Shown here piece by piece: positions 1-64,000 of a DNA stretch of 64,000 nucleotides. Made by a program: the position numbers and the translations under genes. Numbering within the stretch: position 1 is the stretch's first letter; every line of letters begins with the position of its first letter. The stretch is from an uncultured Faecalibacterium sp. (GTDB lineage: Bacteria > Bacillota > Clostridia > Christensenellales > Aristaeellaceae). The notes under the pieces were generated by a model. It was not told the origin of the DNA, searched no databases, and saw nothing but the letters and a program-made list of their open reading frames with translations. Location of the stretch: assembly GCA_964464815.1 (NCBI GenBank), contig CAYXHF010000004.1, positions 2,483-66,482 on the forward strand, in the 5' to 3' direction.

Positions 1-84
1 CGCGCCCAGACCACGTAGCAAACGCATCAGCGCCGGATGCGACGTGCTGGTGGTTGTCCGGCGCACAGGTTTTAACTGACTCAT
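1..84 (-). CDS. N-terminal 28 codons of an unidentified gene running off the left edge
   Basis: ATG at 84..82 on the minus strand. GGAGG (complement of 95-99) lies 10 nt upstream. The frame stays open to position 1 (MSQLKPVRRTTTSTSHPALMRLLRGLGA). Too short to name. Confidence 0.3.
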   Translation of the reverse strand, partial: MSQLKPVRRTTTSTSHPALMRLLRGLGA

Positions 85-167
85 CAGGAAAATTCCTCCT
101 TCCTTTTGTCACATGCTATGCGCCACGTGCCGCTGTCATGCCTTCTATGCTTTTGCGGAAAAAGCAG

Positions 168-196
168 ATGACAAACCAGCAAAAAGATGCTAAAAT
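168..196 (+). promoter_or_regulatory. candidate sigma-A promoter of the ttcA-like gene
   Basis: ATGACA (168-173), 17-nt spacer, TAAAAT (191-196), with TG at 188-189 as an extended -10. It lies 55 nt upstream of the ATG at 251. Confidence 0.4.
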
Positions 197-250
197 ATGA
201 TGCGGAAACATCCCGTTTCCCCTGTAATATGAAACAAAGGAGGTACGCAC

Positions 251-1129
251 ATGCCGCGTACCCTGTCACCTGCCATGCGCGTGGAGCGCAGCATTCTATC
301 CGACTTTCGCAAGCCGCTCTGGCGTCCTTTTGTCCGGGGCATCAAGCGCTATGAGATGATTGCTCCCGGCGACAAGATTGCCGTATGCATCTCCGGCGGC
401 AAGGACTCCATGCTGCTGGCCAAAATGATGCAGCTGCTTCAGCGCCATACGGAAATTCCCTTCGAGACGGAATTCATCGTCATGGATCCCGGATATGAAC
501 CGGAGAATTTGCAGCGCATTATCGACAATGCCGCCCTGCTGGAAATTCCGATTCGCGTCTTCACCAGCAACATCTTCGAGACGACCCGCATTGCCGAGCG
601 CAACCCCTGCTACCTCTGCGCACGCATGCGCCGCGGCTTCCTCTACGACCGGGCACAGGAGCTTGGCTGCAACAAAATCGCATTGGGACATCACTTCAAC
701 GACGTGGTCGAGACGACCGTCATGGGCATGTTCTATGGCGCACAGCTGCAAGCCATGCTGCCCAAGCTGCATAGCCGCAATTTCCCCGGTATGGAGCTGA
801 TTCGCCCGATGTACTGCGTCCACGAGGAGGACATTTGCGCCTGGCGCGACTTCAACGACCTGCATTTTATCGCCTGCGCCTGCCGCCTGACCAAGGAGCG
901 CGACAGCACGCCCGACGGTGTGGGCCGCTCCAAGCGGCAGGAAATCAAGGTGCTGCTGCGCACACTGCGCGAAACCAATCCGGACGTGGAGAAGAACGTG
1001 TTCAACGCCATCCACGCCGTTTCGCTGGACACCATGCCCGGCTGGAAAATCGGCAAGCAGGAAATCAGCTTCCTCGACCACTACAACGACCCGCGTCCGA
1101 CCACACAAGGAGATGACGATGATGAATGA
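251..1129 (+). CDS. ttcA: PP-loop ATPase, tRNA 2-thiocytidine biosynthesis TtcA family
   Basis: SGGKDS PP-loop motif (VCISGGKDSMLL) and CxxC (NPCYLCARMRRG). AAGGAGG at 237-243 sits 7 nt before the ATG. Confidence 0.8.
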   Translation: MPRTLSPAMRVERSILSDFRKPLWRPFVRGIKRYEMIAPGDKIAVCISGGKDSMLLAKMMQLLQRHTEIPFETEFIVMDPGYEPENLQRIIDNAALLEIPIRVFTSNIFETTRIAERNPCYLCARMRRGFLYDRAQELGCNKIALGHHFNDVVETTVMGMFYGAQLQAMLPKLHSRNFPGMELIRPMYCVHEEDICAWRDFNDLHFIACACRLTKERDSTPDGVGRSKRQEIKVLLRTLRETNPDVEKNVFNAIHAVSLDTMPGWKIGKQEISFLDHYNDPRPTTQGDDDDE

Positions 1130-1658
1130 GTTGCTTCTCACCCGCCGTTCCATCCGCAAGTTCACCGCCGACCCAGTGTCCGCCGACACCCTGCGCACGC
1201 TGGTGACGACCGCTTCCTACGCGCCGAGCTGGAAGAACAGCCAGACGACCCGCTACACCGCGCTGACCACACGCGAGGAGATTGACCAGATTGCCGACAC
1301 CTGCTGTCTGGGCTTCCAGCACAACACGAACATCCTGCACGGCACGCCGGTGCTGATGGTGCTGTCCACCGTCAACGGCCGCAGTGGCTATGAGCGCGAC
1401 GGCTCCTTCACCACCAGCAAGGGCACGCACTGGCAGTCCTTCGACGCCGGTCTTGCGACACAGACCTTCTGCCTTGCCGCACATGATGCAGGCCTCGGCA
1501 CAGTCATCCTCGGCATTTTCGACGAGGAAAAGGTCCGTCAAATTATGTCGCTCCCGGAGGGCGAAAGCATCTCGGCGCTGATTGCGCTGGGCTACCCCGC
1601 GGAAGCACCCGCTGCGCCCAAGCGCAAGGACGTTGACGATTTGCTGCGCATTCGTTGA
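1119..1658 (+). CDS. nitroreductase family protein
   Basis: N-terminus LLLTRRSIRKFTADPVS and the overall pattern are typical of the NADH/FMN nitroreductase fold. AAGGAG at 1107-1112. The start could be 1113, 1119 or 1122. Overlaps the ttcA stop. Confidence 0.8.
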   Translation: MMNELLLTRRSIRKFTADPVSADTLRTLVTTASYAPSWKNSQTTRYTALTTREEIDQIADTCCLGFQHNTNILHGTPVLMVLSTVNGRSGYERDGSFTTSKGTHWQSFDAGLATQTFCLAAHDAGLGTVILGIFDEEKVRQIMSLPEGESISALIALGYPAEAPAAPKRKDVDDLLRIR

Positions 1659-1668
1659 TTGCGCTGAC

Positions 1669-1890
1669 GCAGCACCCTCTCAGTCACCTTCGGTGACAGC
1701 TCTCCCAAAGGGAGAGCCAAGGGTGCTGGCCATGCAGGACTTTCACACCCGAAGCACTTGGAATTGTTACTACTGTACGTTGCCGGAACAAGCACGTTCA
1801 GTAAAGTGAAAACTTGTCGGCATCAAGACACCCACTTGGCTCTCCCTCTGGGAGAGCTGGCGGCCTCTGGCCGACTGAGAGGGCGCGCGC
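1669..1890. repeat. 222-bp structured repeat R, copy 1 (long inverted-repeat element)
   Basis: Differs from 2661-2882 at one position by manual alignment. Termini are GCACCCTCTCAGTC and GACTGAGAGGGCGC. Internal hairpin modules include GCTCTCCC-AAA-GGGAGAGC and GCTCTCCC-TCT-GGGAGAGC. Confidence 0.9.
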
Positions 1891-1995
1891 CAGCTACATT
1901 TCACCTTCTTTCGTTTCAAGAAAAACATACCTCCTCATTCAGGGTTGAATCAGACGGTAAATTCGGGTATAATAAAAGCGAAGGGAGCTGATTGC

Positions 1996-2241
1996 ATGAC
2001 CAACATCGTCCCCATTTCCGATTTGAAGAACTACACCGAGGTTCTCAGCCATTGTGACGACGGTGGCACCGTCTACCTGACCAAGAATGGTCGCGGGAAA
2101 TACGTGGTGCAGAGTCTTGTGGAATATGAAAAACTGCAAGCAACCGTGAAGCTGCTTGCAGAGCTTGCAAAGGGGATAGAATCCATCCGCACAGAAGGCG
2201 CTCTGACTGTTGATGAAGCCTTCGCCGGGCTGGAGGACTAA
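1996..2241 (+). CDS. type II antitoxin, Phd/YefM family
   Basis: MTNIVPISDLKNYTEVLSHCDDGGTVYLTKNGRGKYVVQS is a typical Phd/YefM N-terminus. AGGGAG at 1982-1987. The stop lies 2 nt before the toxin ATG. Confidence 0.8.
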   Translation: MTNIVPISDLKNYTEVLSHCDDGGTVYLTKNGRGKYVVQSLVEYEKLQATVKLLAELAKGIESIRTEGALTVDEAFAGLED

Positions 2242-2243
2242 GC

Positions 2244-2558
2244 ATGGCGCAGGTAACAGTATCTAAAGCAGCACAGCGTGATTTGATTTCGATTCGCAGC
2301 TATATTCGGGATGAGCTTTGCAATCCCGACGCCGCCAAACGCATCATTGCCAGCCTGAAAAAAAGCATTCAGGCGCTCGGAGCGTTTTCCGGGCGCGGTC
2401 GTCCACTGGACGCGCTGATACCCGTCCATACGGAATACAGGTATCTTGTGTGCGAAAATTACTGCATCTTCTATCTTGAAAGCAGCGACAACGTCCTCAT
2501 TGTGCGCATTCTGCATCAGCGCCAGGACTGCCTGCGCGCACTGTTTCTTGAACACTGA
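2244..2558 (+). CDS. type II toxin, RelE/ParE family
   Basis: 104 aa with a ParE-like pattern (AQRDLISIRSYI ... YRYLVCENYCIFYLESSDNVLIVRILHQRQD). Tightly coupled to the upstream antitoxin. Confidence 0.85.
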   Translation: MAQVTVSKAAQRDLISIRSYIRDELCNPDAAKRIIASLKKSIQALGAFSGRGRPLDALIPVHTEYRYLVCENYCIFYLESSDNVLIVRILHQRQDCLRALFLEH

Positions 2559-2575
2559 TGATTTTCATTCCGGCT

Positions 2576-2617
2576 ACACCTCGTCGATATACGCTCGGCG
2601 AGGTGTTTTCTTTTTTT
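2576..2617 (+). terminator. intrinsic terminator of the TA pair
   Basis: 11-bp stem ACACCTCGTCG / CGGCGAGGTGT (one G-U pair), followed by TTTCTTTTTTT. Confidence 0.7.
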
Positions 2618-2660
2618 GAAAACCAATAAGCTGTGAAGCCAATACTTGCTTTTACCAGCA

Positions 2661-2882
2661 GCAGCGCCCTCTCAGTCACCTTCGGTGACAGCTCTCCCAA
2701 AGGGAGAGCCAAGGGTGCTGGCCATGCAGGACTTTCACACCCGAAGCACTTGGAATTGTTACTACTGTACGTTGCCGGAACAAGCACGTTCAGTAAAGTG
2801 AAAACTTGTCGGCATCAAGACACCCACTTGGCTCTCCCTCTGGGAGAGCTGGCGGCCTCTGGCCGACTGAGAGGGCGCGCGC
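2661..2882. repeat. 222-bp structured repeat R, copy 2
   Basis: Same sequence as 1669-1890 except G2666 versus A1674. Perfect 14-bp terminal inverted repeat GCGCCCTCTCAGTC / GACTGAGAGGGCGC. Confidence 0.9.
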
Positions 2883-2890
2883 AGTGCCAC

Positions 2891-2927
2891 AAAAACCCGC
2901 CCGGATGTAATGTCCGGACGGGTTTTC
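2891..2927. terminator. bidirectional intrinsic terminator
   Basis: AAAAA, then ACCCGCCCGGA, 7-nt loop, TCCGGACGGGT, then TTTT. Lies downstream of the minus-strand gene that ends at 2951. Confidence 0.7.
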
Positions 2928-2950
2928 TATATCCATCTTGAAGTCAGCCC

Positions 2951-3367
2951 TTACAGCTGATAATACGCCAACAGCATCAGCAGGGAGAGCGCGATACAGC
3001 ACAGCCCTACAATCAGGATGCCATACATCGCGTCGCCACGCTTTTCGGCCTTGGCGGTCTTGTAATCAAAATAGGCCGGCATCTCGCCCGGACGCTTGAT
3101 AGGCGAAAACAGCGTGAACAGGCTCTTGAAGGCATAGCCCAGAATGTCGAAGAAGCCCGTCGTCGCAATCGCGGTCAGCGCACCAATGCCCGTGTAGCAA
3201 ATGCCCACGATGAAGAACGCATCGCTCACCACGCGGCAATTTGCATTCAGCGCTTTGGCCGTATCCAGTCCCAGATTCAGGCACAGGCCAATGCCGATGG
3301 CCAGCGCCGACAGGGCCACAATCAGATTCGCCCGCGCCTTGCCCTTGTTCTTTGTTTCTTTGCTCAT
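2951..3367 (-). CDS. small multi-pass membrane protein (DUF3899-like)
   Basis: 138 aa with 3-4 hydrophobic segments and the FFDILGYAFKSLF motif I associate with DUF3899. The family name is from memory. Confidence 0.65.
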   Translation of the reverse strand: MSKETKNKGKARANLIVALSALAIGIGLCLNLGLDTAKALNANCRVVSDAFFIVGICYTGIGALTAIATTGFFDILGYAFKSLFTLFSPIKRPGEMPAYFDYKTAKAEKRGDAMYGILIVGLCCIALSLLMLLAYYQL

Positions 3368-3437
3368 GAAAAACTCCTTGAAAAGAGAAATCAGCCGCAG
3401 TGAATCGCTACGGCTGATTGGAAAAAAGCAGACTTCC

Positions 3438-4619
3438 TTATTCAGCTTTCAGCATTTCCTGATAGCGCTTGAATTCTGCGTCATTGCACATGACGAAGTG
3501 ACCCGGCGTAACCTCACGCATGGAGGGCTTGTCCACGGAATAATCGTGTTCGGCCAGCGGATCGTAGTGCTTGCGCTGACGATTCTTCTCGTAATCCGGA
3601 TCGGGCAGCGGGATGGCAGACAGCAGCGCCTGCGTGTAGGGATGCAGCGGATGCGCGAACAGCTCCTCGGAGGTCGCCAGCTCCACCATCTTGCCGTAGT
3701 ACATCACGCCGATGCGATCGGAGAAGTACTTGACGACCGACAGGTCATGGGCGATGAAGAGAATCGTCAGACCCAGCTCACGACGCAGGTCGTTGAGCAG
3801 GTTGATGACCTGCGCCTGAATGGACACGTCCAGTGCAGAAACAGGTTCGTCGGCGATAATCAGCTCCGGGTTCATGATGACCGCACGGGCCACGCCGATA
3901 CGCTGACGCTGGCCGCCGGAGAATTCATGCGGATAGCGACCCGCATGCTCACGCACCAGACCAACCATCTCCAGAACGCGGTAGACCTTCTCGTCCACGA
4001 CAGCCTTGTTCGTTTCGCCACGGATGGACAGACCTTCCGCGATGATTTCGTACACCGTCATACGGGGATCGAGGGACGCAATCGGATCCTGGAAAATCAT
4101 CTGAATCTGGGTGGTGAAGCGCTGGTGACGGGCGATGTTGCGCTCGTAAGCATACTGGCGCTTCACCTCGTCCTGCTTGTCTGCGGGCGTCTCCTTGAGG
4201 ATTTCCGCGTACTTGCGATCCACTTCCTTCGCCACTTCGTTGGAATAGATCTTGTCGCACTTATCGTGATCGAAACGCGCGCTGCGAATCAATTCACGAT
4301 TTTCCGCGATAATCTTCTTCAGCTCTTCCTTGCGCGCCGGATCAGCCGTCTTCATTTCAGCCTTGGCCGCCGCGATGGCGTCCTTGTAGCTCTTCGTGCC
4401 AGCGGCGATGCGCTTGCCCTTGAAGTAGATGCTGCCGGACGTGATGTCATAGAGCTTGATGATGGAGCGGCCGGTCGTGGTCTTACCACAGCCGGACTCG
4501 CCCACCAGGCCGAATACTTCGCCCTTCTTGATGTCAAAGGTGACATCGTCAACGGCTTTGTTCGCGCCAAAATACTGGCACAGATGATCTACTTTCAGCA
4601 GAACCTCCTGATCAGCCAT
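3438..4619 (-). CDS. oppF: Opp/Dpp-type ABC transporter ATP-binding protein (OppF-like) with an insertion
   Basis: Walker [11 protein letters not shown]-loop IFQDP, signature FSGGQRQR, Walker [12 protein letters not shown]. About 95 extra residues lie between the Walker A region and the Q-loop. Confidence 0.9.
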
Positions 4620-6762
4620 TGTTCGCCACCTCCGCTCTTGCTTTCATTTTCTCGATACGATCCGTCACCGTCTTAGGCGGGCAGACCTTGGGTGCCTTCG
4701 GGTGCAGCAGCCACGTTGCCGCCCAGTGGGTATCCGTGATGGGGAATTCCGGCGGCTGCTTCTCGAAGTCAATCTTCATGGCGTAGCGGTTACGCTCCGC
4801 AAAGGCGTCACCCACCGGCGGGAAGCGCATGTCCGGCGGCGTGCCGGTGATGGCCTCCAGCGTGTCCTTGCTGTCCAGGTCGGGCATGGAGGACAACAGC
4901 GCCCAGGTGTAGGGATGCGCCGGCTCATAGAAGATTTCGCGGCTCGTGCCGTATTCGACAATCTTGCCCGCGTACATAACGGCAATCTGGTCAGCCATGT
5001 TCGCCACGACGCCCAGGTCATGGGTGATGAAGATGATGGACAGATTGCGTTCCTTCTTGAGCTTGTTAATCAGCTCCAGAATCTGCGCCTGAATCGTCAC
5101 GTCCAGTGCCGTGGTCGGCTCGTCGCAAATCAGGATGTCCGGGTTCGCGGCCAGCGCAATCGCAATAACGATACGCTGACGCATGCCGCCGGAGAATTCA
5201 AACGGATACTGACGATAGCGCTTGCGCGGCTCGGAGATACCGACCTCGGCCATCAGCTTGAGGGCCTTGTTCTTCGCCGCCTGCTTGGTGATTTTCAGCA
5301 CCATGCCGGATGCGTTCTCCTTCAAATAATCAATCAGCTTTTCCGTCTTCAGATGCTTGTTTTCCTGCGGCTCGCGGAGGTTGCGCTCCTCGTAATGCGC
5401 CTTCAGGTTCTGCATCAGGGAAATCATGTTTTCCTTGACCAGGTCGAAGTCAACCGTCGTGGCCATGGCGACCTTGTAGGCCTTGCCCTTGGCCGCCTTG
5501 CGCTCGGAGCGCTTCAGCTCACGGTTGTACTTGGCCTCCTTGCGGGCATTGTTGCGCTTGCCATCGTTGTAGGTGGCATAGTACGCCTTCATGCTGCCCG
5601 GGAAGGTGCAGGCCGCAGAGTCCTTGTGAATGTCGATGGGGTCCGTGGATTCTTCCACCATCTTGCACAGCGCATCGGCCGTATCCCTGAAGTCCTCGAC
5701 CGTGCCGTTTTCCAGCTGGGAAATGGCCTTGGCCAGCGCCTCAACAACCGCCTGACGCTTGGTCAGATACTCCGCGTCCGCCTTCTTGATGCCGGTCGTG
5801 GCCAGATCAATGAAGTCGTTCATGAAGTTCTCGTCCATGTACTTGCGGTAGAAGGCATTCTGCGTGGCAATCGAGCCAGCAGGCACATCGCCCTGACCAA
5901 AGGTCTTGAAGTAACCCATGGAGAAGAAGTCCGGTGCCTCCGCCTCCGTGCGGGCCAGCGCTTCGGACAGCACATCGCGCAGCGCTGCCAGCTTTTCCTT
6001 CAAGTCGATCAGATTGTCGGTGCTGAAGTTCGTGTTCTTGTTCAGCACGTCCATCTTGTCGGTGGTAACGACATAGGGGTTGATGCTGCCCTTGACGAAT
6101 TCCTTCACCTGACGCAGGGTCGGCTTGTCGCTATCGGCAAATGCGTTCTTTTCCAGCACGAACAGCAGGTGGTTGATTTCTTCCATCGCGTCGCTTGCAT
6201 GCTCGTGCGCGTCATTGTACGCCTGCTCCATTTTGGTGTGCGCCAGCTCAAAGCGGTGGAACTTATCGCACACTTCCTTCACCTGACCATGCTTATCAGG
6301 GTTGGCGGCCACCATGTACTGCTCCAGCAGCTTGAGCTTGGTGGAGAAGTTCTGTCGGGACGTGCGCTGACGTGCCTTGCCCTTGAGGAGCATGGCCTCG
6401 GTCAGCTGCTTGCCGATACGCATGATGGGGTTCAGGGAAGACAGCGGATCCTGGAAAATCATCGCGATTTTGTCGCCGCGCAGACGATAGAAGTCGTCCT
6501 CGCTGATTTTCAGCAAATCCTGACCGTCATAGAGAATTTCGCCGCCCTCGACGATGGAGTTACCAGCCAGAATGCCCAGAATGGCCTTGCTGGTGACGGA
6601 CTTACCAGAACCAGATTCGCCGACGATTGCCAGCGTTTCGCCCTTGTGCAGGTCAAAGCTGATATCACGAACAGCCTGCACCTTGCCGCCGCTTGTGCGG
6701 AAGGACACGCGCAGATTGCGCACTTGCAGTTTCTTTTCTCTCTGTTCCATGTTACTCAGCAC
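4612..6762 (-). CDS. oppD: Opp/Dpp-type ABC transporter ATP-binding protein (OppD-like) with a very large insertion
   Basis: Walker A GESGSGKS, Q-loop MIFQDP, signature FSGGMRQR, Walker B LICDEPTTALD. 716 aa. Roughly 370 residues are inserted between the Q-loop and the signature motif. Confidence 0.9.
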   Translation of the reverse strand: MLSNMEQREKKLQVRNLRVSFRTSGGKVQAVRDISFDLHKGETLAIVGESGSGKSVTSKAILGILAGNSIVEGGEILYDGQDLLKISEDDFYRLRGDKIAMIFQDPLSSLNPIMRIGKQLTEAMLLKGKARQRTSRQNFSTKLKLLEQYMVAANPDKHGQVKEVCDKFHRFELAHTKMEQAYNDAHEHASDAMEEINHLLFVLEKNAFADSDKPTLRQVKEFVKGSINPYVVTTDKMDVLNKNTNFSTDNLIDLKEKLAALRDVLSEALARTEAEAPDFFSMGYFKTFGQGDVPAGSIATQNAFYRKYMDENFMNDFIDLATTGIKKADAEYLTKRQAVVEALAKAISQLENGTVEDFRDTADALCKMVEESTDPIDIHKDSAACTFPGSMKAYYATYNDGKRNNARKEAKYNRELKRSERKAAKGKAYKVAMATTVDFDLVKENMISLMQNLKAHYEERNLREPQENKHLKTEKLIDYLKENASGMVLKITKQAAKNKALKLMAEVGISEPRKRYRQYPFEFSGGMRQRIVIAIALAANPDILICDEPTTALDVTIQAQILELINKLKKERNLSIIFITHDLGVVANMADQIAVMYAGKIVEYGTSREIFYEPAHPYTWALLSSMPDLDSKDTLEAITGTPPDMRFPPVGDAFAERNRYAMKIDFEKQPPEFPITDTHWAATWLLHPKAPKVCPPKTVTDRIEKMKARAEVANNG

Positions 6763-8284
6763 CTCTCAAAGACGGGTTGAAGGCATCGCGCAGACCGTTG
6801 CCAAACAGGTTGAATGCAATTTCCAGCAGCGCAATGAACAACGCCGGGAACAGGATGATATAGGGATCGGTGGACAGATAGTTCTTACCATTGGCCAGCA
6901 TCGTACCAACGCTGGTCATGGTAGAGGACTCCAGGTTCACGATGCCCAAATACGTCAAGCTCGACTCGGAGAAGATGACGCCCGGGATGACCAGCACGGA
7001 GCCGGTAATAATCGTACCCAGAGAGTTGGGGAAGATGTGCTTGAACATCAGGCGCAGGTCGCTGGCACCCAGCGTGCGGGCCGCCAGAATGTACTCCTGA
7101 CCCTTGAAGCGGTAGAACTGCATACGCACACGGCTGGCCATGCCAATCCAGCCCGTCAGCACGAAGGCGAAAATCAGTGACCACACAGGGCCAACGATTT
7201 TTGCCAGATGCAGCTGGAACAGCGTCGTCACAACCATGAACGGCACACCGCTCAGCACGTCCGCGAAGCGCTCCATCGCCAGGTCAACCCAGCCGCCATA
7301 GTAGCCTTCCACCGCGCCGTAGAACGTGCCGATGAGCAGGTTAATCAGCGAGATGCAGATGGCCAGGATGAAGGAGAAACGCGCACCGGCGGCCAGACGG
7401 GTGAAAATGTCCTGACCGGCGGCATTCGTGCCGAACACGAACGCAGGCTCAAAGCCATAGCGATAGATGAAGTAGTTGTACTTATCCACGCGCACCACGT
7501 AGCCTTTGTTGTCGGACGTACCGGTCACACGGGCATACGCCAGCGGCTTTTCGGGATCGTTGTCCGCCTCAATGCGCAGGGAATGATAGGACGTATCGGT
7601 CGGCGTGGTCGTGCGGTAGATGGGCTGCAGGTTGCCTTCCTTATCCAGCTCCGGCTTGCCCTTCTTGCTGACCTTGTACCAAACGTTGGCGTCGGACTGC
7701 TTGGCATCGGTAATTGCCGGATAGATGACCTGAATCTGATTGTCGTCCTGCCATTTTTGCAGATCTTCATACTGCGCAGGCGTCAGCGTCAGCTGCATCA
7801 TGCCCATGCCCTGATACGTGTCATACACGATGTCGTAGTAGAGCGTCTTGCTGTTGCTCGTGGCATCCTCATGGGCATCGTTGATGATTTCCTTGACGGG
7901 CGCGTGACCAGTTTCCTGGGTAATCGCGTTCATCTTGATGTAGTCCGTCTCGTTAATCTTACGAGTCTTCATACCATCCATGCCCAGCCAGCCCAGGCCG
8001 TTGACCTTCGGCGGCAGCTTCACGTACTGCAGGTACGTCGTATCGCGCAGGGCACGGGTGTAGTTGTTTTCAAACGCCACCGGAACGATGATGGCGTAGA
8101 GGGCCAGCAGCACAATGATGCCAGCAGCCACAACGGACGCCTTATTGCGGCAGAAGCGGCTCAGCGCATCTCGGAATGCACCAATCGGCTTACTTTCCAG
8201 CGCTTTGTCGTGATTTCGTCCTTCCATGGGGACGATTTCAAAGAGTTCATCAGACAAATCGCTATAATTCATCTTCTCTTTCAT
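6752..8284 (-). CDS. oppC: Opp-type ABC transporter permease (OppC-like) with a large extracytoplasmic segment
   Basis: The C-terminal ~280 aa have the BPD_transp_1 permease pattern. About 200 hydrophilic residues follow the first TM segment. Overlaps both neighbouring genes. Confidence 0.85.
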   Translation of the reverse strand: MKEKMNYSDLSDELFEIVPMEGRNHDKALESKPIGAFRDALSRFCRNKASVVAAGIIVLLALYAIIVPVAFENNYTRALRDTTYLQYVKLPPKVNGLGWLGMDGMKTRKINETDYIKMNAITQETGHAPVKEIINDAHEDATSNSKTLYYDIVYDTYQGMGMMQLTLTPAQYEDLQKWQDDNQIQVIYPAITDAKQSDANVWYKVSKKGKPELDKEGNLQPIYRTTTPTDTSYHSLRIEADNDPEKPLAYARVTGTSDNKGYVVRVDKYNYFIYRYGFEPAFVFGTNAAGQDIFTRLAAGARFSFILAICISLINLLIGTFYGAVEGYYGGWVDLAMERFADVLSGVPFMVVTTLFQLHLAKIVGPVWSLIFAFVLTGWIGMASRVRMQFYRFKGQEYILAARTLGASDLRLMFKHIFPNSLGTIITGSVLVIPGVIFSESSLTYLGIVNLESSTMTSVGTMLANGKNYLSTDPYIILFPALFIALLEIAFNLFGNGLRDAFNPSLRGAE

Positions 8285-9261
8285 TATTTCTTGCTCCCCA
8301 TTCTGATTCTAGGATCGATGAAACCATAGCTGATGTCCACCACGATGGAAGACAGCAGGCCAATCAACGTATAGAAGGCCGTCAGCAGCAGGAAGAAGTT
8401 GTAGTCCGGCGGCGTCGAGGTAATCGAGGAGACGTACAGCGGGCCAACACCCGGAATACCGAAAATCTGCTCGATAATCAGCGAACCGGACATGATGCCA
8501 ATGAATTCGCCCAGAATCATCGGGAAAACAGGCACCATGGCGTTGCGCATGGCGTGACGGATGGTCGTCTGGGCGCGGCTCAGACCCTTGGTACGCGCCA
8601 GCAGCAGGAAGTCGCTGGTCAGCACCTCGGTCAGCTCCGCACGGACATAACGCGTCAGGCCAGCAATCGTACCAAAGCCCAGCGACAGCACGGCCGGCAC
8701 GACGGACACGAACATATCCCAGGAGAAGTAGTCATAGCCAGACTTCATCTGGAAGGGGAACCACTGTAATTTGAAGCACAGAATATATTGCACCAAGAAT
8801 GCATATATATAGCTTGGCACGGATACGAACACCATAACGGCCGTGGAAATGAAGTGATCCTGCCACGTGTTCTTCTTCAGTGCCGCATAGATACCAAACA
8901 GCAGACCCAGCGGAACGGCGAAAATCATCGTGTACACGTTGACCATGACCGTCGCGGGCATCTTCTCCATAAAGACGCTCCATACTTCCTTGCCGGGATA
9001 GAGCATTTCACTAATGCCCCAGTCACCGCCCAGGAGGGAATTCTTGATGAAGATGCCATACTGTTCAATCAAGGGTTTGTTGTAACCCAGTGCCTCGCGG
9101 CGCATTTCAATCAGCGCCTGGTCCTTACCAAACTGCTCGGCTGGCTTGCTCGGCAAAAGCTTTACAAGCACAAAGCACATGGAGATGATAATCATAAACA
9201 CCATCAACATGAGCAGAATTCTTTGTAATACATACTTGAACATGCTGTAGCCCCTTTCCAT
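8284..9261 (-). CDS. oppB: Opp-type ABC transporter permease (OppB-like)
   Basis: 325 aa. N-terminus MFKYVLQRILLMLMVF and six TM segments are typical of OppB/DppB. Confidence 0.9.
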   Translation of the reverse strand: MERGYSMFKYVLQRILLMLMVFMIIISMCFVLVKLLPSKPAEQFGKDQALIEMRREALGYNKPLIEQYGIFIKNSLLGGDWGISEMLYPGKEVWSVFMEKMPATVMVNVYTMIFAVPLGLLFGIYAALKKNTWQDHFISTAVMVFVSVPSYIYAFLVQYILCFKLQWFPFQMKSGYDYFSWDMFVSVVPAVLSLGFGTIAGLTRYVRAELTEVLTSDFLLLARTKGLSRAQTTIRHAMRNAMVPVFPMILGEFIGIMSGSLIIEQIFGIPGVGPLYVSSITSTPPDYNFFLLLTAFYTLIGLLSSIVVDISYGFIDPRIRMGSKK

Positions 9262-9717
9262 TTTTTACGGCTGCATCCGTACCGACTTTTTGTCAGCGAT
9301 GTACCATTTTTCTTCCCCGGCGCAAGCGCACCCGCCACCAGGTGCAGCCGTAAGAAATGAATCTTTGCTTTCTTTCTCCTCCGGCGCATGACGTGTCGGA
9401 GGGATTTTTGTCGTCGCAGATTCCCAAACCCCTTGATTTTCCTGCATTTGCGGAATTTCGCGTTTTTTCTGTTTTTACTACGAGGAAATTTCCACGTTCG
9501 CAAAATTTCCCCACATTCAAGTTTATACGCAAATGAATCCAAGGCGTGGAAGCAGCGTGACAGCCTTTTCCCCACCTTGGTGCTCATAACCCCGGCTATG
9601 CAGTTGTCCGGTGAAGGCCAACCCAGCGGCGGAAGGACCAAGGTTCTTCCGCCGCCGGGAAAAGTTTTCACCAGTTGCGGGTGTTATCGGCACCCTGTTT
9701 GCAAGACGCTGTGCGAA

Positions 9718-12177
9718 TTACTTGTAGTTCAGCACGCCGCCCTGCTCAGCCACGAAGGCTTCCCACTCGGCATCAGTGTAGTTGTACGTGAGGTACTTCA
9801 CGCTGTTGCCGTAGGACATCGGGAAGATTTCTTCCTCGGTGTAGAAGTTGATCTTCATGCCCTTCAGGCCCATGGACGCGTCGTTCGTGGTGGGAATGAA
9901 GTTGTAGTTCTGCAGCATGGTGTTCTCCAGCGCAGCCAGAACCAGCAGACGGTCATTCGCCTTCACAGCGTCGTAGCTGTAGGGCAGGTTCATCTCAACA
10001 GCCTCGCCGTTCTCGTCGGTCACCTTCAGCGTGGTGCCGTTGATGATCTCGTACCAGGACACAGCGTCGGTGGTGTAGGTGCCGCTAGACAGGGTAACCG
10101 TCACCATGGTCTCGCTGTAGTCAACCGCCTGGTCATACTGGTAGTTCTGGGACAGATAAGCTTCCATCAGGCTGTAGGGATCGAAGGTGGAACCATTCCA
10201 GCCGACCAGGAACAGCATATCGACCTGGTTGTTACGCAGGGCGTCGCCGAAGCCGTTGCCGATGGTGTCGTCACGGGTGAAGGTCAGCTTGCCTTCCAGC
10301 TTGGTGCCAACAACAGCCTCGGTGTAGTTGTTCACGAGGAACTCGTAGCCCAGGTTGTAGGTGGTGGAAGAAGCAGAGGGCAGACCAATCACGATCTGAA
10401 CGGTGTCTTCTTCGGTCATCAGGCCGGTCTCGATGGCGATGTCGTAAGCCTTGTTGAAGTAGTCACGAGCCATCTCCAGGTTGTAGCCGGTCAGAGAATC
10501 AATCGCGTCGTCGTTGGTGGCATACAGCTTGCCTTCGCCAACTTCTTCGGACAGACCCCAGAAGTCAACCAGCGCCTGCTTGGCAGCGTCGGTGGAACGA
10601 TAGAAGATAGCATTTTCCGGATCGCCAACGATGGTGTCACCGAACAGGCCGAAGGCCGGAGCGGAGCCAGGCACGCAGGCGATGTTGAAGGCCGCACGGT
10701 CCAGAGAGAAGGACAGCGCCTGACGGAATTCCTTCACGGTCAGGATGGTCTTGTTGATGTGCTCACCAGCCGTCTCCTGATTCTTCTTCAGGGCAGCCAT
10801 GTTGGGGTTCAGGGTGATAGCGAAGACAGAAGCGCCTTCAAAGGTGTAGGCATAGTCGGAGTTCTCGTACTCGGACGCATAGTCAGCGGTCAGACCCTTG
10901 TAGTCCAGCTGGCCAGCCAGGAACATTTCCATAGCGGTGGAATCTTCCTTGACATAGGTCGCCACACGACGGGTGGTCTGATAGAAGCCCTTCCATTCGG
11001 GCACGTTGTAGCCGTACCAGTTGAGGTTCTTCTCCAGCACGATTTCCTTATCAGCCTGGAAGGAGGTCAGCTTGTAGGGGCCATAGGACATGGTGGTCTC
11101 AACAGAAGTGCCGTAGTTGTTGGTGTAAACACCATTCTCGTACTTCTCGCACTTCTCGTACAGATCCTTGTTGACCAGGGTCAGGCCAAGGTTGTACTTC
11201 AGCTGGAAGCCCAGCAGGGGCTTGTCAACGATGAAGACCACTTCGGTGTCGCTCAGCGCCAGAACGCCAACTTCGTCGAAGGACATTTCGTCATTCTGAG
11301 AGCCCAGCAGCGCGAACTCTTCCCATTCCTGGTAAGCGTAGTCGCCAGCAGAAGCAGCATAGTCTTCCACGGTCGCAGCGCCATGCATGTTGGCAACCAG
11401 CAGCTGCATCGTGTCAACGATTTCAGCCGTGACCTTCACATAGCCGTTGGTGTCAGCCGCAGCAGACAGCACAGCCCAGACGTCATCGGAGATGTAGCCG
11501 CCAGCAGCATAGTAGGCTTCCAGGGTGTTGGAGGACCACTGGTTGCTGTTCTTCAGGCAGACCGCAACGTCCTTGCCGTCCAGCGTGTAGTAGCCGTCGT
11601 CGCCAACGGTGTACGCGCTCTCGTCAACGTAGTTGGTCAGGTCGGAGTTCAGCTGGCTGCTGTAAGCATAGATGCCGGACTTCGCATAAGCTTCCGCGTT
11701 GTGGATGGGAGCGGAGCCGTTGTACAGGCTGTCAGCACGATAGTTGGCGGCCAGCGGGTTCAGCTGCTTCATCGCGGAGTAGACGAAATCGGCCGCCGTG
11801 ATGGGCGTGCCATCTTCCCACTTCAGGTCGTCACGCAGGGTGTACTTCCAAGCGCGAGCGGTGTCGCCCTCAGCGATGCCCCACTTTTCGCCAACATAGT
11901 CAGCGGTGACATCGACCGGATCGCCAACAACCATGGTCGGAATCATGGTGTAGGAATCCATGGTCTCGTTATAATCGAACTCATAGAAGCCATCAGTGAT
12001 GTAGGCCAGCACGGCGTCATTGTCCGTGGCAGTCTTATACTGATGGGGGTTCCAGTTCGTCGGGAACGTAGACAGGTAGGTGTTGTAGGTGTAAGACGGT
12101 TCTTCAGCGGTCTCGGCAAATGCGCACACGCTCAGCAGCATGCAGGCAGCCAGAACCAGAGAAAGAAGCTTCTTCAT
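9718..12177 (-). CDS. family-5 (peptide/nickel type) extracellular solute-binding protein, unusually long (819 aa)
   Basis: ATG at 12177 with GGAGGG 5-9 nt upstream. Signal peptide MKKLLSLVLAACMLLSVCAFA, possible lipobox LAAC. SBP_bac_5-like body. The longer ORF-track start at 12399 has no SD. Confidence 0.8.
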   Translation of the reverse strand: MKKLLSLVLAACMLLSVCAFAETAEEPSYTYNTYLSTFPTNWNPHQYKTATDNDAVLAYITDGFYEFDYNETMDSYTMIPTMVVGDPVDVTADYVGEKWGIAEGDTARAWKYTLRDDLKWEDGTPITAADFVYSAMKQLNPLAANYRADSLYNGSAPIHNAEAYAKSGIYAYSSQLNSDLTNYVDESAYTVGDDGYYTLDGKDVAVCLKNSNQWSSNTLEAYYAAGGYISDDVWAVLSAAADTNGYVKVTAEIVDTMQLLVANMHGAATVEDYAASAGDYAYQEWEEFALLGSQNDEMSFDEVGVLALSDTEVVFIVDKPLLGFQLKYNLGLTLVNKDLYEKCEKYENGVYTNNYGTSVETTMSYGPYKLTSFQADKEIVLEKNLNWYGYNVPEWKGFYQTTRRVATYVKEDSTAMEMFLAGQLDYKGLTADYASEYENSDYAYTFEGASVFAITLNPNMAALKKNQETAGEHINKTILTVKEFRQALSFSLDRAAFNIACVPGSAPAFGLFGDTIVGDPENAIFYRSTDAAKQALVDFWGLSEEVGEGKLYATNDDAIDSLTGYNLEMARDYFNKAYDIAIETGLMTEEDTVQIVIGLPSASSTTYNLGYEFLVNNYTEAVVGTKLEGKLTFTRDDTIGNGFGDALRNNQVDMLFLVGWNGSTFDPYSLMEAYLSQNYQYDQAVDYSETMVTVTLSSGTYTTDAVSWYEIINGTTLKVTDENGEAVEMNLPYSYDAVKANDRLLVLAALENTMLQNYNFIPTTNDASMGLKGMKINFYTEEEIFPMSYGNSVKYLTYNYTDAEWEAFVAEQGGVLNYK

Positions 12178-12225
12178 GGTCTTTACCCTCCTTACGATTT
12201 CGTATCCGCAAGATACGTATACCCT

Positions 12226-12255
12226 ATTATAGGTGAATGGCCTTTTCTTTGTCAA
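12226..12255 (-). promoter_or_regulatory. candidate sigma-A promoter of the opp-type operon
   Basis: On the minus strand: TTGACA (12255-12250), 18-nt spacer, TATAAT (12231-12226). Palindrome CGTATC-CGCAA-GATACG at 12201-12217 lies just downstream of the predicted transcription start. Confidence 0.5.
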
Positions 12256-12414
12256 GGGGGATTTGCCGGTAAAACTGGGGTTTTTCGCCCGAAAAAACAA
12301 AAAAAGACCGTGCAAACCCTTGATTTTCCTGACTGGAAACGTTACCGTACTTGCTTTGTTTTTTTGGTGTATTTCTGGCCAATTTGCTGTCCCAGGCACC
12401 CAGTAGGCCCTTGC

Positions 12415-12443
12415 TTGACTTTCCTATTTTCATGCATTATACT
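12415..12443 (+). promoter_or_regulatory. candidate sigma-A promoter of the MATE gene
   Basis: TTGACT (12415-12420), 17-nt spacer, TATACT (12438-12443). Confidence 0.5.
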
Positions 12444-12471
12444 GAATAATATACAGAAAGGAGCGTATTTC

Positions 12472-13800
12472 ATGCATGCCGACTTGACCCGTGGGCCCAT
12501 TTCCCGTGGTCTGATTCGTTTTTCCTTGCCGCTGATGGCCGGCAATTTGCTTCAGCAGCTCTACACGCTGGTGGATACCTATGTCGTTGGACGCTATTGT
12601 GGCCAGACGCCCCTGGCGGCTGTCGGCAGTGCATTCTCCGTCATGATTCTTTTGACCAGCATCCTCACCGGGCTGTGTATGGGCAGTGGCGTGGTTGTCA
12701 GCCAGCTGTTCGGTCAGGACGACAGGCCCGGCATCCGGAAGGCCGTCGGCAATGCATTTGTGCTTATTGGCGGCATTGCGGTGCTGCTGGTCGGCTTGTC
12801 GTATCTGCTTTTGCCACAGATGATGGTCCTGCTCCGCATTCCCGAGGCGGCGCAGGGTGATTTGCGCTGTTATCTGCTGATTGTGTTCGCGGGGCTGCTG
12901 CCGACCTGCCTGTACCATTTTGCCTCGGGCATGCTCCGGGCTGTGGGCAATTCAGTCACGCCGCTGCTGTTCCTGCTGTTTTCCTCTTTCACCAATGTCG
13001 CTCTGGACTTCTGGTTTGTCGCGGGATGCTCCTGGGGCGTGGCCGGTGCGGCATGGGCGACCCTGCTTTCGCAGGTGCTTTGTGCGATTGCCTGCGGGCT
13101 GTATCTGCTGCATTCACCCCTGCTGCGGCCTTCGCGGCAGGATTTTCGCCCGGATGGCCAGCTGTTCCGGCGCATTCTGAGCGTTTCCGCGCTCAGCAGC
13201 ATTCAGCAATCCATCATGAATTTCGGCATCCTGTGCGTTCAGTCTCTGGTGAATAGCTTCGGTCTGGCCGCCATGGCCGCCTTTGCTGCGGGCGTGAAGA
13301 TTGACTCCCTTGCCTACAGCCCTGCACAGGATTTCGGCAACGGCTTTGCCACCTTCGTCGCCCAGAATCAGGGCGCGCACCAGCCCGACCGCCTCCGCAA
13401 GGGCATCCGGACGGCCTTCCTGCTGTCGGGCAGCTTCTGCGTGGCTGTCTCCGTGATTGTCGCGGTGCTGGCGCGGCCATTGCTGCTGATTTTTCTGGAA
13501 AACGCATCACCCGAGGCGCTTGCCATCGGCGTGACATACCTGCGCACGGAAGGGCTGTGCTACATCGGCATCGGCTTTTTGTTCCTGCTCTACGCCACCT
13601 TCCGTGGCCTGGAGCAAGCCGGCATGAGCATTGTGCTGACCGTCATTTCGCTTGGACTGCGCGTGGCGCTGTCGTATGCGTTTTCTCCACGCTTTGGCAT
13701 GATGGCGATTTGGCTCTCGATTCCTGCGGGCTGGCTTGTGGCGGATATTGTGGGCCTGCTGGCACTGCTGCGCAGGGGACTGCTCCGGGTGCGGGCATAA
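12472..13800 (+). CDS. MATE family efflux transporter
   Basis: N-terminus RGLIRFSLPLMAGNLLQQLYTLVDTYVVGR and 12 TM segments. AAAGGAG lies 8 nt before the ATG at 12472. The 1470-aa ORF-track entry is an artefactual upstream extension. Confidence 0.9.
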   Translation: MHADLTRGPISRGLIRFSLPLMAGNLLQQLYTLVDTYVVGRYCGQTPLAAVGSAFSVMILLTSILTGLCMGSGVVVSQLFGQDDRPGIRKAVGNAFVLIGGIAVLLVGLSYLLLPQMMVLLRIPEAAQGDLRCYLLIVFAGLLPTCLYHFASGMLRAVGNSVTPLLFLLFSSFTNVALDFWFVAGCSWGVAGAAWATLLSQVLCAIACGLYLLHSPLLRPSRQDFRPDGQLFRRILSVSALSSIQQSIMNFGILCVQSLVNSFGLAAMAAFAAGVKIDSLAYSPAQDFGNGFATFVAQNQGAHQPDRLRKGIRTAFLLSGSFCVAVSVIVAVLARPLLLIFLENASPEALAIGVTYLRTEGLCYIGIGFLFLLYATFRGLEQAGMSIVLTVISLGLRVALSYAFSPRFGMMAIWLSIPAGWLVADIVGLLALLRRGLLRVRA

Positions 13801-13817
13801 TTTTTCTTCCACTATAT

Positions 13818-13874
13818 AAGAAACTCGGACGCTGCGTGAAAGCCACTTTTGCTTTCCCAGCGTCCGAGTTTCTT
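13818..13874. terminator. terminator hairpin between convergent genes
   Basis: 16-bp stem AAGAAACTCGGACGCT / AGCGTCCGAGTTTCTT, followed on the plus strand by a U-rich tract. Confidence 0.65.
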
Positions 13875-13875
13875 A

Positions 13876-14763
13876 TTATTTCTTTTCCGTGTAGTTCGGT
13901 TCCTGCCATACATACCAGTCCGTGCCATCGGTCAGCATGACCACCGCGCCGTCACCGGAGTAGTATACCGGCGTGTCCGGTACGTTCTTCTTCGCCCATT
14001 TGGCGAATTTGTCCTTGCAACGCTTGAACGTGCTGGGTACAAACATGACCTTGGCATTCGTCAGCTCGTTGAAGGAGTCCGGCACCGTCGCCAGGCCGTG
14101 ATGCGGAATTTTCAGCATGTCACAGGCAAGCTCCTCGCCATACGTCTGGGCGTACCACTTCATGGTCTTGTTATCAATATCGCCGGTGATGAACGCCTTC
14201 GCCGTGCCAAACTGAATCATACACGTCGCACTACGGTCATTCTGTCCCCACGGTTCCGGACAGCGCAGTACCTTCAAATTCGCCGCGCCCAGCGTCACCT
14301 CGTCGCCAGCATCAATCTGCACATACGGAATTTCCGCCGCACGCACCGCCTTGACGGCCATTTGGTGATAGCCTGCCTTGTCCTTGTACGTTTCGGCATT
14401 GGGCGTCAGGAAGCTCCCGACCTCGTAGTTGCCGGAGCGCATCAGGTAGACAAAGCCGTGAATGTGGTCATTGTCGCTATGCGTGCTCCACAGATATTTG
14501 AGCTGCGTGATGCCACGGCTGTCCAGCATGCTGTACACGCGGTTGCGGTACTGGCCCGAGCCGCCGTCAATCATCATCGCCTCGCCGCCGCACTCCAGCA
14601 GCATTGCGTCGGAGCGATCCGTGTCGATGCAGGTCAGGCGCATGGTTTCCTTTTCTGCCCATTCCTGCGGCACGTCCGCCTCGCTCTCCACCTGATATAC
14701 CTCCGCTGAAGCGCCCATGGGTAGCATCAGCAGACAAAACAGCATTGCCAACCATTTTTTCAT
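13876..14763 (-). CDS. secreted MBL-fold metallo-hydrolase
   Basis: Signal peptide MKKWLAMLFCLLMLPMGASA. Metallo-beta-lactamase motif THSDNDHIHG. The ATG at 14763 is preferred over the ORF-track start at 14904. Confidence 0.8.
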   Translation of the reverse strand: MKKWLAMLFCLLMLPMGASAEVYQVESEADVPQEWAEKETMRLTCIDTDRSDAMLLECGGEAMMIDGGSGQYRNRVYSMLDSRGITQLKYLWSTHSDNDHIHGFVYLMRSGNYEVGSFLTPNAETYKDKAGYHQMAVKAVRAAEIPYVQIDAGDEVTLGAANLKVLRCPEPWGQNDRSATCMIQFGTAKAFITGDIDNKTMKWYAQTYGEELACDMLKIPHHGLATVPDSFNELTNAKVMFVPSTFKRCKDKFAKWAKKNVPDTPVYYSGDGAVVMLTDGTDWYVWQEPNYTEKK

Positions 14764-14785
14764 GCGTCTGTCCTCATTTTCCCAT

Positions 14786-16111
14786 TTATTCGGCCGCTTC
14801 GACCCAGCCGCGATATACCGCAATTTCATACACACCCTGCGCCATGCCCTCGGCCAGCCACTGCTGGTAGGTCGGGTTGATGAGCAGATATTCCTCCGCG
14901 GCATTGGACAGATACCCCATTTCCACCAGGAAGCAGGTCATCTTCGCCCAGTTGTTGCCCACGTAGTTATCGTTGAGATACACCATGCCGGTCGCGTTGG
15001 TGTGCGTCATGCCGAGGGAATCCTTCATCGCGTCAATCAGCAATTGTCCCATTTGACGGTACGTCTCCGCATCAGCCACTGCCTTGGCGTAATCGCTGTT
15101 GAGCGGCCCATAGACCTGCAAGCCGCGCTTGCTGGTGTTGGAGGAGCTGTTGCAGTGCAGGCGGAGCATGATGTCCGCGCCACCGTTTTCTGCAATTTCA
15201 CAGCGCTCGATGTTGGTGTGGTACGTCTCCTGATCCACGCGTGTCATCACTACATTCGCGCCCTGACGCAGCAGCTCATCCCGCAGCAGCATCGCCACCT
15301 CCAGGCAGACAATATGCTCGCGGCGGTTCGTCTTGTTGCCCTGCGCCATGCCGCCCTTGCCGCTGGTCGAACCAGCCAGACCCGGACCAATCGGCTCATT
15401 GACGAACTTGCTGACCTCCTGATGGCCCGCATCGATGCAGACCGTCACGCCACTCAGTCGGCCTTCCTGACGTTCGGGCGCTTCCGGCGCCAGATAGCCC
15501 TTGCGCACCTCGGCCTCCTTCTTCACACTGCCAGAGCCGTTCTGGATTTGCACCTTGAACAGCGTGCGCGCGAAGGTCAGGTCGCTGACGATTTCGCCCG
15601 CATAGTGGCCGTTTTCATCCGGGTAAATCGGCTGCGTCACGGTCTGCTGCTTGCTGCGGTAGTACAGCAGCATGTAGTCCGTGTCTGCGGCGGTGAAGGA
15701 GTAGGTGAAGCCCGTTGGCGTCTCCGTCAGGACAAGATTCTGCACCTTGCCGTTCGACTTGCCAGTCGGCTTCTGGTAGTCGGCCGCCTGCGGAACAGTC
15801 ACGGTTGCCTTGCCGATGCCATACGTCGTGCGCGCTGAAGTCAGGCTGACCGTTGCCTTGCCGCCTGCACCCGAATAGGCAAGTGCCACATCGCCCTCAA
15901 AGCGGCCCTCCTCGTTGTAGAGGATCATCCAGCCCTTTTCCGCCGGGGTGGAATATTCCAGAATCACGAACGGATCGTTTTCACCCGCATCAAATGCGTA
16001 ATGCAGCACGTATTCCTCTGCCGTCAGCGTGATGGCCATGCCCGCCGCAAGCGCAGGTGTCATCAGCGTCAGCAGCACCAATGCCAGCAGCAGCGCCACG
16101 AATCTCCTCAT
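14786..16111 (-). CDS. N-acetylmuramoyl-L-alanine amidase (Amidase_3) with an N-terminal extracellular domain
   Basis: Signal peptide. The C-terminal domain carries CIDAGHQ, LRLHCNS and FLVEMGYLSN, characteristic of Amidase_3. Confidence 0.85.
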   Translation of the reverse strand: MRRFVALLLALVLLTLMTPALAAGMAITLTAEEYVLHYAFDAGENDPFVILEYSTPAEKGWMILYNEEGRFEGDVALAYSGAGGKATVSLTSARTTYGIGKATVTVPQAADYQKPTGKSNGKVQNLVLTETPTGFTYSFTAADTDYMLLYYRSKQQTVTQPIYPDENGHYAGEIVSDLTFARTLFKVQIQNGSGSVKKEAEVRKGYLAPEAPERQEGRLSGVTVCIDAGHQEVSKFVNEPIGPGLAGSTSGKGGMAQGNKTNRREHIVCLEVAMLLRDELLRQGANVVMTRVDQETYHTNIERCEIAENGGADIMLRLHCNSSSNTSKRGLQVYGPLNSDYAKAVADAETYRQMGQLLIDAMKDSLGMTHTNATGMVYLNDNYVGNNWAKMTCFLVEMGYLSNAAEEYLLINPTYQQWLAEGMAQGVYEIAVYRGWVEAAE

Positions 16112-16153
16112 TTTTCCAGCTCCTTCTGTAAAAAAACGCGGTTTTGCCCGCGC

Positions 16154-16684
16154 TTATCGTTTCTTGTGCTTTTTTATCAGGGTATGCATACGACCCCAAA
16201 GCGTTTTGGACTTTTTGAGTGCCACGGCCGCATCCAGCGCGCCCTGGCGATACAGGTTGTTGTTCGGCTCTCTGCGAATGGCCTCGCGGTAGGATTGATG
16301 CGCCGATTCAAATTGCTCCAGCGCCATGAGTACCTTGCCCTGCATGGCATACCACTCGCTGTTACGGCTGGATGCACGCAGCAATTGCCGCAGCGCCGCC
16401 TCCGGATTTTCCTGACGCAGCATTTTGGCCGCCAGTGTCAGGGCATCCTGCTGATCCAGCTCCTTGTGGAAGGCCGCTGATGCGCTGGTGCGGTTGACGG
16501 CCAGCTTCATCGCTTCCTCATAGGCCAGGTTGAGGCGAATCATCTTCTCCTGTGCTGCCTTGCGCTCCTCAGGGTCAAGGAACTTGTCGGGGTGGCACGT
16601 CTTGACCAGCCGCCGGTAGGCTATGCGAACCTGCTCCGCATCTGCTGATGCGTCCAATCCCAGCACGGAAAACGGATTGCGCAT
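16154..16684 (-). CDS. J-domain (DnaJ-like) protein with a TPR-like C-terminus
   Basis: NPFSVLGLDASADAEQVRIAYRRLVKTCHPDKF contains the HPD motif. Confidence 0.8.
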   Translation of the reverse strand: MRNPFSVLGLDASADAEQVRIAYRRLVKTCHPDKFLDPEERKAAQEKMIRLNLAYEEAMKLAVNRTSASAAFHKELDQQDALTLAAKMLRQENPEAALRQLLRASSRNSEWYAMQGKVLMALEQFESAHQSYREAIRREPNNNLYRQGALDAAVALKKSKTLWGRMHTLIKKHKKR

Positions 16685-16715
16685 CGCCTACACCTCCTTA
16701 TTATTGCCTCCGCAT

Positions 16716-18005
16716 TCAGCCCTCAAATCGCTCCCGGCAAATCTCTGCGCCGAGCGCACGTAGCTTGTCTTCCAGATGCTCATAGCCACGGTCGATGTAT
16801 TCCGGCTCATAAATCTCCGTCACACCGCGCGCCATGAGGCCGGCAATGACCAGCGCCGCGCCTGCGCGAAGGTCGGTGGCCGTGACCGGTGCGCCATACA
16901 GCTCCGGCACACCCTCAATGACGGCCATCTTGTTGTCCAGCAGCTGCACACGCGCGCCCATGTGGCTGATTTCGTGCAGATGCTTCAGTCGCGATTCAAA
17001 AATCGTTTCGCGGATGATGGATTGTCCCATCGCCGTGGTCAGCAGCGTGCTCATCGGCTGCTGCAGGTCCGTGGGGAAGCCCGGATAGACCTGCGTCTTG
17101 ATGTTGACACCGCGATAGCCGCACAGCGTGCCGCGCACGCGCAGGGTGTCGTCCGACTCCGTCACGCGCGCACCCATTTCCAGCAGCTTTGCCGTCAGGG
17201 ATTCCATATGCGTGGGGATACAGCCACTGATTTCCACATCGCCATGCGTGGCGGCGGCGGCAATCATCAGCGTGCCCGTCTCAATCTGATCGGGAATCAC
17301 GGCGTAGTTCGCGCCATGCAGATGCTCCCGGCCGAAGATACGAATCACATCCGTACCCGCACCCTTCACCCTTGCACCCATCGAGTTCAGGAAGTTCGCC
17401 AGGTCCACAATATGCGGCTCCTTGGCGGCGTTGTAGATGGTGGTCGTGCCGTGCGCCTTCGCTGCGGCCAGCATGACGTTAATCGTCGCGCCAACCGACA
17501 CGCAGTCAAAGAACACCTCCGTGCCGTTCAGGCGGTCAGCCTTGGTCATGATGCGGCCGCCCAGCAAATCCACCTTGGCGCCCATCAGCTCAAAGCCCTT
17601 GATATGCTGATCAATGGGGCGCGAACCGATTTCGCAGCCACCGGGCTGATACACCTCCGCCCGGCCACAACGACCCAGCAGCGCACCCAGCAGATAGTAG
17701 CTGGCGCGCAGGCGCTGCGAATCACGGTAGGAGACCTGCCATCCATCCACCGGACGCGGATCAACCGTCATAAAGCAGTTCGGCTCGTAGTCCACCTTCG
17801 CACCCAGCGACCGGAGGATATCAACCAGCGCATGCACATCGGATATGTCAGGCAAATTCTCAATCGTACAGGGTTCATCGCACAAAAGGGTAGCAGGAAT
17901 CACAGCAGCCGCTGTATTCTTGCCGCCACTGATATGCACCCTTCCCTGAAGGGCGTTACCGCCTGTAATGAGCATTCGTTCTTTCGTTGGCATGGTATCC
18001 GGCAA
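16716..18005 (-). CDS. murA: UDP-N-acetylglucosamine 1-carboxyvinyltransferase
   Basis: ISGGKN near the N-terminus and the active-site region QPGGCEIGSRPIDQH. The start is uncertain: TTG at 18005 lies 12 nt after GGAGG, with an alternative ATG at 17993. Confidence 0.9.
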   Translation of the reverse strand: MPDTMPTKERMLITGGNALQGRVHISGGKNTAAAVIPATLLCDEPCTIENLPDISDVHALVDILRSLGAKVDYEPNCFMTVDPRPVDGWQVSYRDSQRLRASYYLLGALLGRCGRAEVYQPGGCEIGSRPIDQHIKGFELMGAKVDLLGGRIMTKADRLNGTEVFFDCVSVGATINVMLAAAKAHGTTTIYNAAKEPHIVDLANFLNSMGARVKGAGTDVIRIFGREHLHGANYAVIPDQIETGTLMIAAAATHGDVEISGCIPTHMESLTAKLLEMGARVTESDDTLRVRGTLCGYRGVNIKTQVYPGFPTDLQQPMSTLLTTAMGQSIIRETIFESRLKHLHEISHMGARVQLLDNKMAVIEGVPELYGAPVTATDLRAGAALVIAGLMARGVTEIYEPEYIDRGYEHLEDKLRALGAEICRERFEG

Positions 18006-18392
18006 AACGCCGGTTCACCTCCTGATGCATTCATTCGACGCAAGGTGTTTGTCCCTTCCGTCTGGATGGCCATCTATGGTTCATGTCGTACAACAATTGT
18101 TTCATTTCCCATTCATCCACCCACACAGCGCACACAAAGCCGCATCCGCATGGTCTGGGTAGACAGTTTATTATACCATAGGAAGCACATTTGTGCAACC
18201 TTTCCACCGGGATTTGCCCTTTTCCGCAGCCAAAAAGCCACTTTTTCGAGACATTTTCGTCTTTTTTGTCCAATTCTCTTGCTTTTTGCAGGAATTTTTG
18301 CTTTTCTTTTCCAGAAAATCCGAAAGAATCAGCGTTTCGTATATGGAACAGCACAGCTGGATTTTACGCCATTTTCTTATATACACGCAAGT

Positions 18393-18433
18393 CAAAATTA
18401 CGGGCAGCTGCCGCATTTGCCGCAACTGCCCGT
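18393..18433 (-). terminator. intrinsic terminator after the GH30 gene
   Basis: On the minus strand: ACGGGCAGTTGC, loop, GCAGCTGCCCGT (12 bp including one G-U), followed by AATTTT. Confidence 0.6.
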
Positions 18434-18439
18434 ACTCCG

Positions 18440-19897
18440 TTATTCACTAAACACAATCGTTGTGACCGACATCGGTGTCAGCACAAACGCCGTGTTCGCC
18501 ACACGCTCGCTCGTCTGCACCAAATCGCGCCCAGCCGACGTTTCGTAGGAGACAATGCGCTCGTAGCATCCATCATGCCCGCTGAGCTTGACATTTTTCT
18601 CCTCGTTGCTGTCGTTGACCAGTACCACAACCAGCTTCTTCTTGCCGTACTCCTCGCCGTGGAAGGCCACACCAGAGAATTCCTCCGCACCCGTCAGTTC
18701 CACACGCTTGAAGCCCGGACGGATGTAGCGCGTGTAGTTGCCGTAGGCCCACAGACGCTTGAGCGGCACAATGTTGATTTCTCCCGAACCATTTTCCGTG
18801 GCATGAATCAACCCGTCATGATACCCGCCGGGAGATACCTCCACCCACGTGGCCCAGGAAACCGCATTGAGTACCGTCAAGTCTTCCGCCACCGTCTTGG
18901 CCAGCACAATGGCAGAATCCATGCCCACATCCGTGCCGTGTACCATCTCGCACCATTCGCTCATGCGAATCTTGACGTCCGGATAGTGTACGTCCATCCA
19001 GTTGCGGAAGCTGATTTTACTCTGCGTGTTCGACCAGTAGGAGTGGCAGTCAATCGCCTTGAAATGCTCCTTCAGCGTCTGGTTGTTCAGGAGGGCGCTG
19101 ACGTACTCCGGCGTCTTGCCGCCCCATTCGCCGCTTTCCGGGCCGGAAAGCTCCACACCCGCAAGCTTCGGACGCTTTTCCAGCTCCTTCAGGAAAGCCA
19201 CATAGACCGCCGCAATCTGCTCCGGCTCATAGTGGCAGCCCTCCTGACCGCCGGTCCAGTCCCACTGCGGCTCGTTGATGGGGGAAATGAAGCGAACCGG
19301 AATGCCCATGTCCACAAAATGCTCCGCCACATCACAGGCGTAAATCGCCCATGCGCCGTAGTTCGCCGGATCAATGTTCGTGCGCTCGCCACCGGCGGTC
19401 ATGTGCGCCATGCCGTTCTTGGTCAGGCGCTCAATGGGGCTGTTGAAGAACAGCACCACTTCCTCCGCGCCCAGACGAACCGTCTCCTGCATGAACCAGA
19501 CAGCGCCTTCGTCCTTGGACCAGTCGTAGACACCTGCTTCTGTCTCAAAGGACTGCGCGCGACGGTTGACATCGCTGTAATCGCCCTTGCCGCTGTCGGC
19601 AGAGCCTGCACCGATGTTGTAGCGGTAGTTCGTCAGTCCGATGCCCCAGTTGCGATCGTAGAGGAGCGTTGCCAGCTGCTCACGTGCCGTGCGACCCGTG
19701 TTCAGGTAGGGCGTGTCCCACAGACCCGCATACTGCGTCCACCATGCGCCACTGCCACCAAAGGATTCCATCGTCTGGTATTCCTGCGTCTCGTTAATCT
19801 TCACCTGTGTCACCTCCGCATTCGCCTCCGGAATGCCCACCACGGGCAGCAGAAGCGTTCCTGTCAGGATGGTTGCCAGTAGTTTTTTGATTCTCAT
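18440..19897 (-). CDS. secreted glycoside hydrolase, family 30-like
   Basis: Signal peptide MRIKKLLATILTGTLLLPVVGIPEANA. ESFGGSGAWW, SPINEPQW (acid/base Glu) and MSEWCE (nucleophile Glu) fit clan GH-A / GH30. GGAGG lies 8 nt before the ATG at 19897. Confidence 0.7.
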   Translation of the reverse strand: MRIKKLLATILTGTLLLPVVGIPEANAEVTQVKINETQEYQTMESFGGSGAWWTQYAGLWDTPYLNTGRTAREQLATLLYDRNWGIGLTNYRYNIGAGSADSGKGDYSDVNRRAQSFETEAGVYDWSKDEGAVWFMQETVRLGAEEVVLFFNSPIERLTKNGMAHMTAGGERTNIDPANYGAWAIYACDVAEHFVDMGIPVRFISPINEPQWDWTGGQEGCHYEPEQIAAVYVAFLKELEKRPKLAGVELSGPESGEWGGKTPEYVSALLNNQTLKEHFKAIDCHSYWSNTQSKISFRNWMDVHYPDVKIRMSEWCEMVHGTDVGMDSAIVLAKTVAEDLTVLNAVSWATWVEVSPGGYHDGLIHATENGSGEINIVPLKRLWAYGNYTRYIRPGFKRVELTGAEEFSGVAFHGEEYGKKKLVVVLVNDSNEEKNVKLSGHDGCYERIVSYETSAGRDLVQTSERVANTAFVLTPMSVTTIVFSE

Positions 19898-19984
19898 GCT
19901 CTTTTCCTCCATGGAAATGGGGGACGCAGCAGGAAGCAGCCATTGCCACCCCTGCTGCGCAGGATACACCGTCAGAGATACCAG

Positions 19985-21001
19985 TTAGCCAACCAGGCCG
20001 GAGTTTTCCAGATTCTCCACCAGCCAGCGCTGTGCAAACAGGTACAGCACCAGCAGCGGCGCCAGGAAAATCAGCGCGCCCGCCTGCTTGAGGGCGTCGA
20101 AGGTCATGTCCGTGGTCATCGGGACGTTGTACCATACGCGCACGCGCTCCAGCAGGGTAATCTTGTTCGCATCAATGAAGGTCGTCGCCAGCTTGTTGGC
20201 CATGTACGGGCCGTTCGGGTCGAAATAACGGGTGAAGTAGGTGTCACCGTAGTTCCACACGAACGCCAGAATCGCCACGGTCACGATGGCCGGGATGGCA
20301 TTGGGAATCATGATGCGGAAGTAGGTGCGGTAGAAGCCGCAGCCGTCAATCAGCGCCGCCTCCTCCAGCTCCTTGGGGATGTTCTTGAAGAACTGGCTGA
20401 AAATCAGGATGAACAGGGACTGATTGACGCCAAAGCCCAGAAGCGCCATCAGATACAGCGTTGCGGGCTGACCAATCAGGTTCACCTCCTGACCGAAGAT
20501 GCGCATGATGCCCATGGCATCAAAGTGGTTGAAGTAGATGTACTGTGCCAGCAGCAGGGACTGACGCGGCACGAGGAAGGACAAGACCACCAGCACGAAC
20601 ATCAGCGGGCCAAGGAACTTGTACTTCACGCGCGCCATCGTGTAGCCCGTCATGGCGGCAATGAAGACCTCAATGACCATCAGCAGGAAGGCCGTGCCGA
20701 CGGACTTGACCATCGTCATAATGCCTTCCGGCATGGTCATGCGGGCCGCCGCCTGGAAGGAGATGGTGGAGAACTCCTCCGGAATCCAGATGACGTTCGG
20801 ATTGCCCAAATCCTCAATATTGGACAGCACCGACGGCACCAGACGCAGGAAGGGATACAGAATCACAAAGCACAAGCCCGCAATCAACAGGAACGTGACC
20901 AGATTCATGAAGAACTCGCCCGTCTTTTTCTTCGCCAGATAGATATTCTGCTCCGGCGAAAGCTGCACCTTGCGCTTTTTCCGCTTGTTATTTTGCATCA
21001 C
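19985..21001 (-). CDS. carbohydrate ABC transporter permease (MalG-like)
   Basis: Six TM segments. EAA-loop region ELEEAALIDGCGFYRTYFRIMIP. Confidence 0.9.
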   Translation of the reverse strand: MMQNNKRKKRKVQLSPEQNIYLAKKKTGEFFMNLVTFLLIAGLCFVILYPFLRLVPSVLSNIEDLGNPNVIWIPEEFSTISFQAAARMTMPEGIMTMVKSVGTAFLLMVIEVFIAAMTGYTMARVKYKFLGPLMFVLVVLSFLVPRQSLLLAQYIYFNHFDAMGIMRIFGQEVNLIGQPATLYLMALLGFGVNQSLFILIFSQFFKNIPKELEEAALIDGCGFYRTYFRIMIPNAIPAIVTVAILAFVWNYGDTYFTRYFDPNGPYMANKLATTFIDANKITLLERVRVWYNVPMTTDMTFDALKQAGALIFLAPLLVLYLFAQRWLVENLENSGLVG

Positions 21002-21890
21002 CCTTCACCACCTTTCGCATCACCAGCAGCGCGATGCCCAGCATCAGCGTTACGTTAAAGATGTAAATGACCGACAGCGCCGAACCAACACCAATCTCGT
21101 TCTTCGTGAATGCCAGCGCGTATGCCTCCTCGGCAATTCGGCTGGTCAGGAAGAGATCGACGATGGTGTAGATGACGACGAACATCACAATGTGCAGGAT
21201 GGAGGGAATCGTCACCTTCCAGAAGGTTTCATACGCCGTTGCGCCCTCAATCTTCGCCACCTCATACATGCTCGGGCTGATGGATTGCAGCGCGGCCAGG
21301 AACACCAGCGTCTGGACGCCGGAACGGGAAATGACCGAGAAGATATTTTCCACAAAGCTGATGATGGAGGTCAGATACGTCGTGGGAATCGACGTATAGC
21401 GCGTCAGCGCCATGGCCACCATGCTCTGCTGGAACAGACCGCCGCCGGCCTGCACCCAGTCGCTGCCGGTGGAAACGGTCAGCATGTCCGTGACCACATC
21501 CAGACCCAGAATGATGGGCAGGAAGAAAATCATACGGACAACCGCGCGACCCTTGAACTTGCGGTTCGCCAGCAGCGCCAGGAACAGCGACAGCAGCGTA
21601 ATCAGCGGCAGATTGATCAGCACGTTTGCATTTTCGTCCGTCAGCACACGCATGATGGGCTGATTGTCCGTGGACAGGACGGAGGCAAACAGGTCGATGT
21701 AGTTCTGGCCACCAATGAATTCAAACGCCATGCGGCCGCCATCCGGAACGGTGATTTCCTGAAAGGAGTAGAACACCGTCATGCCCAGCGGGTAGGCAAA
21801 GAAAATGATGAAACCCAGCAGAAACGGAATCAGGAACGTGAAGCCCAGCAGCTTTCGCTGTGTCGTATACGAAATGCCCTTTTTGCTCAT
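20988..21890 (-). CDS. carbohydrate ABC transporter permease (MalF-like)
   Basis: Multi-TM protein. EAA-loop-like YEVAKIEGATAYETFWKVTIP. Overlaps both neighbouring genes. Confidence 0.9.
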   Translation of the reverse strand: MSKKGISYTTQRKLLGFTFLIPFLLGFIIFFAYPLGMTVFYSFQEITVPDGGRMAFEFIGGQNYIDLFASVLSTDNQPIMRVLTDENANVLINLPLITLLSLFLALLANRKFKGRAVVRMIFFLPIILGLDVVTDMLTVSTGSDWVQAGGGLFQQSMVAMALTRYTSIPTTYLTSIISFVENIFSVISRSGVQTLVFLAALQSISPSMYEVAKIEGATAYETFWKVTIPSILHIVMFVVIYTIVDLFLTSRIAEEAYALAFTKNEIGVGSALSVIYIFNVTLMLGIALLVMRKVVKGDAK

Positions 21891-24487
21891 TCTGCCGTCC
21901 CTCCTTCCACAGGATGAATGCCGCCTTCAAAAATCTGATAGCTCACCGGTGCAATCACAACGCCGTTTTCCGCCTCGTAGGGCTGTGCGCTGTAGTTCGT
22001 CAGCACCACCGCGCCGCCGGAGTAGGTCGTCTGCGCCACCTCGTCGGTCAGCATGCAATGCGCGGTAATCGTCTGGCCACCCAGCATCGCGCGCATGTCC
22101 GCAAGCGCCTGTGCCGCCTTGTCGATTTCCGACTGCCATTCGTTCCACTGCACCGCGTACAGGTTTTCAAAATGGCTGTTCTTGAGGACGTCGGAATTCT
22201 CATACGTCACCTTATACTTCACCCACGTGCCCAGCTCAGCCGCCTGGCACAGGTAGTAGTTCAGCGTGCGGGAATTCAGATTCGCATCCTCCGTTGCCAC
22301 CGTCGTCAGGCCACGAAGCGCCAGCTGACGGAAGGGAATGGTCAGCGCAAAGGAGGTGTATGCACTGCTGCGGCGAGAGACGTCCACGGAGAAGGCCGTC
22401 AGCGGCGCATAGCGTGCATCGGGATTGGACAGCGACAGGGACTGCTCGCTCAAGCTGTCAATCACGCCCGAAACGATGGTGTCTGCCGCCACAGGGTTGA
22501 TGACATTGCGATAGCGGTAATCCACAAACACGTCATGTCCCAAATCCTCCGCCGCCACACCTGCGGACAGGTTGAGTGCCTGATATTCCTTCAGGAACTG
22601 ATTCGCCACATCCGCCAGATAGCGCGGAGAAACGCGCGTGTAGTAGCGCACATAGGACGAACGGCCGTTGAACTTCGCCGTGTCCGGTGCGTAGGGGTAA
22701 ATCTCTGCCGTTTCGTTGCCGAAATCACGCAGCGCATGCGTCGAGGGACGATAGGTGCGGCCCGGACGATACACGCGGCTCAGGTTCGCTTGCAGGAAGA
22801 CCTGCTGCCCCTTGGCATTCGCCGCCGTCAGCACCGATTCCAGCGCCGCCTTCGTGCCGTTTTGGGACACCAGACGCGCGCCGTCGTTCAGCTCCGACAC
22901 CAGACCGCCATTGAACGCGCCGTCATACTGAATCGCCGCGCCCTCAGGCAGTGCATTGGCCATTTCCGCCAGCTGGTCGTAGGTCGTCATGGAGCAGATG
23001 GCGTCATACGGCACACCCAGCACGTGCTCGGTCATCGTGACCGCGCCAACAGCCTCCACATACAGGTTCGCGTCGTAGCCCTCGTTGATGGTCGCGCCCG
23101 TTTTTGCCGCCAGATAGGCACGGGTCGTTTCCGCCATGTCGAAGTATGTCACCTTGTGTGCGTAGGGGTAGTAGCGCACGGTGAAATCCACATTGATATG
23201 ACCGGAGTCAGACAGATACGTCGCGCCGTTATCCGCATACGCGCCGTAAATCTTGACCTTGGTGTATTCCAGCACGTCCACCGAGGGGTAAATCTTGTTG
23301 CAGCCCGAACCCGACGTCGCCGCAATGGAGACATGCAGATTCGCCGTTTCCACGCCCTGTTCAATGATGGCCAGCAGGCCATTGTCGGCCTCCATGCCGC
23401 CATAGAGCGCGCCGAAGACAGGCGTCATCAGCTCCTCCGGGTATTCGGACTGGTAGTAGTAATCCGTGTAGTAGTCATTATCCAGATACGCACGCACGTA
23501 TTCCGGAACCGTCGCGCCGAAGGTGTTGAACTGCATCAGCGCACCCGCACCATCGGGCGTGAGGAAGTAGCCATCCTGCTTATCCGCCGCCGCAGAGGAA
23601 CCGAAGTTCGGCAGCAGGCAGACACGCTGAATCTCGTAGTAGTCGTTGCCCGTCTTCATTTCCTGCGAGGGCAGACGCGCCACCAGCTGACCATTGTCCA
23701 GCGTCAGCTCCAGCACCAGATCAAACAGCGCCGGTTCGTGGAACTCCGGCACAACGCCGAAGGCCGCACAGTCCTCAATCAGCATTTCGCGCGTATAGCC
23801 AATGGCACGCGTCATTTCAATCAGCTGCGCCGAGGCCGACACCGGCGGCTTACCGGCGGAGGTCAGCACGTAGGCATTCTCGCGTTCGCGCTTGGTGTAC
23901 ACCATCTTCAACGCGCGATTGTAGCGGCTTTGCAGCGTTTCATCCAGCTGTGCAATGGCCGGCTGGATGAATTCCTCATAGCGATCAATCGGAATGCGCT
24001 GAGGCAGGTATTCAAAGAATTCCTTGGAATCGCCCTCGTTGACATTCATTTCAATGCGCACGCCGTTTTCCAGCTGGTACAGGCTGTACGAGCCAAACGC
24101 CACGCAGTTGTCATAGGTGTTCCAATCCAGCAGGTTATTGTCTTCACCCAGATAGTACAGGCGAAGCAGCGCCTTGTCGATGCCTTCCTTCGCCCCATTG
24201 ACGGCGCTGGACCAGCTGGTGCCACTTTCATCATCCGTCAGGGTGAAAATCAGCTCCTCGGTATCCAGCGTCAGGGTGCGGCCGCCCTCATGGGCCACCT
24301 CCACCGTGCCACCAACCGGGATGCTTTCGCCAATCGCGGAGGTTTTCGCCGTCTGCACCGGAATCTCAGCAGCAGACAGCCGGAAGGACGGCGCATAGTA
24401 GCCCACATAGCAGGCAATCGCCAAAATCACCAGCAGCAGCGTCCACAGGATGGGATGCGCGCCGTAAATCTCTTTGATTTTTTTCAT
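21887..24487 (-). CDS. 866-aa membrane-anchored extracellular protein of unknown function (DUF5696-like, tentative)
   Basis: Single N-terminal TM segment (ILWTLLLVILAIACYVGYY), then a large hydrophilic body. The family name is recalled from similar loci and was not verified. Confidence 0.6.
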   Translation of the reverse strand: MKKIKEIYGAHPILWTLLLVILAIACYVGYYAPSFRLSAAEIPVQTAKTSAIGESIPVGGTVEVAHEGGRTLTLDTEELIFTLTDDESGTSWSSAVNGAKEGIDKALLRLYYLGEDNNLLDWNTYDNCVAFGSYSLYQLENGVRIEMNVNEGDSKEFFEYLPQRIPIDRYEEFIQPAIAQLDETLQSRYNRALKMVYTKRERENAYVLTSAGKPPVSASAQLIEMTRAIGYTREMLIEDCAAFGVVPEFHEPALFDLVLELTLDNGQLVARLPSQEMKTGNDYYEIQRVCLLPNFGSSAAADKQDGYFLTPDGAGALMQFNTFGATVPEYVRAYLDNDYYTDYYYQSEYPEELMTPVFGALYGGMEADNGLLAIIEQGVETANLHVSIAATSGSGCNKIYPSVDVLEYTKVKIYGAYADNGATYLSDSGHINVDFTVRYYPYAHKVTYFDMAETTRAYLAAKTGATINEGYDANLYVEAVGAVTMTEHVLGVPYDAICSMTTYDQLAEMANALPEGAAIQYDGAFNGGLVSELNDGARLVSQNGTKAALESVLTAANAKGQQVFLQANLSRVYRPGRTYRPSTHALRDFGNETAEIYPYAPDTAKFNGRSSYVRYYTRVSPRYLADVANQFLKEYQALNLSAGVAAEDLGHDVFVDYRYRNVINPVAADTIVSGVIDSLSEQSLSLSNPDARYAPLTAFSVDVSRRSSAYTSFALTIPFRQLALRGLTTVATEDANLNSRTLNYYLCQAAELGTWVKYKVTYENSDVLKNSHFENLYAVQWNEWQSEIDKAAQALADMRAMLGGQTITAHCMLTDEVAQTTYSGGAVVLTNYSAQPYEAENGVVIAPVSYQIFEGGIHPVEGGTAE

Positions 24488-24504
24488 TGCGTTTCCTCCC
24501 TCCT

Positions 24505-25137
24505 TTATAGTCGCCGCATGAGCTCTTCGCCCACGTCAATGAAGAAATTAACCATGCGCTCCAGCATCGTGAACAGCAGCACACCCAGGAACAGGATGAT
24601 GAGGGCCGCCACGACCGTCAACAGAATGGATGCCAGGTTGCCACCCAGGGAATACTCATGAATCGTGCCCAGACCGGCCACCACCAGGAAGCCGAACCAG
24701 ACATACACCAGCATCTGAATGGAGGTCAGAATCATGATTTCCTCAGTCGTGACAAAGTTACTCATGAAGCAAATCAAGGCATCGCCGATAATCAGCACCG
24801 TCAGGGAGTAGCATAGGACAACGAAAATATCCTTGAGCTTGCCCTTGCCATTGAACAGGGTCGTGATAGTCCAGTTGGACACACTGGCCCGCAGGAAAAT
24901 CGACACCGAACGGATGAAGATGGACACGCTATCCATCATGGCCGGGTCGGAGGTATTCATTACAAAGCCCGTGTACTGATACTTCAGGCATTGCAGCACC
25001 CCATAGGCCGCCAGCAGCAAGCACGCCAGCAGCAGCGACCCCTGATTGCGGAAGCGGATTTCAAAGAAGCCATCAAAGGGATGAATCAGCGAGTAGCCCC
25101 AGTAACGGAGCTTTTCGCGGGACAAAATGCGCTTCAT
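24505..25137 (-). CDS. Yip1-family integral membrane protein
   Basis: 210 aa with five hydrophobic segments after a short cytoplasmic N-terminus. Yip1-like topology. Start overlaps the stop of the upstream gene (25134..26600) by 4 nt; separated from the downstream gene (ending 24487) by a 17-nt gap. Confidence 0.65.
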   Translation of the reverse strand: MKRILSREKLRYWGYSLIHPFDGFFEIRFRNQGSLLLACLLLAAYGVLQCLKYQYTGFVMNTSDPAMMDSVSIFIRSVSIFLRASVSNWTITTLFNGKGKLKDIFVVLCYSLTVLIIGDALICFMSNFVTTEEIMILTSIQMLVYVWFGFLVVAGLGTIHEYSLGGNLASILLTVVAALIILFLGVLLFTMLERMVNFFIDVGEELMRRL

Positions 25138-26600
25138 TTGCTCTCCCTCCTAACCTTGCGATGATACGCCGCCTCTGACCAGATGACCGCGCCAATGAGA
25201 ACCACTGCCACCACCGCGATGACGCCGAAGTTATCGCGCATCTTTTCGCTGCGGTAGCCCTTGTATGCCTTGGAATAGAATTCGCGGTTGTTGCCCAGCT
25301 TGAAGTAGTACATGGCCTGCTCGTACTCTTCCTGCATCAGGTAGTTTTTCCCGATGCCGACATAAGCCGTTTCCAGGTTGCCGCACAGGCGCAGCACCTC
25401 TTCATACCACGCTGTCGCTTCGTCCCAGCGGCCATGGTAGTAGCTTTCGCTGGCACGCAGCAGCGCCGTGCCGAATTCCGTGGGTTCCAGGATGTAGACG
25501 CACTTCAAGTCCGCATCACCAATGACCAGCTTGTCGCCAAGCCATGCCACGGCGCTGGGATTCTTCATTTCGCCCTGCAAGTTGCCCGCAGAGCCCATCG
25601 CGCACAGCAATTGCCCATTGAAGTCATACAGGAAGATGTGGCCACGGGTCTTGTCCACCAGCGCATACGTACCGGTTTCATTGACCGCAATGTCGGTAAA
25701 GGCACTGGGATTCTGTGTGTGCGGATCGCCCACAACCAGCACGGAGCCTTCCTGGCGCAGCACGTTCTCTCCCTTGAAATTCAGGCGATAAACCATCTGC
25801 GACGCCGCCGAGTCATTCGTGACGGCCATGATGAAGCCTTCTCCATCCAGCGTGATGTTGTTGAACGCCGGTGCATACTGCTTGCCCATTTCTTCCTTCT
25901 GCTCATCGCTGGCGATGGACTTCCAGAAGTAGTCAATCAGGTTGACCTGCGGTTCGTTGACGCCGAAGTAGCGGGAGAACGTGCCGTCCTCATTCAGCTC
26001 GATGATGCCCTCATAGGAGGATTGCACCACCAGATAGATGCGGTCGGCGTTATCCACCGTCACCTTGGACGGCTTGAATTCCGTCGCACCGGACATATCC
26101 GCCGGGCGCGTAATCGTCCGCTTGTGGGCATAGGTGAGGCCGTCCAGCACAATCACGCGCTGCGCCTGCGTATCGGCAATGTAGATTTCCTGCGCCTTCT
26201 CGTGATAGAACACGCCCTCGCAGCCCGTCAGCACAAGCTGAGAACCATCGGGATTGAGCGCAATCTTGTTGTTTTCGTCACGGATGGTTTTCAGCGTCTT
26301 GAGCATTTTGCCCGTGCTGTCCAGCACGTGAATGCGGCTTTGACGGCTATCGACAATGAAGATACGGCCGTCCTTGCTGGTGCAAACATCGTCGATGCGG
26401 TCAATCGTAATGCCCTTCAGGTTCTCCGAGGTAATCACCTGCGTGAGCAAGAACGGTGCGGGCGTGTTGTGAATGTTCACCCAAAAGTCAAAGGTATAGC
26501 CCTGATAGGCATTGCTCGTGCCATCCGCCGCCAGGGCGAAGGAAGGCAGAAGCATCAGCATGCAGAGGGTCAGCAACAGAAGCTGTTTGATTCGTTTCAT
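25134..26600 (-). CDS. secreted NHL/beta-propeller-repeat protein with a TPR-like region and a C-terminal TM anchor
   Basis: Signal peptide. Repeated strands of the type DGRIFIVDSRQSRIHVLD / QEIYIADTQAQRVIVLD. TPR-like YEQAMYYFKLG. C-terminal TM segment VIAVVAVVLIGAVIW. Confidence 0.65.
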   Translation of the reverse strand: MKRIKQLLLLTLCMLMLLPSFALAADGTSNAYQGYTFDFWVNIHNTPAPFLLTQVITSENLKGITIDRIDDVCTSKDGRIFIVDSRQSRIHVLDSTGKMLKTLKTIRDENNKIALNPDGSQLVLTGCEGVFYHEKAQEIYIADTQAQRVIVLDGLTYAHKRTITRPADMSGATEFKPSKVTVDNADRIYLVVQSSYEGIIELNEDGTFSRYFGVNEPQVNLIDYFWKSIASDEQKEEMGKQYAPAFNNITLDGEGFIMAVTNDSAASQMVYRLNFKGENVLRQEGSVLVVGDPHTQNPSAFTDIAVNETGTYALVDKTRGHIFLYDFNGQLLCAMGSAGNLQGEMKNPSAVAWLGDKLVIGDADLKCVYILEPTEFGTALLRASESYYHGRWDEATAWYEEVLRLCGNLETAYVGIGKNYLMQEEYEQAMYYFKLGNNREFYSKAYKGYRSEKMRDNFGVIAVVAVVLIGAVIWSEAAYHRKVRRESK

Positions 26601-26612
26601 TGCACACCCTCC

Positions 26613-27527
26613 TTAATCCTTCATGCCCGAGGTGGACATGGTTTCAATGACGTTGGACTGGCTGATGACGAACACCGCCACCGGCACAATCATCATAATC
26701 AGCGATACCGCAGAGGACACGCCAGTACGCGCGATGCCGCCGGAAACCAGCTGGCTGAGCACGTAGGAGACAGGCTTCAATTCCTCCGAGTAGATGAATA
26801 CGCCGCCCGTCGTGCCCCACATCTGCTGGAAGGACAGGATAATCAGCGTAATCCAGGCCGGCTTACAAAGCGGCATGATGATGCGCCAGTAGATGGTGAA
26901 CTCATTCGCGCCGTCAATGGTCGCGGCCTCCAGCAGGCTGTCCGGAATCTGGCCGATGAAGTTCTTCATCAGGTACAGACCCAGCGTGCCGCCAACAGCC
27001 GTCAGAATCACGGCCGCCTGCGTATTGACCAGACCCATGTAGGACATAATCAGGTAGCAGGGAATCGCCGTCACGGACGAGGAGAACATCAGCGCATAGA
27101 CAATCAGGCTGCTCATCAAGCGGCTGCCCGGGAATTCATACTTCGCCAGTGCAAACGCCGCCAGAGAGCCAAGAATCACCGTGCCCAGCGTACCAAAGCC
27201 CGTGATGAACGCCGTGTTCCACAGATAGCGGCTCATCGGCACATCGAAGGACTCCAGAATGTAGGCCAGATCGAAGAAGTTGTTCAGCGTCGGGTTGTCC
27301 ACCGTCAGACGCGGCGGGAAGATGAAGATTTCGCTCATCGGCTTGAACGCGCTGACCACCGTATACACCAGCGGGAAGAGCGAGAACAGACCGAAGCAGC
27401 CCAGCACCACCGACAGGGCGATGTCCACCGCCAGAGAGCGGCGGCGACGCAGCTTGCGACGGCGCAATGCCGCCATCAGGCCCGTCTTCTTGGGCTTTTT
27501 GGGATAGAGGTTCTTTTTCTTAGCCAT
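26613..27527 (-). CDS. carbohydrate ABC transporter permease (MalG-like), second pair
   Basis: Six TM segments. EAA-loop LLEAATIDGANEFTIYWRIIMP. Confidence 0.9.
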   Translation of the reverse strand: MAKKKNLYPKKPKKTGLMAALRRRKLRRRRSLAVDIALSVVLGCFGLFSLFPLVYTVVSAFKPMSEIFIFPPRLTVDNPTLNNFFDLAYILESFDVPMSRYLWNTAFITGFGTLGTVILGSLAAFALAKYEFPGSRLMSSLIVYALMFSSSVTAIPCYLIMSYMGLVNTQAAVILTAVGGTLGLYLMKNFIGQIPDSLLEAATIDGANEFTIYWRIIMPLCKPAWITLIILSFQQMWGTTGGVFIYSEELKPVSYVLSQLVSGGIARTGVSSAVSLIMMIVPVAVFVISQSNVIETMSTSGMKD

Positions 27528-27543
27528 TGTTCTTTTCTCCTCC

Positions 27544-28452
27544 TTATCCCAGTTTGCGCAGGACCTTCTGCACCAGAATGTTGCAGAAAATCATAATCAG
27601 GAACAGAATCACAGCGATGGTACAGGCATAGCCCATTTCATAGCGCAAATTGCCGTAGTCATGCAGGTGCGTCATGATGGTATGACCCGCGTAGTTCACC
27701 GACGGGAAGCCGACCAGGTCCAGGCTGATCTGGCTGACGGAGAAGGACGAGGTAATCTGCATGACCGCGCCGAACATCAGCTGCGGCTTCATGGCCGGCA
27801 GGGTGATGTACCACAGCTCCTGCCAGCGGTTGCGGATGCCTTCCACCGCACCGGCCTCATACATGGCCTTGTCCACCGTTTGCAGACCGGCAATGAAGGA
27901 CAGGAAGGACACGCCAAGGCTCAGCCACAATTGCACGATAATCAGAATCGGCATGATGTAGCTTTCCGTGGTCAGCCACAGAATCGGCTCCTGAATCAGC
28001 CCCAGCTTCATCAGCCAGGCATTCATCCAGCCGTAGGTGTCGGAGGAGAAAATCAGCTTCCAGACCAGATACACGTTACCGGAGATGGACGGCGCGTAGA
28101 ACACCAGCGTCATCACCGCACGCGGAATCGGCGGCAGCTCGTTAATCAGCCACGCGAACAGGAAGCACATCAGGTAGGACAAGGGGCCTGTCATGACCGC
28201 GAACACCAGCGTGTTCTTGATGGCCGTGAGGAACACATCGTCCTCGACAATCAGCGTCACATAGTTGCGCATGCCGACCCATTCGGGCATCGAGGTCATA
28301 TTAAAGGAAGTAAAGGACAGCAGGATAGCCGCCATTACCGGCAGCACCGTGAACAGTACGAACACGATGGCAAAGGGCAGCACCATCAAATACTGGTTGC
28401 GGTACTTTTTCAGCGCCGCACCAAAGCTCATTTTCTGGGCACTTTTGGTCAT
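27544..28452 (-). CDS. carbohydrate ABC transporter permease (MalF-like), second pair
   Basis: Six TM segments. EAA-loop YEAGAVEGIRNRWQELWYITLP. Confidence 0.9.
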   Translation of the reverse strand: MTKSAQKMSFGAALKKYRNQYLMVLPFAIVFVLFTVLPVMAAILLSFTSFNMTSMPEWVGMRNYVTLIVEDDVFLTAIKNTLVFAVMTGPLSYLMCFLFAWLINELPPIPRAVMTLVFYAPSISGNVYLVWKLIFSSDTYGWMNAWLMKLGLIQEPILWLTTESYIMPILIIVQLWLSLGVSFLSFIAGLQTVDKAMYEAGAVEGIRNRWQELWYITLPAMKPQLMFGAVMQITSSFSVSQISLDLVGFPSVNYAGHTIMTHLHDYGNLRYEMGYACTIAVILFLIMIFCNILVQKVLRKLG

Positions 28453-28462
28453 GGCCGTGTGT

Positions 28463-31363
28463 TCACTCCTTTCCAGCGCCGTTCCAGGTGTCCTGTGTGG
28501 ACAGGCCGAATTCTTCGCGCTTCTTCGTCAGTTCGCGGTCAATATCGCGGATGTTGAGGTACAGGGTTTCACGCGGGTTGCTCAAATCGGCCACAACGTC
28601 CTCAAACGCATAGCCAATCATGCGCGTGTTCATGTAGTAGCCCGGCACAGCAGGCATGCTCCACAGGTGGTCAAACTGGCTCAGCAGCTGGCGCAGCTCG
28701 TCATTGCTCCACGGCAGCTGGCGAATCACGTTCGGGTCGGCCGCCGGATAGCGCGCCGCCGTGCCCATGATGGCCTCCAGTGTGTTGGCGTAGGACAGCT
28801 GCGTTTCGGTGCTGTTCCACCACTTGACGAATTCCCAGGCCGCGTCCTTGTCGTCCGCGCCCTTCATGATGACGCTCTGCACCGTGTCACAGACGTAGGT
28901 GTTGTCAAGCGTGCCGTCTTCCTTTTCCGTACCAAGGAAGGGGGCAAAGCTCCACAGGCCCTTGATTTCCGGCGCGAAAATTTCCAGCGTGCAGAACATG
29001 GTGTAGTCCGTCACACCGATGGGCATTTCGCCCGTGCGGAAGCGGTTGGCAAAGTCCGCCTGCACGTCCAGACCATGGACGGTGAACAGGTCCGTATACC
29101 ACTTGAACGCCTCCATGGCCTCATCGTTGTAGAGTGCGGAGGCCACGCCGTAGTCGTCCCCTTCACCCAGATAGATGTCGCCACCGTTCTGATACACCAT
29201 GGCGCTATACACATTCAGACCCGTCGCCACACGCGTGGAGGGCATGTAGCATGCATAGTTTTCACGGCTCAGAACAGGAATCATTTCCATCAGCTCTGTC
29301 CACGTGGACGGCACGGACAGACCCAGCTCATCCAGAATGTCCTTGCGATAGAAGACCATCTGGAACGTCACCTGCTCCGGAATACCCCATGTGCCTTCCT
29401 GATATTCGCAGGCACGCAGCACGCCCTCCGGATACCGGCTGACGCACTCGTCAAAGCCTTCCATCTGGCTCAGCTCCACCGTCGCGCCACGCATGGCGAA
29501 GTCCTGGCTCGTCGCCTGGCTCAGGCCAATCACGACGTCCGGGCCGTTGCCTGCCAATGCCGCACGCAGCACCACATCCGTGGGAATCAGCTGTAGCTTG
29601 ACGCTGATATCCGTGTTGGGCGAGAAGGTTTCATCAATCATGTTCTGAATCATCTGCGCCTGTTCGCGGCCAGCAGAAGCCATCCAGACCGTGATGGTGC
29701 GTGCCTTGCCCGTATCATCGGACACCACGCTGGACGTGGAATGGAAGAAGGTCGCAATAAAGCGGCGGAAGCCCATGACAATGCCGTCAAACCAGTTTTC
29801 CTGCGCCGGCGGGAGCGTATCCACACCGCCCGAAATGGACAGGCTGTCCAGCTCCAGCGGCATGGTGGAGACATTCACCATCCACGTGCCCAGGGCAGAA
29901 ATGTTGTTCTTGAGCTGCGACAATTCGCCCACGATTTCTTCCGGCTCGCGCGCCAGCTTCTGGGCTTCAATGGCCATCTTTTCCAGCAGGGCCGTGTTTT
30001 CGCCCTTTTCACCGGTAATGGCCACCATCTCGTCCACCATCGCAAAGAGGCGTTCGCTCTCCGCCGTCATGGTATCAACGAAATCCGGAATCTTCTTGGC
30101 AACCTCGTAGTCGATGAACTGGCTCGGCGTCTGGCCGGTCAGCTGCACGGTGCGCAGATAGAGGTTGTTCAGCGTTTGCAGGGATTCCTCCACCTGGCTC
30201 ACCACGCCGCCAACGCTACCCAGCACGCATTCCAGCGAAATCTCGTTTTCACCCTTGTTCAGGTAGATGTAGTACGGCGTACCATCCGCCTGCGCCACGG
30301 TGTAATGCTGCATCGCGCTGGCATACTGGAACGCCAGCACCTCCGCCTCGGCAAAGGGCACTTCGCCATTGACCTTGAGGCGGCGATAGCTCGTCACGCC
30401 GCGCGACGCCTGACGACCCTTGAAGGACAGCACGTAGAGGCCATCCTCCGGCGCGGTAATGCGCCACGTGATTTCATCACCCGGCTGCGCCCAGTTGTCC
30501 GCACCAATCGTGGAATACAGGATGTGCCAGGGATGATAGGGCACCAGGGCGCTGTCAGAATAGTTCTTCTGAATCGTGATGGACGGCGAGGACTTCAAAA
30601 TGTCCACCGTGCCGCCTTCGCGACGCTCCGCCTGACAGACAACCGGTTCGCCCTGATAGACCGCACCCTGCTGCTGCCATGCCGCCAAAACCTCAGCATA
30701 CGGCGCAGCCTTTTCTGCCGCACCGAAGGTCAGCTCTGTAATTTCCATCGGTTCCTTGACCGACACAAAGGACAGCGTGTGTTCACCCGCAGAAAGGTAG
30801 AAAATCAGCGGCGCGCCACTGCGGCGGTTGTAGTCCTCCAGCCAAACCTTCTGCTCCTGATACACTTCCGTCGCGTTGGGGCGAATTTCGTTTTCATTCT
30901 TCAAACGAATCTCTTCATCCGTCCAAATGCGCTTGAAAACAATCTGCGTCATGGCTTCATACGACGCCTCGCCATCCAGCAGCACCTTGCGCTGAATGTC
31001 GGAGGTCGTACCCGGCAGGGCAATATAACCCACATGCAGGTTATAGAAGCCTTCCGTTTCGACCGTAAACGTCCAGTCGATGCGGCCATCATCGCCCGTC
31101 AGCACACCATCCTGACCATTTTCCGCCACCATGCCGTCCTGCGCAGTCCAGGCCGTCACGTCCAGCGTGATGGTTTGATCAGACAGTGCATCTGCATAGC
31201 CGGTTTTGTCCAGATAGGTCTGATAGCTTTCCTCACGTGCCGCCACCGAGCTACCCGCCGGTGTTGCCGACATATGCTCATTTCCGCCCAGCAGCAGCAG
31301 GCACAGCACTGCAATGATGACCACCACCGCAGCAATCAGGATTGCCTTCGTCTTCTTTGACAC
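28463..31363 (-). CDS. 966-aa membrane-anchored protein: CBM-like modules, a helical linker and a C-terminal family-1 solute-binding domain
   Basis: N-terminal TM segment (AILIAAVVVIIAVLCLLLLGG). Two roughly 150-aa beta-rich segments with similar patterns (GFYNLHVGY... / GLYVLSFKG...). The C-terminal ~430 aa resemble sugar SBPs (TITVWMASAGREQAQ..., WGIPEQVTFQMVFYRKD). Confidence 0.8.
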   Translation of the reverse strand: MSKKTKAILIAAVVVIIAVLCLLLLGGNEHMSATPAGSSVAAREESYQTYLDKTGYADALSDQTITLDVTAWTAQDGMVAENGQDGVLTGDDGRIDWTFTVETEGFYNLHVGYIALPGTTSDIQRKVLLDGEASYEAMTQIVFKRIWTDEEIRLKNENEIRPNATEVYQEQKVWLEDYNRRSGAPLIFYLSAGEHTLSFVSVKEPMEITELTFGAAEKAAPYAEVLAAWQQQGAVYQGEPVVCQAERREGGTVDILKSSPSITIQKNYSDSALVPYHPWHILYSTIGADNWAQPGDEITWRITAPEDGLYVLSFKGRQASRGVTSYRRLKVNGEVPFAEAEVLAFQYASAMQHYTVAQADGTPYYIYLNKGENEISLECVLGSVGGVVSQVEESLQTLNNLYLRTVQLTGQTPSQFIDYEVAKKIPDFVDTMTAESERLFAMVDEMVAITGEKGENTALLEKMAIEAQKLAREPEEIVGELSQLKNNISALGTWMVNVSTMPLELDSLSISGGVDTLPPAQENWFDGIVMGFRRFIATFFHSTSSVVSDDTGKARTITVWMASAGREQAQMIQNMIDETFSPNTDISVKLQLIPTDVVLRAALAGNGPDVVIGLSQATSQDFAMRGATVELSQMEGFDECVSRYPEGVLRACEYQEGTWGIPEQVTFQMVFYRKDILDELGLSVPSTWTELMEMIPVLSRENYACYMPSTRVATGLNVYSAMVYQNGGDIYLGEGDDYGVASALYNDEAMEAFKWYTDLFTVHGLDVQADFANRFRTGEMPIGVTDYTMFCTLEIFAPEIKGLWSFAPFLGTEKEDGTLDNTYVCDTVQSVIMKGADDKDAAWEFVKWWNSTETQLSYANTLEAIMGTAARYPAADPNVIRQLPWSNDELRQLLSQFDHLWSMPAVPGYYMNTRMIGYAFEDVVADLSNPRETLYLNIRDIDRELTKKREEFGLSTQDTWNGAGKE

Positions 31364-31494
31364 GGAATCACCCCTTCAGATCAGTGTATCAGAGCCAGCG
31401 CAACTGGCTCTCCTCATCAGGAAGCAAATAGCTCCCCATACAGCCTGTGCCGCTCCATTGATATTGCTATCCAGCTTGACAAACGTATAATAAG

Positions 31495-31545
31495 CGAAAA
31501 AGAAAGCGGGCGTCGGTCAGGCTATTGGCCCGTGAAACGCCCGCC
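31495..31545 (-). terminator. possible intrinsic terminator after the 662-aa SBP gene
   Basis: On the minus strand: GCGGGCGT, ~24-nt loop, ACGCCCGC, followed by TTTCTTTTTCG. The loop is long, so confidence is moderate. Confidence 0.4.
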
Positions 31546-31617
31546 GGATTACCGGGGATTCATGCTTCCGGCTGTCCCGCAAGGCAGGAGGCAGCCGGAA
31601 GCCCTTGTTTCAGAGGA

Positions 31618-33606
31618 TTACTCGGCGACGACAGTCACGGTCACGTCGGCGGTAGCGGTGTTGCCCGCATAGTCCGTCACGGTCAGCGTCACATTATATT
31701 CGCCAGGCGTCGTGGTGTCCAGCTCGGACAGGTCGGCGGTCACGTTATCCTTCAGATTCAGACCAGCCGCATCCGTTGCGGTCTCCACATAGTCGTTGGC
31801 CCAGTTGATGGTGGCGGTATCCGCATCCATCGCAACCGTGGGCAGCTCAGCCTTCAGGGTCAGGGTCGGCGCAACCGTGTTGGCGGGATCGTACACAACG
31901 ACCTTCACCTTCGCGCTGCCTTCGTTGCCAGCCTTGTCCGCGAAGATACCCTTGAGGTTGTATTCGCCAACCGTCGCGGTATCCACGTCGGTCAGACGAT
32001 AGGTGGCCATCGCGGGATCCAGCACGCCGTCAAAGCCGTCCTTGGCGCTGAAGTAGGGCGTGAAGTCCACGGTGTTGATGTCGGTGCCCAGGGGCAGCAC
32101 GACGGTGCCGTTGGTGGAAACTTCGGGAGCCTGGTTGTCCACGATCTCGCTGGAGCCCAGGATGGCTTCCATCTTGGTCATGGTAGAGGCGAACTCGCTG
32201 ATGTTGGCAGCGATGGCCACTTCATAGGAAGCCATGCCGTCCACACCGTAGAAGCCCTTGCCCAGAATCTTGTCCCACGGATCGCGCATGCCCAGCAGGT
32301 TCGCGAAGTCGTTCGGGACGCACTTCTCGGCGTTGAAGATGAAAGCATTCAGGATGCCTTCGCCGTAGGTTTCGTTCAGGATATCCAGACCATAGGTGTT
32401 CATGGCTTCGTTTTCAGACATGACGGCCTTGTACGCGTCCATGCTTTCAACGCCAGCCTTGAGGCTGTAGTAGGTTTCCCAGTACAGACGGAAGGATTCC
32501 ATGGCCAGACGAGCCTTATCCTCGTCAATGCCCTTCAGCACGCCCCAGATATCGCCGACGGAGACGACCTGACGATATTCGTCAGAATCCTTCGCAACGT
32601 CGTCAGGACGCGGCCAGGGCATCAGCGCCACGGACTCGCCGCGCGCGGTGCAAGCGTCAACCTGGCCCTTCACGTGCCAGTTCGGGCATTCCGCGAAAAC
32701 CGTCGCGCCACGGCCGAAGTCGTAGCCGGATTCGCACCACTGGGGCGTATAACCATCGTCATACACACCGCAGTCCACCATCAGGCCCTTTTCACGCAGG
32801 GAGCGGATGAAAGCAACCGCCTCGATGGTTTCTTCGGAGTCAACCTGCAGGCCCTTCGCGCCGTAGATCGCGCCGCCGTTGGAGTACACAGCAGACAGCG
32901 TGGCGAAGCGGTGGTCGGTTTCATACGCCTGAACAGTGGAAACCTTCGCGCCGTCGGGAGCAGGCGTGTTGGCGTAGTACGCCTGAATCTTGGCCAGGTA
33001 GTCTTCAAAGACGCTCCAGGTCCACTTGTCCTGCGCCAGCAGGTCAGTGGGGTAAATGGTGTTGCCGTTTTCGTCCTTGAGGGAATCAACCTTCTCGATC
33101 ATGGTCATGTTGACCAGCAGCGGGAAGTACTGATTGAAGGAAACGTTGCTGTTGATAAAGTAGTTGTGACCAAACACCTTATCGGGCAGCATCCAGTCAG
33201 CGCCTTCAAACACGTCAGCGTAGGCATCCAGCGGCTGCAGGATGTTCTGCGCCAGAACGGTGTATTCAGAGCCGTTCCACATCAGGGCCACGTCGCAAAC
33301 CGGATTGCCAGCCAGCACGCTCAGCACCAGCTCAGAGCGGGTGTCCTGTGCATACTGCACGTATTCGATCTGCACGTTGTACTTTTCCAGGACAGCCTTT
33401 TCTGCTTCGATGCGCAGCAGACGGTCATCCTCATTGCTCATGCAATATTCGCCCGTGGTTTCATTGATCTTGTGGGGATCCAGGCCATCGGCCCAGTGCG
33501 TGCCCCAACGAATCACGATCGGTTCGCTGGTGGTTTCGGCGGCCGCCAGGCTCACCATGGAGCACAGCATCGCCAACGCCAGGAACAGGGCAGTCAACTT
33601 CTTCAT
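31618..33606 (-). CDS. secreted solute-binding-like protein with C-terminal tandem Ig-like domains
   Basis: Signal peptide MKKLTALFLALAMLCSMVSLAAA. SBP-like body. The last ~170 aa form two repeats ending ...GEYNLKGIFADKAGNEGSAKVKVVVYD and ...GEYNVTLTVTDYAGNTATADVTVTVV (Big/DUF5011-like). Confidence 0.75.
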   Translation of the reverse strand: MKKLTALFLALAMLCSMVSLAAAETTSEPIVIRWGTHWADGLDPHKINETTGEYCMSNEDDRLLRIEAEKAVLEKYNVQIEYVQYAQDTRSELVLSVLAGNPVCDVALMWNGSEYTVLAQNILQPLDAYADVFEGADWMLPDKVFGHNYFINSNVSFNQYFPLLVNMTMIEKVDSLKDENGNTIYPTDLLAQDKWTWSVFEDYLAKIQAYYANTPAPDGAKVSTVQAYETDHRFATLSAVYSNGGAIYGAKGLQVDSEETIEAVAFIRSLREKGLMVDCGVYDDGYTPQWCESGYDFGRGATVFAECPNWHVKGQVDACTARGESVALMPWPRPDDVAKDSDEYRQVVSVGDIWGVLKGIDEDKARLAMESFRLYWETYYSLKAGVESMDAYKAVMSENEAMNTYGLDILNETYGEGILNAFIFNAEKCVPNDFANLLGMRDPWDKILGKGFYGVDGMASYEVAIAANISEFASTMTKMEAILGSSEIVDNQAPEVSTNGTVVLPLGTDINTVDFTPYFSAKDGFDGVLDPAMATYRLTDVDTATVGEYNLKGIFADKAGNEGSAKVKVVVYDPANTVAPTLTLKAELPTVAMDADTATINWANDYVETATDAAGLNLKDNVTADLSELDTTTPGEYNVTLTVTDYAGNTATADVTVTVVAE

Positions 33607-33738
33607 ACGGAAAACGACCTCCTTCTTCTACAGCATTTTCCTAACCCATTCAGGAAAATCGCTGCTGGGCAAAAGAGCAAGCGGCCCGCTTTGCTTCTCA
33701 GCAATCAGGCCACGCTTTTTTGCCCTTCTGTGAATATT

Positions 33739-33767
33739 ATATTAACGTGATTTGTCCGATTTGTCAA
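33739..33767 (-). promoter_or_regulatory. candidate sigma-A promoter of the 662-aa SBP gene
   Basis: On the minus strand: TTGACA (33767-33762), 17-nt spacer, TAATAT (33744-33739). A second TTGACA sits immediately upstream (33773-33768). Inverted repeat GATTTG-N7-CAAATC overlaps the -35 region. Confidence 0.45.
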
Positions 33768-33954
33768 TGTCAAATCTGGATATAGTAGCACTTTTACCAA
33801 ACCTAAAACGTTTGAGAAGTCATTTCGGTGTGTTTTTCGGCATTTTGCGACAAAAAAGCCACCGAAACAAACAGCTTTTTGGATGCATTGCCGAAAGCGG
33901 TTTCAAAAAATCTGAAATTTTCCTTTTTCCTGTGAAAAATTGGCATGTAACCTT

Positions 33955-34010
33955 GCAAAAAGCGCCTCCCATCCACGACATTTTCGTAAATGGGAGGCGA
34001 AATTTTTTTA
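33955..34010. terminator. bidirectional intrinsic terminator after the activase-fusion gene
   Basis: CGCCTCCCAT, 17-nt loop, ATGGGAGGCG, flanked by an A-run and a T-run (CTTTTTGC on the minus strand). Confidence 0.7.
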
Positions 34011-34024
34011 CTTTCAGGCTTGCG

Positions 34025-37000
34025 TTATTCCTGCTCCAGCTGCTTTCTGGCGGCCGAGAGCATCAGCTTGACGCGGTTGAGCTGGTTGACCTCGCTTGCG
34101 CCAGGGTCAAAGTCCACCGCGCAGATATTGGCCTGCGGATAGTGCCTGCGCAGCTGCTTGATGACACCCTTGCCCACCACATGGTTGGGCAGGCACGCAA
34201 AGGGCTGAATGCAGACGATATTCGGCACGCCCGTGAGCAGCAGCTCGGCCATTTCACCGGTCAGGAACCAGCCCTCGCCATACTGATTGCCCAGCGACAG
34301 GAACGGCTGCGCCAGGTCAGCAATCTGCTCAATGGGCATGGGCGCTTCAAAGCGTTTGGACTTTTCCAGTGCCTTCAGGGCCGGATGACGCAGGGCACGA
34401 ATCGCCTTCACGCCCAGCACAGCACCAGCCTCGCTCGTCCACGGCTTGCCCAGCGATTCATGCTTGAACTTGCCGTTGTAGACGGAGTAGTTCATGAAGT
34501 CCATCAGGTCAGGCACGACTGCCTCCGCGCCTTCCTCTTCCAGCAGTTCCACCAGATGGTTGTTCGCCACCGGCATGTACTTGACCAGAATTTCGCCCAC
34601 GATGCCCACACGCGGCTTCTTGACATCCTCGTGAATCGGCAGGGTATCGAAGTCCTTCACCAGCTGCTGGCAGAGGTCGCTATAGCGGCCATGACCATTC
34701 ACCAGGTGGTCAATGCACTTCTCCGACCAGCGGTCAGCCAGGTCATTGGCGCTACCCTTGGTCACTTCATACGGGCGCACACGGTACAGGCAGCGCATCA
34801 GCAAATCGCCCAGCACCACCGCCTGTGCCGCACCCATGAGCAGCGGCAGCGTGAAGTGGAAGCCTTCGTTCGTTTCCAGACCGCCCGCATTGATGGAAAT
34901 GACCGGGATGTGGCCAAGTCCTGCCTTCTCCAGGGCGCGGCGGATAAAGCCCACGTAGTTGCTGGCGCGGCAGCAGCCACCGGTCTGCGTCATGGCCAGG
35001 GCCAGACGATCCGTGTCGTACTTGCCGGACAAGACCTCCTCCATCATCTGACCCACCGTAATGATGGACGGATAGCAGGCGTCATTGTTGACAAATTTCA
35101 AGCCCGTGTCGATGGCCGAGCGGGAATCGTTTTCCAGCATGACCACATGATAGCCATACTTCTCCATCACCGGCTGCAACAGGCGGAAATGAATCGGCGA
35201 CATGTTGGGCGCCAGAATCGTGTAGCCCTGCTTCTGCATATCGCGGGTATACTCCACGCGGTGATACGTTGCAGGAATCGGATGCGCCGTGATGCCGCGC
35301 TTTTCGCGCTGCGCCATGGCCGCCAGCAGGGAACGCACACGGATGCGCGCCGCACCCAGCGAGTTCACCTCGTCAATCTTAATCAGCGTATAGAGCTTGC
35401 CGCAGCGCTCCATAATTTCCGCCACCTGATCGGTCGTCACAGCGTCCAGACCGCAGCCGAAGGAGTTGAGCTGAATCAGCTCCAGATCGTCCCGCTGGCT
35501 GACAAACTGCGCCGCCAGATACAGGCGCGTGTGGTACACCCACTGGTCCATCACGCGCAGCGGATGGCTGCCCGTAAAGGATGCGGGAATGCTATCCTCA
35601 GTCAGCACCGCCAGGCCGTAGGAGGCAATCAATTCCGGCATGCCGTGGTTGATTTCCGGGTCCACATGGTAGGGACGACCTGCCAGCACAATGCCCTTGC
35701 GATGATTTTCCTTCATCCAGAGCAGTGCCTTCTGGCCCTCGGCACGAACGTCCGTCTTGGCGCAGAGCTGTTCCTCCCAGCCCGCATGGACGGCCGCACG
35801 GACTTCCTTTTCCGGAATGCGGTACGTCTGGCGGAAGAAGCGCACCAGCGTATCGGCCGCCGTCTTCTCATCCGTCAGCGCCAGGAAGGGCTTGAGCATG
35901 CGCACGCGGCCTTCCGTCACGTCCTCGACATTGTTGGCGATGTTTTCCGGATTGGCGGCCACCATCGGGCAGTTGAAGTGATTCTGCGCCTGTGCATCCT
36001 CCTGGCGTTCATAGAAGACGCTGGGATAGAAAATCGTGCCGACGCCTTCATCAATCAGCCACTGCACATGGCCATGCGCCATTTTGGCCGGATAGCATTC
36101 GCTCTCCGACGGAATGGACTCCATGCCCTTTTCGTAAATCGCCCGGCTGGATGCAGGAGAGACGATGACGCGGAACTTCAGCTTCGTCAGCAGCGTCATC
36201 CAGAAGGGGAAGTTTTCGTACATATTCAGCACGCGCGGAATGCCCAGCACACCACGCGTCGCCTCTTCCTCCGCCAGCGGCTGATAGTCAAAGAGGCGCT
36301 TGAGCTTATACGCCATGACATTGGGCGCTTTTTCGCCCTTGACGGCCTGACCCAGACCCTTTTCACAGCGGTTGCCGGTGATGTGGCGGCGTCCACCGGG
36401 GAAGAGGCTGACCGTCAGCATGCAATGGTTCGTGCAGCCCTGACAACGAGCCGTGCGCGTCTGCCATTGCAGGGCCAGAATTTCTTCCAGCGGCAGGGTC
36501 GAGGAGACGGCATCGGGATTGCTCTGTGCCTTTTCGCGGGCAATCAGCGCCGCGCCAAAGGCACCCATCATGCCGGAAATATCCGGGCAGGAGGCTTCCA
36601 CGCCCGTCAGCTGCTCAAAGGCACGCAGAACGGCTTTGTTATGGAAGGTACCGCCCTGCACCACGATGTGTTCGCCCAATTCCTTGGGGTCGGCCAGCTT
36701 AATGACCTTGAACAGCGCGTTCTTGATAACCGAGCAGGCCAAGCCGGCGCTGATGTCCTGAATGGATGCGCCCTGCTTCTGTGCCTGCTTGACATTGGAA
36801 TTCATGAAGACCGTGCAGCGCGTACCCAAATCGACCGGCTGCTTGGCAAAAAGTGCCTCAGCGGCAAAGCCCTCGGCGGTATAGCCCATGGAGTTTGCAA
36901 AGTTTTCCAGGAAGCTGCCGCAGCCGGAGGAGCAGGCTTCGTTGAGCAGGATGGTGTCCACCGAGCCATTTTTCAGCTTGATGCACTTCATGTCCTGACC

Positions 37001-38299
37001 ACCGATGTCCAGCACGCAATCGACCTTGGGGTCGAAGAAGGCCGCGGCGGTGCAGTGCGCAATCGTCTCCACCTCGCCATCATCGAGCCGGAAAGCGGAT
37101 TTGAGCAGGCTTTCGCCATAGCCCGTGGAGCAGGAGCGTGCGATTCGCGCCGTTTTGGGCATCTGCTCCATCAATTCGCGCATGGCCTGGCGCGCCGTGT
37201 CAATCGGACTGCCGGAATTGCCCGCGTAGAAGCTGTAGAGCAATTCGCCGTCTTCGCCAATCAGTGCCACCTTCGTTGTGGTTGAACCGGCGTCAATGCC
37301 CAGATAGCAGCGGCCGTTGTACGTCGCCAAATCGCCACGCTGCACCTTCGCCTTTTCGTGACGATGCAGGAAATCCGCATATTCGTCATGATTACGGAAC
37401 AGCGGCGGCAGGTGCTTGAGCCCAAAGGTCAGCATCACGCCCTGCTGCAAGCGTTCCAGCAGGCTATCCATCGGCACAGCCTCGCCCTGCGTGTCCTGCA
37501 TGGCGGCCATGGCCGCGCCCGTGGCGGCAAAGAGGTGCGAATTCTTGGGCACAATCGCCGTTTCGTCCGTCAGATGCAGCGTGCGCACAAACGCCGCGCG
37601 CAGCTCCGACAGGAAGTGCAGCGGGCCACCCAGGAAGGCCACATGGCCGCGAATCGGCTTGCCGCACGCCAGACCGGAAATCGTCTGATTCACGACCGCC
37701 TGGAAAATGGAGGCCGCCAGGTCTTCTCGTGCCGCACCTTCGTTGATCAGCGGCTGGATGTCACTCTTGGCGAACACGCCACAGCGCGCCGCAATCGGAT
37801 ACAGCTCATGATAATTCTTCGCCAGCTCATTCAGACCCGGCGCATCCGTTTTCAGCAGTGCCGCCATCTGGTCAATAAACGAACCCGTGCCACCGGCGCA
37901 AACGCCATTCATGCGCTCCTCCAGGCCACCGGTGAAATAAATAATCTTGGCATCCTCGCCGCCCAATTCAATGGCGACGTCCGTCTGCGGAGCGACCTTT
38001 TGCAGCGTTTCCGCCACGGCCACAACCTCCTGCACGAAGCCCACATGCAGCGCCTCGGCCAGCGAAATTGCGCCCGAACCCGTCATCTGTACCTTCACGC
38101 GGCATGCACCCAGCTTTTCGCGCGCCTCCCGCATCATTTCGGCCAGCGTTTCCTGCGTGTGTGCGCAGTGACGGCGATATTCGCCCCACACCATTTCTCC
38201 CGCTTCATTCAGCAGCACCAGCTTGACGGTGGTAGACCCGATGTCAATGCCCGCGTAATAAAAAGAGGAATTCTGTTCCATTTGCAGTACCTCACCCAT
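34025..38299 (-). CDS. 1424-aa fusion: two BcrAD/BadFG-type activase ATPase modules plus 2-hydroxyacyl-CoA dehydratase-related domains
   Basis: Two ASKHA ATPase starts (YAGIDIGSTTVKLVLL and YLGIDAGSTTTKVALI). Cys-rich cluster region. Long C-terminal DUF2229/dehydratase-like region. Confidence 0.8.
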   Translation of the reverse strand: MGEVLQMEQNSSFYYAGIDIGSTTVKLVLLNEAGEMVWGEYRRHCAHTQETLAEMMREAREKLGACRVKVQMTGSGAISLAEALHVGFVQEVVAVAETLQKVAPQTDVAIELGGEDAKIIYFTGGLEERMNGVCAGGTGSFIDQMAALLKTDAPGLNELAKNYHELYPIAARCGVFAKSDIQPLINEGAAREDLAASIFQAVVNQTISGLACGKPIRGHVAFLGGPLHFLSELRAAFVRTLHLTDETAIVPKNSHLFAATGAAMAAMQDTQGEAVPMDSLLERLQQGVMLTFGLKHLPPLFRNHDEYADFLHRHEKAKVQRGDLATYNGRCYLGIDAGSTTTKVALIGEDGELLYSFYAGNSGSPIDTARQAMRELMEQMPKTARIARSCSTGYGESLLKSAFRLDDGEVETIAHCTAAAFFDPKVDCVLDIGGQDMKCIKLKNGSVDTILLNEACSSGCGSFLENFANSMGYTAEGFAAEALFAKQPVDLGTRCTVFMNSNVKQAQKQGASIQDISAGLACSVIKNALFKVIKLADPKELGEHIVVQGGTFHNKAVLRAFEQLTGVEASCPDISGMMGAFGAALIAREKAQSNPDAVSSTLPLEEILALQWQTRTARCQGCTNHCMLTVSLFPGGRRHITGNRCEKGLGQAVKGEKAPNVMAYKLKRLFDYQPLAEEEATRGVLGIPRVLNMYENFPFWMTLLTKLKFRVIVSPASSRAIYEKGMESIPSESECYPAKMAHGHVQWLIDEGVGTIFYPSVFYERQEDAQAQNHFNCPMVAANPENIANNVEDVTEGRVRMLKPFLALTDEKTAADTLVRFFRQTYRIPEKEVRAAVHAGWEEQLCAKTDVRAEGQKALLWMKENHRKGIVLAGRPYHVDPEINHGMPELIASYGLAVLTEDSIPASFTGSHPLRVMDQWVYHTRLYLAAQFVSQRDDLELIQLNSFGCGLDAVTTDQVAEIMERCGKLYTLIKIDEVNSLGAARIRVRSLLAAMAQREKRGITAHPIPATYHRVEYTRDMQKQGYTILAPNMSPIHFRLLQPVMEKYGYHVVMLENDSRSAIDTGLKFVNNDACYPSIITVGQMMEEVLSGKYDTDRLALAMTQTGGCCRASNYVGFIRRALEKAGLGHIPVISINAGGLETNEGFHFTLPLLMGAAQAVVLGDLLMRCLYRVRPYEVTKGSANDLADRWSEKCIDHLVNGHGRYSDLCQQLVKDFDTLPIHEDVKKPRVGIVGEILVKYMPVANNHLVELLEEEGAEAVVPDLMDFMNYSVYNGKFKHESLGKPWTSEAGAVLGVKAIRALRHPALKALEKSKRFEAPMPIEQIADLAQPFLSLGNQYGEGWFLTGEMAELLLTGVPNIVCIQPFACLPNHVVGKGVIKQLRRHYPQANICAVDFDPGASEVNQLNRVKLMLSAARKQLEQE

Positions 38300-38587
38300 T
38301 CAGCCCGACCCATTCGCCACCATCGAAAAAGGGCAGACTGTTCATCTTTGTTGACCCTGCTGTCCACAAGGGGGGACAGAGTTTCAAATGGTTACAATTC
38401 GCCGCAAAAGTGAAAAATTCCTCTTGTTTTTTCATCAAAAATATCGAAAATTCCTGCATTTTTGTTTCCTTTGCGATTTGGTTGTCTTCTCATTAGAAAA
38501 CGACATTCCCTGTTTCGCCCTTTTTCCTGCTTTTCCTGCACGAAAAAAGAAATTGTGACGAGTGCCAGAAAGATTCCGCTTTTCACC

Positions 38588-38616
38588 TTGTCAACCGGCA
38601 GAAAAATGGCTATAAT
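38588..38616 (+). promoter_or_regulatory. candidate sigma-A promoter of lgt
   Basis: TTGTCA (38588-38593), 17-nt spacer, TATAAT (38611-38616). Confidence 0.5.
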
Positions 38617-38676
38617 ATACTGTGCGTAGCTATGCAACTTGCTTCGCGCTGTACATGGAAGGAGAACCCTTATCTG

Positions 38677-39747
38677 ATGAAAAAAACGAATTGGGCGGCC
38701 ATTTCGGGCTGCATTGCCTTGCTTATCCTTGTTCCGGCAGCTGTGCTGCTGCTTGTGCCGTCCTCGTCGGCCAAAATCGTCGATTTCTTCCAGCCGCTTT
38801 ATGAGGTGGAAGATCCTTATACGCAATTCTGCCTGACGCGCTATGGCCTTGGTGCGGCCATCAGCACGCTGGCTGGTCTGGCGCTGACGCTTGTTTGCGC
38901 CCGTCGTCATCCACTTTCGCGCCGCACGGCGATGTGCCTGTGGGGTGCATTGGGTGCGCTGCTGGGCGCGCGACTGCTGTATATCGGCGCACGCTTTTCC
39001 TATATTCTGGCGGACTTGGGCGGCGCGTCGTTCTTCTGGCAGTTCTGGCAGGGCGGCTATACGCTCTACGGCGGCATTCTGGGCGGTATGGCGGCACTGG
39101 CCATTTACGCCCGCGTGACAAAGCAATCACTCCTGCCACTGCTGGATGATGTGACGCCCGGTGCGTTGCTGGTGCTTGTGGGCCTGCGCCTGAGCGAAAG
39201 CGTCTCCGGTCAGGGCACGAGCAAGCTGATTGAGGACATCGGCCTTTCCTTCCTGCCCTTCCAGCGGATTGGCGAGTACGACACGGTGCTGTGCGTCTGG
39301 GCGTATGAAGCGCTTGTGGCGGCGATTGCGCTGCTGGTCGTGCTGGTGATGCGTCGCCGCGTGCAGCCCACTGGTCGCATGCTGGAAACGGGTCTGAGCA
39401 TCATCAGCATCGCACAGGTGATGCTGGATTCCTGGCGCGCAGACGAGCTGATTCGCTTCGGCTTTGTCCGGCTGAACATGCTCATGGCGGCAGGTGTCCT
39501 GGTGGTGATTCTGGCCACGCGTCTGGTTCGCCTGATTCGTCAGGGTGCGTCCAAGGGGCTGTGCATTGCCCGTGCGGTCACGTTCGTGGCGGGTGCCGGC
39601 ATTTGCATCGCCATCGAATTCGCGCTGGACAAGTCGCCCATTGATAACGGTCTTTTGTATCTTGTGATGACAGCTGTTCTGGCGCTGATGCTCATCGCCA
39701 TGCTGCTGGGTGACGGCAGAATCCCTGACGCCAAAGAAAGGAATTAA
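38677..39747 (+). CDS. lgt: prolipoprotein diacylglyceryl transferase-like membrane protein
   Basis: GGYTLYGGILGGMAALAIY resembles the conserved Lgt G-rich motif. Multi-TM protein. The ATG at 38677 is preferred (MKKTNWAAISG). Confidence 0.7.
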   Translation: MKKTNWAAISGCIALLILVPAAVLLLVPSSSAKIVDFFQPLYEVEDPYTQFCLTRYGLGAAISTLAGLALTLVCARRHPLSRRTAMCLWGALGALLGARLLYIGARFSYILADLGGASFFWQFWQGGYTLYGGILGGMAALAIYARVTKQSLLPLLDDVTPGALLVLVGLRLSESVSGQGTSKLIEDIGLSFLPFQRIGEYDTVLCVWAYEALVAAIALLVVLVMRRRVQPTGRMLETGLSIISIAQVMLDSWRADELIRFGFVRLNMLMAAGVLVVILATRLVRLIRQGASKGLCIARAVTFVAGAGICIAIEFALDKSPIDNGLLYLVMTAVLALMLIAMLLGDGRIPDAKERN

Positions 39748-39750
39748 ACC

Positions 39751-40548
39751 ATGCAGGTAACACAACCGAAGGAAATTTACCGCGGTATCCCGAAGGAAGA
39801 CGTTTTCTTCGTCCTGGATGACATGGGCACGCAGATTGGCGAAGGATATCTGATTTATCAGTACCAGCCGGCTATTTTCCCGCAGCGTCCTGTCAATATT
39901 TATTTCTCCATGAATGCCACGCCGCAGGGCGAATACATGCTGCTGGGTTCTCTGGCGGCGCGGGCGCGTCTGCTGCGCGCACAGCATCCCAATGCACCGG
40001 CGCGCCTGTACACCAACGTCCAGCCGCAGGATACGCAGAAGCTGACCTTTTTGCAGCACAATGGCTTTGACATGAATCACACCGAGGATTTACTGCGCCT
40101 GAACCAGCCCGCAGAGGTGCCGCAGATTTTCAACACCGCCTGTGTGCCTGTGCCTGTCAACACGACCGCGGAGCAGATGAATGTGGTCAACTGCATGCGT
40201 AACGCGGGCTTCAGCTACTTCGACCACGGTTTCCTGCTGCAACAGCTCAATCGCCCGAACAATATCGTTCTGGGCCTGCTCTACGGCTCGAATCTGGTGG
40301 GCATGTGCGTTGCCGCAGGACAGTATTCCTCAGCCGAGGTCATGGGCCTGTACATTGAGCCGGCCTTCCAGCACCGCAGCATGGGCACGCAGCTGCTCGC
40401 CCGCACGCAGCAGGCACTGAGCAGCATGGGCGTGAACGAATTGACCATGCGCATCATGAACGACAGCGCTCCGCAAGCTCATCTGGCGCAGCGCTTCCAG
40501 TGCGAGCTGATTGAGCACACCACGATTTTCCCGTCGATGCAGATTTAA
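39751..40548 (+). CDS. GNAT family N-acetyltransferase
   Basis: C-terminal acetyl-CoA binding pattern MGLYIEPAFQHRSMGTQLLARTQQAL. Confidence 0.75.
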   Translation: MQVTQPKEIYRGIPKEDVFFVLDDMGTQIGEGYLIYQYQPAIFPQRPVNIYFSMNATPQGEYMLLGSLAARARLLRAQHPNAPARLYTNVQPQDTQKLTFLQHNGFDMNHTEDLLRLNQPAEVPQIFNTACVPVPVNTTAEQMNVVNCMRNAGFSYFDHGFLLQQLNRPNNIVLGLLYGSNLVGMCVAAGQYSSAEVMGLYIEPAFQHRSMGTQLLARTQQALSSMGVNELTMRIMNDSAPQAHLAQRFQCELIEHTTIFPSMQI

Positions 40549-40570
40549 TCACACACATCATCATCAAAGC

Positions 40571-40610
40571 GGCCACGGACAGATGCACAGCGGATGTCTG
40601 TGGCTTTCTT
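40571..40610 (+). terminator. intrinsic terminator after the GNAT gene
   Basis: 10-bp stem GCCACGGACA / TGTCTGTGGC (one G-U), followed by TTTCTTT. Confidence 0.55.
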
Positions 40611-40637
40611 TGCACAACAAAACGGAGGTACACCCGC

Positions 40638-41507
40638 ATGTCCACCTGCTCCATCAAGGACTATCGCTATGATGGTTCATCCAAGCTTTCCCTGCGCGAT
40701 ATTCCCACCGGTGCGCCCAACATCATCAACAAAAGTGCCCTGAAGGCCAAGACGCTGGAAAACATGTCTGTGGCGGCTCTCCTGCAAGACCGTCTGTATG
40801 CAGAAGGCAAAGAAGGGCTGGTCATTGCCCTGCAAGCACGCGATGCCGCAGGGAAGGACAGCCTCATCAAGAAGGTATTCGGCTTGCTCAATCCGGCGGC
40901 GCTGGAGGTGCATTCCTTCAAAGGCCCGAGCAAGGAGGAGCTGAGCCACGATTACCTCTGGCGCATCAACAAGGCGCTGCCGCCGCGTGGCAAAATCGGC
41001 ATCTTCAACCGCAGTCAGTATGAGGATGTGCTTGTCACCCGCGTCCACCACATGGAAACGGGCTATGCCATGCCCGAGCGTGTCACGCAGGACAGCGAAT
41101 TCTATCAGAAGCGCTATCGCCAGCTGCGCAACTGGGAGCAGTACCTCTACGAAAACGGCTATCGCGTCATCAAGGTGTATCTGAACATCAGCAAGGAGGA
41201 GCAGCGCAACCGCTTCCTCGACCGCCTGGAGCGTGAAGACAAGCACTGGAAGATTTCCGTCAACGACATGCGGGAGCGTCAGCTCTGGAAGCAGTATGAC
41301 GAGGCGTTTGAGGACGCCATCAACGCCACCGCCACACGCGAATCGCCCTGGTACGTGCTGCCTGCGGATGACAAGTGGTTCACGCGCTATCTGATGAGTG
41401 AGCTTTTGCTTTCCGTTCTGGAGGACATGCACCCGGAATATCCGCCGCTTGACCCGGCAGAGGCCGCGAAGGTGCCTGCGCTGATTTCCGAGCTGGAAAG
41501 CGAGTAA
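40638..41507 (+). CDS. ppk2: polyphosphate kinase 2 family protein
   Basis: ALQARDAAGKDS (Walker A-like), SHDYLWRINKALPPRGKIGIFNRSQYEDVL. Size and motifs are typical of PPK2. Confidence 0.85.
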   Translation: MSTCSIKDYRYDGSSKLSLRDIPTGAPNIINKSALKAKTLENMSVAALLQDRLYAEGKEGLVIALQARDAAGKDSLIKKVFGLLNPAALEVHSFKGPSKEELSHDYLWRINKALPPRGKIGIFNRSQYEDVLVTRVHHMETGYAMPERVTQDSEFYQKRYRQLRNWEQYLYENGYRVIKVYLNISKEEQRNRFLDRLEREDKHWKISVNDMRERQLWKQYDEAFEDAINATATRESPWYVLPADDKWFTRYLMSELLLSVLEDMHPEYPPLDPAEAAKVPALISELESE

Positions 41508-41755
41508 GCAGCACAGGCTTACAGGCTTTTCCAGATGCGGAAGAGACACACTTTTCTGTGTACAAACCCTCTTGATTTCAGAGGCATTTTACGCTATCCT
41601 TGATATTGGCCGGTATGTGTACATTGCCCGCAGCAGCGGATGCCACGTTCCGTACCGGATACCAAAGATGCCGATTTCTCAACAGTTATCGGCATACGCT
41701 ACGCATGAGTTATCATATCACGGAAGAAGCTCCTTCTGAATGGAGGAGAGTGGCT

Positions 41756-41802
41756 CACAGCCATCGTCCGCACACAAATTGCGCACGATGGCTGTGTCTT
41801 TT
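41756..41802 (+). terminator. terminator-like hairpin 1 in a 0.5-kb noncoding region
   Basis: 12-bp stem CACAGCCATCGT / ACGATGGCTGTG with a 17-nt loop, followed by TCTTTTCC. Confidence 0.45.
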
Positions 41803-41891
41803 CCGACTTCTGTCTGTGATTTTTCATCCTCTGCGTATAAAAGAAAAACTGTTCGGCCTGCACTCCAACAGTCTTTTCTTCCTTCCGGATG

Positions 41892-41934
41892 ATCCCGGCT
41901 CTGCACCACGCAGAGCCGGGATATTGATTTTTTT
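41892..41934 (+). terminator. terminator-like hairpin 2 in a 0.5-kb noncoding region
   Basis: 13-bp stem ATCCCGGCTCTGC / GCAGAGCCGGGAT with a 5-nt loop. A T7 run starts 5 nt after the stem. Confidence 0.5.
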
Positions 41935-42034
41935 CCACGTTTCCAGCAGGAAAACCGGAAATTGCGTAGAATATCGTCTGTATCATGCGCCAAGGTTTTT
42001 TGCCGCATGCAGAAAAGCAAAAGGAGGTTGCATC

Positions 42035-42295
42035 ATGGCGGAGATTCTCGAATTCAAGTTTGACACGCAGCTGCTCATCGAAGGCCACGACCTGGATGAG
42101 GATGCCATCAACGATTATATTACCGAGCATTTCAAGGGCGACTGTCTGCTGGCTGTGGGTGATGATGAGCTGATCAAGATTCACTTCCACACCAACGAGC
42201 CGTGGCAGGTGCTGGAATACTGCGCTTCTCTGGGCGAAATCCACGACATCGTGGTGGAGAACATGCAGTTGCAGAGCGAAGGTCAGCACGGCTGA
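42035..42295 (+). CDS. 86-aa stand-alone protein resembling the central domain of FakA/YloV (DAK2-fusion) proteins
   Basis: AAGGAGG lies 7 nt before the ATG at 42035. LIKIHFHTNEPWQVLEYCASLGEIHDIVVENMQLQ resembles the V-H-V-H-T-N...ENM segment of YloV/FakA. The similarity is recalled, not searched. Confidence 0.55.
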   Translation: MAEILEFKFDTQLLIEGHDLDEDAINDYITEHFKGDCLLAVGDDELIKIHFHTNEPWQVLEYCASLGEIHDIVVENMQLQSEGQHG

Positions 42296-42308
42296 TTCCG
42301 CTGCATAC

Positions 42309-42352
42309 AAAAAGACGCGAAGCATTTTTTACATGCTTTCGCGTCTTTTTTT
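42309..42352. terminator. bidirectional intrinsic terminator
   Basis: AAAAA, GACGCGAAGCAT, loop, ATGCTTTCGCGTC, TTTTTTT. Lies between convergent genes. Confidence 0.75.
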
Positions 42353-42354
42353 GA

Positions 42355-42897
42355 TTACCATGATAGCACGTGCGCCTGACGCAATCGCCGCTGTAGCAGC
42401 GTTCCCAGCATCACCGCCAGCGCGATTTTGATGGCATCTCCCATCAGAAACGGCGCGACACATGTCGCCACCGCCGCATAGAAGGACACGCCCGATTGGA
42501 TGCAGAACCAGACAGACCCCAGCAGATACAGCACCACTTCACCTGCCGCCATACACAGGCAATGCACCCAGCGCTTTTCGCTTCGTGCCATGAGGCTGCC
42601 TGCCACCGCCACCATCGGCAGATAGCCCAGCAGATAGCCACCGGTCGACCCAAGGAGCCTTCCCACGCCGCCCATATAGCCACTGAATACCGGCAGACCC
42701 AGCAGACCCAGCAGCAGATAAGCACCCGTGGCCATCGTTGCCTGACGCCATGGCAGCAGATACAGCATCAGAAACAGCACCAGCGTGCTCATGCTCACCG
42801 GCACAACACCCAGCGGCAGGGCAAGCGGTGCAATCACGCACAAAAGCGCGGTCATCAGCGCCATCATCACCCACATCCGCACACCCTTTCGCGGCAC
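42355..42897 (-). CDS. bioY: biotin transporter BioY (ECF S component)
   Basis: Typical BioY pattern GLLGLPVFSGYMGGVGRLLGSTGGYLLGY. A GTG at 42897 with GAGGAGG 8 nt upstream is preferred over the TTG at 42924. Confidence 0.8.
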   Translation of the reverse strand: MPRKGVRMWVMMALMTALLCVIAPLALPLGVVPVSMSTLVLFLMLYLLPWRQATMATGAYLLLGLLGLPVFSGYMGGVGRLLGSTGGYLLGYLPMVAVAGSLMARSEKRWVHCLCMAAGEVVLYLLGSVWFCIQSGVSFYAAVATCVAPFLMGDAIKIALAVMLGTLLQRRLRQAHVLSW

Positions 42898-42936
42898 AAA
42901 AAAAGCCTCCTCAACGTCAACCAAATCTTTCGATTC

Positions 42937-42965
42937 AGTTTACCATTGAGAAGGGCTTTTGTCAA
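42937..42965 (-). promoter_or_regulatory. candidate sigma-A promoter of bioY
   Basis: On the minus strand: TTGACA (42965-42960), 17-nt spacer, TAAACT (42942-42937). Confidence 0.45.
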
Positions 42966-42983
42966 GAAACCGTGCTTATACTA

Positions 42984-43197
42984 ATTTACGTCTAAAACAT
43001 GACACCGAGCATCGTGGATTTTTCTCTCTGGCAAAGCTGAGTGCCACGAGGCGTACTGGAGGTACGCGCGAACGGAACGAAGCAAAGCCAGATGGAGGTC
43101 AGGCTTTTGCCTGACTAGCGCCGGGCTTTGCCCGGTGATGGCCGATGCGGAACAATCCGCTGTGCGAATGTCATGGGGTAGATGAAAATTAGTATTA
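42984..43197. repeat. 214-nt structured dispersed repeat C, copy 1 (candidate ncRNA or mobile element)
   Basis: Aligns without gaps to 62423-62636, with about 16 mismatches by hand count. Closing stem CATGACA (42998-43004) / TGTCATG (43169-43175). Hairpins at 43051-43067, 43098-43115 and 43121-43135. Confidence 0.85.
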
Positions 43198-43578
43198 CTG
43201 CTTCTTTTCGCCATTACGCTCGGCCATCAGACGGCAAATCGCATCGAACGATTCCTCCGACAGGTCGTGCTCAATTTTGCAGGCATCCTCGCGCGCAATT
43301 TCTTCATCCACACCAAGGCTGATAAAAAAGTTCGCCAACGTCTTATGGCGCGCATAAATGCTCCGCGCAATTTCCATGCCCATTGGCGTCAGCTTAATGA
43401 GGTTATCCTCATCCATAGTCAAATAACCGTTTTCGCGAAGGCGCTTCATCGCCACGCTGACAGAAGGCTTCGTCACGCCCAGCAGCAGCGAAATATCCAC
43501 CGAACGCGCATAGCCTTTGGACTCCGTCAGGCGCAATATGGCCTCCAGATAATCCTCCGAAGATTCGTGAATGTTCAT
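43195..43578 (-). CDS. DtxR/MntR family metal-dependent transcriptional regulator
   Basis: SEDYLEAILRL..., HTH region ARSVDISLLLGVTKPSVSVAMKRLRENGYL, and metal-site region ARHKTLANFF...EDACKIEHDLS. AAAGGAG lies before the ATG at 43578. Confidence 0.85.
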   Translation of the reverse strand: MNIHESSEDYLEAILRLTESKGYARSVDISLLLGVTKPSVSVAMKRLRENGYLTMDEDNLIKLTPMGMEIARSIYARHKTLANFFISLGVDEEIAREDACKIEHDLSEESFDAICRLMAERNGEKKQ

Positions 43579-43619
43579 GGGTACTCCTTTCAAAGCAAGC
43601 TAGCTTTGCCTTTTTTACT

Positions 43620-43648
43620 ATTGTATCATCAGACTGCGGAAATTGCAA
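43620..43648 (-). promoter_or_regulatory. candidate sigma-A promoter of the DtxR/MntR gene
   Basis: On the minus strand: TTGCAA (43648-43643), 17-nt spacer, TACAAT (43625-43620). The near-perfect 18-bp palindrome CAAAGCAAGCTAGCTTTG at 43591-43608 lies between this promoter and the SD. Confidence 0.5.
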
Positions 43649-43657
43649 GTTTTTCCG

Positions 43658-44662
43658 TCAGCGCTGCGCATCCTCCCATGCACGGCGAATGGCCGTGAGA
43701 ATATCGCCATGCTCATCCCGCAGGGACATCGTGGCCGACGATACCACGTCCGACGCCATCGCCCGATCCGCCTCGGACAGCGCCTGCCACTTCGTCTGGT
43801 CGGCCTCCTCCTGGTTTTCTGCACGCAGCGGACGGCCGTTTTCCGCGGAGAAGTATGTGCCGAACCACGCTTCCACCTCATCCACGGTCTTGCCAATCAT
43901 CATCTGCTCATACGCGTCCATCTGCTTTGCCCAGGAACCGCTTGTCAGCTGGTAATTGTCGCCACGGGCGCGTTTGCTCGTCCAAGCGGCAATTTCCTGC
44001 ATGAACTGATCCTCGCTGTCCTCCGTATGGCCGACCACCTTGCCCTGCGCATCGTCCCACAGGGAATAGCCGCCCTGGCCCGGAAAGCCGCCAAACTGCG
44101 GCATATCGGCCGTGCTGCTATTGGGCGTTGCAACCTCCAGCTGGTCAACGGCCATGGATACAATGCGTCCCTGCGCATCAAACTGACCATGGGCGAAAAC
44201 AACGTTGAAGGAATAGACCTGTCCATCCTCGTCATCCTTACCCGGGCCAACGCGTCCTGTGGCCACCATGCCAATGCCATCCCGCAGCGTCTGCTCCTGA
44301 TTCTGCATAGGATTCGTTCCCGTGCTTTCCAGCGCCATCCGGACGGCTTCCCGCAAGGCCGTGCTGGTGACAGTCGCACCGGACACGCCATCAACATCCC
44401 ACGTGTTCAGCCGCACCATTTCATCTGGCATGATTTCCAGCGCGCGACTGCCCACGCCATCCGTCTCATGCTGTTCCAGCACATTGACCGCACCAATCGT
44501 TTCGCCATTCATCGTCACCTGCACGCGCAACGTGCCGCCATACCCTTCCGCCTGACCGGTGCGCATATCCGCCATCGCACTACAGCCTGCCAGCAAGGCC
44601 ACCATGCTCCCCAGCAGCAGCGCCGTCCAAAGCCATCGTCTTGTTTTGCCATGATTTCGCAT
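43658..44662 (-). CDS. FMN-binding domain lipoprotein
   Basis: Lipobox LLAGCS. FMN_bind motif DGVSGATVTSTAL and a second degenerate copy VVSSATMS. Confidence 0.7.
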   Translation of the reverse strand: MRNHGKTRRWLWTALLLGSMVALLAGCSAMADMRTGQAEGYGGTLRVQVTMNGETIGAVNVLEQHETDGVGSRALEIMPDEMVRLNTWDVDGVSGATVTSTALREAVRMALESTGTNPMQNQEQTLRDGIGMVATGRVGPGKDDEDGQVYSFNVVFAHGQFDAQGRIVSMAVDQLEVATPNSSTADMPQFGGFPGQGGYSLWDDAQGKVVGHTEDSEDQFMQEIAAWTSKRARGDNYQLTSGSWAKQMDAYEQMMIGKTVDEVEAWFGTYFSAENGRPLRAENQEEADQTKWQALSEADRAMASDVVSSATMSLRDEHGDILTAIRRAWEDAQR

Positions 44663-44819
44663 GAAAAATTCCCTTCCTTTCCCGATTTGCAGGGAAAACT
44701 GCCCCTGTGACACTTGGAGTATGTCCGGAGTAAGCGGCTTTCATGCGCGGCGGAAGGAGATTTGTTTGCGGAGGCGTGGGCGCTTCGCTTGGTGCTTGTT
44801 TTTGGGTGGCGAGGACAAT

Positions 44820-44867
44820 CCCTCAGTCAGCCAGAGCGGCTGACAGCTCCCTTTACACAAGGGAGCC
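44820..44867. repeat. solo copy of the hairpin-pair arm module of repeat R
   Basis: CCCTCAGTC, then GTCAGCC-AGAGC-GGCTGAC, then GCTCCCTT-TACAC-AAGGGAGC. Same order and spacing as the R left arm at 1675-1718. Confidence 0.6.
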
Positions 44868-45138
44868 TGTGCTGAGCCGACGTGGTTTGTTCTATAAATG
44901 CAATCTGTTAGCATGCTATGATATATTGTTCCAATCAGAGGCAACCCGAAGGGGTTTAAGGGGGCGACCGGAAATCCCCCTGGGCGGCAGACACAAACCA
45001 GTAACTCGGAGAAAGTCAATCCCCAAGCAAACGCTCCCAACCTCCCAAAATAAATCAAAAATTTCATGAAAAGTTCTTCCTAAATTCATGAAAGCGCCTT
45101 ATAATACAGAACGCAAGAAAAAGAAGGAGGGAAAAACG

Positions 45139-46908
45139 ATGCTTCGGATTTTGAAGCACCTGACATGGAAGGAATGGCTTCTCGTGCTTTGTAGCGTGGT
45201 CCTGATTGTGGGCCAGGTGCAGCTCGACCTTGCTTTGCCTGACTATATGTCGGAAATCACTCGACTGGTGCAGACGGACGGTAGCGCCATGCGTGACATT
45301 TTGCTCTCTGGTGGCAAAATGCTCCTGTGCGCACTCGGCTCGATGCTGCTGACCATCGGCACAACGTTCTTTACATCGCAAATTGCCTCGCGCTTCTCCG
45401 CGCGGCTGCGTGCCAAGGTTTATGGCAAGGTGGTCGGCTTCTCGAATGAGGAGATTAACCGCTTCTCCACCGCCAGCCTGATTACACGCTCCACCAACGA
45501 CATTTCGCAGCTGCAAATGTTCTTTTCCGTTGGCATGCAGTCGCTGATTAAGGCGCCCATCATGGCGTTTGTGGCGGTAGGGAAAATCAGCAGCAAGAGC
45601 TGGGAATGGACCCTGCTGACCGCCGGCACGATTGGCTTTGTGTGCATTCTGCTCGTCTTCATCATGATTTATGCCGTGCCGCGCATGAAGAAGATGCAGA
45701 CGCTGACGGATAACCTGAACCGCATCACGCGCGAAAACCTGACCGGCCTTCAGGTCGTGCGTGCCTATAACGCCGAAGGCTATCAGGAGGGCAAGTTCTC
45801 CCGCGCGAATGAGGAAATGACCCGCAATAGCCAGCAGGGCAATATCGCCATGTCCGTCATGAACCCGGGCATGAATATGGCCATGAACACGCTGACGCTG
45901 GGCATCTACTGGATTGGCGCGACGCTGATTAGCGCCGTGGCGTTGGACTCCGCAGCCGCCATGCAGCAGCGCATCGGCCTGTTCTCCGACATGGTGGTGT
46001 TCATGCAGTATGCCATGCAGGTCATTATGGCCTTCCTGATGCTGGTGATGCTGTTTGTGATGCTGCCGCGCGTGACCGTTTCGGCCAAGCGTATTAACGA
46101 GGTGCTGGACACGCAGGCGCGCATCCACGACGGCAAGGAGACGCAGGGCAAGCCCGGCATGAAGGGCGAAATCGAATTCCGCGATGTGTCCTTCCGCTAT
46201 CCCGATGCCGATGGCGACGCGGTGCATCATATCTCCTTCACCGCGCATCAGGGACAGACCGTGGCACTCATCGGCGCGACCGGCTGCGGCAAGAGCAGCA
46301 TCATCAACCTGATTCCGCGCCTGTTTGACGCCACCGATGGTCAGGTGCTGGTGGATGGTGTGGACGTGCGCGATTATACGCAGTCTGCCCTGCGCAGCAA
46401 GATTGGCTTTGTGCCGCAAAAGGCGTTCCTGTTCTCCGGCACGGTCAGCAGCAACGTCGGCTATGGCACGGAGGATGCCGCGACGGAAGCCGTCCACAAG
46501 GCGGTTCAAATTGCACAGGCGGCAGAATTTGTGGAATCGCAGGAGGTTGGCTACTCCGGCGCTGTGGCGCAGGGTGGCTCGAACTTCTCCGGCGGCCAGA
46601 AGCAGCGCCTGTCCATCGCCCGTGCAGTGGCGCGTGACCCGGAAATTCTGGTGTTTGACGACTCCTTCTCGGCGCTTGACTACAAGACCGACCGCACGCT
46701 GCGTGCTGCCCTGAAAGAGCAGACCAACGGCACGACCAACATCATCGTCGCCCAGCGTATCGGCACGATTCGCGACGCGGATTGCATTTTGGTCATTGAG
46801 GATGGCAAAATTGTGGGCAAGGGAACGCACAGCGAGCTGATGCAGTCCTGTCAGGTGTATCAGGAAATCGCGTATTCCCAGCTGTCAAAGGAGGAGCTTG
46901 CATCATGA
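45139..46908 (+). CDS. ABC exporter, fused permease/ATPase (heterodimer subunit 1)
   Basis: Six TM segments plus an NBD: GATGCGKSS, FSGGQKQRLSIARA, LVFDDSFSALD. AAGGAGG lies 8 nt before the ATG at 45139. Confidence 0.9.
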   Translation: MLRILKHLTWKEWLLVLCSVVLIVGQVQLDLALPDYMSEITRLVQTDGSAMRDILLSGGKMLLCALGSMLLTIGTTFFTSQIASRFSARLRAKVYGKVVGFSNEEINRFSTASLITRSTNDISQLQMFFSVGMQSLIKAPIMAFVAVGKISSKSWEWTLLTAGTIGFVCILLVFIMIYAVPRMKKMQTLTDNLNRITRENLTGLQVVRAYNAEGYQEGKFSRANEEMTRNSQQGNIAMSVMNPGMNMAMNTLTLGIYWIGATLISAVALDSAAAMQQRIGLFSDMVVFMQYAMQVIMAFLMLVMLFVMLPRVTVSAKRINEVLDTQARIHDGKETQGKPGMKGEIEFRDVSFRYPDADGDAVHHISFTAHQGQTVALIGATGCGKSSIINLIPRLFDATDGQVLVDGVDVRDYTQSALRSKIGFVPQKAFLFSGTVSSNVGYGTEDAATEAVHKAVQIAQAAEFVESQEVGYSGAVAQGGSNFSGGQKQRLSIARAVARDPEILVFDDSFSALDYKTDRTLRAALKEQTNGTTNIIVAQRIGTIRDADCILVIEDGKIVGKGTHSELMQSCQVYQEIAYSQLSKEELAS

Positions 46909-48722
46909 GTGAAGTAAAACGTCGGCCCATGCACGGCCCGCGCCGTGGCCCGGGTGCGCCGGGCGAGAAGGCCAAGGACTTCCGCGGCTCGATGGGCAAG
47001 CTGATTCGCCATTGCAAGCCGTTTTATCCGGCCATTTTACTGGCCGTGCTGGGCGACTTTGTGGGCGTGATTATCCGCCTGATTGGCCCGGACAAAATCA
47101 GCGAAATTACCAACCTGATCAGCGCTGGATTGATGGGCGAAATTGATATGCCCGCGATTCAGAAGATTTGCGTGACACTGCTGATTCTCTACGCCGTGGG
47201 CGCATTGCTCAGCTTCATGACGGGCGTTGTGATGACGCTGGTGACGCAAAAGGTCAACCGCGGTCTGCGCGACGATATTTCCCACAAAATCAACCGCCTG
47301 CCGGTTGGCTACTTCCAGGCAACCTCCACGGGTGATGTGCTGTCCCGCGTGACCAACGACGTGGACACCATCGGTCAGACGCTGCAAAACAGCCTGACGA
47401 GCCTCGTTTCCGCCGCCACGATGTTTGTTGGCAGCGTGGTGATGATGGTTTCGACCAACTGGCTGATGGCGCTGACGGCCGTGCTGTCGTCCCTGATTGG
47501 CTTTGCGCTGATGCTGGGCATCATGGGCAAGTCCCAGCGCTACTTCGTCGCACGCCAGCGCTGGCTGGGCGATTTGAACGGCCATATCGAGGAAATCTAC
47601 ACCGGCCATCAGGTGGTACGCCTCTTCGGTGCGGAAAAGAAGGAACAGGCAGAATTCGACCGCATCAATGGCAAGATGCAGGAGACGGACTGGAAGAGCC
47701 AGTTCATGTCCGGCCTGATGATGCCGCTGATGGGCTTTATCGGCAACTTCGCCTACGTGGCGGTCTGCGTGGTCGGCGCGGTGCTGGTCATGAAGAACTA
47801 CATTTCCTTCGGCGTGATTGTCGCCTTCATGATGTATGTGCGTCTGTTCACATCGCCCCTGAGCCAGCTGGCACAGGCGGCCACGAACCTGCAATCGGCC
47901 GCCGCCGCTGCGGAGCGTGTGTTTGAATTCATCGAGGCCGAGGAAATGCCCGACGAATCGCATCTGCCGGCGCAGAGCCGTCAGGTTCGCGGCGAGGTGA
48001 CGTTTGACCACGTGCGCTTCGGCTACACCAAGGACAAGATGATCATCCACGACTTCTCCGAGCATATCAAGCCCGGCCAGAAGGTCGCCATTGTCGGCCC
48101 GACGGGCGCTGGCAAAACGACCATGGTCAACCTGCTGATGAAGTTCTACCCGCTGGATGGCGGCGAAATCAGCATTGACGGCGTGCCACTGTCCCAGATG
48201 ACGCGGGAGCATGTCCACGACCTGTTCGGCATGGTTTTGCAGGATACGTGGCTGTTTGAAGGCTCGATTCGCGACAACCTCTGCTACGGCAAGGAAGGCA
48301 TCACGGACGAGAAGCTGGACGAGGTGACGCGCGCCACGGGCCTGTATCATCTGATTCACACACTGCCGGAGGGCTATGACACGCTGCTGAGCGACAAATT
48401 GAACCTCTCCGCCGGTCAGAAGCAGCTGATGACGATTGCCCGCGCGATGATTGAAAACGCACCGATGCTGATTCTGGACGAAGCAACGTCCTCCGTAGAC
48501 ACGCGCACGGAAATGCTGATTCAGCAGGCGATGGACACCCTGACAAAGGGCCGCACGTCGTTTGTGATTGCGCATCGTCTGTCCACCATCAAGAATTCGG
48601 ACAAGATTCTTGTCATGCGCCACGGCGACATTGTAGAATCCGGCACGCACGAGGAATTGCTGGCACAGAACGGCTTCTATGCGGAGCTGTACAACTCGCA
48701 GTTTGAAAACGCTGCGTCCTGA
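46905..48722 (+). CDS. ABC exporter, fused permease/ATPase (heterodimer subunit 2)
   Basis: Six TM segments plus an NBD: GPTGAGKTT, LSAGQKQLMTIARA, LILDEATSSVD. A 4-nt overlap with subunit 1. Confidence 0.9.
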   Translation: MSEVKRRPMHGPRRGPGAPGEKAKDFRGSMGKLIRHCKPFYPAILLAVLGDFVGVIIRLIGPDKISEITNLISAGLMGEIDMPAIQKICVTLLILYAVGALLSFMTGVVMTLVTQKVNRGLRDDISHKINRLPVGYFQATSTGDVLSRVTNDVDTIGQTLQNSLTSLVSAATMFVGSVVMMVSTNWLMALTAVLSSLIGFALMLGIMGKSQRYFVARQRWLGDLNGHIEEIYTGHQVVRLFGAEKKEQAEFDRINGKMQETDWKSQFMSGLMMPLMGFIGNFAYVAVCVVGAVLVMKNYISFGVIVAFMMYVRLFTSPLSQLAQAATNLQSAAAAAERVFEFIEAEEMPDESHLPAQSRQVRGEVTFDHVRFGYTKDKMIIHDFSEHIKPGQKVAIVGPTGAGKTTMVNLLMKFYPLDGGEISIDGVPLSQMTREHVHDLFGMVLQDTWLFEGSIRDNLCYGKEGITDEKLDEVTRATGLYHLIHTLPEGYDTLLSDKLNLSAGQKQLMTIARAMIENAPMLILDEATSSVDTRTEMLIQQAMDTLTKGRTSFVIAHRLSTIKNSDKILVMRHGDIVESGTHEELLAQNGFYAELYNSQFENAAS

Positions 48723-48726
48723 CATA

Positions 48727-48776
48727 CAAAAAGAAGCGCTATTGCAGATGCTGATTGTCTGCAATAGCGCTTTTTG
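48727..48776. terminator. bidirectional intrinsic terminator
   Basis: 14-bp stem AGCGCTATTGCAGA / TCTGCAATAGCGCT, flanked by an A-run and a T-run. Lies between convergent genes. Confidence 0.8.
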
Positions 48777-49925
48777 TTATGTTTCTGTTTCGTCCTTTTC
48801 CACCGGGCGATTGTTCTTTTTGCGTGCCGCCAGGGCATCAATCTGGCAGAAAATATCCGCCATATGTGTATCACGATTCAGGAACGGGCCGATGCGCTTG
48901 CGAATCATCTGCGCCTCCGCTTCGTTGCCGCCCTGCAAGCGTTGCACCGCATAGAAGGCCGCGGCGGCCATGGGCGTGACGAACATATTCAGACGCGCCG
49001 ACTTGCCCTCCTTGCTCTGATAGAAACGGGTGCATTCACCCGGCTGGTCACACAGCAATTCGCACAGCGTTCCCACGTGCAGGAGCATCTCCCAATTGCT
49101 TTCCGACAGATGCGCATTGCTGTCCACCACACGATGTGCCAGCACCACCGCCGTTGCGTAGTCCTTCTGCTGCATCGCCTGAATCGCGTAATTCAGCGCG
49201 GCCGTTGCGTCAAAGGGCGTCTTCACCACGTCCGGGCAGGGGAAGCAATCACCCAGCGCCGTTTCCGTCAACGGCTTGGCCAGCATTTGCTGATCCAGCA
49301 GGAGCAGATGTCCCCAGTAAATACGGCGCTCCTGCTCCTGACGTGCCAGCGCCCATGCCGTCACGACAGACGCACGCGTATAGCGTCGTCCCAGCGGCAG
49401 GAGCTGATACAGCAGCAAAATCATGCCGCCCAGCGCCAATTCGCACAGCACCATCGACACCGGCTCGCCGATTTTCAGCACGGTCAGCACGGCAAACACC
49501 ACCATCCACACCAGTGCAAACAGCGTGTCACCCAGCACCACCAATGACGCGTGCCACGACTTCATTTCTTCATACGCACTCGGAACCAGCGTCACCGAGC
49601 CCATGAAGCGTGTCCGGCGGCAACCGCGCACCGTTTCCAGCTTGCCATTTTCATCCCGTCGGATGGTATGCATCAGCGCTTCATAGGACTGCACCTTCCA
49701 ACCACAGCACAAGCCCGCCAGCAGCTGTCCCACGTCTGCCATCGGCACAAGCAGCAGCGCCGTGAAGAGCATGCCCACATACATCAGCGCATCTGCAAGC
49801 AGGATATCCTCCTCCGGCAGGTAGTATGACAGCATCGACAGCACCACCGAGCAAGTCACCATCGTGACAACCAGGCACACCAGGCGCACATTCGGCAACC
49901 ACCGCTGAAATAACTTTTTCTTCAT
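48777..49925 (-). CDS. membrane protein, catalytically degenerate paralog of the upstream M50-like protease
   Basis: Aligns by eye with 49922-51097, but HEVGH is replaced by ADVGQ (LLVPMADVGQLLAG) and NNDG is lost. Its ATG overlaps the upstream stop (ATGA). Confidence 0.7.
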   Translation of the reverse strand: MKKKLFQRWLPNVRLVCLVVTMVTCSVVLSMLSYYLPEEDILLADALMYVGMLFTALLLVPMADVGQLLAGLCCGWKVQSYEALMHTIRRDENGKLETVRGCRRTRFMGSVTLVPSAYEEMKSWHASLVVLGDTLFALVWMVVFAVLTVLKIGEPVSMVLCELALGGMILLLYQLLPLGRRYTRASVVTAWALARQEQERRIYWGHLLLLDQQMLAKPLTETALGDCFPCPDVVKTPFDATAALNYAIQAMQQKDYATAVVLAHRVVDSNAHLSESNWEMLLHVGTLCELLCDQPGECTRFYQSKEGKSARLNMFVTPMAAAAFYAVQRLQGGNEAEAQMIRKRIGPFLNRDTHMADIFCQIDALAARKKNNRPVEKDETET

Positions 49926-51097
49926 CCGTTTGTTTCCTTTTCCATTATATTTTCTTCCTCCTGCGCATGGCATGCCTGCCATTTTTCCAGGACGCTTTGC
50001 ATCAGCAGCATTTCCGGCAGGATGGACACTTGCTGCCCCTTCGTCTGTACGATGATTTTCTCGGCCATCTGGCGCGACCTTTCCGCCTTCTGCAAATCAT
50101 GATCGTGCAGCAGATGCACGCCATAGGCCACCACCGGCATCAACGGTATGCGCATCAGGCCCTGCACGCTCTGCTGATATTCAGGCATGACATAGTAACG
50201 AAGGCATTCGCCCTTTTCATCCGTCAGCAATTCGCACAGTGCACCCATGGCTACCATCATCTGCTTGCGCAGCACCATCATGGGCGGCTTATTGTCCAGT
50301 ATCGCATGGCATTCCTGCTTGACGCGTTCATATTCCTGCATTTCCAGCAGGCGGCAGAGACGAAGGAAGTCGATTTCGCCTTCCAATGTATTCTGCGGCA
50401 GCTCTTCGTTGACGAACCATTCCTCCGGCAAATCCTGCAAGCGCTTGCCTTGCAGATTCTCCGCATTGATGCGCAGCTGCTTCCACGCGGCATAGCGGGT
50501 CTGCTTCCGCTGACGGAGCAGGAGCAGGTTCACGCCATCGTTATTGATTATCTGGGACAGCGGCAGCAGATTGTTCAGCACGGACAGCAGCAAGCCAAGG
50601 AAAGCCGCCCACCACATCGTGCCTGCCATCGTTCCATAGCGCGGCAAGGCCACCAGCAGCGTTCCAAGCGCCAGCACAGCCGTGATCAGGATACCGCCCG
50701 CGTTATACCACCCATACGGCAAGCGGCCGTCCTGCGGCCATTCTGGCGGCACCATGACGCACTGTCCCATCGCGCCCGGCAGATGCCATGTGCCGATTTT
50801 CCACTTGTTATTCTCCGTGCGAGTCAGCTGCCACCCAAACGCCGCAAAGCTCTGCAAGCGGTATCCCGTCAGCAAGCCGCAAATCAGATGACCCACTTCG
50901 TGTATCGGTACAATCAGGATATTCACCGCGAGAATCAGCAGCAACGCCAGCCAATATGTCGCAAAGGAGTCCATGGCGAATATCCACGGCAGGAGGCTAA
51001 CGCCGATACCCACGCCGAGCAGCAAACTTGCGCCCATGCCCTTTCTGTTTGAGGACTTTTTTGTTTTCGTCTGTGCATCTGGGGCTTGCTTTTTCAT
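49922..51097 (-). CDS. M50/site-2-protease-like membrane metalloprotease with a helical-repeat C-terminal domain
   Basis: HExxH lies within a TM segment (LIVPIHEVGHLICG), with a downstream NNLLPLSQIINNDG (NxxPxxxxDG-like). AGGAG lies 6 nt before the ATG at 51097. Confidence 0.7.
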   Translation of the reverse strand: MKKQAPDAQTKTKKSSNRKGMGASLLLGVGIGVSLLPWIFAMDSFATYWLALLLILAVNILIVPIHEVGHLICGLLTGYRLQSFAAFGWQLTRTENNKWKIGTWHLPGAMGQCVMVPPEWPQDGRLPYGWYNAGGILITAVLALGTLLVALPRYGTMAGTMWWAAFLGLLLSVLNNLLPLSQIINNDGVNLLLLRQRKQTRYAAWKQLRINAENLQGKRLQDLPEEWFVNEELPQNTLEGEIDFLRLCRLLEMQEYERVKQECHAILDNKPPMMVLRKQMMVAMGALCELLTDEKGECLRYYVMPEYQQSVQGLMRIPLMPVVAYGVHLLHDHDLQKAERSRQMAEKIIVQTKGQQVSILPEMLLMQSVLEKWQACHAQEEENIMEKETNG

Positions 51098-51173
51098 ATC
51101 GTTTCTCCTATTCCCGGGGAATGTCTGCGTTTGCCACCGCTTCGTTCCTTTTTCCTCACAAAAGCCATAGGAT

Positions 51174-51202
51174 AGTATACCGCTTTTCCCTTTTTTCGTC
51201 AA
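51174..51202 (-). promoter_or_regulatory. candidate sigma-A promoter of the M50-like gene pair
   Basis: On the minus strand: TTGACG (51202-51197), 17-nt spacer, TATACT (51179-51174). Confidence 0.5.
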
Positions 51203-51252
51203 CCGGTGGGGAAGGGACAACAAAATCTCATGAAAAAAAGTCATTTTACCTA

Positions 51253-51281
51253 TTGACAAGGTAGGTTTTGCGTGGTATACT
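51253..51281 (+). promoter_or_regulatory. near-consensus sigma-A promoter of the metY-cysK leader
   Basis: TTGACA (51253-51258), 17-nt spacer, TATACT (51276-51281), with TG at 51273-51274 as an extended -10. The 9-bp inverted repeat GGTAGGTTT (51260-51268) / AAACCTACC (51282-51290) brackets the -10. Confidence 0.7.
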
Positions 51282-51328
51282 AAACCTACCCAAACGATAG
51301 GGAATGTATTTCGGAAGGAGGCGTTCAC

Positions 51329-51457
51329 ATGAAGGCTCGTAGCATCGCCATGATGATGATGTGCATGTGTGCTTGCCGCATGTGCATGCTTTTGCATACC
51401 TTCCTGTCCGATATGCGCTCCACCGTAGGGGAAAGGCACATCTCCGCATCACCGTAA
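51329..51457 (+). CDS. candidate regulatory leader peptide, 42 codons, Met/Cys-rich
   Basis: GGAAGGAGG (51313-51321) lies 7 nt before the ATG. Translation: MKARSIAMMMMCMCACRMCMLLHTFLSDMRSTVGERHISASP. Residues 8-20 contain 7 Met and 4 Cys. It is below the ORF-track size cutoff. Confidence 0.6.
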   Translation: MKARSIAMMMMCMCACRMCMLLHTFLSDMRSTVGERHISASP

Positions 51458-51479
51458 TTGCGGAGCAACGCGTGTTCAC

Positions 51480-51518
51480 CACCGGGAGACTTCATCGGAG
51501 TCTCCCGGTGTATTTTTT
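51480..51518 (+). terminator. intrinsic terminator (attenuator) between the leader ORF and metY
   Basis: 12-bp GC-rich stem CACCGGGAGACT / AGTCTCCCGGTG with a 7-nt loop, followed by TATTTTTT. It lies 22 nt after the leader stop and 143 nt before the metY ATG. Confidence 0.8.
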
Positions 51519-51661
51519 AGGAATAGGCAGGTGATTGTCCCTATGAAGGCTTACTTTGAAAAGCTTGTTCGGGCCAATTTCCGTTTCGGGCGAATGTGTC
51601 GTGCTTGCTCTTGTTTCTGCATTCACAACGACAACACACGCAACGAAAGGAAATGATACAT

Positions 51662-52945
51662 ATGTCTCACTATCATTTTGAAACCCTGCAACTCCATGTC
51701 GGCCAGGAACACCCCGACCCTGCAACGGATGCCCGTGCTGTGCCGATTTATCAGACGACCTCCTATGTCTTCCACAATTCTGCCCATGCGGCGGCACGCT
51801 TTGGCCTGTCCGATGCCGGAAACATCTACGGCCGCCTGACCAATTCGACACAGGATGTGCTGGAAAAGCGCGTGGCGGCGCTGGAAGGCGGCGTGGCCGC
51901 TTTGGCACTCGCATCGGGTGCGGCGGCTATTGCCTACACACTGGAGGCGCTGGGACAAAACGGCGGTCACTTTGTTGCCCAGAAGACCATTTACGGTGGC
52001 AGCTACAACCTGTTGGCACACACCCTGCCCAACTTTGGCATCACGGCCACCTTTGTCAATATTCACGATTTAGCCGAGGTCGAGGCTGCCATTCAGGACA
52101 ACACGCGCGGCATTTACATTGAGACACTTGGCAACCCGAACAGCGACATTCCGGACATTGACGCTTTGGCGGCACTGGCGCACCGTCACGGTCTGCCCCT
52201 TGTGGTCGATAACACCTTTGGCACGCCGTACCTGATTCGCCCCATTGAACACGGCGCGGACATCGTGGTGCATTCCGCCACCAAGTTCTTAGGCGGACAC
52301 GGAACAACACTCGGTGGCATCATTGTCGATTCCGGCAACTTCGACTGGACAGTCAGTGGCCACTATCCCGCGATTGCCGACGCCAACCCCAGCTATCACG
52401 GCGTATCCTTTGTCAAGGCGGCAGGCCCGGCGGCCTTTGTCACCTACATCCGCGCCATTTTGCTGCGCGATACAGGCGCGACGATTTCTCCCTTTGCCGC
52501 ATTTTTGCTCTTGCAGGGCATCGAAACGCTTTCCCTGCGTCTGGATCGCCATGTGGAAAATACAAAAAAGGTGATTGACTTCCTTGTCAACCACCCGCAG
52601 GTCGAACACGTCAATCATCCATCCCTGGCGAATCATCCCGACCATGCACTATACCAGCGGTATTTTCCGCATGGTGGCGGATCAATCTTCACCTTTGAAA
52701 TCAAAGGCGGTGTGAAAGAGGCGCACCAGTTCATCGACCATCTGGAAATCTTCTCATTGCTGGCCAACGTCGCCGACGTCAAGAGCCTGGTGATTCACCC
52801 GGCCACGACAACGCACAGTCAGCTTTCCGAGGATGAATTAGCCGATCAGGGCATTCGCCCCAACACCATTCGCCTGTCCATCGGCACGGAGCATATTGAC
52901 GATATTCTCGCCGATTTGCAAAAGGGCTTTGATGCTGTGCAATAA
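51662..52945 (+). CDS. metY: O-acetylhomoserine sulfhydrylase (Cys/Met-metabolism PLP enzyme)
   Basis: [12 protein letters not shown]..., [11 protein letters not shown], and PLP-lysine motif [11 protein letters not shown]. Confidence 0.85.
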
Positions 52946-52970
52946 TCGCAACCACAAGGAGGAAATGGCC

Positions 52971-53915
52971 ATGTCCCGCATTTTCACATCCGCCGACCAA
53001 CTGATCGGCCACACACCCTTGCTGGAGCTTACCCATATTGAGCAGGATTTCGGCCTGAAGGCCAGAATTCTGGCAAAGCTTGAAGGCTTCAATCCTGCCG
53101 GTTCGGTCAAGGACCGCATTGCAAAAGCCATGATTGACGATGCCGAGCAGCGTGGCTTGTTAACGCCCGATTCTGTCATCATTGAGCCTACCTCCGGTAA
53201 CACCGGCATCGGGCTTGCCGCCGTAGCCACAGCGCGTGGATACCGCACCATCATCGTTATGCCCGAAACCATGTCCGTGGAACGGCGTCAGCTGATGCAG
53301 GCATACGGCGCAGAGCTTGTCTTAACCGAAGGTGCAAAGGGGATGAAGGGCGCCATCGCTGCCGCCGAAGCACTTGCCGCGCAAACGCCACACAGCTTTC
53401 TGCCCGGTCAATTCGTCAATCCCGCCAACCCGAAGGCCCATCGGGAAACGACCGGCCCGGAAATTGACGCTGACACCGATGGGCATGTAGACATTTTTGT
53501 CGCGGGTGTCGGCACAGGTGGCACCATCACCGGTGTGGGAGAATATCTCAAAGCCAAGCATCCCCACATTCGCATCGTTGCTGTTGAGCCAGCTTCCTCC
53601 GCCGTGCTTTCCACGGGCGTAGCAGGGGCACACAAAATCCAGGGCATTGGCGCCGGCTTTGTGCCGGATGTCCTCAACACCAGCATCTATGACGAAATCA
53701 TTGCCGTCTCTAATGAGGATGCCTTTGCAACCGGACGGCGCATCGGCCAAAGAGAAGGTGTGCTTGTCGGCATTTCCTCCGGTGCCGCCACATGGGCCGC
53801 CATTACACTAGCCCAGCGCCCCGAAAATGAAGGCAAAACCATTGTTGTCCTCCTGCCAGATACCGGCGACCGCTATCTGTCTACACCACTCTTTTCTTCA
53901 ATCAATCACCCGTAA
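52971..53915 (+). CDS. cysK: cysteine synthase A (O-acetylserine sulfhydrylase)
   Basis: [11 protein letters not shown] (PLP lysine), [27 protein letters not shown] lies 7 nt before the ATG at 52971. Confidence 0.9.
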
Positions 53916-53959
53916 AAAAGGAACGGCTGTTACAGAATTTTCTGCAACAGCCGTTTTTC
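53915..53959. terminator. bidirectional intrinsic terminator between cysK and typA
   Basis: AAAAAAGG, AACGGCTGTT, loop, AACAGCCGTT, TTTT. Confidence 0.75.
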
Positions 53960-55780
53960 TTACTGCTTATTACGCCACTGGCGTGCGCGGTCGCCCGCAT
54001 TCAGGATGCGCTTGCGCATGCGCAGCGTCTTCGGGGTGATTTCCAGCAGCTCATCGTCGTCGATGAACTCCAGGCACTCCTCCAGCGTCAGCGGATGGAC
54101 GGAAATCAGGCGCATCGCGTCTTCGGAAGCGGAAGCGTTGCGCATGTTGGTCACGTGCTTCTGCTTGCAGACGTTGACGACCAGATCGTCCGGACGCGCG
54201 TTCTGACCCACAATCATGCCCTCGTAGACATTTTGCTGTGCGCCGATGAACAGCGTGCCGCGCTCCTGCGCATAGAACAGGCCGTAGGAGGTCGAAACGC
54301 CGCTTTCATGCGCAACCAGTGCGCCCACGTTGCGGTGCGGAATGTCGCCCTTAATCGGCTCGTACTTCTCGAACACGGCGGACATGATGCCTTCGCCACG
54401 GGTGTCGGTCATGAACTCGCTGCGATAGCCGAACAGGCCACGGGACGGCACCAGGAATTCCAGGCGCACACGGTCCAGACCAGACATATGCTCCAGCGTA
54501 CCACGGCGGCGGCCAATCTTCTCAATAACCGCACCAGCAGACGCCTGAGGCGTATCGACGACAAGGCGCTCAATCGGCTCGCACTTCACGCCGTCAATTT
54601 CGCGATAGATGACGCGCGGCTTGGACACGGCGAACTCGTAGCCCTGACGGCGCATGTTTTCAATCAGGATGGACAGATGCAGTTCGCCACGGCCGCAAAC
54701 CTCAAAGGCATCCGTGCTGTCGGTGTCGTTGACGCGCAGGGAGACGTCCGTCTGCAACTCGCGCATCAGGCGCGCGCGCAGGTGACGGCTGGTCACATAC
54801 GTGCCTTCACGGCCGGCGAACGGAGAGTCATTGACCTGGAAGGTCATCGTGACGGTTGGTTCGCTAATCTTGACAAAGGGCAGCGCCTCGATGCATTCCG
54901 GTGCGCAAACGGTGTCACCAATGGACAAATCCGGTGCGCCGGAGAGCGCCACGATGTCGCCCATGCCAACCGTCTCCGCATCCACGCGCTTGAGGCCGTC
55001 GTACTGATACAGGCTACCCAGACGCCACTGCTGGCTGGTCACGCCAGTCTGGCTGTTGGTGTGGATGACGTTCATGCCCGCCTTGAAGGAGCCGCGCATC
55101 ACGCGACCCACGCCAATGCGGCCCACATACTCGGAGTAGTCGATGGTGGAAATCAGCACCTGTGCCGGGCCGTCGGGATCACCCTCGGGTGCGGGAATGT
55201 ACTTCAGGATGGAATCGAACAGCGGGCGCAGGTCCGTGCCGGGCGTGTCCAAATCCAGCGTCGCCGTACCCTTACGGGCGGAGACGTAGAGAATCGGGTT
55301 CTCAATCGTGCTTTCGTCTGCTTCCAGGTCAATCAGCAGGTCGAGAATCTCGCCCACGACCTCCTCGCAGCGCGCATCGGGACGGTCAATCTTGTTAATG
55401 ACAATCATGACCTTCAGCTTCAGCTCCAGCGCCTTCTTCAGCACGAAGCGCGTCTGGGGCATCGGGCCTTCAAAGCTGTCCACCAGCAGCAGCACGCCGT
55501 CCACCATCTTCAGCACGCGTTCCACTTCGCCGCCGAAGTCCGCGTGACCAGGGGTATCGACGATGTTAATCTTCGTGTTGCCATAATGCACAGCCGTGTT
55601 CTTGGCCAGAATGGTGATGCCGCGTTCACGTTCAATCGCGCCGGAGTCCATCACGCGGTCTACGGTCTGCTGATTTTCATGATACACACCGCCCTGCTTG
55701 AGCATCTGGTCAACCAGCGTGGTCTTACCATGGTCAACGTGGGCAATAATAGCAATGTTGCGAATATCTTCACGAACCAT
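53960..55780 (-). CDS. typA: translational GTPase TypA/BipA
   Basis: [38 protein letters not shown]. 606 aa. Confidence 0.95.
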
Positions 55781-55795
55781 TCGTTATACTCTCCT

Positions 55796-57415
55796 TTACT
55801 TTCGGTTGGCCGTTTCTGCCAGCACGAGTCCGTCGTTGTTTTCACAGGCCAGACGGATGCTCCAGTCATTTTCAAACAGCAGCACATCGCGGTCGCGGCT
55901 GTCCTTGGCACGGCCGGAGGTCGAGGTCAGCTTCAGCTGATCCACAGGCTTGGGCGTGGAGACGACCCAGCGCACATAGCGGAAGGGCATCGACTCCATG
56001 ATAATATCCACCTGATATTCCGATTTCAGGCGATGCTCCAGCACTTCAAACTGTAGCACGCCGACAACGCCGACCATGAACTCCTCGCGGCCCGTTTCGG
56101 TGCGCACGAAGGTCTGGATTGCGCCTTCCTCCGCCAGCTGGCTGATGCCCTTCTGGAACTGCTTGCGCTTCATGGAGTCCACCGGGCGCACGCGGGAGAA
56201 GAATTCCGGCGCGAAGACGGGAATATCCTCATAATGCAGCTTCGGGCCACCGGAAAGCGTATCGCCCAGCTGATAAATACCGGGATCGAACAGGCCGATG
56301 ATGTCACCAGCCCACGCTTCTTCCACCGCCTCGCGTTCATCGGCCATGAACTGCTGGGGCTGCTTGAGCGTGACGACCTTGTTCGTGCCGGAATGCCAGA
56401 CGTCCATGCCCTTTTCAAACGCGCCGGAGACAATGCGCATAAACGCCAGTCGATCGCGGTGCGCCGGATTCATGTTGGCCTGAATCTTGAAGATGAAGCC
56501 GGAGAAGTAGGGCTGCTCAGGCGTGATGTCACCCATATCGCTCTTGCGGGACAGGGGCGGCGGCGTGAATTGCAGGAAGCGCTCCAGGAACGGCTCGACG
56601 CCGAAGTTCGTCACGGCAGAGCCGAAGAACATGGGCGTCAGCTCGCCACGGCGCACCTTCTCCAAATCGAAGGCATCGCCCGCTTCATCCAGCAGGTCGA
56701 TTTCCTCCGCCAGACGGTCGCGGTAATGCTTGGCCAGCACATGCTCCAAAGCCGGATCATCAATGGCGATGTCCGTCTTCTGCACCATGGACTTGCCGTG
56801 GTCGCCGCCGGTATACAGCTCCACCAGCTTTGTATCGCGGTGATACACACCCTGGAAGTCGCCATCCGTGCCAATCGGCCAGTTGATGGGGCAGGAGCGG
56901 ATGCCCAGCACCTGTTCCAGCTCCTCCATCAGCGCGAAGGGATCCTTGGCGGCGCGGTCCATCTTGTTCACAAAGGTGAAAATCGGGATCTGACGCATGC
57001 GGCAAACCTTGAACAGCTTGATGGTCTGGGCCTCAACGCCCTTGGCCGCGTCAATCAGCATGACAGCCGCATCGGCCGCCACCAGCACGCGGTAGGTATC
57101 CTCCGAGAAGTCCTGATGGCCAGGGGTATCCAGAATGTTGATGCGGTAGCCGTCAAATTCAAACTGCATGGCAGAGGACGTGACGGAGATGCCACGCTGC
57201 TTCTCAATATCCATCCAGTCAGAGGTGGCATGCTTATCGCTCTTGCGTGCCTTCACGCTGCCGGCAGAACGAATCGCACCGCCGTAGAGCAGGAGCTTTT
57301 CCGTCAGCGTGGTCTTGCCCGCGTCCGGGTGCGAAATGATGGCAAAGGTCCGGCGCTTCTCCACCTGCTCGTGCAGCAGGTCGCGGAAGGCTGGGGTGTC
57401 ATTAGCTGGCAGCAT
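55796..57415 (-). CDS. prfC: peptide chain release factor 3
   Basis: RRTFAIISHPDAGKTTLTEKLLLYGGAI, DTPGHQDFSEDTYR, NKMDR. GGAGG lies 7 nt before the ATG. Confidence 0.95.
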   Translation of the reverse strand: MLPANDTPAFRDLLHEQVEKRRTFAIISHPDAGKTTLTEKLLLYGGAIRSAGSVKARKSDKHATSDWMDIEKQRGISVTSSAMQFEFDGYRINILDTPGHQDFSEDTYRVLVAADAAVMLIDAAKGVEAQTIKLFKVCRMRQIPIFTFVNKMDRAAKDPFALMEELEQVLGIRSCPINWPIGTDGDFQGVYHRDTKLVELYTGGDHGKSMVQKTDIAIDDPALEHVLAKHYRDRLAEEIDLLDEAGDAFDLEKVRRGELTPMFFGSAVTNFGVEPFLERFLQFTPPPLSRKSDMGDITPEQPYFSGFIFKIQANMNPAHRDRLAFMRIVSGAFEKGMDVWHSGTNKVVTLKQPQQFMADEREAVEEAWAGDIIGLFDPGIYQLGDTLSGGPKLHYEDIPVFAPEFFSRVRPVDSMKRKQFQKGISQLAEEGAIQTFVRTETGREEFMVGVVGVLQFEVLEHRLKSEYQVDIIMESMPFRYVRWVVSTPKPVDQLKLTSTSGRAKDSRDRDVLLFENDWSIRLACENNDGLVLAETANRK

Positions 57416-57522
57416 GGGGTTTCCTCCTACATATATTCACAAGTCTCCGTGTGTGTCGCCCGGAGGCATTTTCCGGCATCAAACATACACTTTGACCAAA
57501 AAAGCAGATTGTCCGACTGTTT

Positions 57523-57551
57523 ATTTTATCGCCAAGTGCGCCGCTTGTCAA
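57523..57551 (-). promoter_or_regulatory. candidate sigma-A promoter of prfC-typA
   Basis: On the minus strand: TTGACA (57551-57546), 17-nt spacer, TAAAAT (57528-57523). Confidence 0.5.
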
Positions 57552-57656
57552 GGTGTTTTCAAGGACTTCATGGCTTTCATGGTGCTTATTTTTCCGATTT
57601 CTCCGAACCGCGCAAAAAAAGTATTTTCCTGCCGGCTTTTTTTCTGTTTCGGCATC

Positions 57657-58025
57657 TTATCCACAATTTGTCCACTTTTCATCCCCAACTCATCCACAGA
57701 TATGCCCACTTATCCACCGCCCGGAGCCCGGAAAACCTTCGTCATGGCCGCAGACGGTGCTTTTGTGATTCCAGGGGGTCTCATCGGCCATAAGTGACAA
57801 TCGCCAAAGACGATTTATGCATCGAATTTGCATGTTTATGCAATTTTTACGCCCTTTCGTCACCATTTTCTGGTTTTTCACAGAATAATCCACAGGTTTC
57901 CCTTTGGGTGGAAAACTTCTGTGGATAACCCTGTGGACAATGTGGATAAGTCCGGGAAATCCGCAGAATTTCAAGCATATTTCGACAAAAAGCTTTGTGG
58001 ATAAGCCTGTGGAAACCGGGGATAA
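57657..58025. promoter_or_regulatory. dense DnaA-box cluster (candidate oriC-type or DnaA-regulatory region)
   Basis: Perfect TTATCCACA at 57657. Perfect TGTGGATAA at 57920, 57941 and 57996. One-mismatch boxes at 57690, 57710, 57886 and 57932. Two-mismatch boxes at 57668, 57679, 57907, 58008 and 58017. The left array has 11-bp spacing. The two arrays face each other across an AT-rich core at 57813-57850. Confidence 0.75.
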
Positions 58026-58069
58026 ATCCCTGCTGTACACCCCCTTTTTCCCCTGAGGATAGATATACA

Positions 58070-58954
58070 ATGCATCATCCTTCAATCGCCGATATGCCCC
58101 AAAAGCATAAACATGCGTTTGCCCATTCCCTTTCCGTCATGCCGGAGGGCTTGTCAACATACCATACACCACGGAGGTGGCTTCCTTTGGCACAGAAACC
58201 GGACTTTTTCGACAGGTTTTCCAAACGCACGCTGCCCGTGCTGGTCGGCGTTTTGCTGGGCATCGGCGTGCTGCTGATGCTGCTTTGCCTAATAAAAACG
58301 CCCCAAAGACAGGACGCGGCACCGCCCACACCCACGCCAACAGCAGCACCTGTCGGGCCGCTCAGTGGGCGCACGATTCTGGTTGACGCAGGTCATGGCG
58401 GCTACGACGGTGGCGCACGCTGCCGCGATTCCGGCACATGGGAGAAGGCATTGAACCTCGCCGTTGCGCTTTGCGTGGAGCAGGAGCTTTCCTCGCGCGG
58501 CGCAGTGGTGCTGATGACGCGCCGCAGCGACGTCGATTTGTGCGACGACGTGCCGCCTGACGGCCTGACGAAGAAACGCCAGGACATGCAGCGGCGCGTC
58601 GATATGGCCACCAGCGGTCAGGCCGACATGGTGCTGTCCATCCACATGAACGAATACCGCGTGCGCACTGAATCCGGCCCGCAGGTCTTCTACCGCGCCG
58701 GCTGCGACAGTGGCCGTCTGCTGGCTGGCATCATGCAGGAGGCGCTCATCACGCACCTGACGCCCCGCAAGGAGCGCAGCGCCATGGCCGGAGACTACTT
58801 CATCCTTCAGCTGGACATTCCCTCCGTGCTGGTGGAATGCGGGTTTATCTCCAACGCACAGGAGGAGGCGCTATTGCGCACGGAGGAGTATCAATCGCGC
58901 CTTGCCCTCGCCATTGCGGATGCGGTCGGGGAGTATTTCCAGCTTGCCAGATAA
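58070..58954 (+). CDS. cwlD: N-acetylmuramoyl-L-alanine amidase, CwlD-like
   Basis: One TM segment, then ILVDAGHGGYDGG, SIHMNEY and VLVECGFISN (Amidase_3). Size and architecture are like the germination-specific CwlD. Confidence 0.75.
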   Translation: MHHPSIADMPQKHKHAFAHSLSVMPEGLSTYHTPRRWLPLAQKPDFFDRFSKRTLPVLVGVLLGIGVLLMLLCLIKTPQRQDAAPPTPTPTAAPVGPLSGRTILVDAGHGGYDGGARCRDSGTWEKALNLAVALCVEQELSSRGAVVLMTRRSDVDLCDDVPPDGLTKKRQDMQRRVDMATSGQADMVLSIHMNEYRVRTESGPQVFYRAGCDSGRLLAGIMQEALITHLTPRKERSAMAGDYFILQLDIPSVLVECGFISNAQEEALLRTEEYQSRLALAIADAVGEYFQLAR

Positions 58955-58970
58955 CGTCTCCGCCAATTCA

Positions 58971-59021
58971 AAAATCCCTGCCTCGCCATTCAGTCGCCTG
59001 GATGGCAGAAGCAGGGATTTT
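58971..59021. terminator. terminator hairpin between convergent cwlD and the feo operon
   Basis: AAAATCCCTGC / GCAGGGATTTT outer stem, with an inner GCCAT / ATGGC helix. Confidence 0.55.
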
Positions 59022-59038
59022 CTCAGAATATCCTTTTC

Positions 59039-59176
59039 TCAGTGGCAGCCCTTGCACTTGCTGCAATCGCCGCCGCAGCTGCAAACAGATGTGCCGTTCT
59101 TCTTGTCCTTGACCATCTTCCAAATGATTGCGCCAACAATCAAAAGAAGGATTCCGCCAACAATTACGTTTGCCAT
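59039..59176 (-). CDS. FeoB-associated Cys-rich small membrane protein
   Basis: MANVIVGGILLLIVGAIIWKMVKDKKNGTSVCSCGGDCSKCKGCH: one TM segment plus a C-terminal Cys cluster. Last gene of the feo operon. The start could be 59182. Confidence 0.75.
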   Translation of the reverse strand: MANVIVGGILLLIVGAIIWKMVKDKKNGTSVCSCGGDCSKCKGCH

Positions 59177-59345
59177 ATGCATGTTTCCTTTCTCTGTGCG
59201 GCGCAGGGGAGGAAAGAAAACCTGGCCGCACGATACCCATTCGGTCGGCGAATGCGGATGATGCAGAATCCGCATTCGCCAGCCGTTTTTCACAAAGAGA
59301 GCGCTTGTCAGAAACACCGGCCAAAGGACTTCGGGGCATTTCCGC

Positions 59346-61712
59346 TTACGCCGAAACCTTCTGAGTCAGGTGATTCTCGTTGTAGGGGTTCTTGCGAACC
59401 AGCATGTAGACAAAGCCAACCAGCAGCACGATAGCAATCGCCGTTGCCACGGTGAAGCCAGCACCCGCAAACAGCAGACCCAGCTGGTAGACAATCAGCG
59501 CCACCGCATAGGCGAAGCCGCACTGATAGGCCACCGCAAACAGCGTCCACTTGCCGTTGTTGAACTCACGCTTCATCGCGCCAATGGCCGCGAAGCAGGG
59601 CGCGCACAGCAGGTTGAAGATCATGAAGGCATACGCTGCCAGACGGCCATGGCCATTGGAGGATTCGTTGAAGGCCGCTGTAATCGTGCTCAGCGCTTCT
59701 TCCTTCTCCACATCGGTCATGTCTTCGTCATCGACCACGTCCGCGGCGTCATCCGCGCCATACAGCACGCCCAGCACGCCAACGACCTCTTCCTTGGCCA
59801 CCAGACCCATCACCGTTGCCACGGTCGAGGGCATATTGCCAAAGCCCAGGGGCTTAAACACAACGCTGACCGGGTTGCCAATGCGGCCCAGCACGGAGTA
59901 GTCCATGTCGCCAACAGCACCCCAGGAACCAGCGGCGCGATCCATTTCGGGCGCCAGCTCCGGCTCGGCGGGTTCCTCGGCATCCTCTTCCAGCGTGCCA
60001 GCCTCAGCCGCCGCGTCAAAGTCTGCCTTGAGCTGCTCGTATTCCACCATTTCTTCCTGATAGGCCAGCTTGGCTTCTTCCTGCACATCCGCTGCCGGCG
60101 CCCAGCCATAGGAGCTGGCAAACCAGATGACGATGGAGGAGAGCAGAATGACCGTACCAGCACGCTTGATGAAGCTCCAGCCACGCTCCCACACGCTGTG
60201 GAAAATGTTGCGGCCAGACGGGAAGTGATAGGAAGGCAGCTCCATCACGAACGGTGCCGGATCGCCCGCAAACGCCTTCGTCTTCTTGAGCATGATGCCG
60301 GAAACGACAATCGCCGCCACACCGATAAAGTACGCAGAGGTTGCCACCCAAGCACTGCCACCAAACACCGCCGCGGCAATCAGACCGATAATCGGCATCT
60401 TCGCGCCGCAGGGAATGAAGGTCGTGGTCATGATGGTCATCTTGCGGTCACGGTCGCTCTCGATGGTACGCGAGGCCATGATGCCGGGAACGCCACAGCC
60501 CGTGCCCACCAGCATCGGGATGAAGCTCTTGCCCGAAAGACCAAACTTACGGAAGATACGGTCCATGATGAACGCGATACGCGCCATGTAGCCGACGTCT
60601 TCCAGAATCGCCAGCAGCAGGAACAGCACCAGCATCTGCGGCACAAAGCCCAGCACAGCGCCGCAGCCGCCAACAATACCGTCCACCACCAGACCGGTCA
60701 GCCACGAGGCAACGCCCGCGCCTTCCATGACATGTTGCAGGTTGCCCTGAATCCATTCGCCAACGAACACGTCGTTGGTCCAGTCCGTCACAAGCGTACC
60801 GATGGTGCTGACGGAGATGTAATAGACCAGGAACATAATCAGCGCGAAAATCGGCAGGGCCAGAATACGGTTGGTCACAACACGGTCAATCTTGTCCGAA
60901 ATCGTCAGACTGCCCTTGCTCTTGCCCTTCTTGACGGAATTCTGAATCAGCGTGTTGATGTAGGCATAGCGCTGATTGGTGATGATCGACTCCGCATCGT
61001 CATCCATTTCCTGCTCGCAGGACACGATAGCGGCCTCAATGCCCTTCTTCACATCCGTGGGCAGGGACAATTCCGCAAGCACCTTTTCGTCGCGCTCAAA
61101 GAGCTTCACGGCGTACCAGCGCAGGAAGCGCTTTTCCACCTTATTCTCAATCAGGTCTTCAATATGCGCCAGCGCATGCTCCACCGAGCCGGTGAAGACG
61201 TGCGGATGCTCACCCGACTGCTTCTGCCCGGCCACAGCGGCTGCCTTTTCAGCGGCCTGAATGCTGCCTTCGCCCTTAAGCGCGGAGGTCGCGATCATCT
61301 CCACACCCAGCGCGGCGCTGAGCTTTTTCAGGTCAATCTTGTCGCCATTCTTGCGGGAGACGTCAATCATGTTCATGGCAATGACCATGGGCGTTCCCAA
61401 TTCCAGCAGCTGCGTGGTCAGATACAGGTTGCGCTCGATGGAGGTCGCATCCACGATATTGAGGATGACGTCCGGCTTGTCGTTCACCAGATAGTTACGG
61501 GCAACGACCTCTTCCAGCGTATAAGGGGAGAGAGAGTAAATACCCGGCAAGTCCTGAATGACCACCTCGTCATTTCCCTTGAGCTTGCCTTCCTTCTTTT
61601 CTACCGTCACACCCGGCCAGTTGCCCACAAACTGACGCGAACCCGTCAGGGCATTGAACATGGTCGTTTTGCCGCAGTTCGGATTACCTGCCAGCGCAAT
61701 TGTAATCGCCAT
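59346..61712 (-). CDS. feoB: ferrous iron transporter FeoB
   Basis: G-domain IALAGNPNCGKTTMFNALTG and DLPGIYSL, followed by a polytopic membrane domain. GGAGG lies 8 nt before the ATG at 61712. Confidence 0.95.
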   Translation of the reverse strand: MAITIALAGNPNCGKTTMFNALTGSRQFVGNWPGVTVEKKEGKLKGNDEVVIQDLPGIYSLSPYTLEEVVARNYLVNDKPDVILNIVDATSIERNLYLTTQLLELGTPMVIAMNMIDVSRKNGDKIDLKKLSAALGVEMIATSALKGEGSIQAAEKAAAVAGQKQSGEHPHVFTGSVEHALAHIEDLIENKVEKRFLRWYAVKLFERDEKVLAELSLPTDVKKGIEAAIVSCEQEMDDDAESIITNQRYAYINTLIQNSVKKGKSKGSLTISDKIDRVVTNRILALPIFALIMFLVYYISVSTIGTLVTDWTNDVFVGEWIQGNLQHVMEGAGVASWLTGLVVDGIVGGCGAVLGFVPQMLVLFLLLAILEDVGYMARIAFIMDRIFRKFGLSGKSFIPMLVGTGCGVPGIMASRTIESDRDRKMTIMTTTFIPCGAKMPIIGLIAAAVFGGSAWVATSAYFIGVAAIVVSGIMLKKTKAFAGDPAPFVMELPSYHFPSGRNIFHSVWERGWSFIKRAGTVILLSSIVIWFASSYGWAPAADVQEEAKLAYQEEMVEYEQLKADFDAAAEAGTLEEDAEEPAEPELAPEMDRAAGSWGAVGDMDYSVLGRIGNPVSVVFKPLGFGNMPSTVATVMGLVAKEEVVGVLGVLYGADDAADVVDDEDMTDVEKEEALSTITAAFNESSNGHGRLAAYAFMIFNLLCAPCFAAIGAMKREFNNGKWTLFAVAYQCGFAYAVALIVYQLGLLFAGAGFTVATAIAIVLLVGFVYMLVRKNPYNENHLTQKVSA

Positions 61713-61786
61713 GATTGGCGCCTCCTTTTCCATCCTTCAGCCTTGAAAACCGATGCTTTCCCGTTTGCATGCGGACAGGGAAGGGC

Positions 61787-62008
61787 TTATTCCACTTCCA
61801 CCATTTCCGCATCGGCCTTGCGAATGCTCAGCTCATAGCCACGCACCGTCAATTCCATCGGATCACCCAGCGGCGCGACCTTGCGCACGTGAATCTGCGT
61901 GCCGCGCGTCAGTCCCATGTCCATGATGCGACGCTTGATTGCACCCTCGCCATGCAGACGGACAATCACAGCATTCTCGCCGACCTTAACATCCTTGAGC
62001 GTCTTCAT
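61787..62008 (-). CDS. feoA: FeoA family protein
   Basis: 73 aa. VIVRLHGEGAIKRRIMDMGLTRGTQIHV is a typical FeoA SH3-like pattern. Confidence 0.9.
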   Translation of the reverse strand: MKTLKDVKVGENAVIVRLHGEGAIKRRIMDMGLTRGTQIHVRKVAPLGDPMELTVRGYELSIRKADAEMVEVE

Positions 62009-62021
62009 GCTTCCATCCTCC

Positions 62022-62243
62022 TCAGCTTACCAATACACGCATCGCCATGGATTGGCTCAGCGCAATGCGGCTATCCTTCACGGCACAAATCAGGTTGCCG
62101 CCCATTTTGCTGACAATCGTGACTGTTTCGCCCATCACAAAGCCCAGCTCTGCCAAATGCTGCCGCACCTCATCCAATCCGGTGATTTTTCCAATCACGC
62201 CCGACTGGCCGATTTCTACCATGCCCAATGGCATCATGTTCAT
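62022..62243 (-). CDS. feoA: FeoA family protein (second copy)
   Basis: 73 aa. GVIGKITGLDEVRQHLAELGFVMGETVTIV. Confidence 0.85.
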   Translation of the reverse strand: MNMMPLGMVEIGQSGVIGKITGLDEVRQHLAELGFVMGETVTIVSKMGGNLICAVKDSRIALSQSMAMRVLVS

Positions 62244-62273
62244 GCCTCCTCGCCGTTTCCTGCGCTTTTCTAA

Positions 62274-62338
62274 ATTAGTTTGACATAACTAATCTGTCGC
62301 AACGGTGTTAGTTTATCACAACTAACCATCAATGTCAA
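62274..62338 (-). promoter_or_regulatory. feo promoter with two palindromic operator sites
   Basis: On the minus strand: TTGACA (62338-62333), 17-nt spacer, TAAACT (62315-62310). The palindromes are ATTAGTT-TGACAT-AACTAAT (62274-62293) and GTTAGTT-TATCAC-AACTAAC (62307-62326), with centres 33 bp apart. The second fills the -35/-10 spacer. Confidence 0.6.
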
Positions 62339-62422
62339 CCCCTGTTTCCCGCTTTTTTTCCTTTTCGGATAAAACCCCTGCAAATTGGGAAGAATGGCAG
62401 GCAAAAAGGAATTGTTATCCTC

Positions 62423-62636
62423 ATTTCCGTCTAAAACATGTCACCGAGCATCGTGGATTTTTCTTTCTGGCAAAGCTGCGTGCAGCGAGGCGTACTGGAG
62501 GTACGCGCGAGCGGAACGAAGCAAAGCCAGATGGAGGTCAGGTTTTTGCCTGACTAGCGCCGGGCTTGGCCCGGTGATGGCCGATGCAGAAACATACACT
62601 GTGCGAATGACATGGAGTAGATGAAAATTAGTATTA
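62423..62636. repeat. 214-nt structured dispersed repeat C, copy 2
   Basis: Gap-free alignment to 42984-43197. The closing stem here is CATGTCA (62437-62443) / TGACATG (62608-62614), a compensatory change relative to copy 1. Confidence 0.85.
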
Positions 62637-62653
62637 AAAAACAGGAGGCAAAA

Positions 62654-62938
62654 ATGAAGGAATGGGCGGCCTGGATGGCGAACAAAATGGAGGAGACACT
62701 TTTTCGCTTGGAGCAGCTCCGTCTGGCGGAGTTTCTTGCCTATGAGCAGGACTGGAAGCGTCGCTTGCTGATGCAGTTTGTTTCCGGCCTTGCCCGTGGT
62801 CTGGGCACAGCCATCGGCTTCACGCTGCTGGGTGCGCTGGCCGTCTGGCTGCTGCAAGGTCTGGTACAGCGGAATCTGCCGGTCATTGGCGATTTTCTGG
62901 CCAAGCTTCTCGCCCTGGTGGAAGGAAAAGGGCAATAA
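62654..62938 (+). CDS. small membrane protein (DUF5665-like)
   Basis: AGGAGG at 62643-62648 lies 5 nt before the ATG at 62654. 94 aa with one or two C-terminal TM segments (GTAIGFTLLGALAVWLL). The family name is from memory. Confidence 0.6.
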   Translation: MKEWAAWMANKMEETLFRLEQLRLAEFLAYEQDWKRRLLMQFVSGLARGLGTAIGFTLLGALAVWLLQGLVQRNLPVIGDFLAKLLALVEGKGQ

Positions 62939-62975
62939 GTGTCACAACAAGTTATTTAAGGAAGGAAGTCTGTCT

Positions 62976-63455
62976 GTGCGTACCTCTGCCATTGGATGGC
63001 TTTCCCTGTCGGCGCTTGTGATTGCGCTGGACAGGCTGACCAAGGCGCTCGCCGCCGCTTTCCCGGAGGAAATCACCCTCATTCCCGGCGTGCTGCGCTG
63101 GATTTATGCGGAGAATACCGGCATGTCCTTCAGCCTGCTCAGCGGGCATTCGTGGCTGCTGGGCGTGTTTTCCGTGGTGGCGATTGTGGTGTGCGGCGTG
63201 TTTCTGTCGCGCTATCAGCTCAGCCGGTGCAGTCGCCTTGGCGCGGTGCTGATGGCCAGCGGCGCACTCAGCAACGCCTACGACCGCCTGATGATGGGAT
63301 ATGTCGTGGATATGCTGGACATTACGCTTTTCCCTTTTGCTGTGTTTAATTTGGCAGACACGGCCCTGACCATCGGCGCGGTGCTGATGGCCTACTGTCT
63401 GCTGCTTCGTACAGAGGACTGGAGGAAGAAACCACATGACGCAAGAAACGCCTGA
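62976..63455 (+). CDS. lspA: lipoprotein signal peptidase II
   Basis: LIPGVLRWIYAENTGMSFSLL and FAVFNLADTALTIGAVL are conserved LspA motifs. A GTG start at 62976 lies after GGAAGG. Confidence 0.85.
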   Translation: MRTSAIGWLSLSALVIALDRLTKALAAAFPEEITLIPGVLRWIYAENTGMSFSLLSGHSWLLGVFSVVAIVVCGVFLSRYQLSRCSRLGAVLMASGALSNAYDRLMMGYVVDMLDITLFPFAVFNLADTALTIGAVLMAYCLLLRTEDWRKKPHDARNA

Positions 63456-64000
63456 TGTGCTTCAGGAGCGCATCGTCACCCTTTCCGGCGATGGCCGCCG
63501 CGCCGACGTGGCGCTATCGGAAGCCTCCGGGCTGACGCGATCGCGCATTGCCACCCTGATGGCGCAAGGCCAGGTGACCATCGACGGCAAAACGGAAACG
63601 AAGCCCGGTGCAAAGGCAAAGCCCGGTCAGACGCTCGTCCTGACCATTCCCGCACCCGCACCGGCTGCCCCTGTGGCGCAGGACATTCCCTTGACCATCC
63701 TGTATCAGGATGAGGATTTGGCTGTCGTCCTGAAGCCCTGCGGCATGGTGGTGCATCCGGCCGCCGGAAATGAGGACGGCACACTGGTCAACGCGCTGCT
63801 GCATCACCTGGATCACCTCAGCGGCATTGGCGGTGAGCTGCGCCCGGGCATCGTACACCGGCTGGACAAGGACACCAGCGGTCTGCTGCTTGTCGCAAAG
63901 AACGACCAGAGCCAGCTTTCCCTCAGCCGCCAATTGCAGGAGCGCGACATGGAAAAGCACTATCGCGCCCTGGTTGAAGGCAGCTTCCGGGACGACACGG
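63436..64000 (+). CDS. rluD: RluA-family 23S rRNA pseudouridine synthase (RluD-like), 3'-truncated by the window edge
   Basis: N-terminal S4-like region (RADVALSEASGLTRSRIATLMAQGQVTIDG). Catalytic motif GIVHRLDKDTSGLLLVAK. GGAGGAAG lies before the ATG at 63436. Confidence 0.85.
   Translation, partial: MTQETPDVLQERIVTLSGDGRRADVALSEASGLTRSRIATLMAQGQVTIDGKTETKPGAKAKPGQTLVLTIPAPAPAAPVAQDIPLTILYQDEDLAVVLKPCGMVVHPAAGNEDGTLVNALLHHLDHLSGIGGELRPGIVHRLDKDTSGLLLVAKNDQSQLSLSRQLQERDMEKHYRALVEGSFRDDT

Follow-up and report, generated by a model that had tools for sequence, protein, structure and literature searches.

When the methionine and cysteine genes of Firmicutes are regulated, the textbook control is by S-box riboswitches and T-boxes. 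A metY-cysK operon in a 64,000-nucleotide stretch of DNA from an uncultured Faecalibacterium sp. (the window) raises the question of what else might sense amino acid supply in its leader. A first-pass annotation had proposed a ribosome-mediated attenuator reading Met and Cys codons and had seen no S-box, T-box or other riboswitch signature. A formal Rfam search likewise found no family at the gathering score, either across the window or among 20 related loci. With permissive filters over 51100-51760, the sole hit, at E = 0.35, matched the terminator hairpin to a microRNA family and is meaningless, and nothing relevant to the S-box, other SAM classes or the T-box appeared at E < 10. The downstream genes had been read as O-acetylhomoserine sulfhydrylase and cysteine synthase, and both proteins score above the NCBIfam cut-offs for these families:

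51662-52945, plus strand: metY, O-acetylhomoserine/O-acetylserine sulfhydrylase (TIGR01326, 609 bits against a cut-off of 495)
52968-53915, plus strand: cysK, cysteine synthase A (TIGR01139, 450 bits against a cut-off of 351)

The evidence assembled below consists of comparison and folding; it includes no expression, Term-seq, toeprint or ribosome-profiling data. Transcription of the leader is predicted to begin near 51288, giving a leader of about 370 nt, and three features lie at its upstream end:

51248-51266, no strand: inverted repeat ACCTA-N9-TAGGT, read from the sequence, overlapping the -35 box
51253-51281, plus strand: promoter with TTGACA at 51253-51258, a 17-nt spacer and TATACT at 51276-51281, from a sigma-70-type consensus scan
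51284-51302, plus strand: ACCTACCCAAACGATAGGG, at the predicted transcript start

The near-consensus promoter reported earlier was recovered at the same coordinates, matching 11 of 12 consensus positions and carrying the extended TG (51273-74). The inverted repeat over the -35 box had been overlooked. Its ACCTA and TAGGT pentamers are enriched about 12-fold upstream of 45 related leaders, and the spaced pair recurs in all three leader classes described below. These observations suggest a candidate operator for an unknown transcription factor, and hence a further regulatory layer. They also suggest that part of the regulation is exerted at transcription initiation, which counts against an explanation by the leader alone. 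The element ACCTACCCAAACGATAGGG is conserved as CCAACCTAAnnGGTAGGT across the alignment of closest leaders (class A, below) and could be either a 5'-terminal stem-loop or a second operator.

The first leader ORF, sORF1, comprises the following elements:

51313-51321, plus strand: Shine-Dalgarno (SD) sequence of sORF1, GGAAGGAGG, 7 nt 5' of the ATG at 51329
51329-51457, plus strand: sORF1, a 42-codon leader peptide ORF, MKARSIAMMMMCMCACRMCMLLHTFLSDMRSTVGERHISASP, from its translation and its homologues in relatives
51350-51388, plus strand: regulatory codon run MMMMCMCACRMCM, 7 Met and 4 Cys, sORF1 residues 8-20
51360-51388, plus strand: hairpin inside the codon run, followed by UUUU, from a hairpin scan
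51455-51457, plus strand: sORF1 stop codon TAA, read from the sequence
Class A loci L001, L002, L003, L005, L006, L016, L017, L045, L055 and L056: sORF1 homologues, from the alignment

The ORF, its strong SD, the 7 Met and 4 Cys codons within residues 8-20 and the stop at 51455-51457 were all present as originally described. Because Met and Cys make up only 3.5% and 1.1% of codons (4.6% together) in the 28 long ORFs of the window, 11 such residues among 13 is far beyond expectation. When the whole window was scanned in six frames, the best 12-residue stretch of sORF1 contained 10 Met/Cys residues; the next-best short ORF reached 6, and the runners-up with that score overlap the long ORFs. No two Cys codons in sORF1 are adjacent, and its start is preceded by about 40 nt of leader with an SD, so it is not leaderless. 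The segment AUGUGCAUG within the run is self-complementary, and RNAalifold retains the hairpin in 11 sequences. This hairpin with its UUUU tract is a possible RNA polymerase pause site, and some of the Cys codons may be by-products of the hairpin instead of sensors. Public gene callers miss both sORF1 and the second leader ORF described below (sORF2), which bears on annotation. The 56-residue minus-strand ORF called over sORF1 in a public assembly (51325-51495) is not conserved and was rejected as spurious. Searches for further copies of the leader elements, both in the rest of the window and in sequence flanking related loci, returned only chance matches within genes.

A check proposed at the outset was whether a Met/Cys-rich small ORF and a terminator are conserved upstream of metY in related genomes. 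This layout was found in 10 other genomes with related metY loci, among them a Hallerella (Fibrobacterota) genome. The sORF1-type element always lies directly upstream of metY, except in L175, where metQ follows. A GGAG-type SD is present in 10 of the 11 aligned class A sequences. When the SD-ATG was selected without regard to frame, it proved to be in frame with the conserved motif in 8/10 class A loci, in 13/15 loci of a Lachnospiraceae variant attenuator (class B) and in 25/26 sORF2 loci, and start-to-motif distances differ mostly by multiples of three. In L055, alternating Met codons (MDMPMLMPMCSAM) persist in frame even though the sequence has diverged. In L006 and L002 the Met/Cys run remains in frame while the segment named region 2 below is read in another frame (FPIYSP versus ISDMFS). 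No in-frame stop codon precedes the terminator in L017.

Downstream of the codon run, the RNA can adopt competing structures:

51407-51421, plus strand: region 2, the antiterminator 5' strand (UCCGAU ... CUCC), within sORF1, from duplex folding and covariation
51442-51465, plus strand: nested hairpin CUCCGCA/UGCGGAG inside the antiterminator, with the sORF1 stop in its loop, from folding
51480-51518, plus strand: intrinsic terminator, stem 51480-51510 and T-run 51513-51518, from a terminator scan
51485-51499, plus strand: antiterminator 3' strand, shared with the terminator 5' arm and loop, pairing with 51407-51421

The terminator lies where it had first been placed and has the expected U-run; its stem, previously counted as 12 bp, contains 14 pairs in the scan, 9 of them G-C. 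Alone, the hairpin folds at about -26 kcal/mol. Region 2 begins 19 nt beyond the codon run, and its duplex with 51485-51499 excludes the terminator. In the class A alignment, 92.2% of terminator cells are paired and 6 of 13 pairs have changed on both sides. For the antiterminator, 96.7% of cells are paired, with changes on both sides in 6 of 11 pairs, a result matched by 0/500 shuffles; slid controls were only 31-64% paired. Native region 2 duplexes range from -14 to -17.6 kcal/mol in all 11 sequences. In L045, L055 and L056, region 2 and the 5' and 3' arms of the terminator are altered together. The covariation derives from these three divergent sequences only, and it was counted on a composite alignment anchored on motifs.

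A hairpin separates region 2 from the terminator in 11/11 class A sequences, with unrelated stem sequences; it encloses the stop codon in 7 of these, and in 3 more the stop lies just to its 5' side. Short repeats noted earlier (CCGCA at 51376-80 and 51444-48, TGCGG at 51459-63 and CACCGTAGGGGA at 51421-32) are correctly located, and pairing of the downstream CCGCA with TGCGG corresponds to the conserved stop-codon hairpin. The two other pairings suggested then, of the upstream CCGCA with TGCGG and of CACCGTAGGGGA with the terminator 3' arm, are not conserved among relatives and are superseded by the covarying 51407-51421/51485-51499 duplex.

Folding did not yield a clean switch. In ribosome-masked, full-length RNAs the terminator is the minimum-energy structure under every mask, so equilibrium folding cannot discriminate the switch states. 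When transcripts were truncated ahead of the 3' arm, region 2 was the partner of the 5' arm in the minimum-energy fold of 8/11 sequences. In such truncated transcripts the antiterminator forms also without a ribosome, and with a ribosome at the stop codon it still forms in 3 of the 10 sequences that have an in-frame stop. Since the terminator wins at equilibrium and the antiterminator forms without a ribosome, the switch must be kinetic, and its logic is not proven. The modelled geometry nevertheless fits a logic in which stalling permits the antiterminator and completion of sORF1 prevents it. In some sequences region 2 is also complementary to the SD of sORF1 itself (z-scores 0.1 to -3.2), and a three-state model in which region 2 acts as an anti-SD is a possibility only.

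In the mechanism that we infer, ribosomes would bind at GGAAGGAGG and proceed through sORF1. When too little charged tRNA-Met or tRNA-Cys is available, a ribosome would stall in the 11-codon run (51350-51388), leaving region 2 free to pair with the terminator 5' arm and loop at 51485-51499; the nested stop-codon hairpin would bring the two antiterminator strands together. The terminator hairpin would thus be blocked, and RNA polymerase would read on. With sufficient Met and Cys, the ribosome would pass region 2, enter the nested hairpin and reach the stop at 51455, where it would prevent or unzip the antiterminator, so that the terminator folds and transcription ends at 51513-51518. An ORF with its own ribosome-binding site, a Met/Cys cluster, an intrinsic terminator and an antiterminator overlapping the translated region are together the features expected of an attenuator, and each is present. 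The first-pass proposal of a Met/Cys leader-peptide attenuator is thus supported by comparison (layout, frame, covariation and absence of a known riboswitch) and not by experiment; the response to Met/Cys supply, including stalling as the signal and the geometry and timing of the switch, is inferred.

Could the terminator and antiterminator be set by something other than a ribosome, with the ORF incidental? An undescribed SAM, Met or Cys riboswitch, an RNA-binding protein, or an uncharged tRNA at the AUG-rich hairpin would each be compatible with the failure of ribosome-masked equilibrium folding to reproduce a switch, with nucleotide-level conservation of the AUGUGCAUG...AUGUGCAUG hairpin and region 2, and with the conservation of region 2 as RNA and not as peptide. 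We nonetheless give such a switch little credence. The structure is a simple series of hairpins without a multi-helix junction, and the Rfam models, including those for the S-box, other SAM classes and the T-box, are unmatched. A strong SD and an ATG are kept at the right spacing, the frame is preserved across indels, in-frame Met codons survive in the diverged L055, and the stop codon retains its place in the nested hairpin. That sORF1 instead encodes a functional small peptide, for example a metal-binding or modified one, with the hairpin merely its terminator and metY driven separately, is scarcely credible. Met- and Cys-rich motifs do bind soft metals and the SD is strong. Against this, the peptide beyond the run is not conserved (L006 and L002 use a different frame there), the antiterminator covaries with the terminator, and the element is tied to metY, or to metQ in L175. 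A consensus scan of the plus strand also found nothing promoter-like from the terminator to metY, and the peptide has no Pfam or NCBIfam match. The ribosome-read attenuator is the preferred reading of sORF1.

The first-pass annotation did not include a second conserved ORF, sORF2, that lies between the terminator and metY:

51526-51534, plus strand: SD-like sequence of sORF2, AGGCAGGTG, read from the sequence
51543-51656, plus strand: sORF2, MKAYFEKLVRANFRFGRMCRACSCFCIHNDNTRNERK, from the ORF list and the motif in relatives; peptide segment FEKLVRANFRFGR
51576-51588, plus strand: candidate anti-SD AAUUUCCGUUUCG (codons N-F-R-F-G), complementary to 51644-51654
51591-51596, plus strand: codon pair CGA-AUG (Arg-Met), the last conserved sORF2 codons and proposed stall site, from conservation
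51644-51654, plus strand: metY SD region CGAAAGGAAAU, read from the sequence

sORF2 encodes the conserved peptide FEKLVRANFRFGRM, and its motif occurs in 33/81 metY upstream regions. Among 120 metagenome matches, the downstream gene was metY in 83, metQ in 18, metN in 7 and a ThiF-like gene in 1. At each of the conserved Leu, Val, Arg and Gly positions 4-5 synonymous codons occur, with both AGA and CGN among those for Arg, and the G-R-M codons follow the start codon at a nearly constant distance of 45 nt. By these measures sORF2 is under selection at the peptide level over about 14 residues, and it appears to be a previously undescribed conserved mini-gene preceding methionine genes in many bacteria. 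Many members stop right after the Met; in others the next residue is free, and the stop itself is not conserved. The copy here is unusually long: its TGA (51654-51656) overlaps the end of the metY SD region and lies 5 nt before the metY ATG, so translational coupling could blur any effect of sORF2 at this locus. The leader peptides had no match in Pfam, NCBIfam or PDB. A literature search did not find the peptide motif, a Met leader peptide or a Met arrest peptide, and no Met leader peptide was found in Rfam 15 or NCBIfam. The sORF2 DNA pattern gave 0 matches in viral contigs, and a protein search with a 41-residue, GTG-start sORF2 returned no candidates, small ORFs evidently being absent from that database.

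The last conserved Arg of sORF2 is encoded by CGA in 31/33 loci, a codon that accounts for just 1.5-2.8% of Arg codons in neighbouring genes. In most bacteria CGA is read through an inosine-adenosine wobble pair. The CGA-AUG pair is also present in the class B attenuators. A role for CGAAUG as one strand of an RNA helix with a downstream CAUUC is plausible in some sORF2 loci; in class B no correctly placed partner is apparent, and selection at the codon level is therefore preferred. The centroid fold pairs 51576-51588 with the metY SD region at 51644-51654. Between about half and two thirds of short-spacer loci show such complementarity at z < -2; it takes a different register (AAACGGAGAAUU) in metQ loci and is weak in several others (L001, L003 and L005). 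Covariation between the N codon and the SD is marginal (Fisher p = 0.02, uncorrected for relatedness). On read-through transcripts, sORF2 would act as a translation-level sensor, its 18-residue conserved peptide ending in CGA followed by AUG. A ribosome awaiting Met-tRNA at that AUG would cover the upstream N-F-R-F-G codons and, because these otherwise pair with the metY SD, stalling there would free the metY ribosome-binding site. This anti-SD mechanism and the roles assigned to CGA and to the nascent peptide are inferences.

Peptide-level selection over about 14 residues, the nearly constant 45-nt distance and the many members that terminate immediately after Met, with the following residue otherwise free, would also suit an arrest peptide of the TnaC/SpeFL type, in which nascent FEKLVRANFRFGRM, inside the ribosome tunnel, binds free methionine, SAM or a pathway intermediate and arrest is caused or relieved by the ligand, not by mere lack of Met-tRNA at the AUG. 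Rho-loading sites lie downstream of tnaC, and the C/A-rich, G-poor spacers between sORF2 and metY are reminiscent of them. We consider ligand sensing of this kind unlikely, while not dismissing it: stalling on the anti-SD would turn the gene on, which suits starvation and not end-product abundance; the stop after Met is not conserved; the invariant AUG and rare CGA point to decoding kinetics; and sORF2 resembles no arrest peptide in PDB, Pfam or NCBIfam.

Taken together, we think it likely that the metY-cysK leader contains two ribosome-read sensors in series, the sORF1 attenuator and the sORF2 translational sensor. The conservation of these elements implies that the bacteria carrying them probably sense methionine through stalled ribosomes and not through riboswitches. 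Judging from this locus and its relatives, the ribosome may be the reader of methionine status in many abundant anaerobes of the gut and rumen, in at least three related designs. A broader proposal is put forward only tentatively, as one that may well not hold: sORF2 would be a new type of amino acid sensor in gut and rumen Clostridia, Negativicutes, Spirochaetes and Fibrobacterota, in which a single AUG is made hypersensitive to Met-tRNA by a 17-residue peptide (FxxLxRxNFRFGR) in the exit tunnel and a rare CGA in the P site, or in which the peptide senses free Met or SAM as TnaC senses Trp; it would join classes A and B in a methionine regulon (metY, cysK, metN and metQ) that is read by the ribosome and replaces the S-box and T-box. 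If this is true, one AUG and two devices would replace the long codon runs of classical attenuators. The sORF2 family, in which a short peptide is conserved and a rare codon directly before the sensor codon is almost invariant, is testable and bears on how a single "hungry" codon can yield a switch-like response.

Attenuation by leader peptides has been described for Trp, His, Phe, Leu, Thr and Ile/Val and, in mycobacteria, for Cys. The classical examples are trpL, hisL, pheL, leuL and thrL in Proteobacteria; others are the trp and ilv/leu leaders of Actinobacteria and the his and leu leaders of some Bacilli, Lactococcus and Staphylococcus. sORF1 shares with the classical systems a short translated ORF containing a cluster of codons for the regulated amino acids, an intrinsic terminator with a mutually exclusive antiterminator, and a position directly upstream of biosynthetic genes. 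It differs from them in that its regulatory codons are Met and Cys and themselves form a hairpin, in that its stop lies in a hairpin nested inside the antiterminator and not between segments 1 and 2, and in its lineage, Clostridia, for which the control normally described is by S-box and T-box (PMC2566862, PMC2940859).

Cys leader peptides have been predicted in Actinobacteria (PMC1262725), and in the mycobacterial 'Cys ribulon' stalling at the Cys codons of polycysteine leaderless sORFs turns on cysteine-related genes (bioRxiv 10.1101/834739). At Ms5788A, the ribosome-binding site downstream is sequestered by an RNA duplex, whose formation a stalled ribosome blocks (bioRxiv 10.1101/834739), a release that resembles the mechanism proposed for sORF2. 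The mycobacterial sORFs are leaderless and contain consecutive Cys codons, with no terminator seen. sORF1 meets neither part of the polycysteine-leaderless definition (a leaderless start and at least 2 consecutive Cys codons) and works through an intrinsic terminator, while sORF2 has a conserved peptide and a rare codon; both have strong SDs, and Met is the universal codon.

In ermCL and cat attenuation, as proposed for sORF2, a stalled ribosome opens a hairpin that hides a downstream SD, and the sequence of the nascent peptide is important; stalling in those systems is triggered by an antibiotic in the exit tunnel, whereas for sORF2 the trigger would be Met-tRNA supply, acting on methionine genes. 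Plant CGS1 is a methionine-pathway gene whose MTO1 region arrests in response to SAM. We know of no counterpart to the conserved rare CGA codon in the TnaC, SpeFL or CGS1 systems. The likeness of sORF2 to TnaC (PMC8429421), SpeFL and CGS1 MTO1 is that a metabolic operon is controlled by a leader ORF whose nascent peptide, about 15-35 residues long, is conserved. As in such arrest leaders, the sORF2 peptide and not just its RNA is under selection, as judged from synonymous turnover and the 45-nt distance. sORF2 has no sequence similarity to these peptides, no sequence relative of it was found among solved arrest complexes in PDB, and its expected logic is induction by starvation, not by a metabolite. 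The covariance models of the S-box (SAM-I) and the Met/Cys T-box are unmatched here, and the sensor is an ORF in place of an aptamer or a tRNA-binding stem; what the leader shares with both is its genomic position, the genes regulated (metY, metQ, metN and cysK) and an output through a terminator and antiterminator.

The leader upstream of metY, the gene for O-acetylhomoserine/O-acetylserine sulfhydrylase, had been read in a first-pass annotation as a promoter, a Shine-Dalgarno (SD) sequence, a Met/Cys-rich open reading frame (sORF1) with its stop codon and a terminator, all of which were borne out by direct reading and scans. metY and cysK (cysteine synthase A) do lie directly downstream, as assigned by TIGR01326 (609 bits) and TIGR01139 (450 bits), respectively, both above the curated cut-offs. 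The elements referred to below are as follows.

51253-51281, plus strand: promoter TTGACA-17-TATACT with extended TG, 11 of 12 consensus positions (direct reading and scan)
51313-51321, plus strand: SD sequence GGAAGGAGG of sORF1, 7 nt 5' of the ATG at 51329
51329-51457, plus strand: sORF1, peptide MKARSIAMMMMCMCACRMCMLLHTFLSDMRSTVGERHISASP, stop codon at 51455-51457 (reading and scan)
51407-51412 with 51494-51499, plus strand: antiterminator pairing 1, UCCGAU with AUCGGA
51418-51421 with 51485-51488, plus strand: antiterminator pairing 2, CUCC with GGAG
51480-51510, plus strand: terminator hairpin of 14 pairs, T-run at 51513-51518 (scan)
51543-51656, plus strand: sORF2, conserved peptide FEKLVRANFRFGRM, between the terminator and metY

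Residues 8-20 of sORF1 contain 7 Met and 4 Cys, against a codon background of 3.5% Met and 1.1% Cys in 28 long ORFs from the window. When all 64 kb were scanned in six frames, sORF1 reached 10 Met/Cys per 12 residues and the next best short ORF 6. The reported absence of a known riboswitch was upheld: no Rfam family reached threshold anywhere in the window, and permissive settings gave no relevant match in the leader. A public assembly's gene caller places a minus-strand ORF of 56 aa over sORF1 (51325-51495; 1164-1334 in locus L201); it is conserved in no relative and is probably spurious.

An inverted repeat, ACCTA-N9-TAGGT, spans the -35 box (51248-51266), and a second ACCTA/TAGGT pair is located at the transcript start (51284-51302). 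These pentamers are ∼12-fold enriched upstream of Met leaders, and the pattern is also present at loci L003, L019, L020, L030, L035, L041, L049, L062, L065, L066, L075, and L076. The repeats point to a putative operator for an unknown transcription factor, although the second pair could alternatively form a 5' stem-loop. The gene upstream of the leader (49922-51100, minus strand) is transcribed divergently, and a scan located a promoter-like site for it (TTGACG-17-TATACT, minus strand, 51202-51174); the 230-nt intergenic region would thus contain two back-to-back promoters.

Scanning a genome collection with MetY returned 80 loci at 77-91% identity, most of them Clostridia MAGs labelled Oscillospiraceae, Acutalibacteraceae or Lachnospiraceae, with a few from Negativicutes, Spirochaetes, and Fibrobacterota. 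Their metY upstream regions sort into recurring designs: two attenuator classes, A and B, and sORF2. Class A comprises the window and 10 related loci in which the Met/Cys sORF and terminator recur (L001, L002, L003, L005, L006, L016, L017, L045, L055, and L056); the initial observation is real and conserved. Class A leaders share an SD sequence; a ∼40-codon sORF, whose Met/Cys run is based on AUGUGCAUG repeats; a conserved segment, UUUCCGAUAUGUUCUCC; a hairpin surrounding the stop codon; and a terminator, CCGGGAGACUUUAUCGGAGUCnCCGG. In L017 (about 150-390 nt upstream of metY) the sORF has no in-frame stop before the terminator and crosses the hairpin to a length of 72 codons, which could mean that the assembly is wrong here or that the element is decaying or a variant.

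Class B consists of 15 loci, mainly from Lachnospiraceae plus Anaerovibrio (L020, L030, L035, L036, L038, L041, L047, L048, L062, L063, L066, L069, L072, L074, and L075), and is located about 40-330 nt 5' of metY. Its core, AUG UGU UGU CGA AUG, is followed after 5 nt by CUCCCGGGCA. This segment and the terminator 5' arm UGCCCGGGAG are perfect complements in all 14 aligned sequences; the ATG-5 nt-CUCCC spacing is invariant among them. Additional helices are AUGGC/GCCAU and GGAGCG/CGCCUC.

To evaluate translation of the leader ORFs, an SD-ATG was chosen without regard to frame and compared with the frame of the conserved motif. The two agreed at 8 of 10 class A, 13 of 15 class B, and 25 of 26 sORF2 loci, and start-to-motif distances differ among loci mostly by multiples of three. 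In L006 and L002, region 2, the 5' antiterminator strand within the sORF (51407-51421 in the window), is in another frame (FPIYSP versus ISDMFS) while the Met/Cys run remains in frame, indicating conservation at the RNA level for region 2 and at the codon level for the run. L055 retains Met at alternate positions despite sequence divergence. These comparisons, made on sequence alone, favour an element read by ribosomes over a ligand-binding RNA but do not prove it.

RNAalifold retained both the Met/Cys hairpin and the terminator in the 11 class A sequences. The terminator 5' arm and loop are also complementary to a conserved segment inside the sORF, and the resulting two-part antiterminator duplex is present in every class A sequence (-14 to -17.6 kcal/mol). 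Both strands are altered together in the three divergent members, L045 (UUCGAU/AUCGAA and UCUUC/GAAGA), L055 (CUUCC/GGAAG), and L056 (UCCGAC/GUCGGA and CUUUC/GAAAG). For the antiterminator, 96.7% of cells were paired and 6 of 11 pairs had changes on both sides, with slid registers 31-64% paired; the corresponding terminator values were 92.2%, 6 of 13, and 31-53%, and none of 500 shuffles scored as high in either case. These counts rely on a composite alignment (A3) anchored on motifs by the analyst, and all class A covariation derives from those three sequences. A hairpin is nested between the antiterminator strands in 11/11 sequences, and its stems show no sequence relationship (examples are CUCCGCA/UGCGGAG, CAUUG/CAAUG, and AAUCACUG/CAGUGAUU). 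Seven sequences have the sORF stop codon within this hairpin and three immediately 5' of it, L017 having none in-frame there.

When full-length RNA was folded, the terminator always won; in transcripts ending before the terminator 3' arm, region 2 paired with the 5' arm in 8 of 11 minimum-energy folds. Any switch must therefore be kinetic, as it is in other attenuators. A ribosome stalled within 51350-51388 would leave region 2 free, since 19 nt separate the last regulatory codon from the start of this strand. With assistance from the nested hairpin, region 2 could then pair with the terminator 5' arm as this emerges, and polymerase would read through. An undelayed ribosome heading for the stop codon would melt region 2 together with the nested hairpin's 5' half, allowing the terminator to form. 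The Met/Cys hairpin is followed by UUUU (scan), and one may speculate that together they form a pause site synchronising ribosome with polymerase. The annotation's main claim of a leader-peptide attenuator is supported by the comparison, but its specific pairings are mostly superseded by 51407-51421/51485-51499. We consider it probable from these alignments and folds that sORF1 acts as a ribosome-mediated Met/Cys attenuator.

sORF2, which had gone unnoticed, is present in 33 of 81 metY upstream regions, alone or 3' of class A, with the peptide core F-E-K-L-V-R-A-N-F-R-F-G-R-M. A metagenome scan with AAYTTYCGNTTYGGNCGAATG gave at least 120 matches. Among the matches listed, the downstream gene was metY at 83 loci, a metQ-family lipoprotein gene at 18, metN at 7, and ThiF-like at 1; it was unclear at 6, and the sequence was too short to tell at 5. 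The metY, metQ, and metN neighbors identify sORF2 as a methionine-regulon element. In L106, L111, L119, L122, L151, and similar loci it is flanked by the end of the permease gene (metI) and by metQ, inside an operon for a methionine ABC transporter, and so appears capable of internal control in addition to its use as a 5' leader; in L175 a class A-like attenuator and sORF2 both precede metQ. The copy in L108 precedes a ThiF/TcdA-like adenylyltransferase gene, which is not a recognised methionine gene.

Codons were counted at 33 loci found via MetY rather than via motif codons. Conserved residues use many synonymous codons, a signature of peptide-level selection: Leu (CTT 12, CTG 10, CTC 8, TTG 1, TTA 1), one Arg (AGA 17, CGG 6, CGT 3, CGC 2, CGA 1), another Arg (CGT 14, CGA 8, CGC 7, AGA 3, AGG 1), and Gly (GGA 19, GGG 8, GGC 3, GGT 2). 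The last Arg is CGA in 31/33 loci and is followed by an invariant ATG; among Arg codons, CGA has a share of 2.8% in genes of the window and 1.5% in adjacent metY genes. Class B attenuators share the CGA-ATG pair, with one exception among the 15. The residue after this Met is free (stop, C, Y, R, S, F, H, Q, N, T, L or P), and the start codon is almost always 45 nt from the G-R-M codons. Most bacteria read CGA by inosine wobble. Our working idea, inferred from these patterns, is that the nascent peptide, along with the rare CGA, delays decoding of the next AUG, so that one codon would report Met-tRNA supply. The main alternative is that the nascent sORF2 chain senses a metabolite directly.

Slow decoding at CGA-AUG could be coupled to metY translation through RNA pairing. 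There is complementarity between the N-F-R-F-G codons, AAUUUCCGUUUCG (51576-51588), and the SD region of metY, CGAAAGGAAAU (51644-51654), and the centroid fold pairs them. Relative to shuffles, this duplex scored z < -2.5 in 16 of 24 genome loci (spacers under 100 nt) and z < -2 in 21 of 41 unique metagenome cases. L009 carries a compensating change (UUACC with GGUGA), and metQ loci pair in a different register, AAACGGAGAAUU; covariation of the Asn third base with the SD flank was only marginal (p = 0.02, simple test). With CGA in its P site and AUG in its A site, a ribosome would span precisely the 15 nt of the N-F-R-F-G codons and free the metY SD; in class B, a ribosome stalled in this way would reach to within ∼1 nt of the antiterminator strand. 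The window's sORF2 is unusually long, with four extra Cys codons, and stops 5 nt short of the metY ATG, so metY may additionally be translationally coupled to it.

Pfam, NCBIfam, and PDB contained no match for any leader peptide, which is not proof of novelty, and a literature search found neither the motif FRFGRM nor a paper on a Met leader or arrest peptide. S-box and T-box RNAs have been described as controlling Clostridial sulfur genes (PMC2566862, PMC2940859), and regular leader peptides were only just being found in Firmicutes at the time of a 2010 survey (PMC2965389). A 2005 study had predicted Cys leaders in Actinobacteria (PMC1262725), and mycobacterial polycysteine leaderless sORFs were shown to work through unmasking of a ribosome-binding site (10.1101/834739). 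The locus is richer than first described: besides the Met/Cys-run transcription attenuator, it has a candidate operator across the promoter and a further conserved leader peptide that carries a rare-codon signature. Its leader shares its logic with classical attenuators but differs from them in the amino acids and the lineage.

Follow-up and report, generated by a model that had tools for sequence, protein, structure and literature searches.

A dense group of DnaA boxes lies between prfC and cwlD in an uncultured, Christensenellales-like member of the Clostridia, a host group of gut and rumen, and the question it raises is what such a cluster does so far from any dnaA gene. The first-pass annotation had left two options, a replication origin not linked to dnaA or a strong secondary cluster, with the added remark that the boxes overlap the upstream region of cwlD, which would bring this gene under DnaA control. 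We rescanned the 64-kb window (the whole stretch of DNA that was analysed) and compared it with homologous loci from relatives. Our reading, which we regard as probable, is that this is a secondary, non-origin DnaA-box cluster which forms a conserved upstream region of cwlD and is coupled to that gene.

The box cluster and its surroundings

Scanning the window for TTATCCACA returned four perfect DnaA boxes, at 57657 on the plus strand and at 57920, 57941 and 57996 on the minus strand, and none elsewhere in the 64 kb. Four boxes in the cluster carry one mismatch (57690, 57710 and 57886, plus strand; 57932, minus strand), perfect and one-mismatch boxes alike falling exactly where they had first been placed. 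Boxes with two mismatches number seven (57668, 57679, 57874, 57907, 58008, 58017 and 58054), in line with an earlier count of at least five. Across the whole window there are 25 boxes with at most one mismatch, compared to 8.2 ± 2.9 in dinucleotide shuffles; the densest 400 bp hold 8 of this class (shuffle maximum 3, n = 300) and 15 boxes with at most two mismatches (shuffle maximum 8, n = 300). The box density is confirmed as statistically real, above shuffled sequence. The cluster and the genes around it are arranged as follows.

53960-55780, minus strand: typA
55796-57415, minus strand: prfC (release factor 3), divergent neighbour (NCBIfam, 758 bits against a cutoff of 473)
57523-57551, minus strand: sigma-70-type promoter of prfC, TTGACA, 17 nt, TAAAAT (11/12 matches)
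57657-57718, plus strand: left head-to-tail array (57657 perfect; 57668 and 57679 with two mismatches; 57690 and 57710 with one)
57813-57850, no strand: AT-rich patch, 74% A+T, carrying two copies of TTTATGCA (57814, 57835) and one of TTTGCATG (57827)
57874-57894, plus strand: box pair TTTTTCACA and TAATCCACA, 12 bp from start to start, facing the minus-strand arrays
57907-57949, minus strand: single box GGTGGAAAA, then module 1, TGTGGATAA ccc TGTGGACAA TGTGGATAA
57950-57995, no strand: 46-bp inter-module spacer, variable between lineages
57996-58025, minus strand: triple-box module 2, TGTGGATAA gcc TGTGGAAAC CGGGGATAA
58158-58177, plus strand: invariant alignment columns CATAnnnT (58158-58165), then the ribosome-binding site GGAGG (58173-58177)
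58187-58954, plus strand: CwlD-like N-acetylmuramoyl-L-alanine amidase gene, TTG start, 255 aa (Pfam Amidase_3)
59039-59176, minus strand: small FeoB-associated ORF, with homology to locus L168 of a sister species
59346-61733, minus strand: feoB
61787-62240, minus strand: two feoA genes
about 62655-62938, plus strand: DUF5665 gene
62977-63455, plus strand: lspA
63436 onwards, plus strand: rluD

The left array had been described as running head to tail at 11-bp spacing through 57701. This spacing holds for 57657, 57668, 57679 and 57690, but there is no box with two or fewer mismatches at 57701, where the best register by eye is 57700 with three mismatches, and the 57710 box begins 20 bp after the one at 57690. 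The right array runs in the opposite orientation, as previously recorded, and consists of two triple-box modules (box, 3 bp, box, 0 bp, box) at 57920-57949 and 57996-58025. The opposed arrays flank a modestly AT-rich patch. This patch is, as had been claimed, the richest 38-mer of the intergenic region and lies between the arrays, and its repeats TTTATGCA and TTTGCATG can be read directly at the positions given for them, but it is ordinary within the window, where 11 others are at least as AT-rich. It stands 60-95 bp from the nearest boxes. The alignment of other lineages places a CGAACAT(G/A)CA repeat patch at the corresponding position, and the patch carries conserved repeats that are not DnaA boxes, TTTATGCA in the window and CGAACATNCA in relatives.

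Of the two gene names, prfC is firm. For cwlD the best NCBIfam match by far is TIGR02883 (spore_cwlD), with the full profile covered but with 179 bits under its 221-bit cutoff, and a protein identical to it (100%), P0001, is on record. Neither prfC nor feoB gave an exact-protein match; the best prfC match among the genome representatives was 91%. The prfC promoter, 106 bp from the nearest box, was the sole find of the sigma-70 scan, which gave no confident promoter for cwlD. The invariant CATAnnnT lies 7 nt before the ribosome-binding site of cwlD and may be a mother-cell sigma-type -10 element; we set this candidate beside the control of B. subtilis cwlD, a sigma-E gene repressed by SpoIIID (PMC517825). 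Inspection by eye found no sigma-E, -F, -G or -K promoter in the AT-rich patch, and no LexA or SpoIIID site, that was consistent across lineages. Neither the Rfam nor the tRNA scan of the window gave a match. The sequence TTCGACA at 57981-57987, between the triple-box modules, is the complement of a perfect Spo0A box (TGTCGAA); it occurs in the window and L168 only, being absent from more distant lineages, and was therefore left out of the conserved element. A coding explanation for the intergenic region was rejected, as the 178-aa open-reading frame called in L168 does not run through in the window, and small spacer indels between lineages shift the reading frame so that no frame is conserved.

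Other features were recorded in the surrounding DNA. A 140-bp block at 57492-57630, comprising the prfC promoter together with ~80 bp on its upstream side, matches L168 at 100% identity, compared to 62-81% in the flanking intergenic DNA; prfC itself shares 95-100% nucleotide identity with L168, and the neighbouring genes about 90%. The identity of the block suggests that there has been recent recombination, or else that a leader and upstream element is under unusual constraint. Upstream of feoA-feoA-feoB, two 18-bp palindrome-like sites (TTAGTTTGACATAACTAA and TTAGTTTATCACAACTAA, 33 bp apart, in 62275-62325) presumably resemble operators of DtxR/IdeR-type iron repressors, and in locus L178 a DtxR/IdeR-family repressor gene adjoins cwlD. 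The ~200 bp at 62430-62630, between feoA and the DUF5665 gene, have no L168 counterpart (identity <0.1), and a 32-nt imperfect inverted repeat flanks them on both sides (62412-62443 and 62608-62639); this segment may be a small inserted element. Further to the left, an unbroken run of ~20 minus-strand genes extends over 35 kb (3438-38299), its products including a 1424-aa protein (34025-38299) that has two acyl-CoA dehydratase activase domains, as well as several very large proteins which are related to ABC-transporter substrate-binding proteins or lack family matches. The sister-species locus L168 carries the map ~6 kb past the end of the window, through rluD, a VanY-domain gene and two minus-strand genes.

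Co-inheritance of the boxes with cwlD

We gathered homologues from CwlD at falling identity and compared their genomic contexts, which are given below with the identity of CwlD, the left and right neighbours and the state of the cluster.

L168: CwlD 84%; left, prfC; right, feoB side; cluster present
L178-181: CwlD 68%; left, prfC; right, iron-dependent repressor gene; cluster present
L182: CwlD 70%; left, AraC-type gene (plus strand); right, convergent rluD; cluster present
L190: CwlD 63%; left, AraC-type gene (plus strand); right, gene of unknown function, then rluD; cluster present
L184/185: CwlD 68%; left, epimerase gene (plus strand); right, convergent rluD; cluster present
L186 (Aristaeellaceae): CwlD 60%; left, PrsA-like gene (plus strand); right, AraC-type gene, inverted; cluster present
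L189: CwlD 61%; left, unknown gene (plus strand); right, chloride-channel gene; cluster present
L187/188: CwlD 61%; left, divergent ECF sigma-factor gene, 135-bp intergenic region; right, FliB_C-domain gene; cluster absent

In seven lineages, whose CwlD proteins are 60-84% identical, a core of nine box positions is fixed in order, orientation and spacing, and sits 170-335 bp upstream of the cwlD start codon. The layout recurs as a plus-strand pair, a single minus-strand box, module 1, a spacer of ~50 bp and module 2. Box columns are 92% identical across six lineages, compared to 62% for non-box and spacer columns (Mann-Whitney p = 2e-16), and the alignment of eight sequences shows nearly invariant boxes between drifting spacers: the TCCACA of the second box of the plus-strand pair is invariant, and the first box of module 2 identical, in 8/8 sequences, whilst all four box positions of 57907-57949 are kept in six lineages. 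Identity to the sister species L168 reaches 97% in the right array, about 78% in cwlD and only 62-67% in the stretch 57630-57829. The left 11-bp array, on the other hand, is confined to the prfC-adjacent subclade (the window, L168 and L178-181) and is absent in L182, L184, L186, L189 and L190, five of the seven lineages.

A scan of the genome collection found the cluster upstream of prfC in 0/80 relatives' prfC loci, none of which has cwlD beside prfC. These prfC-only loci at first resembled a case of non-conservation; the cluster follows cwlD, not prfC, and prfC is, on this comparison, outside the conserved unit. The early remark on a link to cwlD is supported, the cluster being missing upstream of prfC wherever cwlD is not adjacent, as is the secondary-cluster option, since the cluster is kept as a unit with cwlD in seven lineages with differing other neighbours. 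In L186 this unit is flipped relative to the AraC, M48-peptidase and CinA genes, as compared with L182 and L190, which implies that cluster and cwlD move together. The left neighbour has changed at least five times and the right one at least four, with the orientation of the cluster to cwlD kept and the distance between them nearly constant throughout. The conserved entity is therefore a ~1.4-kb cassette of box cluster plus cwlD, in which an array of canonical DnaA sites, under purifying selection, is joined in cis to cwlD. L187/188, which has cwlD without the cluster, shows that the link is not obligatory.

The neighbourhood of the cassette varies in other ways. The DUF5665-lspA-rluD block is co-directional with cwlD in the window, with the feoAB genes inserted between, and in L182, L184 and L190 it is convergent on cwlD and directly adjoins it (in L190, one gene further), which points to an inversion near the 3' end of cwlD. 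A metagenome scan with an rluD fragment gave one close locus, L081, without cwlD or cluster beside feoB; in this locus a homologue of the window gene at 45088-46908 sits ~8 kb downstream of rluD.

The same alignments bear on whether DnaA is the protein concerned. The 9-mers could be bound by a different regulator, or be relics of the origin of a mobile element or plasmid, and the conserved non-DnaA repeats of the AT patch (TTTATGCA; CGAACATNCA in relatives) and the changes of genomic context count in favour of such readings. However, the motif matches the canonical DnaA box exactly, conservation falls on the box positions, no rep, integrase or transposase gene lies nearby, and the intergenic region holds no conserved reading frame, all of which makes either version highly improbable. 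A plasmid or phage origin was rejected separately, blastn searches of 72,556 plasmids and 50,697 phages having given no match.

The replication-origin question

If the cluster were the chromosomal oriC of the clade, it would be an origin unlinked from dnaA and missing a recognisable DnaA-trio module, in which filaments from the opposed arrays open the AT patch; for a Firmicute this would be an unusual architecture. The cluster lies in an intergenic region, as a DnaA-box cluster of an oriC is expected to, its canonical box density is high, it is conserved across lineages, and the AT-richest stretch of the intergenic region sits between the arrays. The oriC of E. coli has arrays of comparable opposed arrangement, which the opposed arrays here recall in their 11-bp or abutting spacing. 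Origins are not always found beside dnaA (PMC10225481), that of E. coli being 42 kb away from it (PMC3245932).

The reported absence of dnaA from the window was upheld by tblastn with B. subtilis DnaA, for which matches in the unrelated L090 and L091 served as positive control: neither the window nor any of the cwlD and prfC loci gave a match. On the left, 57 kb of sequence contain neither dnaA nor dnaN; on the right the same holds for about 12 kb, of which synteny with L168 supplies the final 6 kb, and the gene tables of seven lineages show no dnaA, dnaN or other usual origin neighbour within about ±10 kb, which counts against an origin here.

Whole-sequence GC skew was dominated by a coding-strand effect, and skew at third codon positions (GC3) was used instead. 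Read on the plus strand, GC3 skew is -0.051 to the left and -0.046 to the right of the cluster, on a right flank of ~10 kb and in a genome of weak skew, and there is no switch of sign such as an origin calls for. To the left, 80% of coding bases are on the minus strand and the skew is negative, and this bias over the left 57 kb points to an origin lying rightwards of about 38 kb, which counts in favour of oriC. On the right flank (window and L168), however, 65% of coding bases are also on the minus strand and 35% point away from the cluster, and on the right flanks of L182, L184 and L186 76-79% of coding bases are directed towards it, with away-pointing bases making up 21-24% on the right and 15-48% on the left. 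Right-flank genes thus point mostly at the cluster in four lineages (65-79% of coding bases), and flanks that point towards it in L182, L184 and L186 are the opposite of an origin pattern. GC skew and gene-strand bias had been named at the outset as a check for an origin; over the window and the L168 flank, neither a skew switch nor divergence of genes coincides with the cluster.

The basal unwinding rule (PMC8287927) asks for a box, a spacer of at most 16 bp and then at least three NAN trios. No box is flanked by a DnaA-trio run longer than 3, which equals the formal minimum and is at chance level, compared to 9 in the B. subtilis control, and this run is not conserved between lineages. The AT patch, at only 38 bp and 74% A+T, is equalled by 11 others in the window. 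Further against an origin, the left array is missing in five of seven lineages, the related L187/188 has cwlD without the cluster, and the 1.4-kb unit swaps both of its neighbours repeatedly, which inversions centred on an origin would not yield. The likeness to an oriC with a basal unwinding system is therefore confined to box density, opposed orientation and the AT-richer segment between the arrays; trios beyond chance, an indicator gene and a skew or strand change, as described for such origins (PMC8287927, PMC10225481), are missing here, and the AT patch is ordinary. What is origin-like at this locus is box density and orientation only. The origin-like option thus does not withstand the tests on dnaA, GC3 skew, gene divergence, DnaA-trios and the AT patch, and we regard it as very unlikely that the cluster is the clade's oriC.

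Proposed control of cwlD and sequestration of DnaA

The closest known systems are the DnaA-box clusters outside oriC in B. subtilis, where DnaA stably binds six intergenic clusters, at yqeG-sda, ywlB-ywlC, yycS-yydA, ywcI-vpr, gcp-ydiF and jag-thdF (PMC2533591, PMC3245932, PMC4447404), activating sda and repressing ywlC, yydA and others (PMC2533591, PMC3245932, PMC4447404). These clusters also damp initiation and hold DnaA from oriC (PMC3245932). The cwlD cluster is like them in being intergenic and dense in high-affinity boxes (PMC2533591), probably away from an unwinding site, and in standing upstream of a gene that such clusters can control in B. subtilis and that is predicted to be controlled here. 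It is also conserved upstream of the same gene in related species, in our case cwlD in seven lineages and with L187/188 as the exception, and the sda cluster of B. subtilis ties replication to sporulation (PMC2533591, PMC3245932, PMC4447404). It differs in its target, since the eight major regions stably bound by DnaA in B. subtilis do not include cwlD (PMC2533591, PMC4447404), in its stereotyped architecture of two triple-box modules, and in its host, an uncultured Christensenellales-like clade.

A second comparison is with E. coli. There, datA works with IHF and promotes hydrolysis of DnaA-bound ATP, and at the DARS sites a defined core of three boxes stimulates nucleotide exchange. Like datA and DARS1/2, the cwlD cluster is a chromosomal cluster of high-affinity boxes, probably outside oriC, and would modulate the pool of active initiator (PMC3245932); unlike it, datA and DARS are not known to be tied to a particular downstream gene across species.

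In the reading that we favour, a secondary cluster coupled to cwlD, DnaA-ATP would nucleate on the three or four perfect boxes and spread cooperatively over the abutting weaker boxes (gaps of 0-3 bp) to give a stable oligomer, as at the B. subtilis clusters. Such a complex would make transcription of cwlD depend on the level or activity of DnaA, that is, on replication status. Most likely cwlD would be off in replicating vegetative cells and released as DnaA activity drops in sporulation. As a by-product the locus would soak up DnaA, away from oriC, like the B. subtilis clusters. The left array (57657-57718) would be a lineage-specific extension found only beside prfC, and may also touch prfC expression.

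Small box clusters occur before other genes of the group. In L020, five boxes at 11063-11179 (TGTGGA[A/G]AA variants and one perfect box) are followed by a strong promoter (TTGACT, 17 nt, TATAAT) and a gene whose N-terminus reads like the ATP-cone of the anaerobic ribonucleotide reductase NrdD; in L052, three perfect boxes and one with a single mismatch (15464-15559) stand just before a gene start. These clusters suggest that DnaA acts as a transcription factor in the group.

The alternative that comes nearest to a coupled cluster is a sink or modulator of DnaA only, datA-like or B. subtilis-like, which would tune the timing of initiation without any effect on cwlD, the two being neighbours by closeness. 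Its precedent is the restraint of initiation by the B. subtilis clusters, as cited above. A gap of at least 130 bp separates the boxes from the sole candidate promoter element downstream, and the interval between module 2 and the start codon varies by ~36 bp between lineages, so that classical repression by promoter occlusion is not evident; the two triple-box modules, moreover, are kept more strictly than anything between them and cwlD. At ~170 bp from cwlD, co-inheritance is weak evidence of functional coupling, and a pure sink beside cwlD would give a like pattern. On sequence the two readings look alike, save for the maintained orientation and distance to cwlD, and it is this that tells against a sink alone: the same orientation and nearly the same distance have persisted through all of the neighbour changes listed above, including a flip in place. 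Most of the B. subtilis clusters, too, regulate an adjacent gene (PMC2533591, PMC4447404). We consider a sink with no effect on cwlD unlikely, and less probable than the secondary cluster coupled to cwlD. The more specific proposal, that DnaA directly gates a spore-cortex gene and so provides a link between replication and sporulation that differs from the Sda route of Bacillus, is possible and more probable than an origin, and we put it forward tentatively.

To our knowledge, most work on secondary DnaA-box clusters comes from a few model organisms, and the coupling of replication to sporulation in clostridia is poorly understood. What the present locus adds is cwlD as a target gene, the host clade and the stereotyped double triple-box architecture: a strongly conserved cluster that accompanies a sporulation gene, one of cortex maturation, in an uncultured clade from gut and rumen. 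It also carries a warning for origin predictors, as box density and opposed arrays alone would lead to this locus being mis-called as oriC in metagenome-assembled draft genomes. If DnaA controls cwlD, the cluster would provide a direct route from replication status into late spore morphogenesis, and it offers a testable lead on replication-sporulation coupling outside Bacillus.
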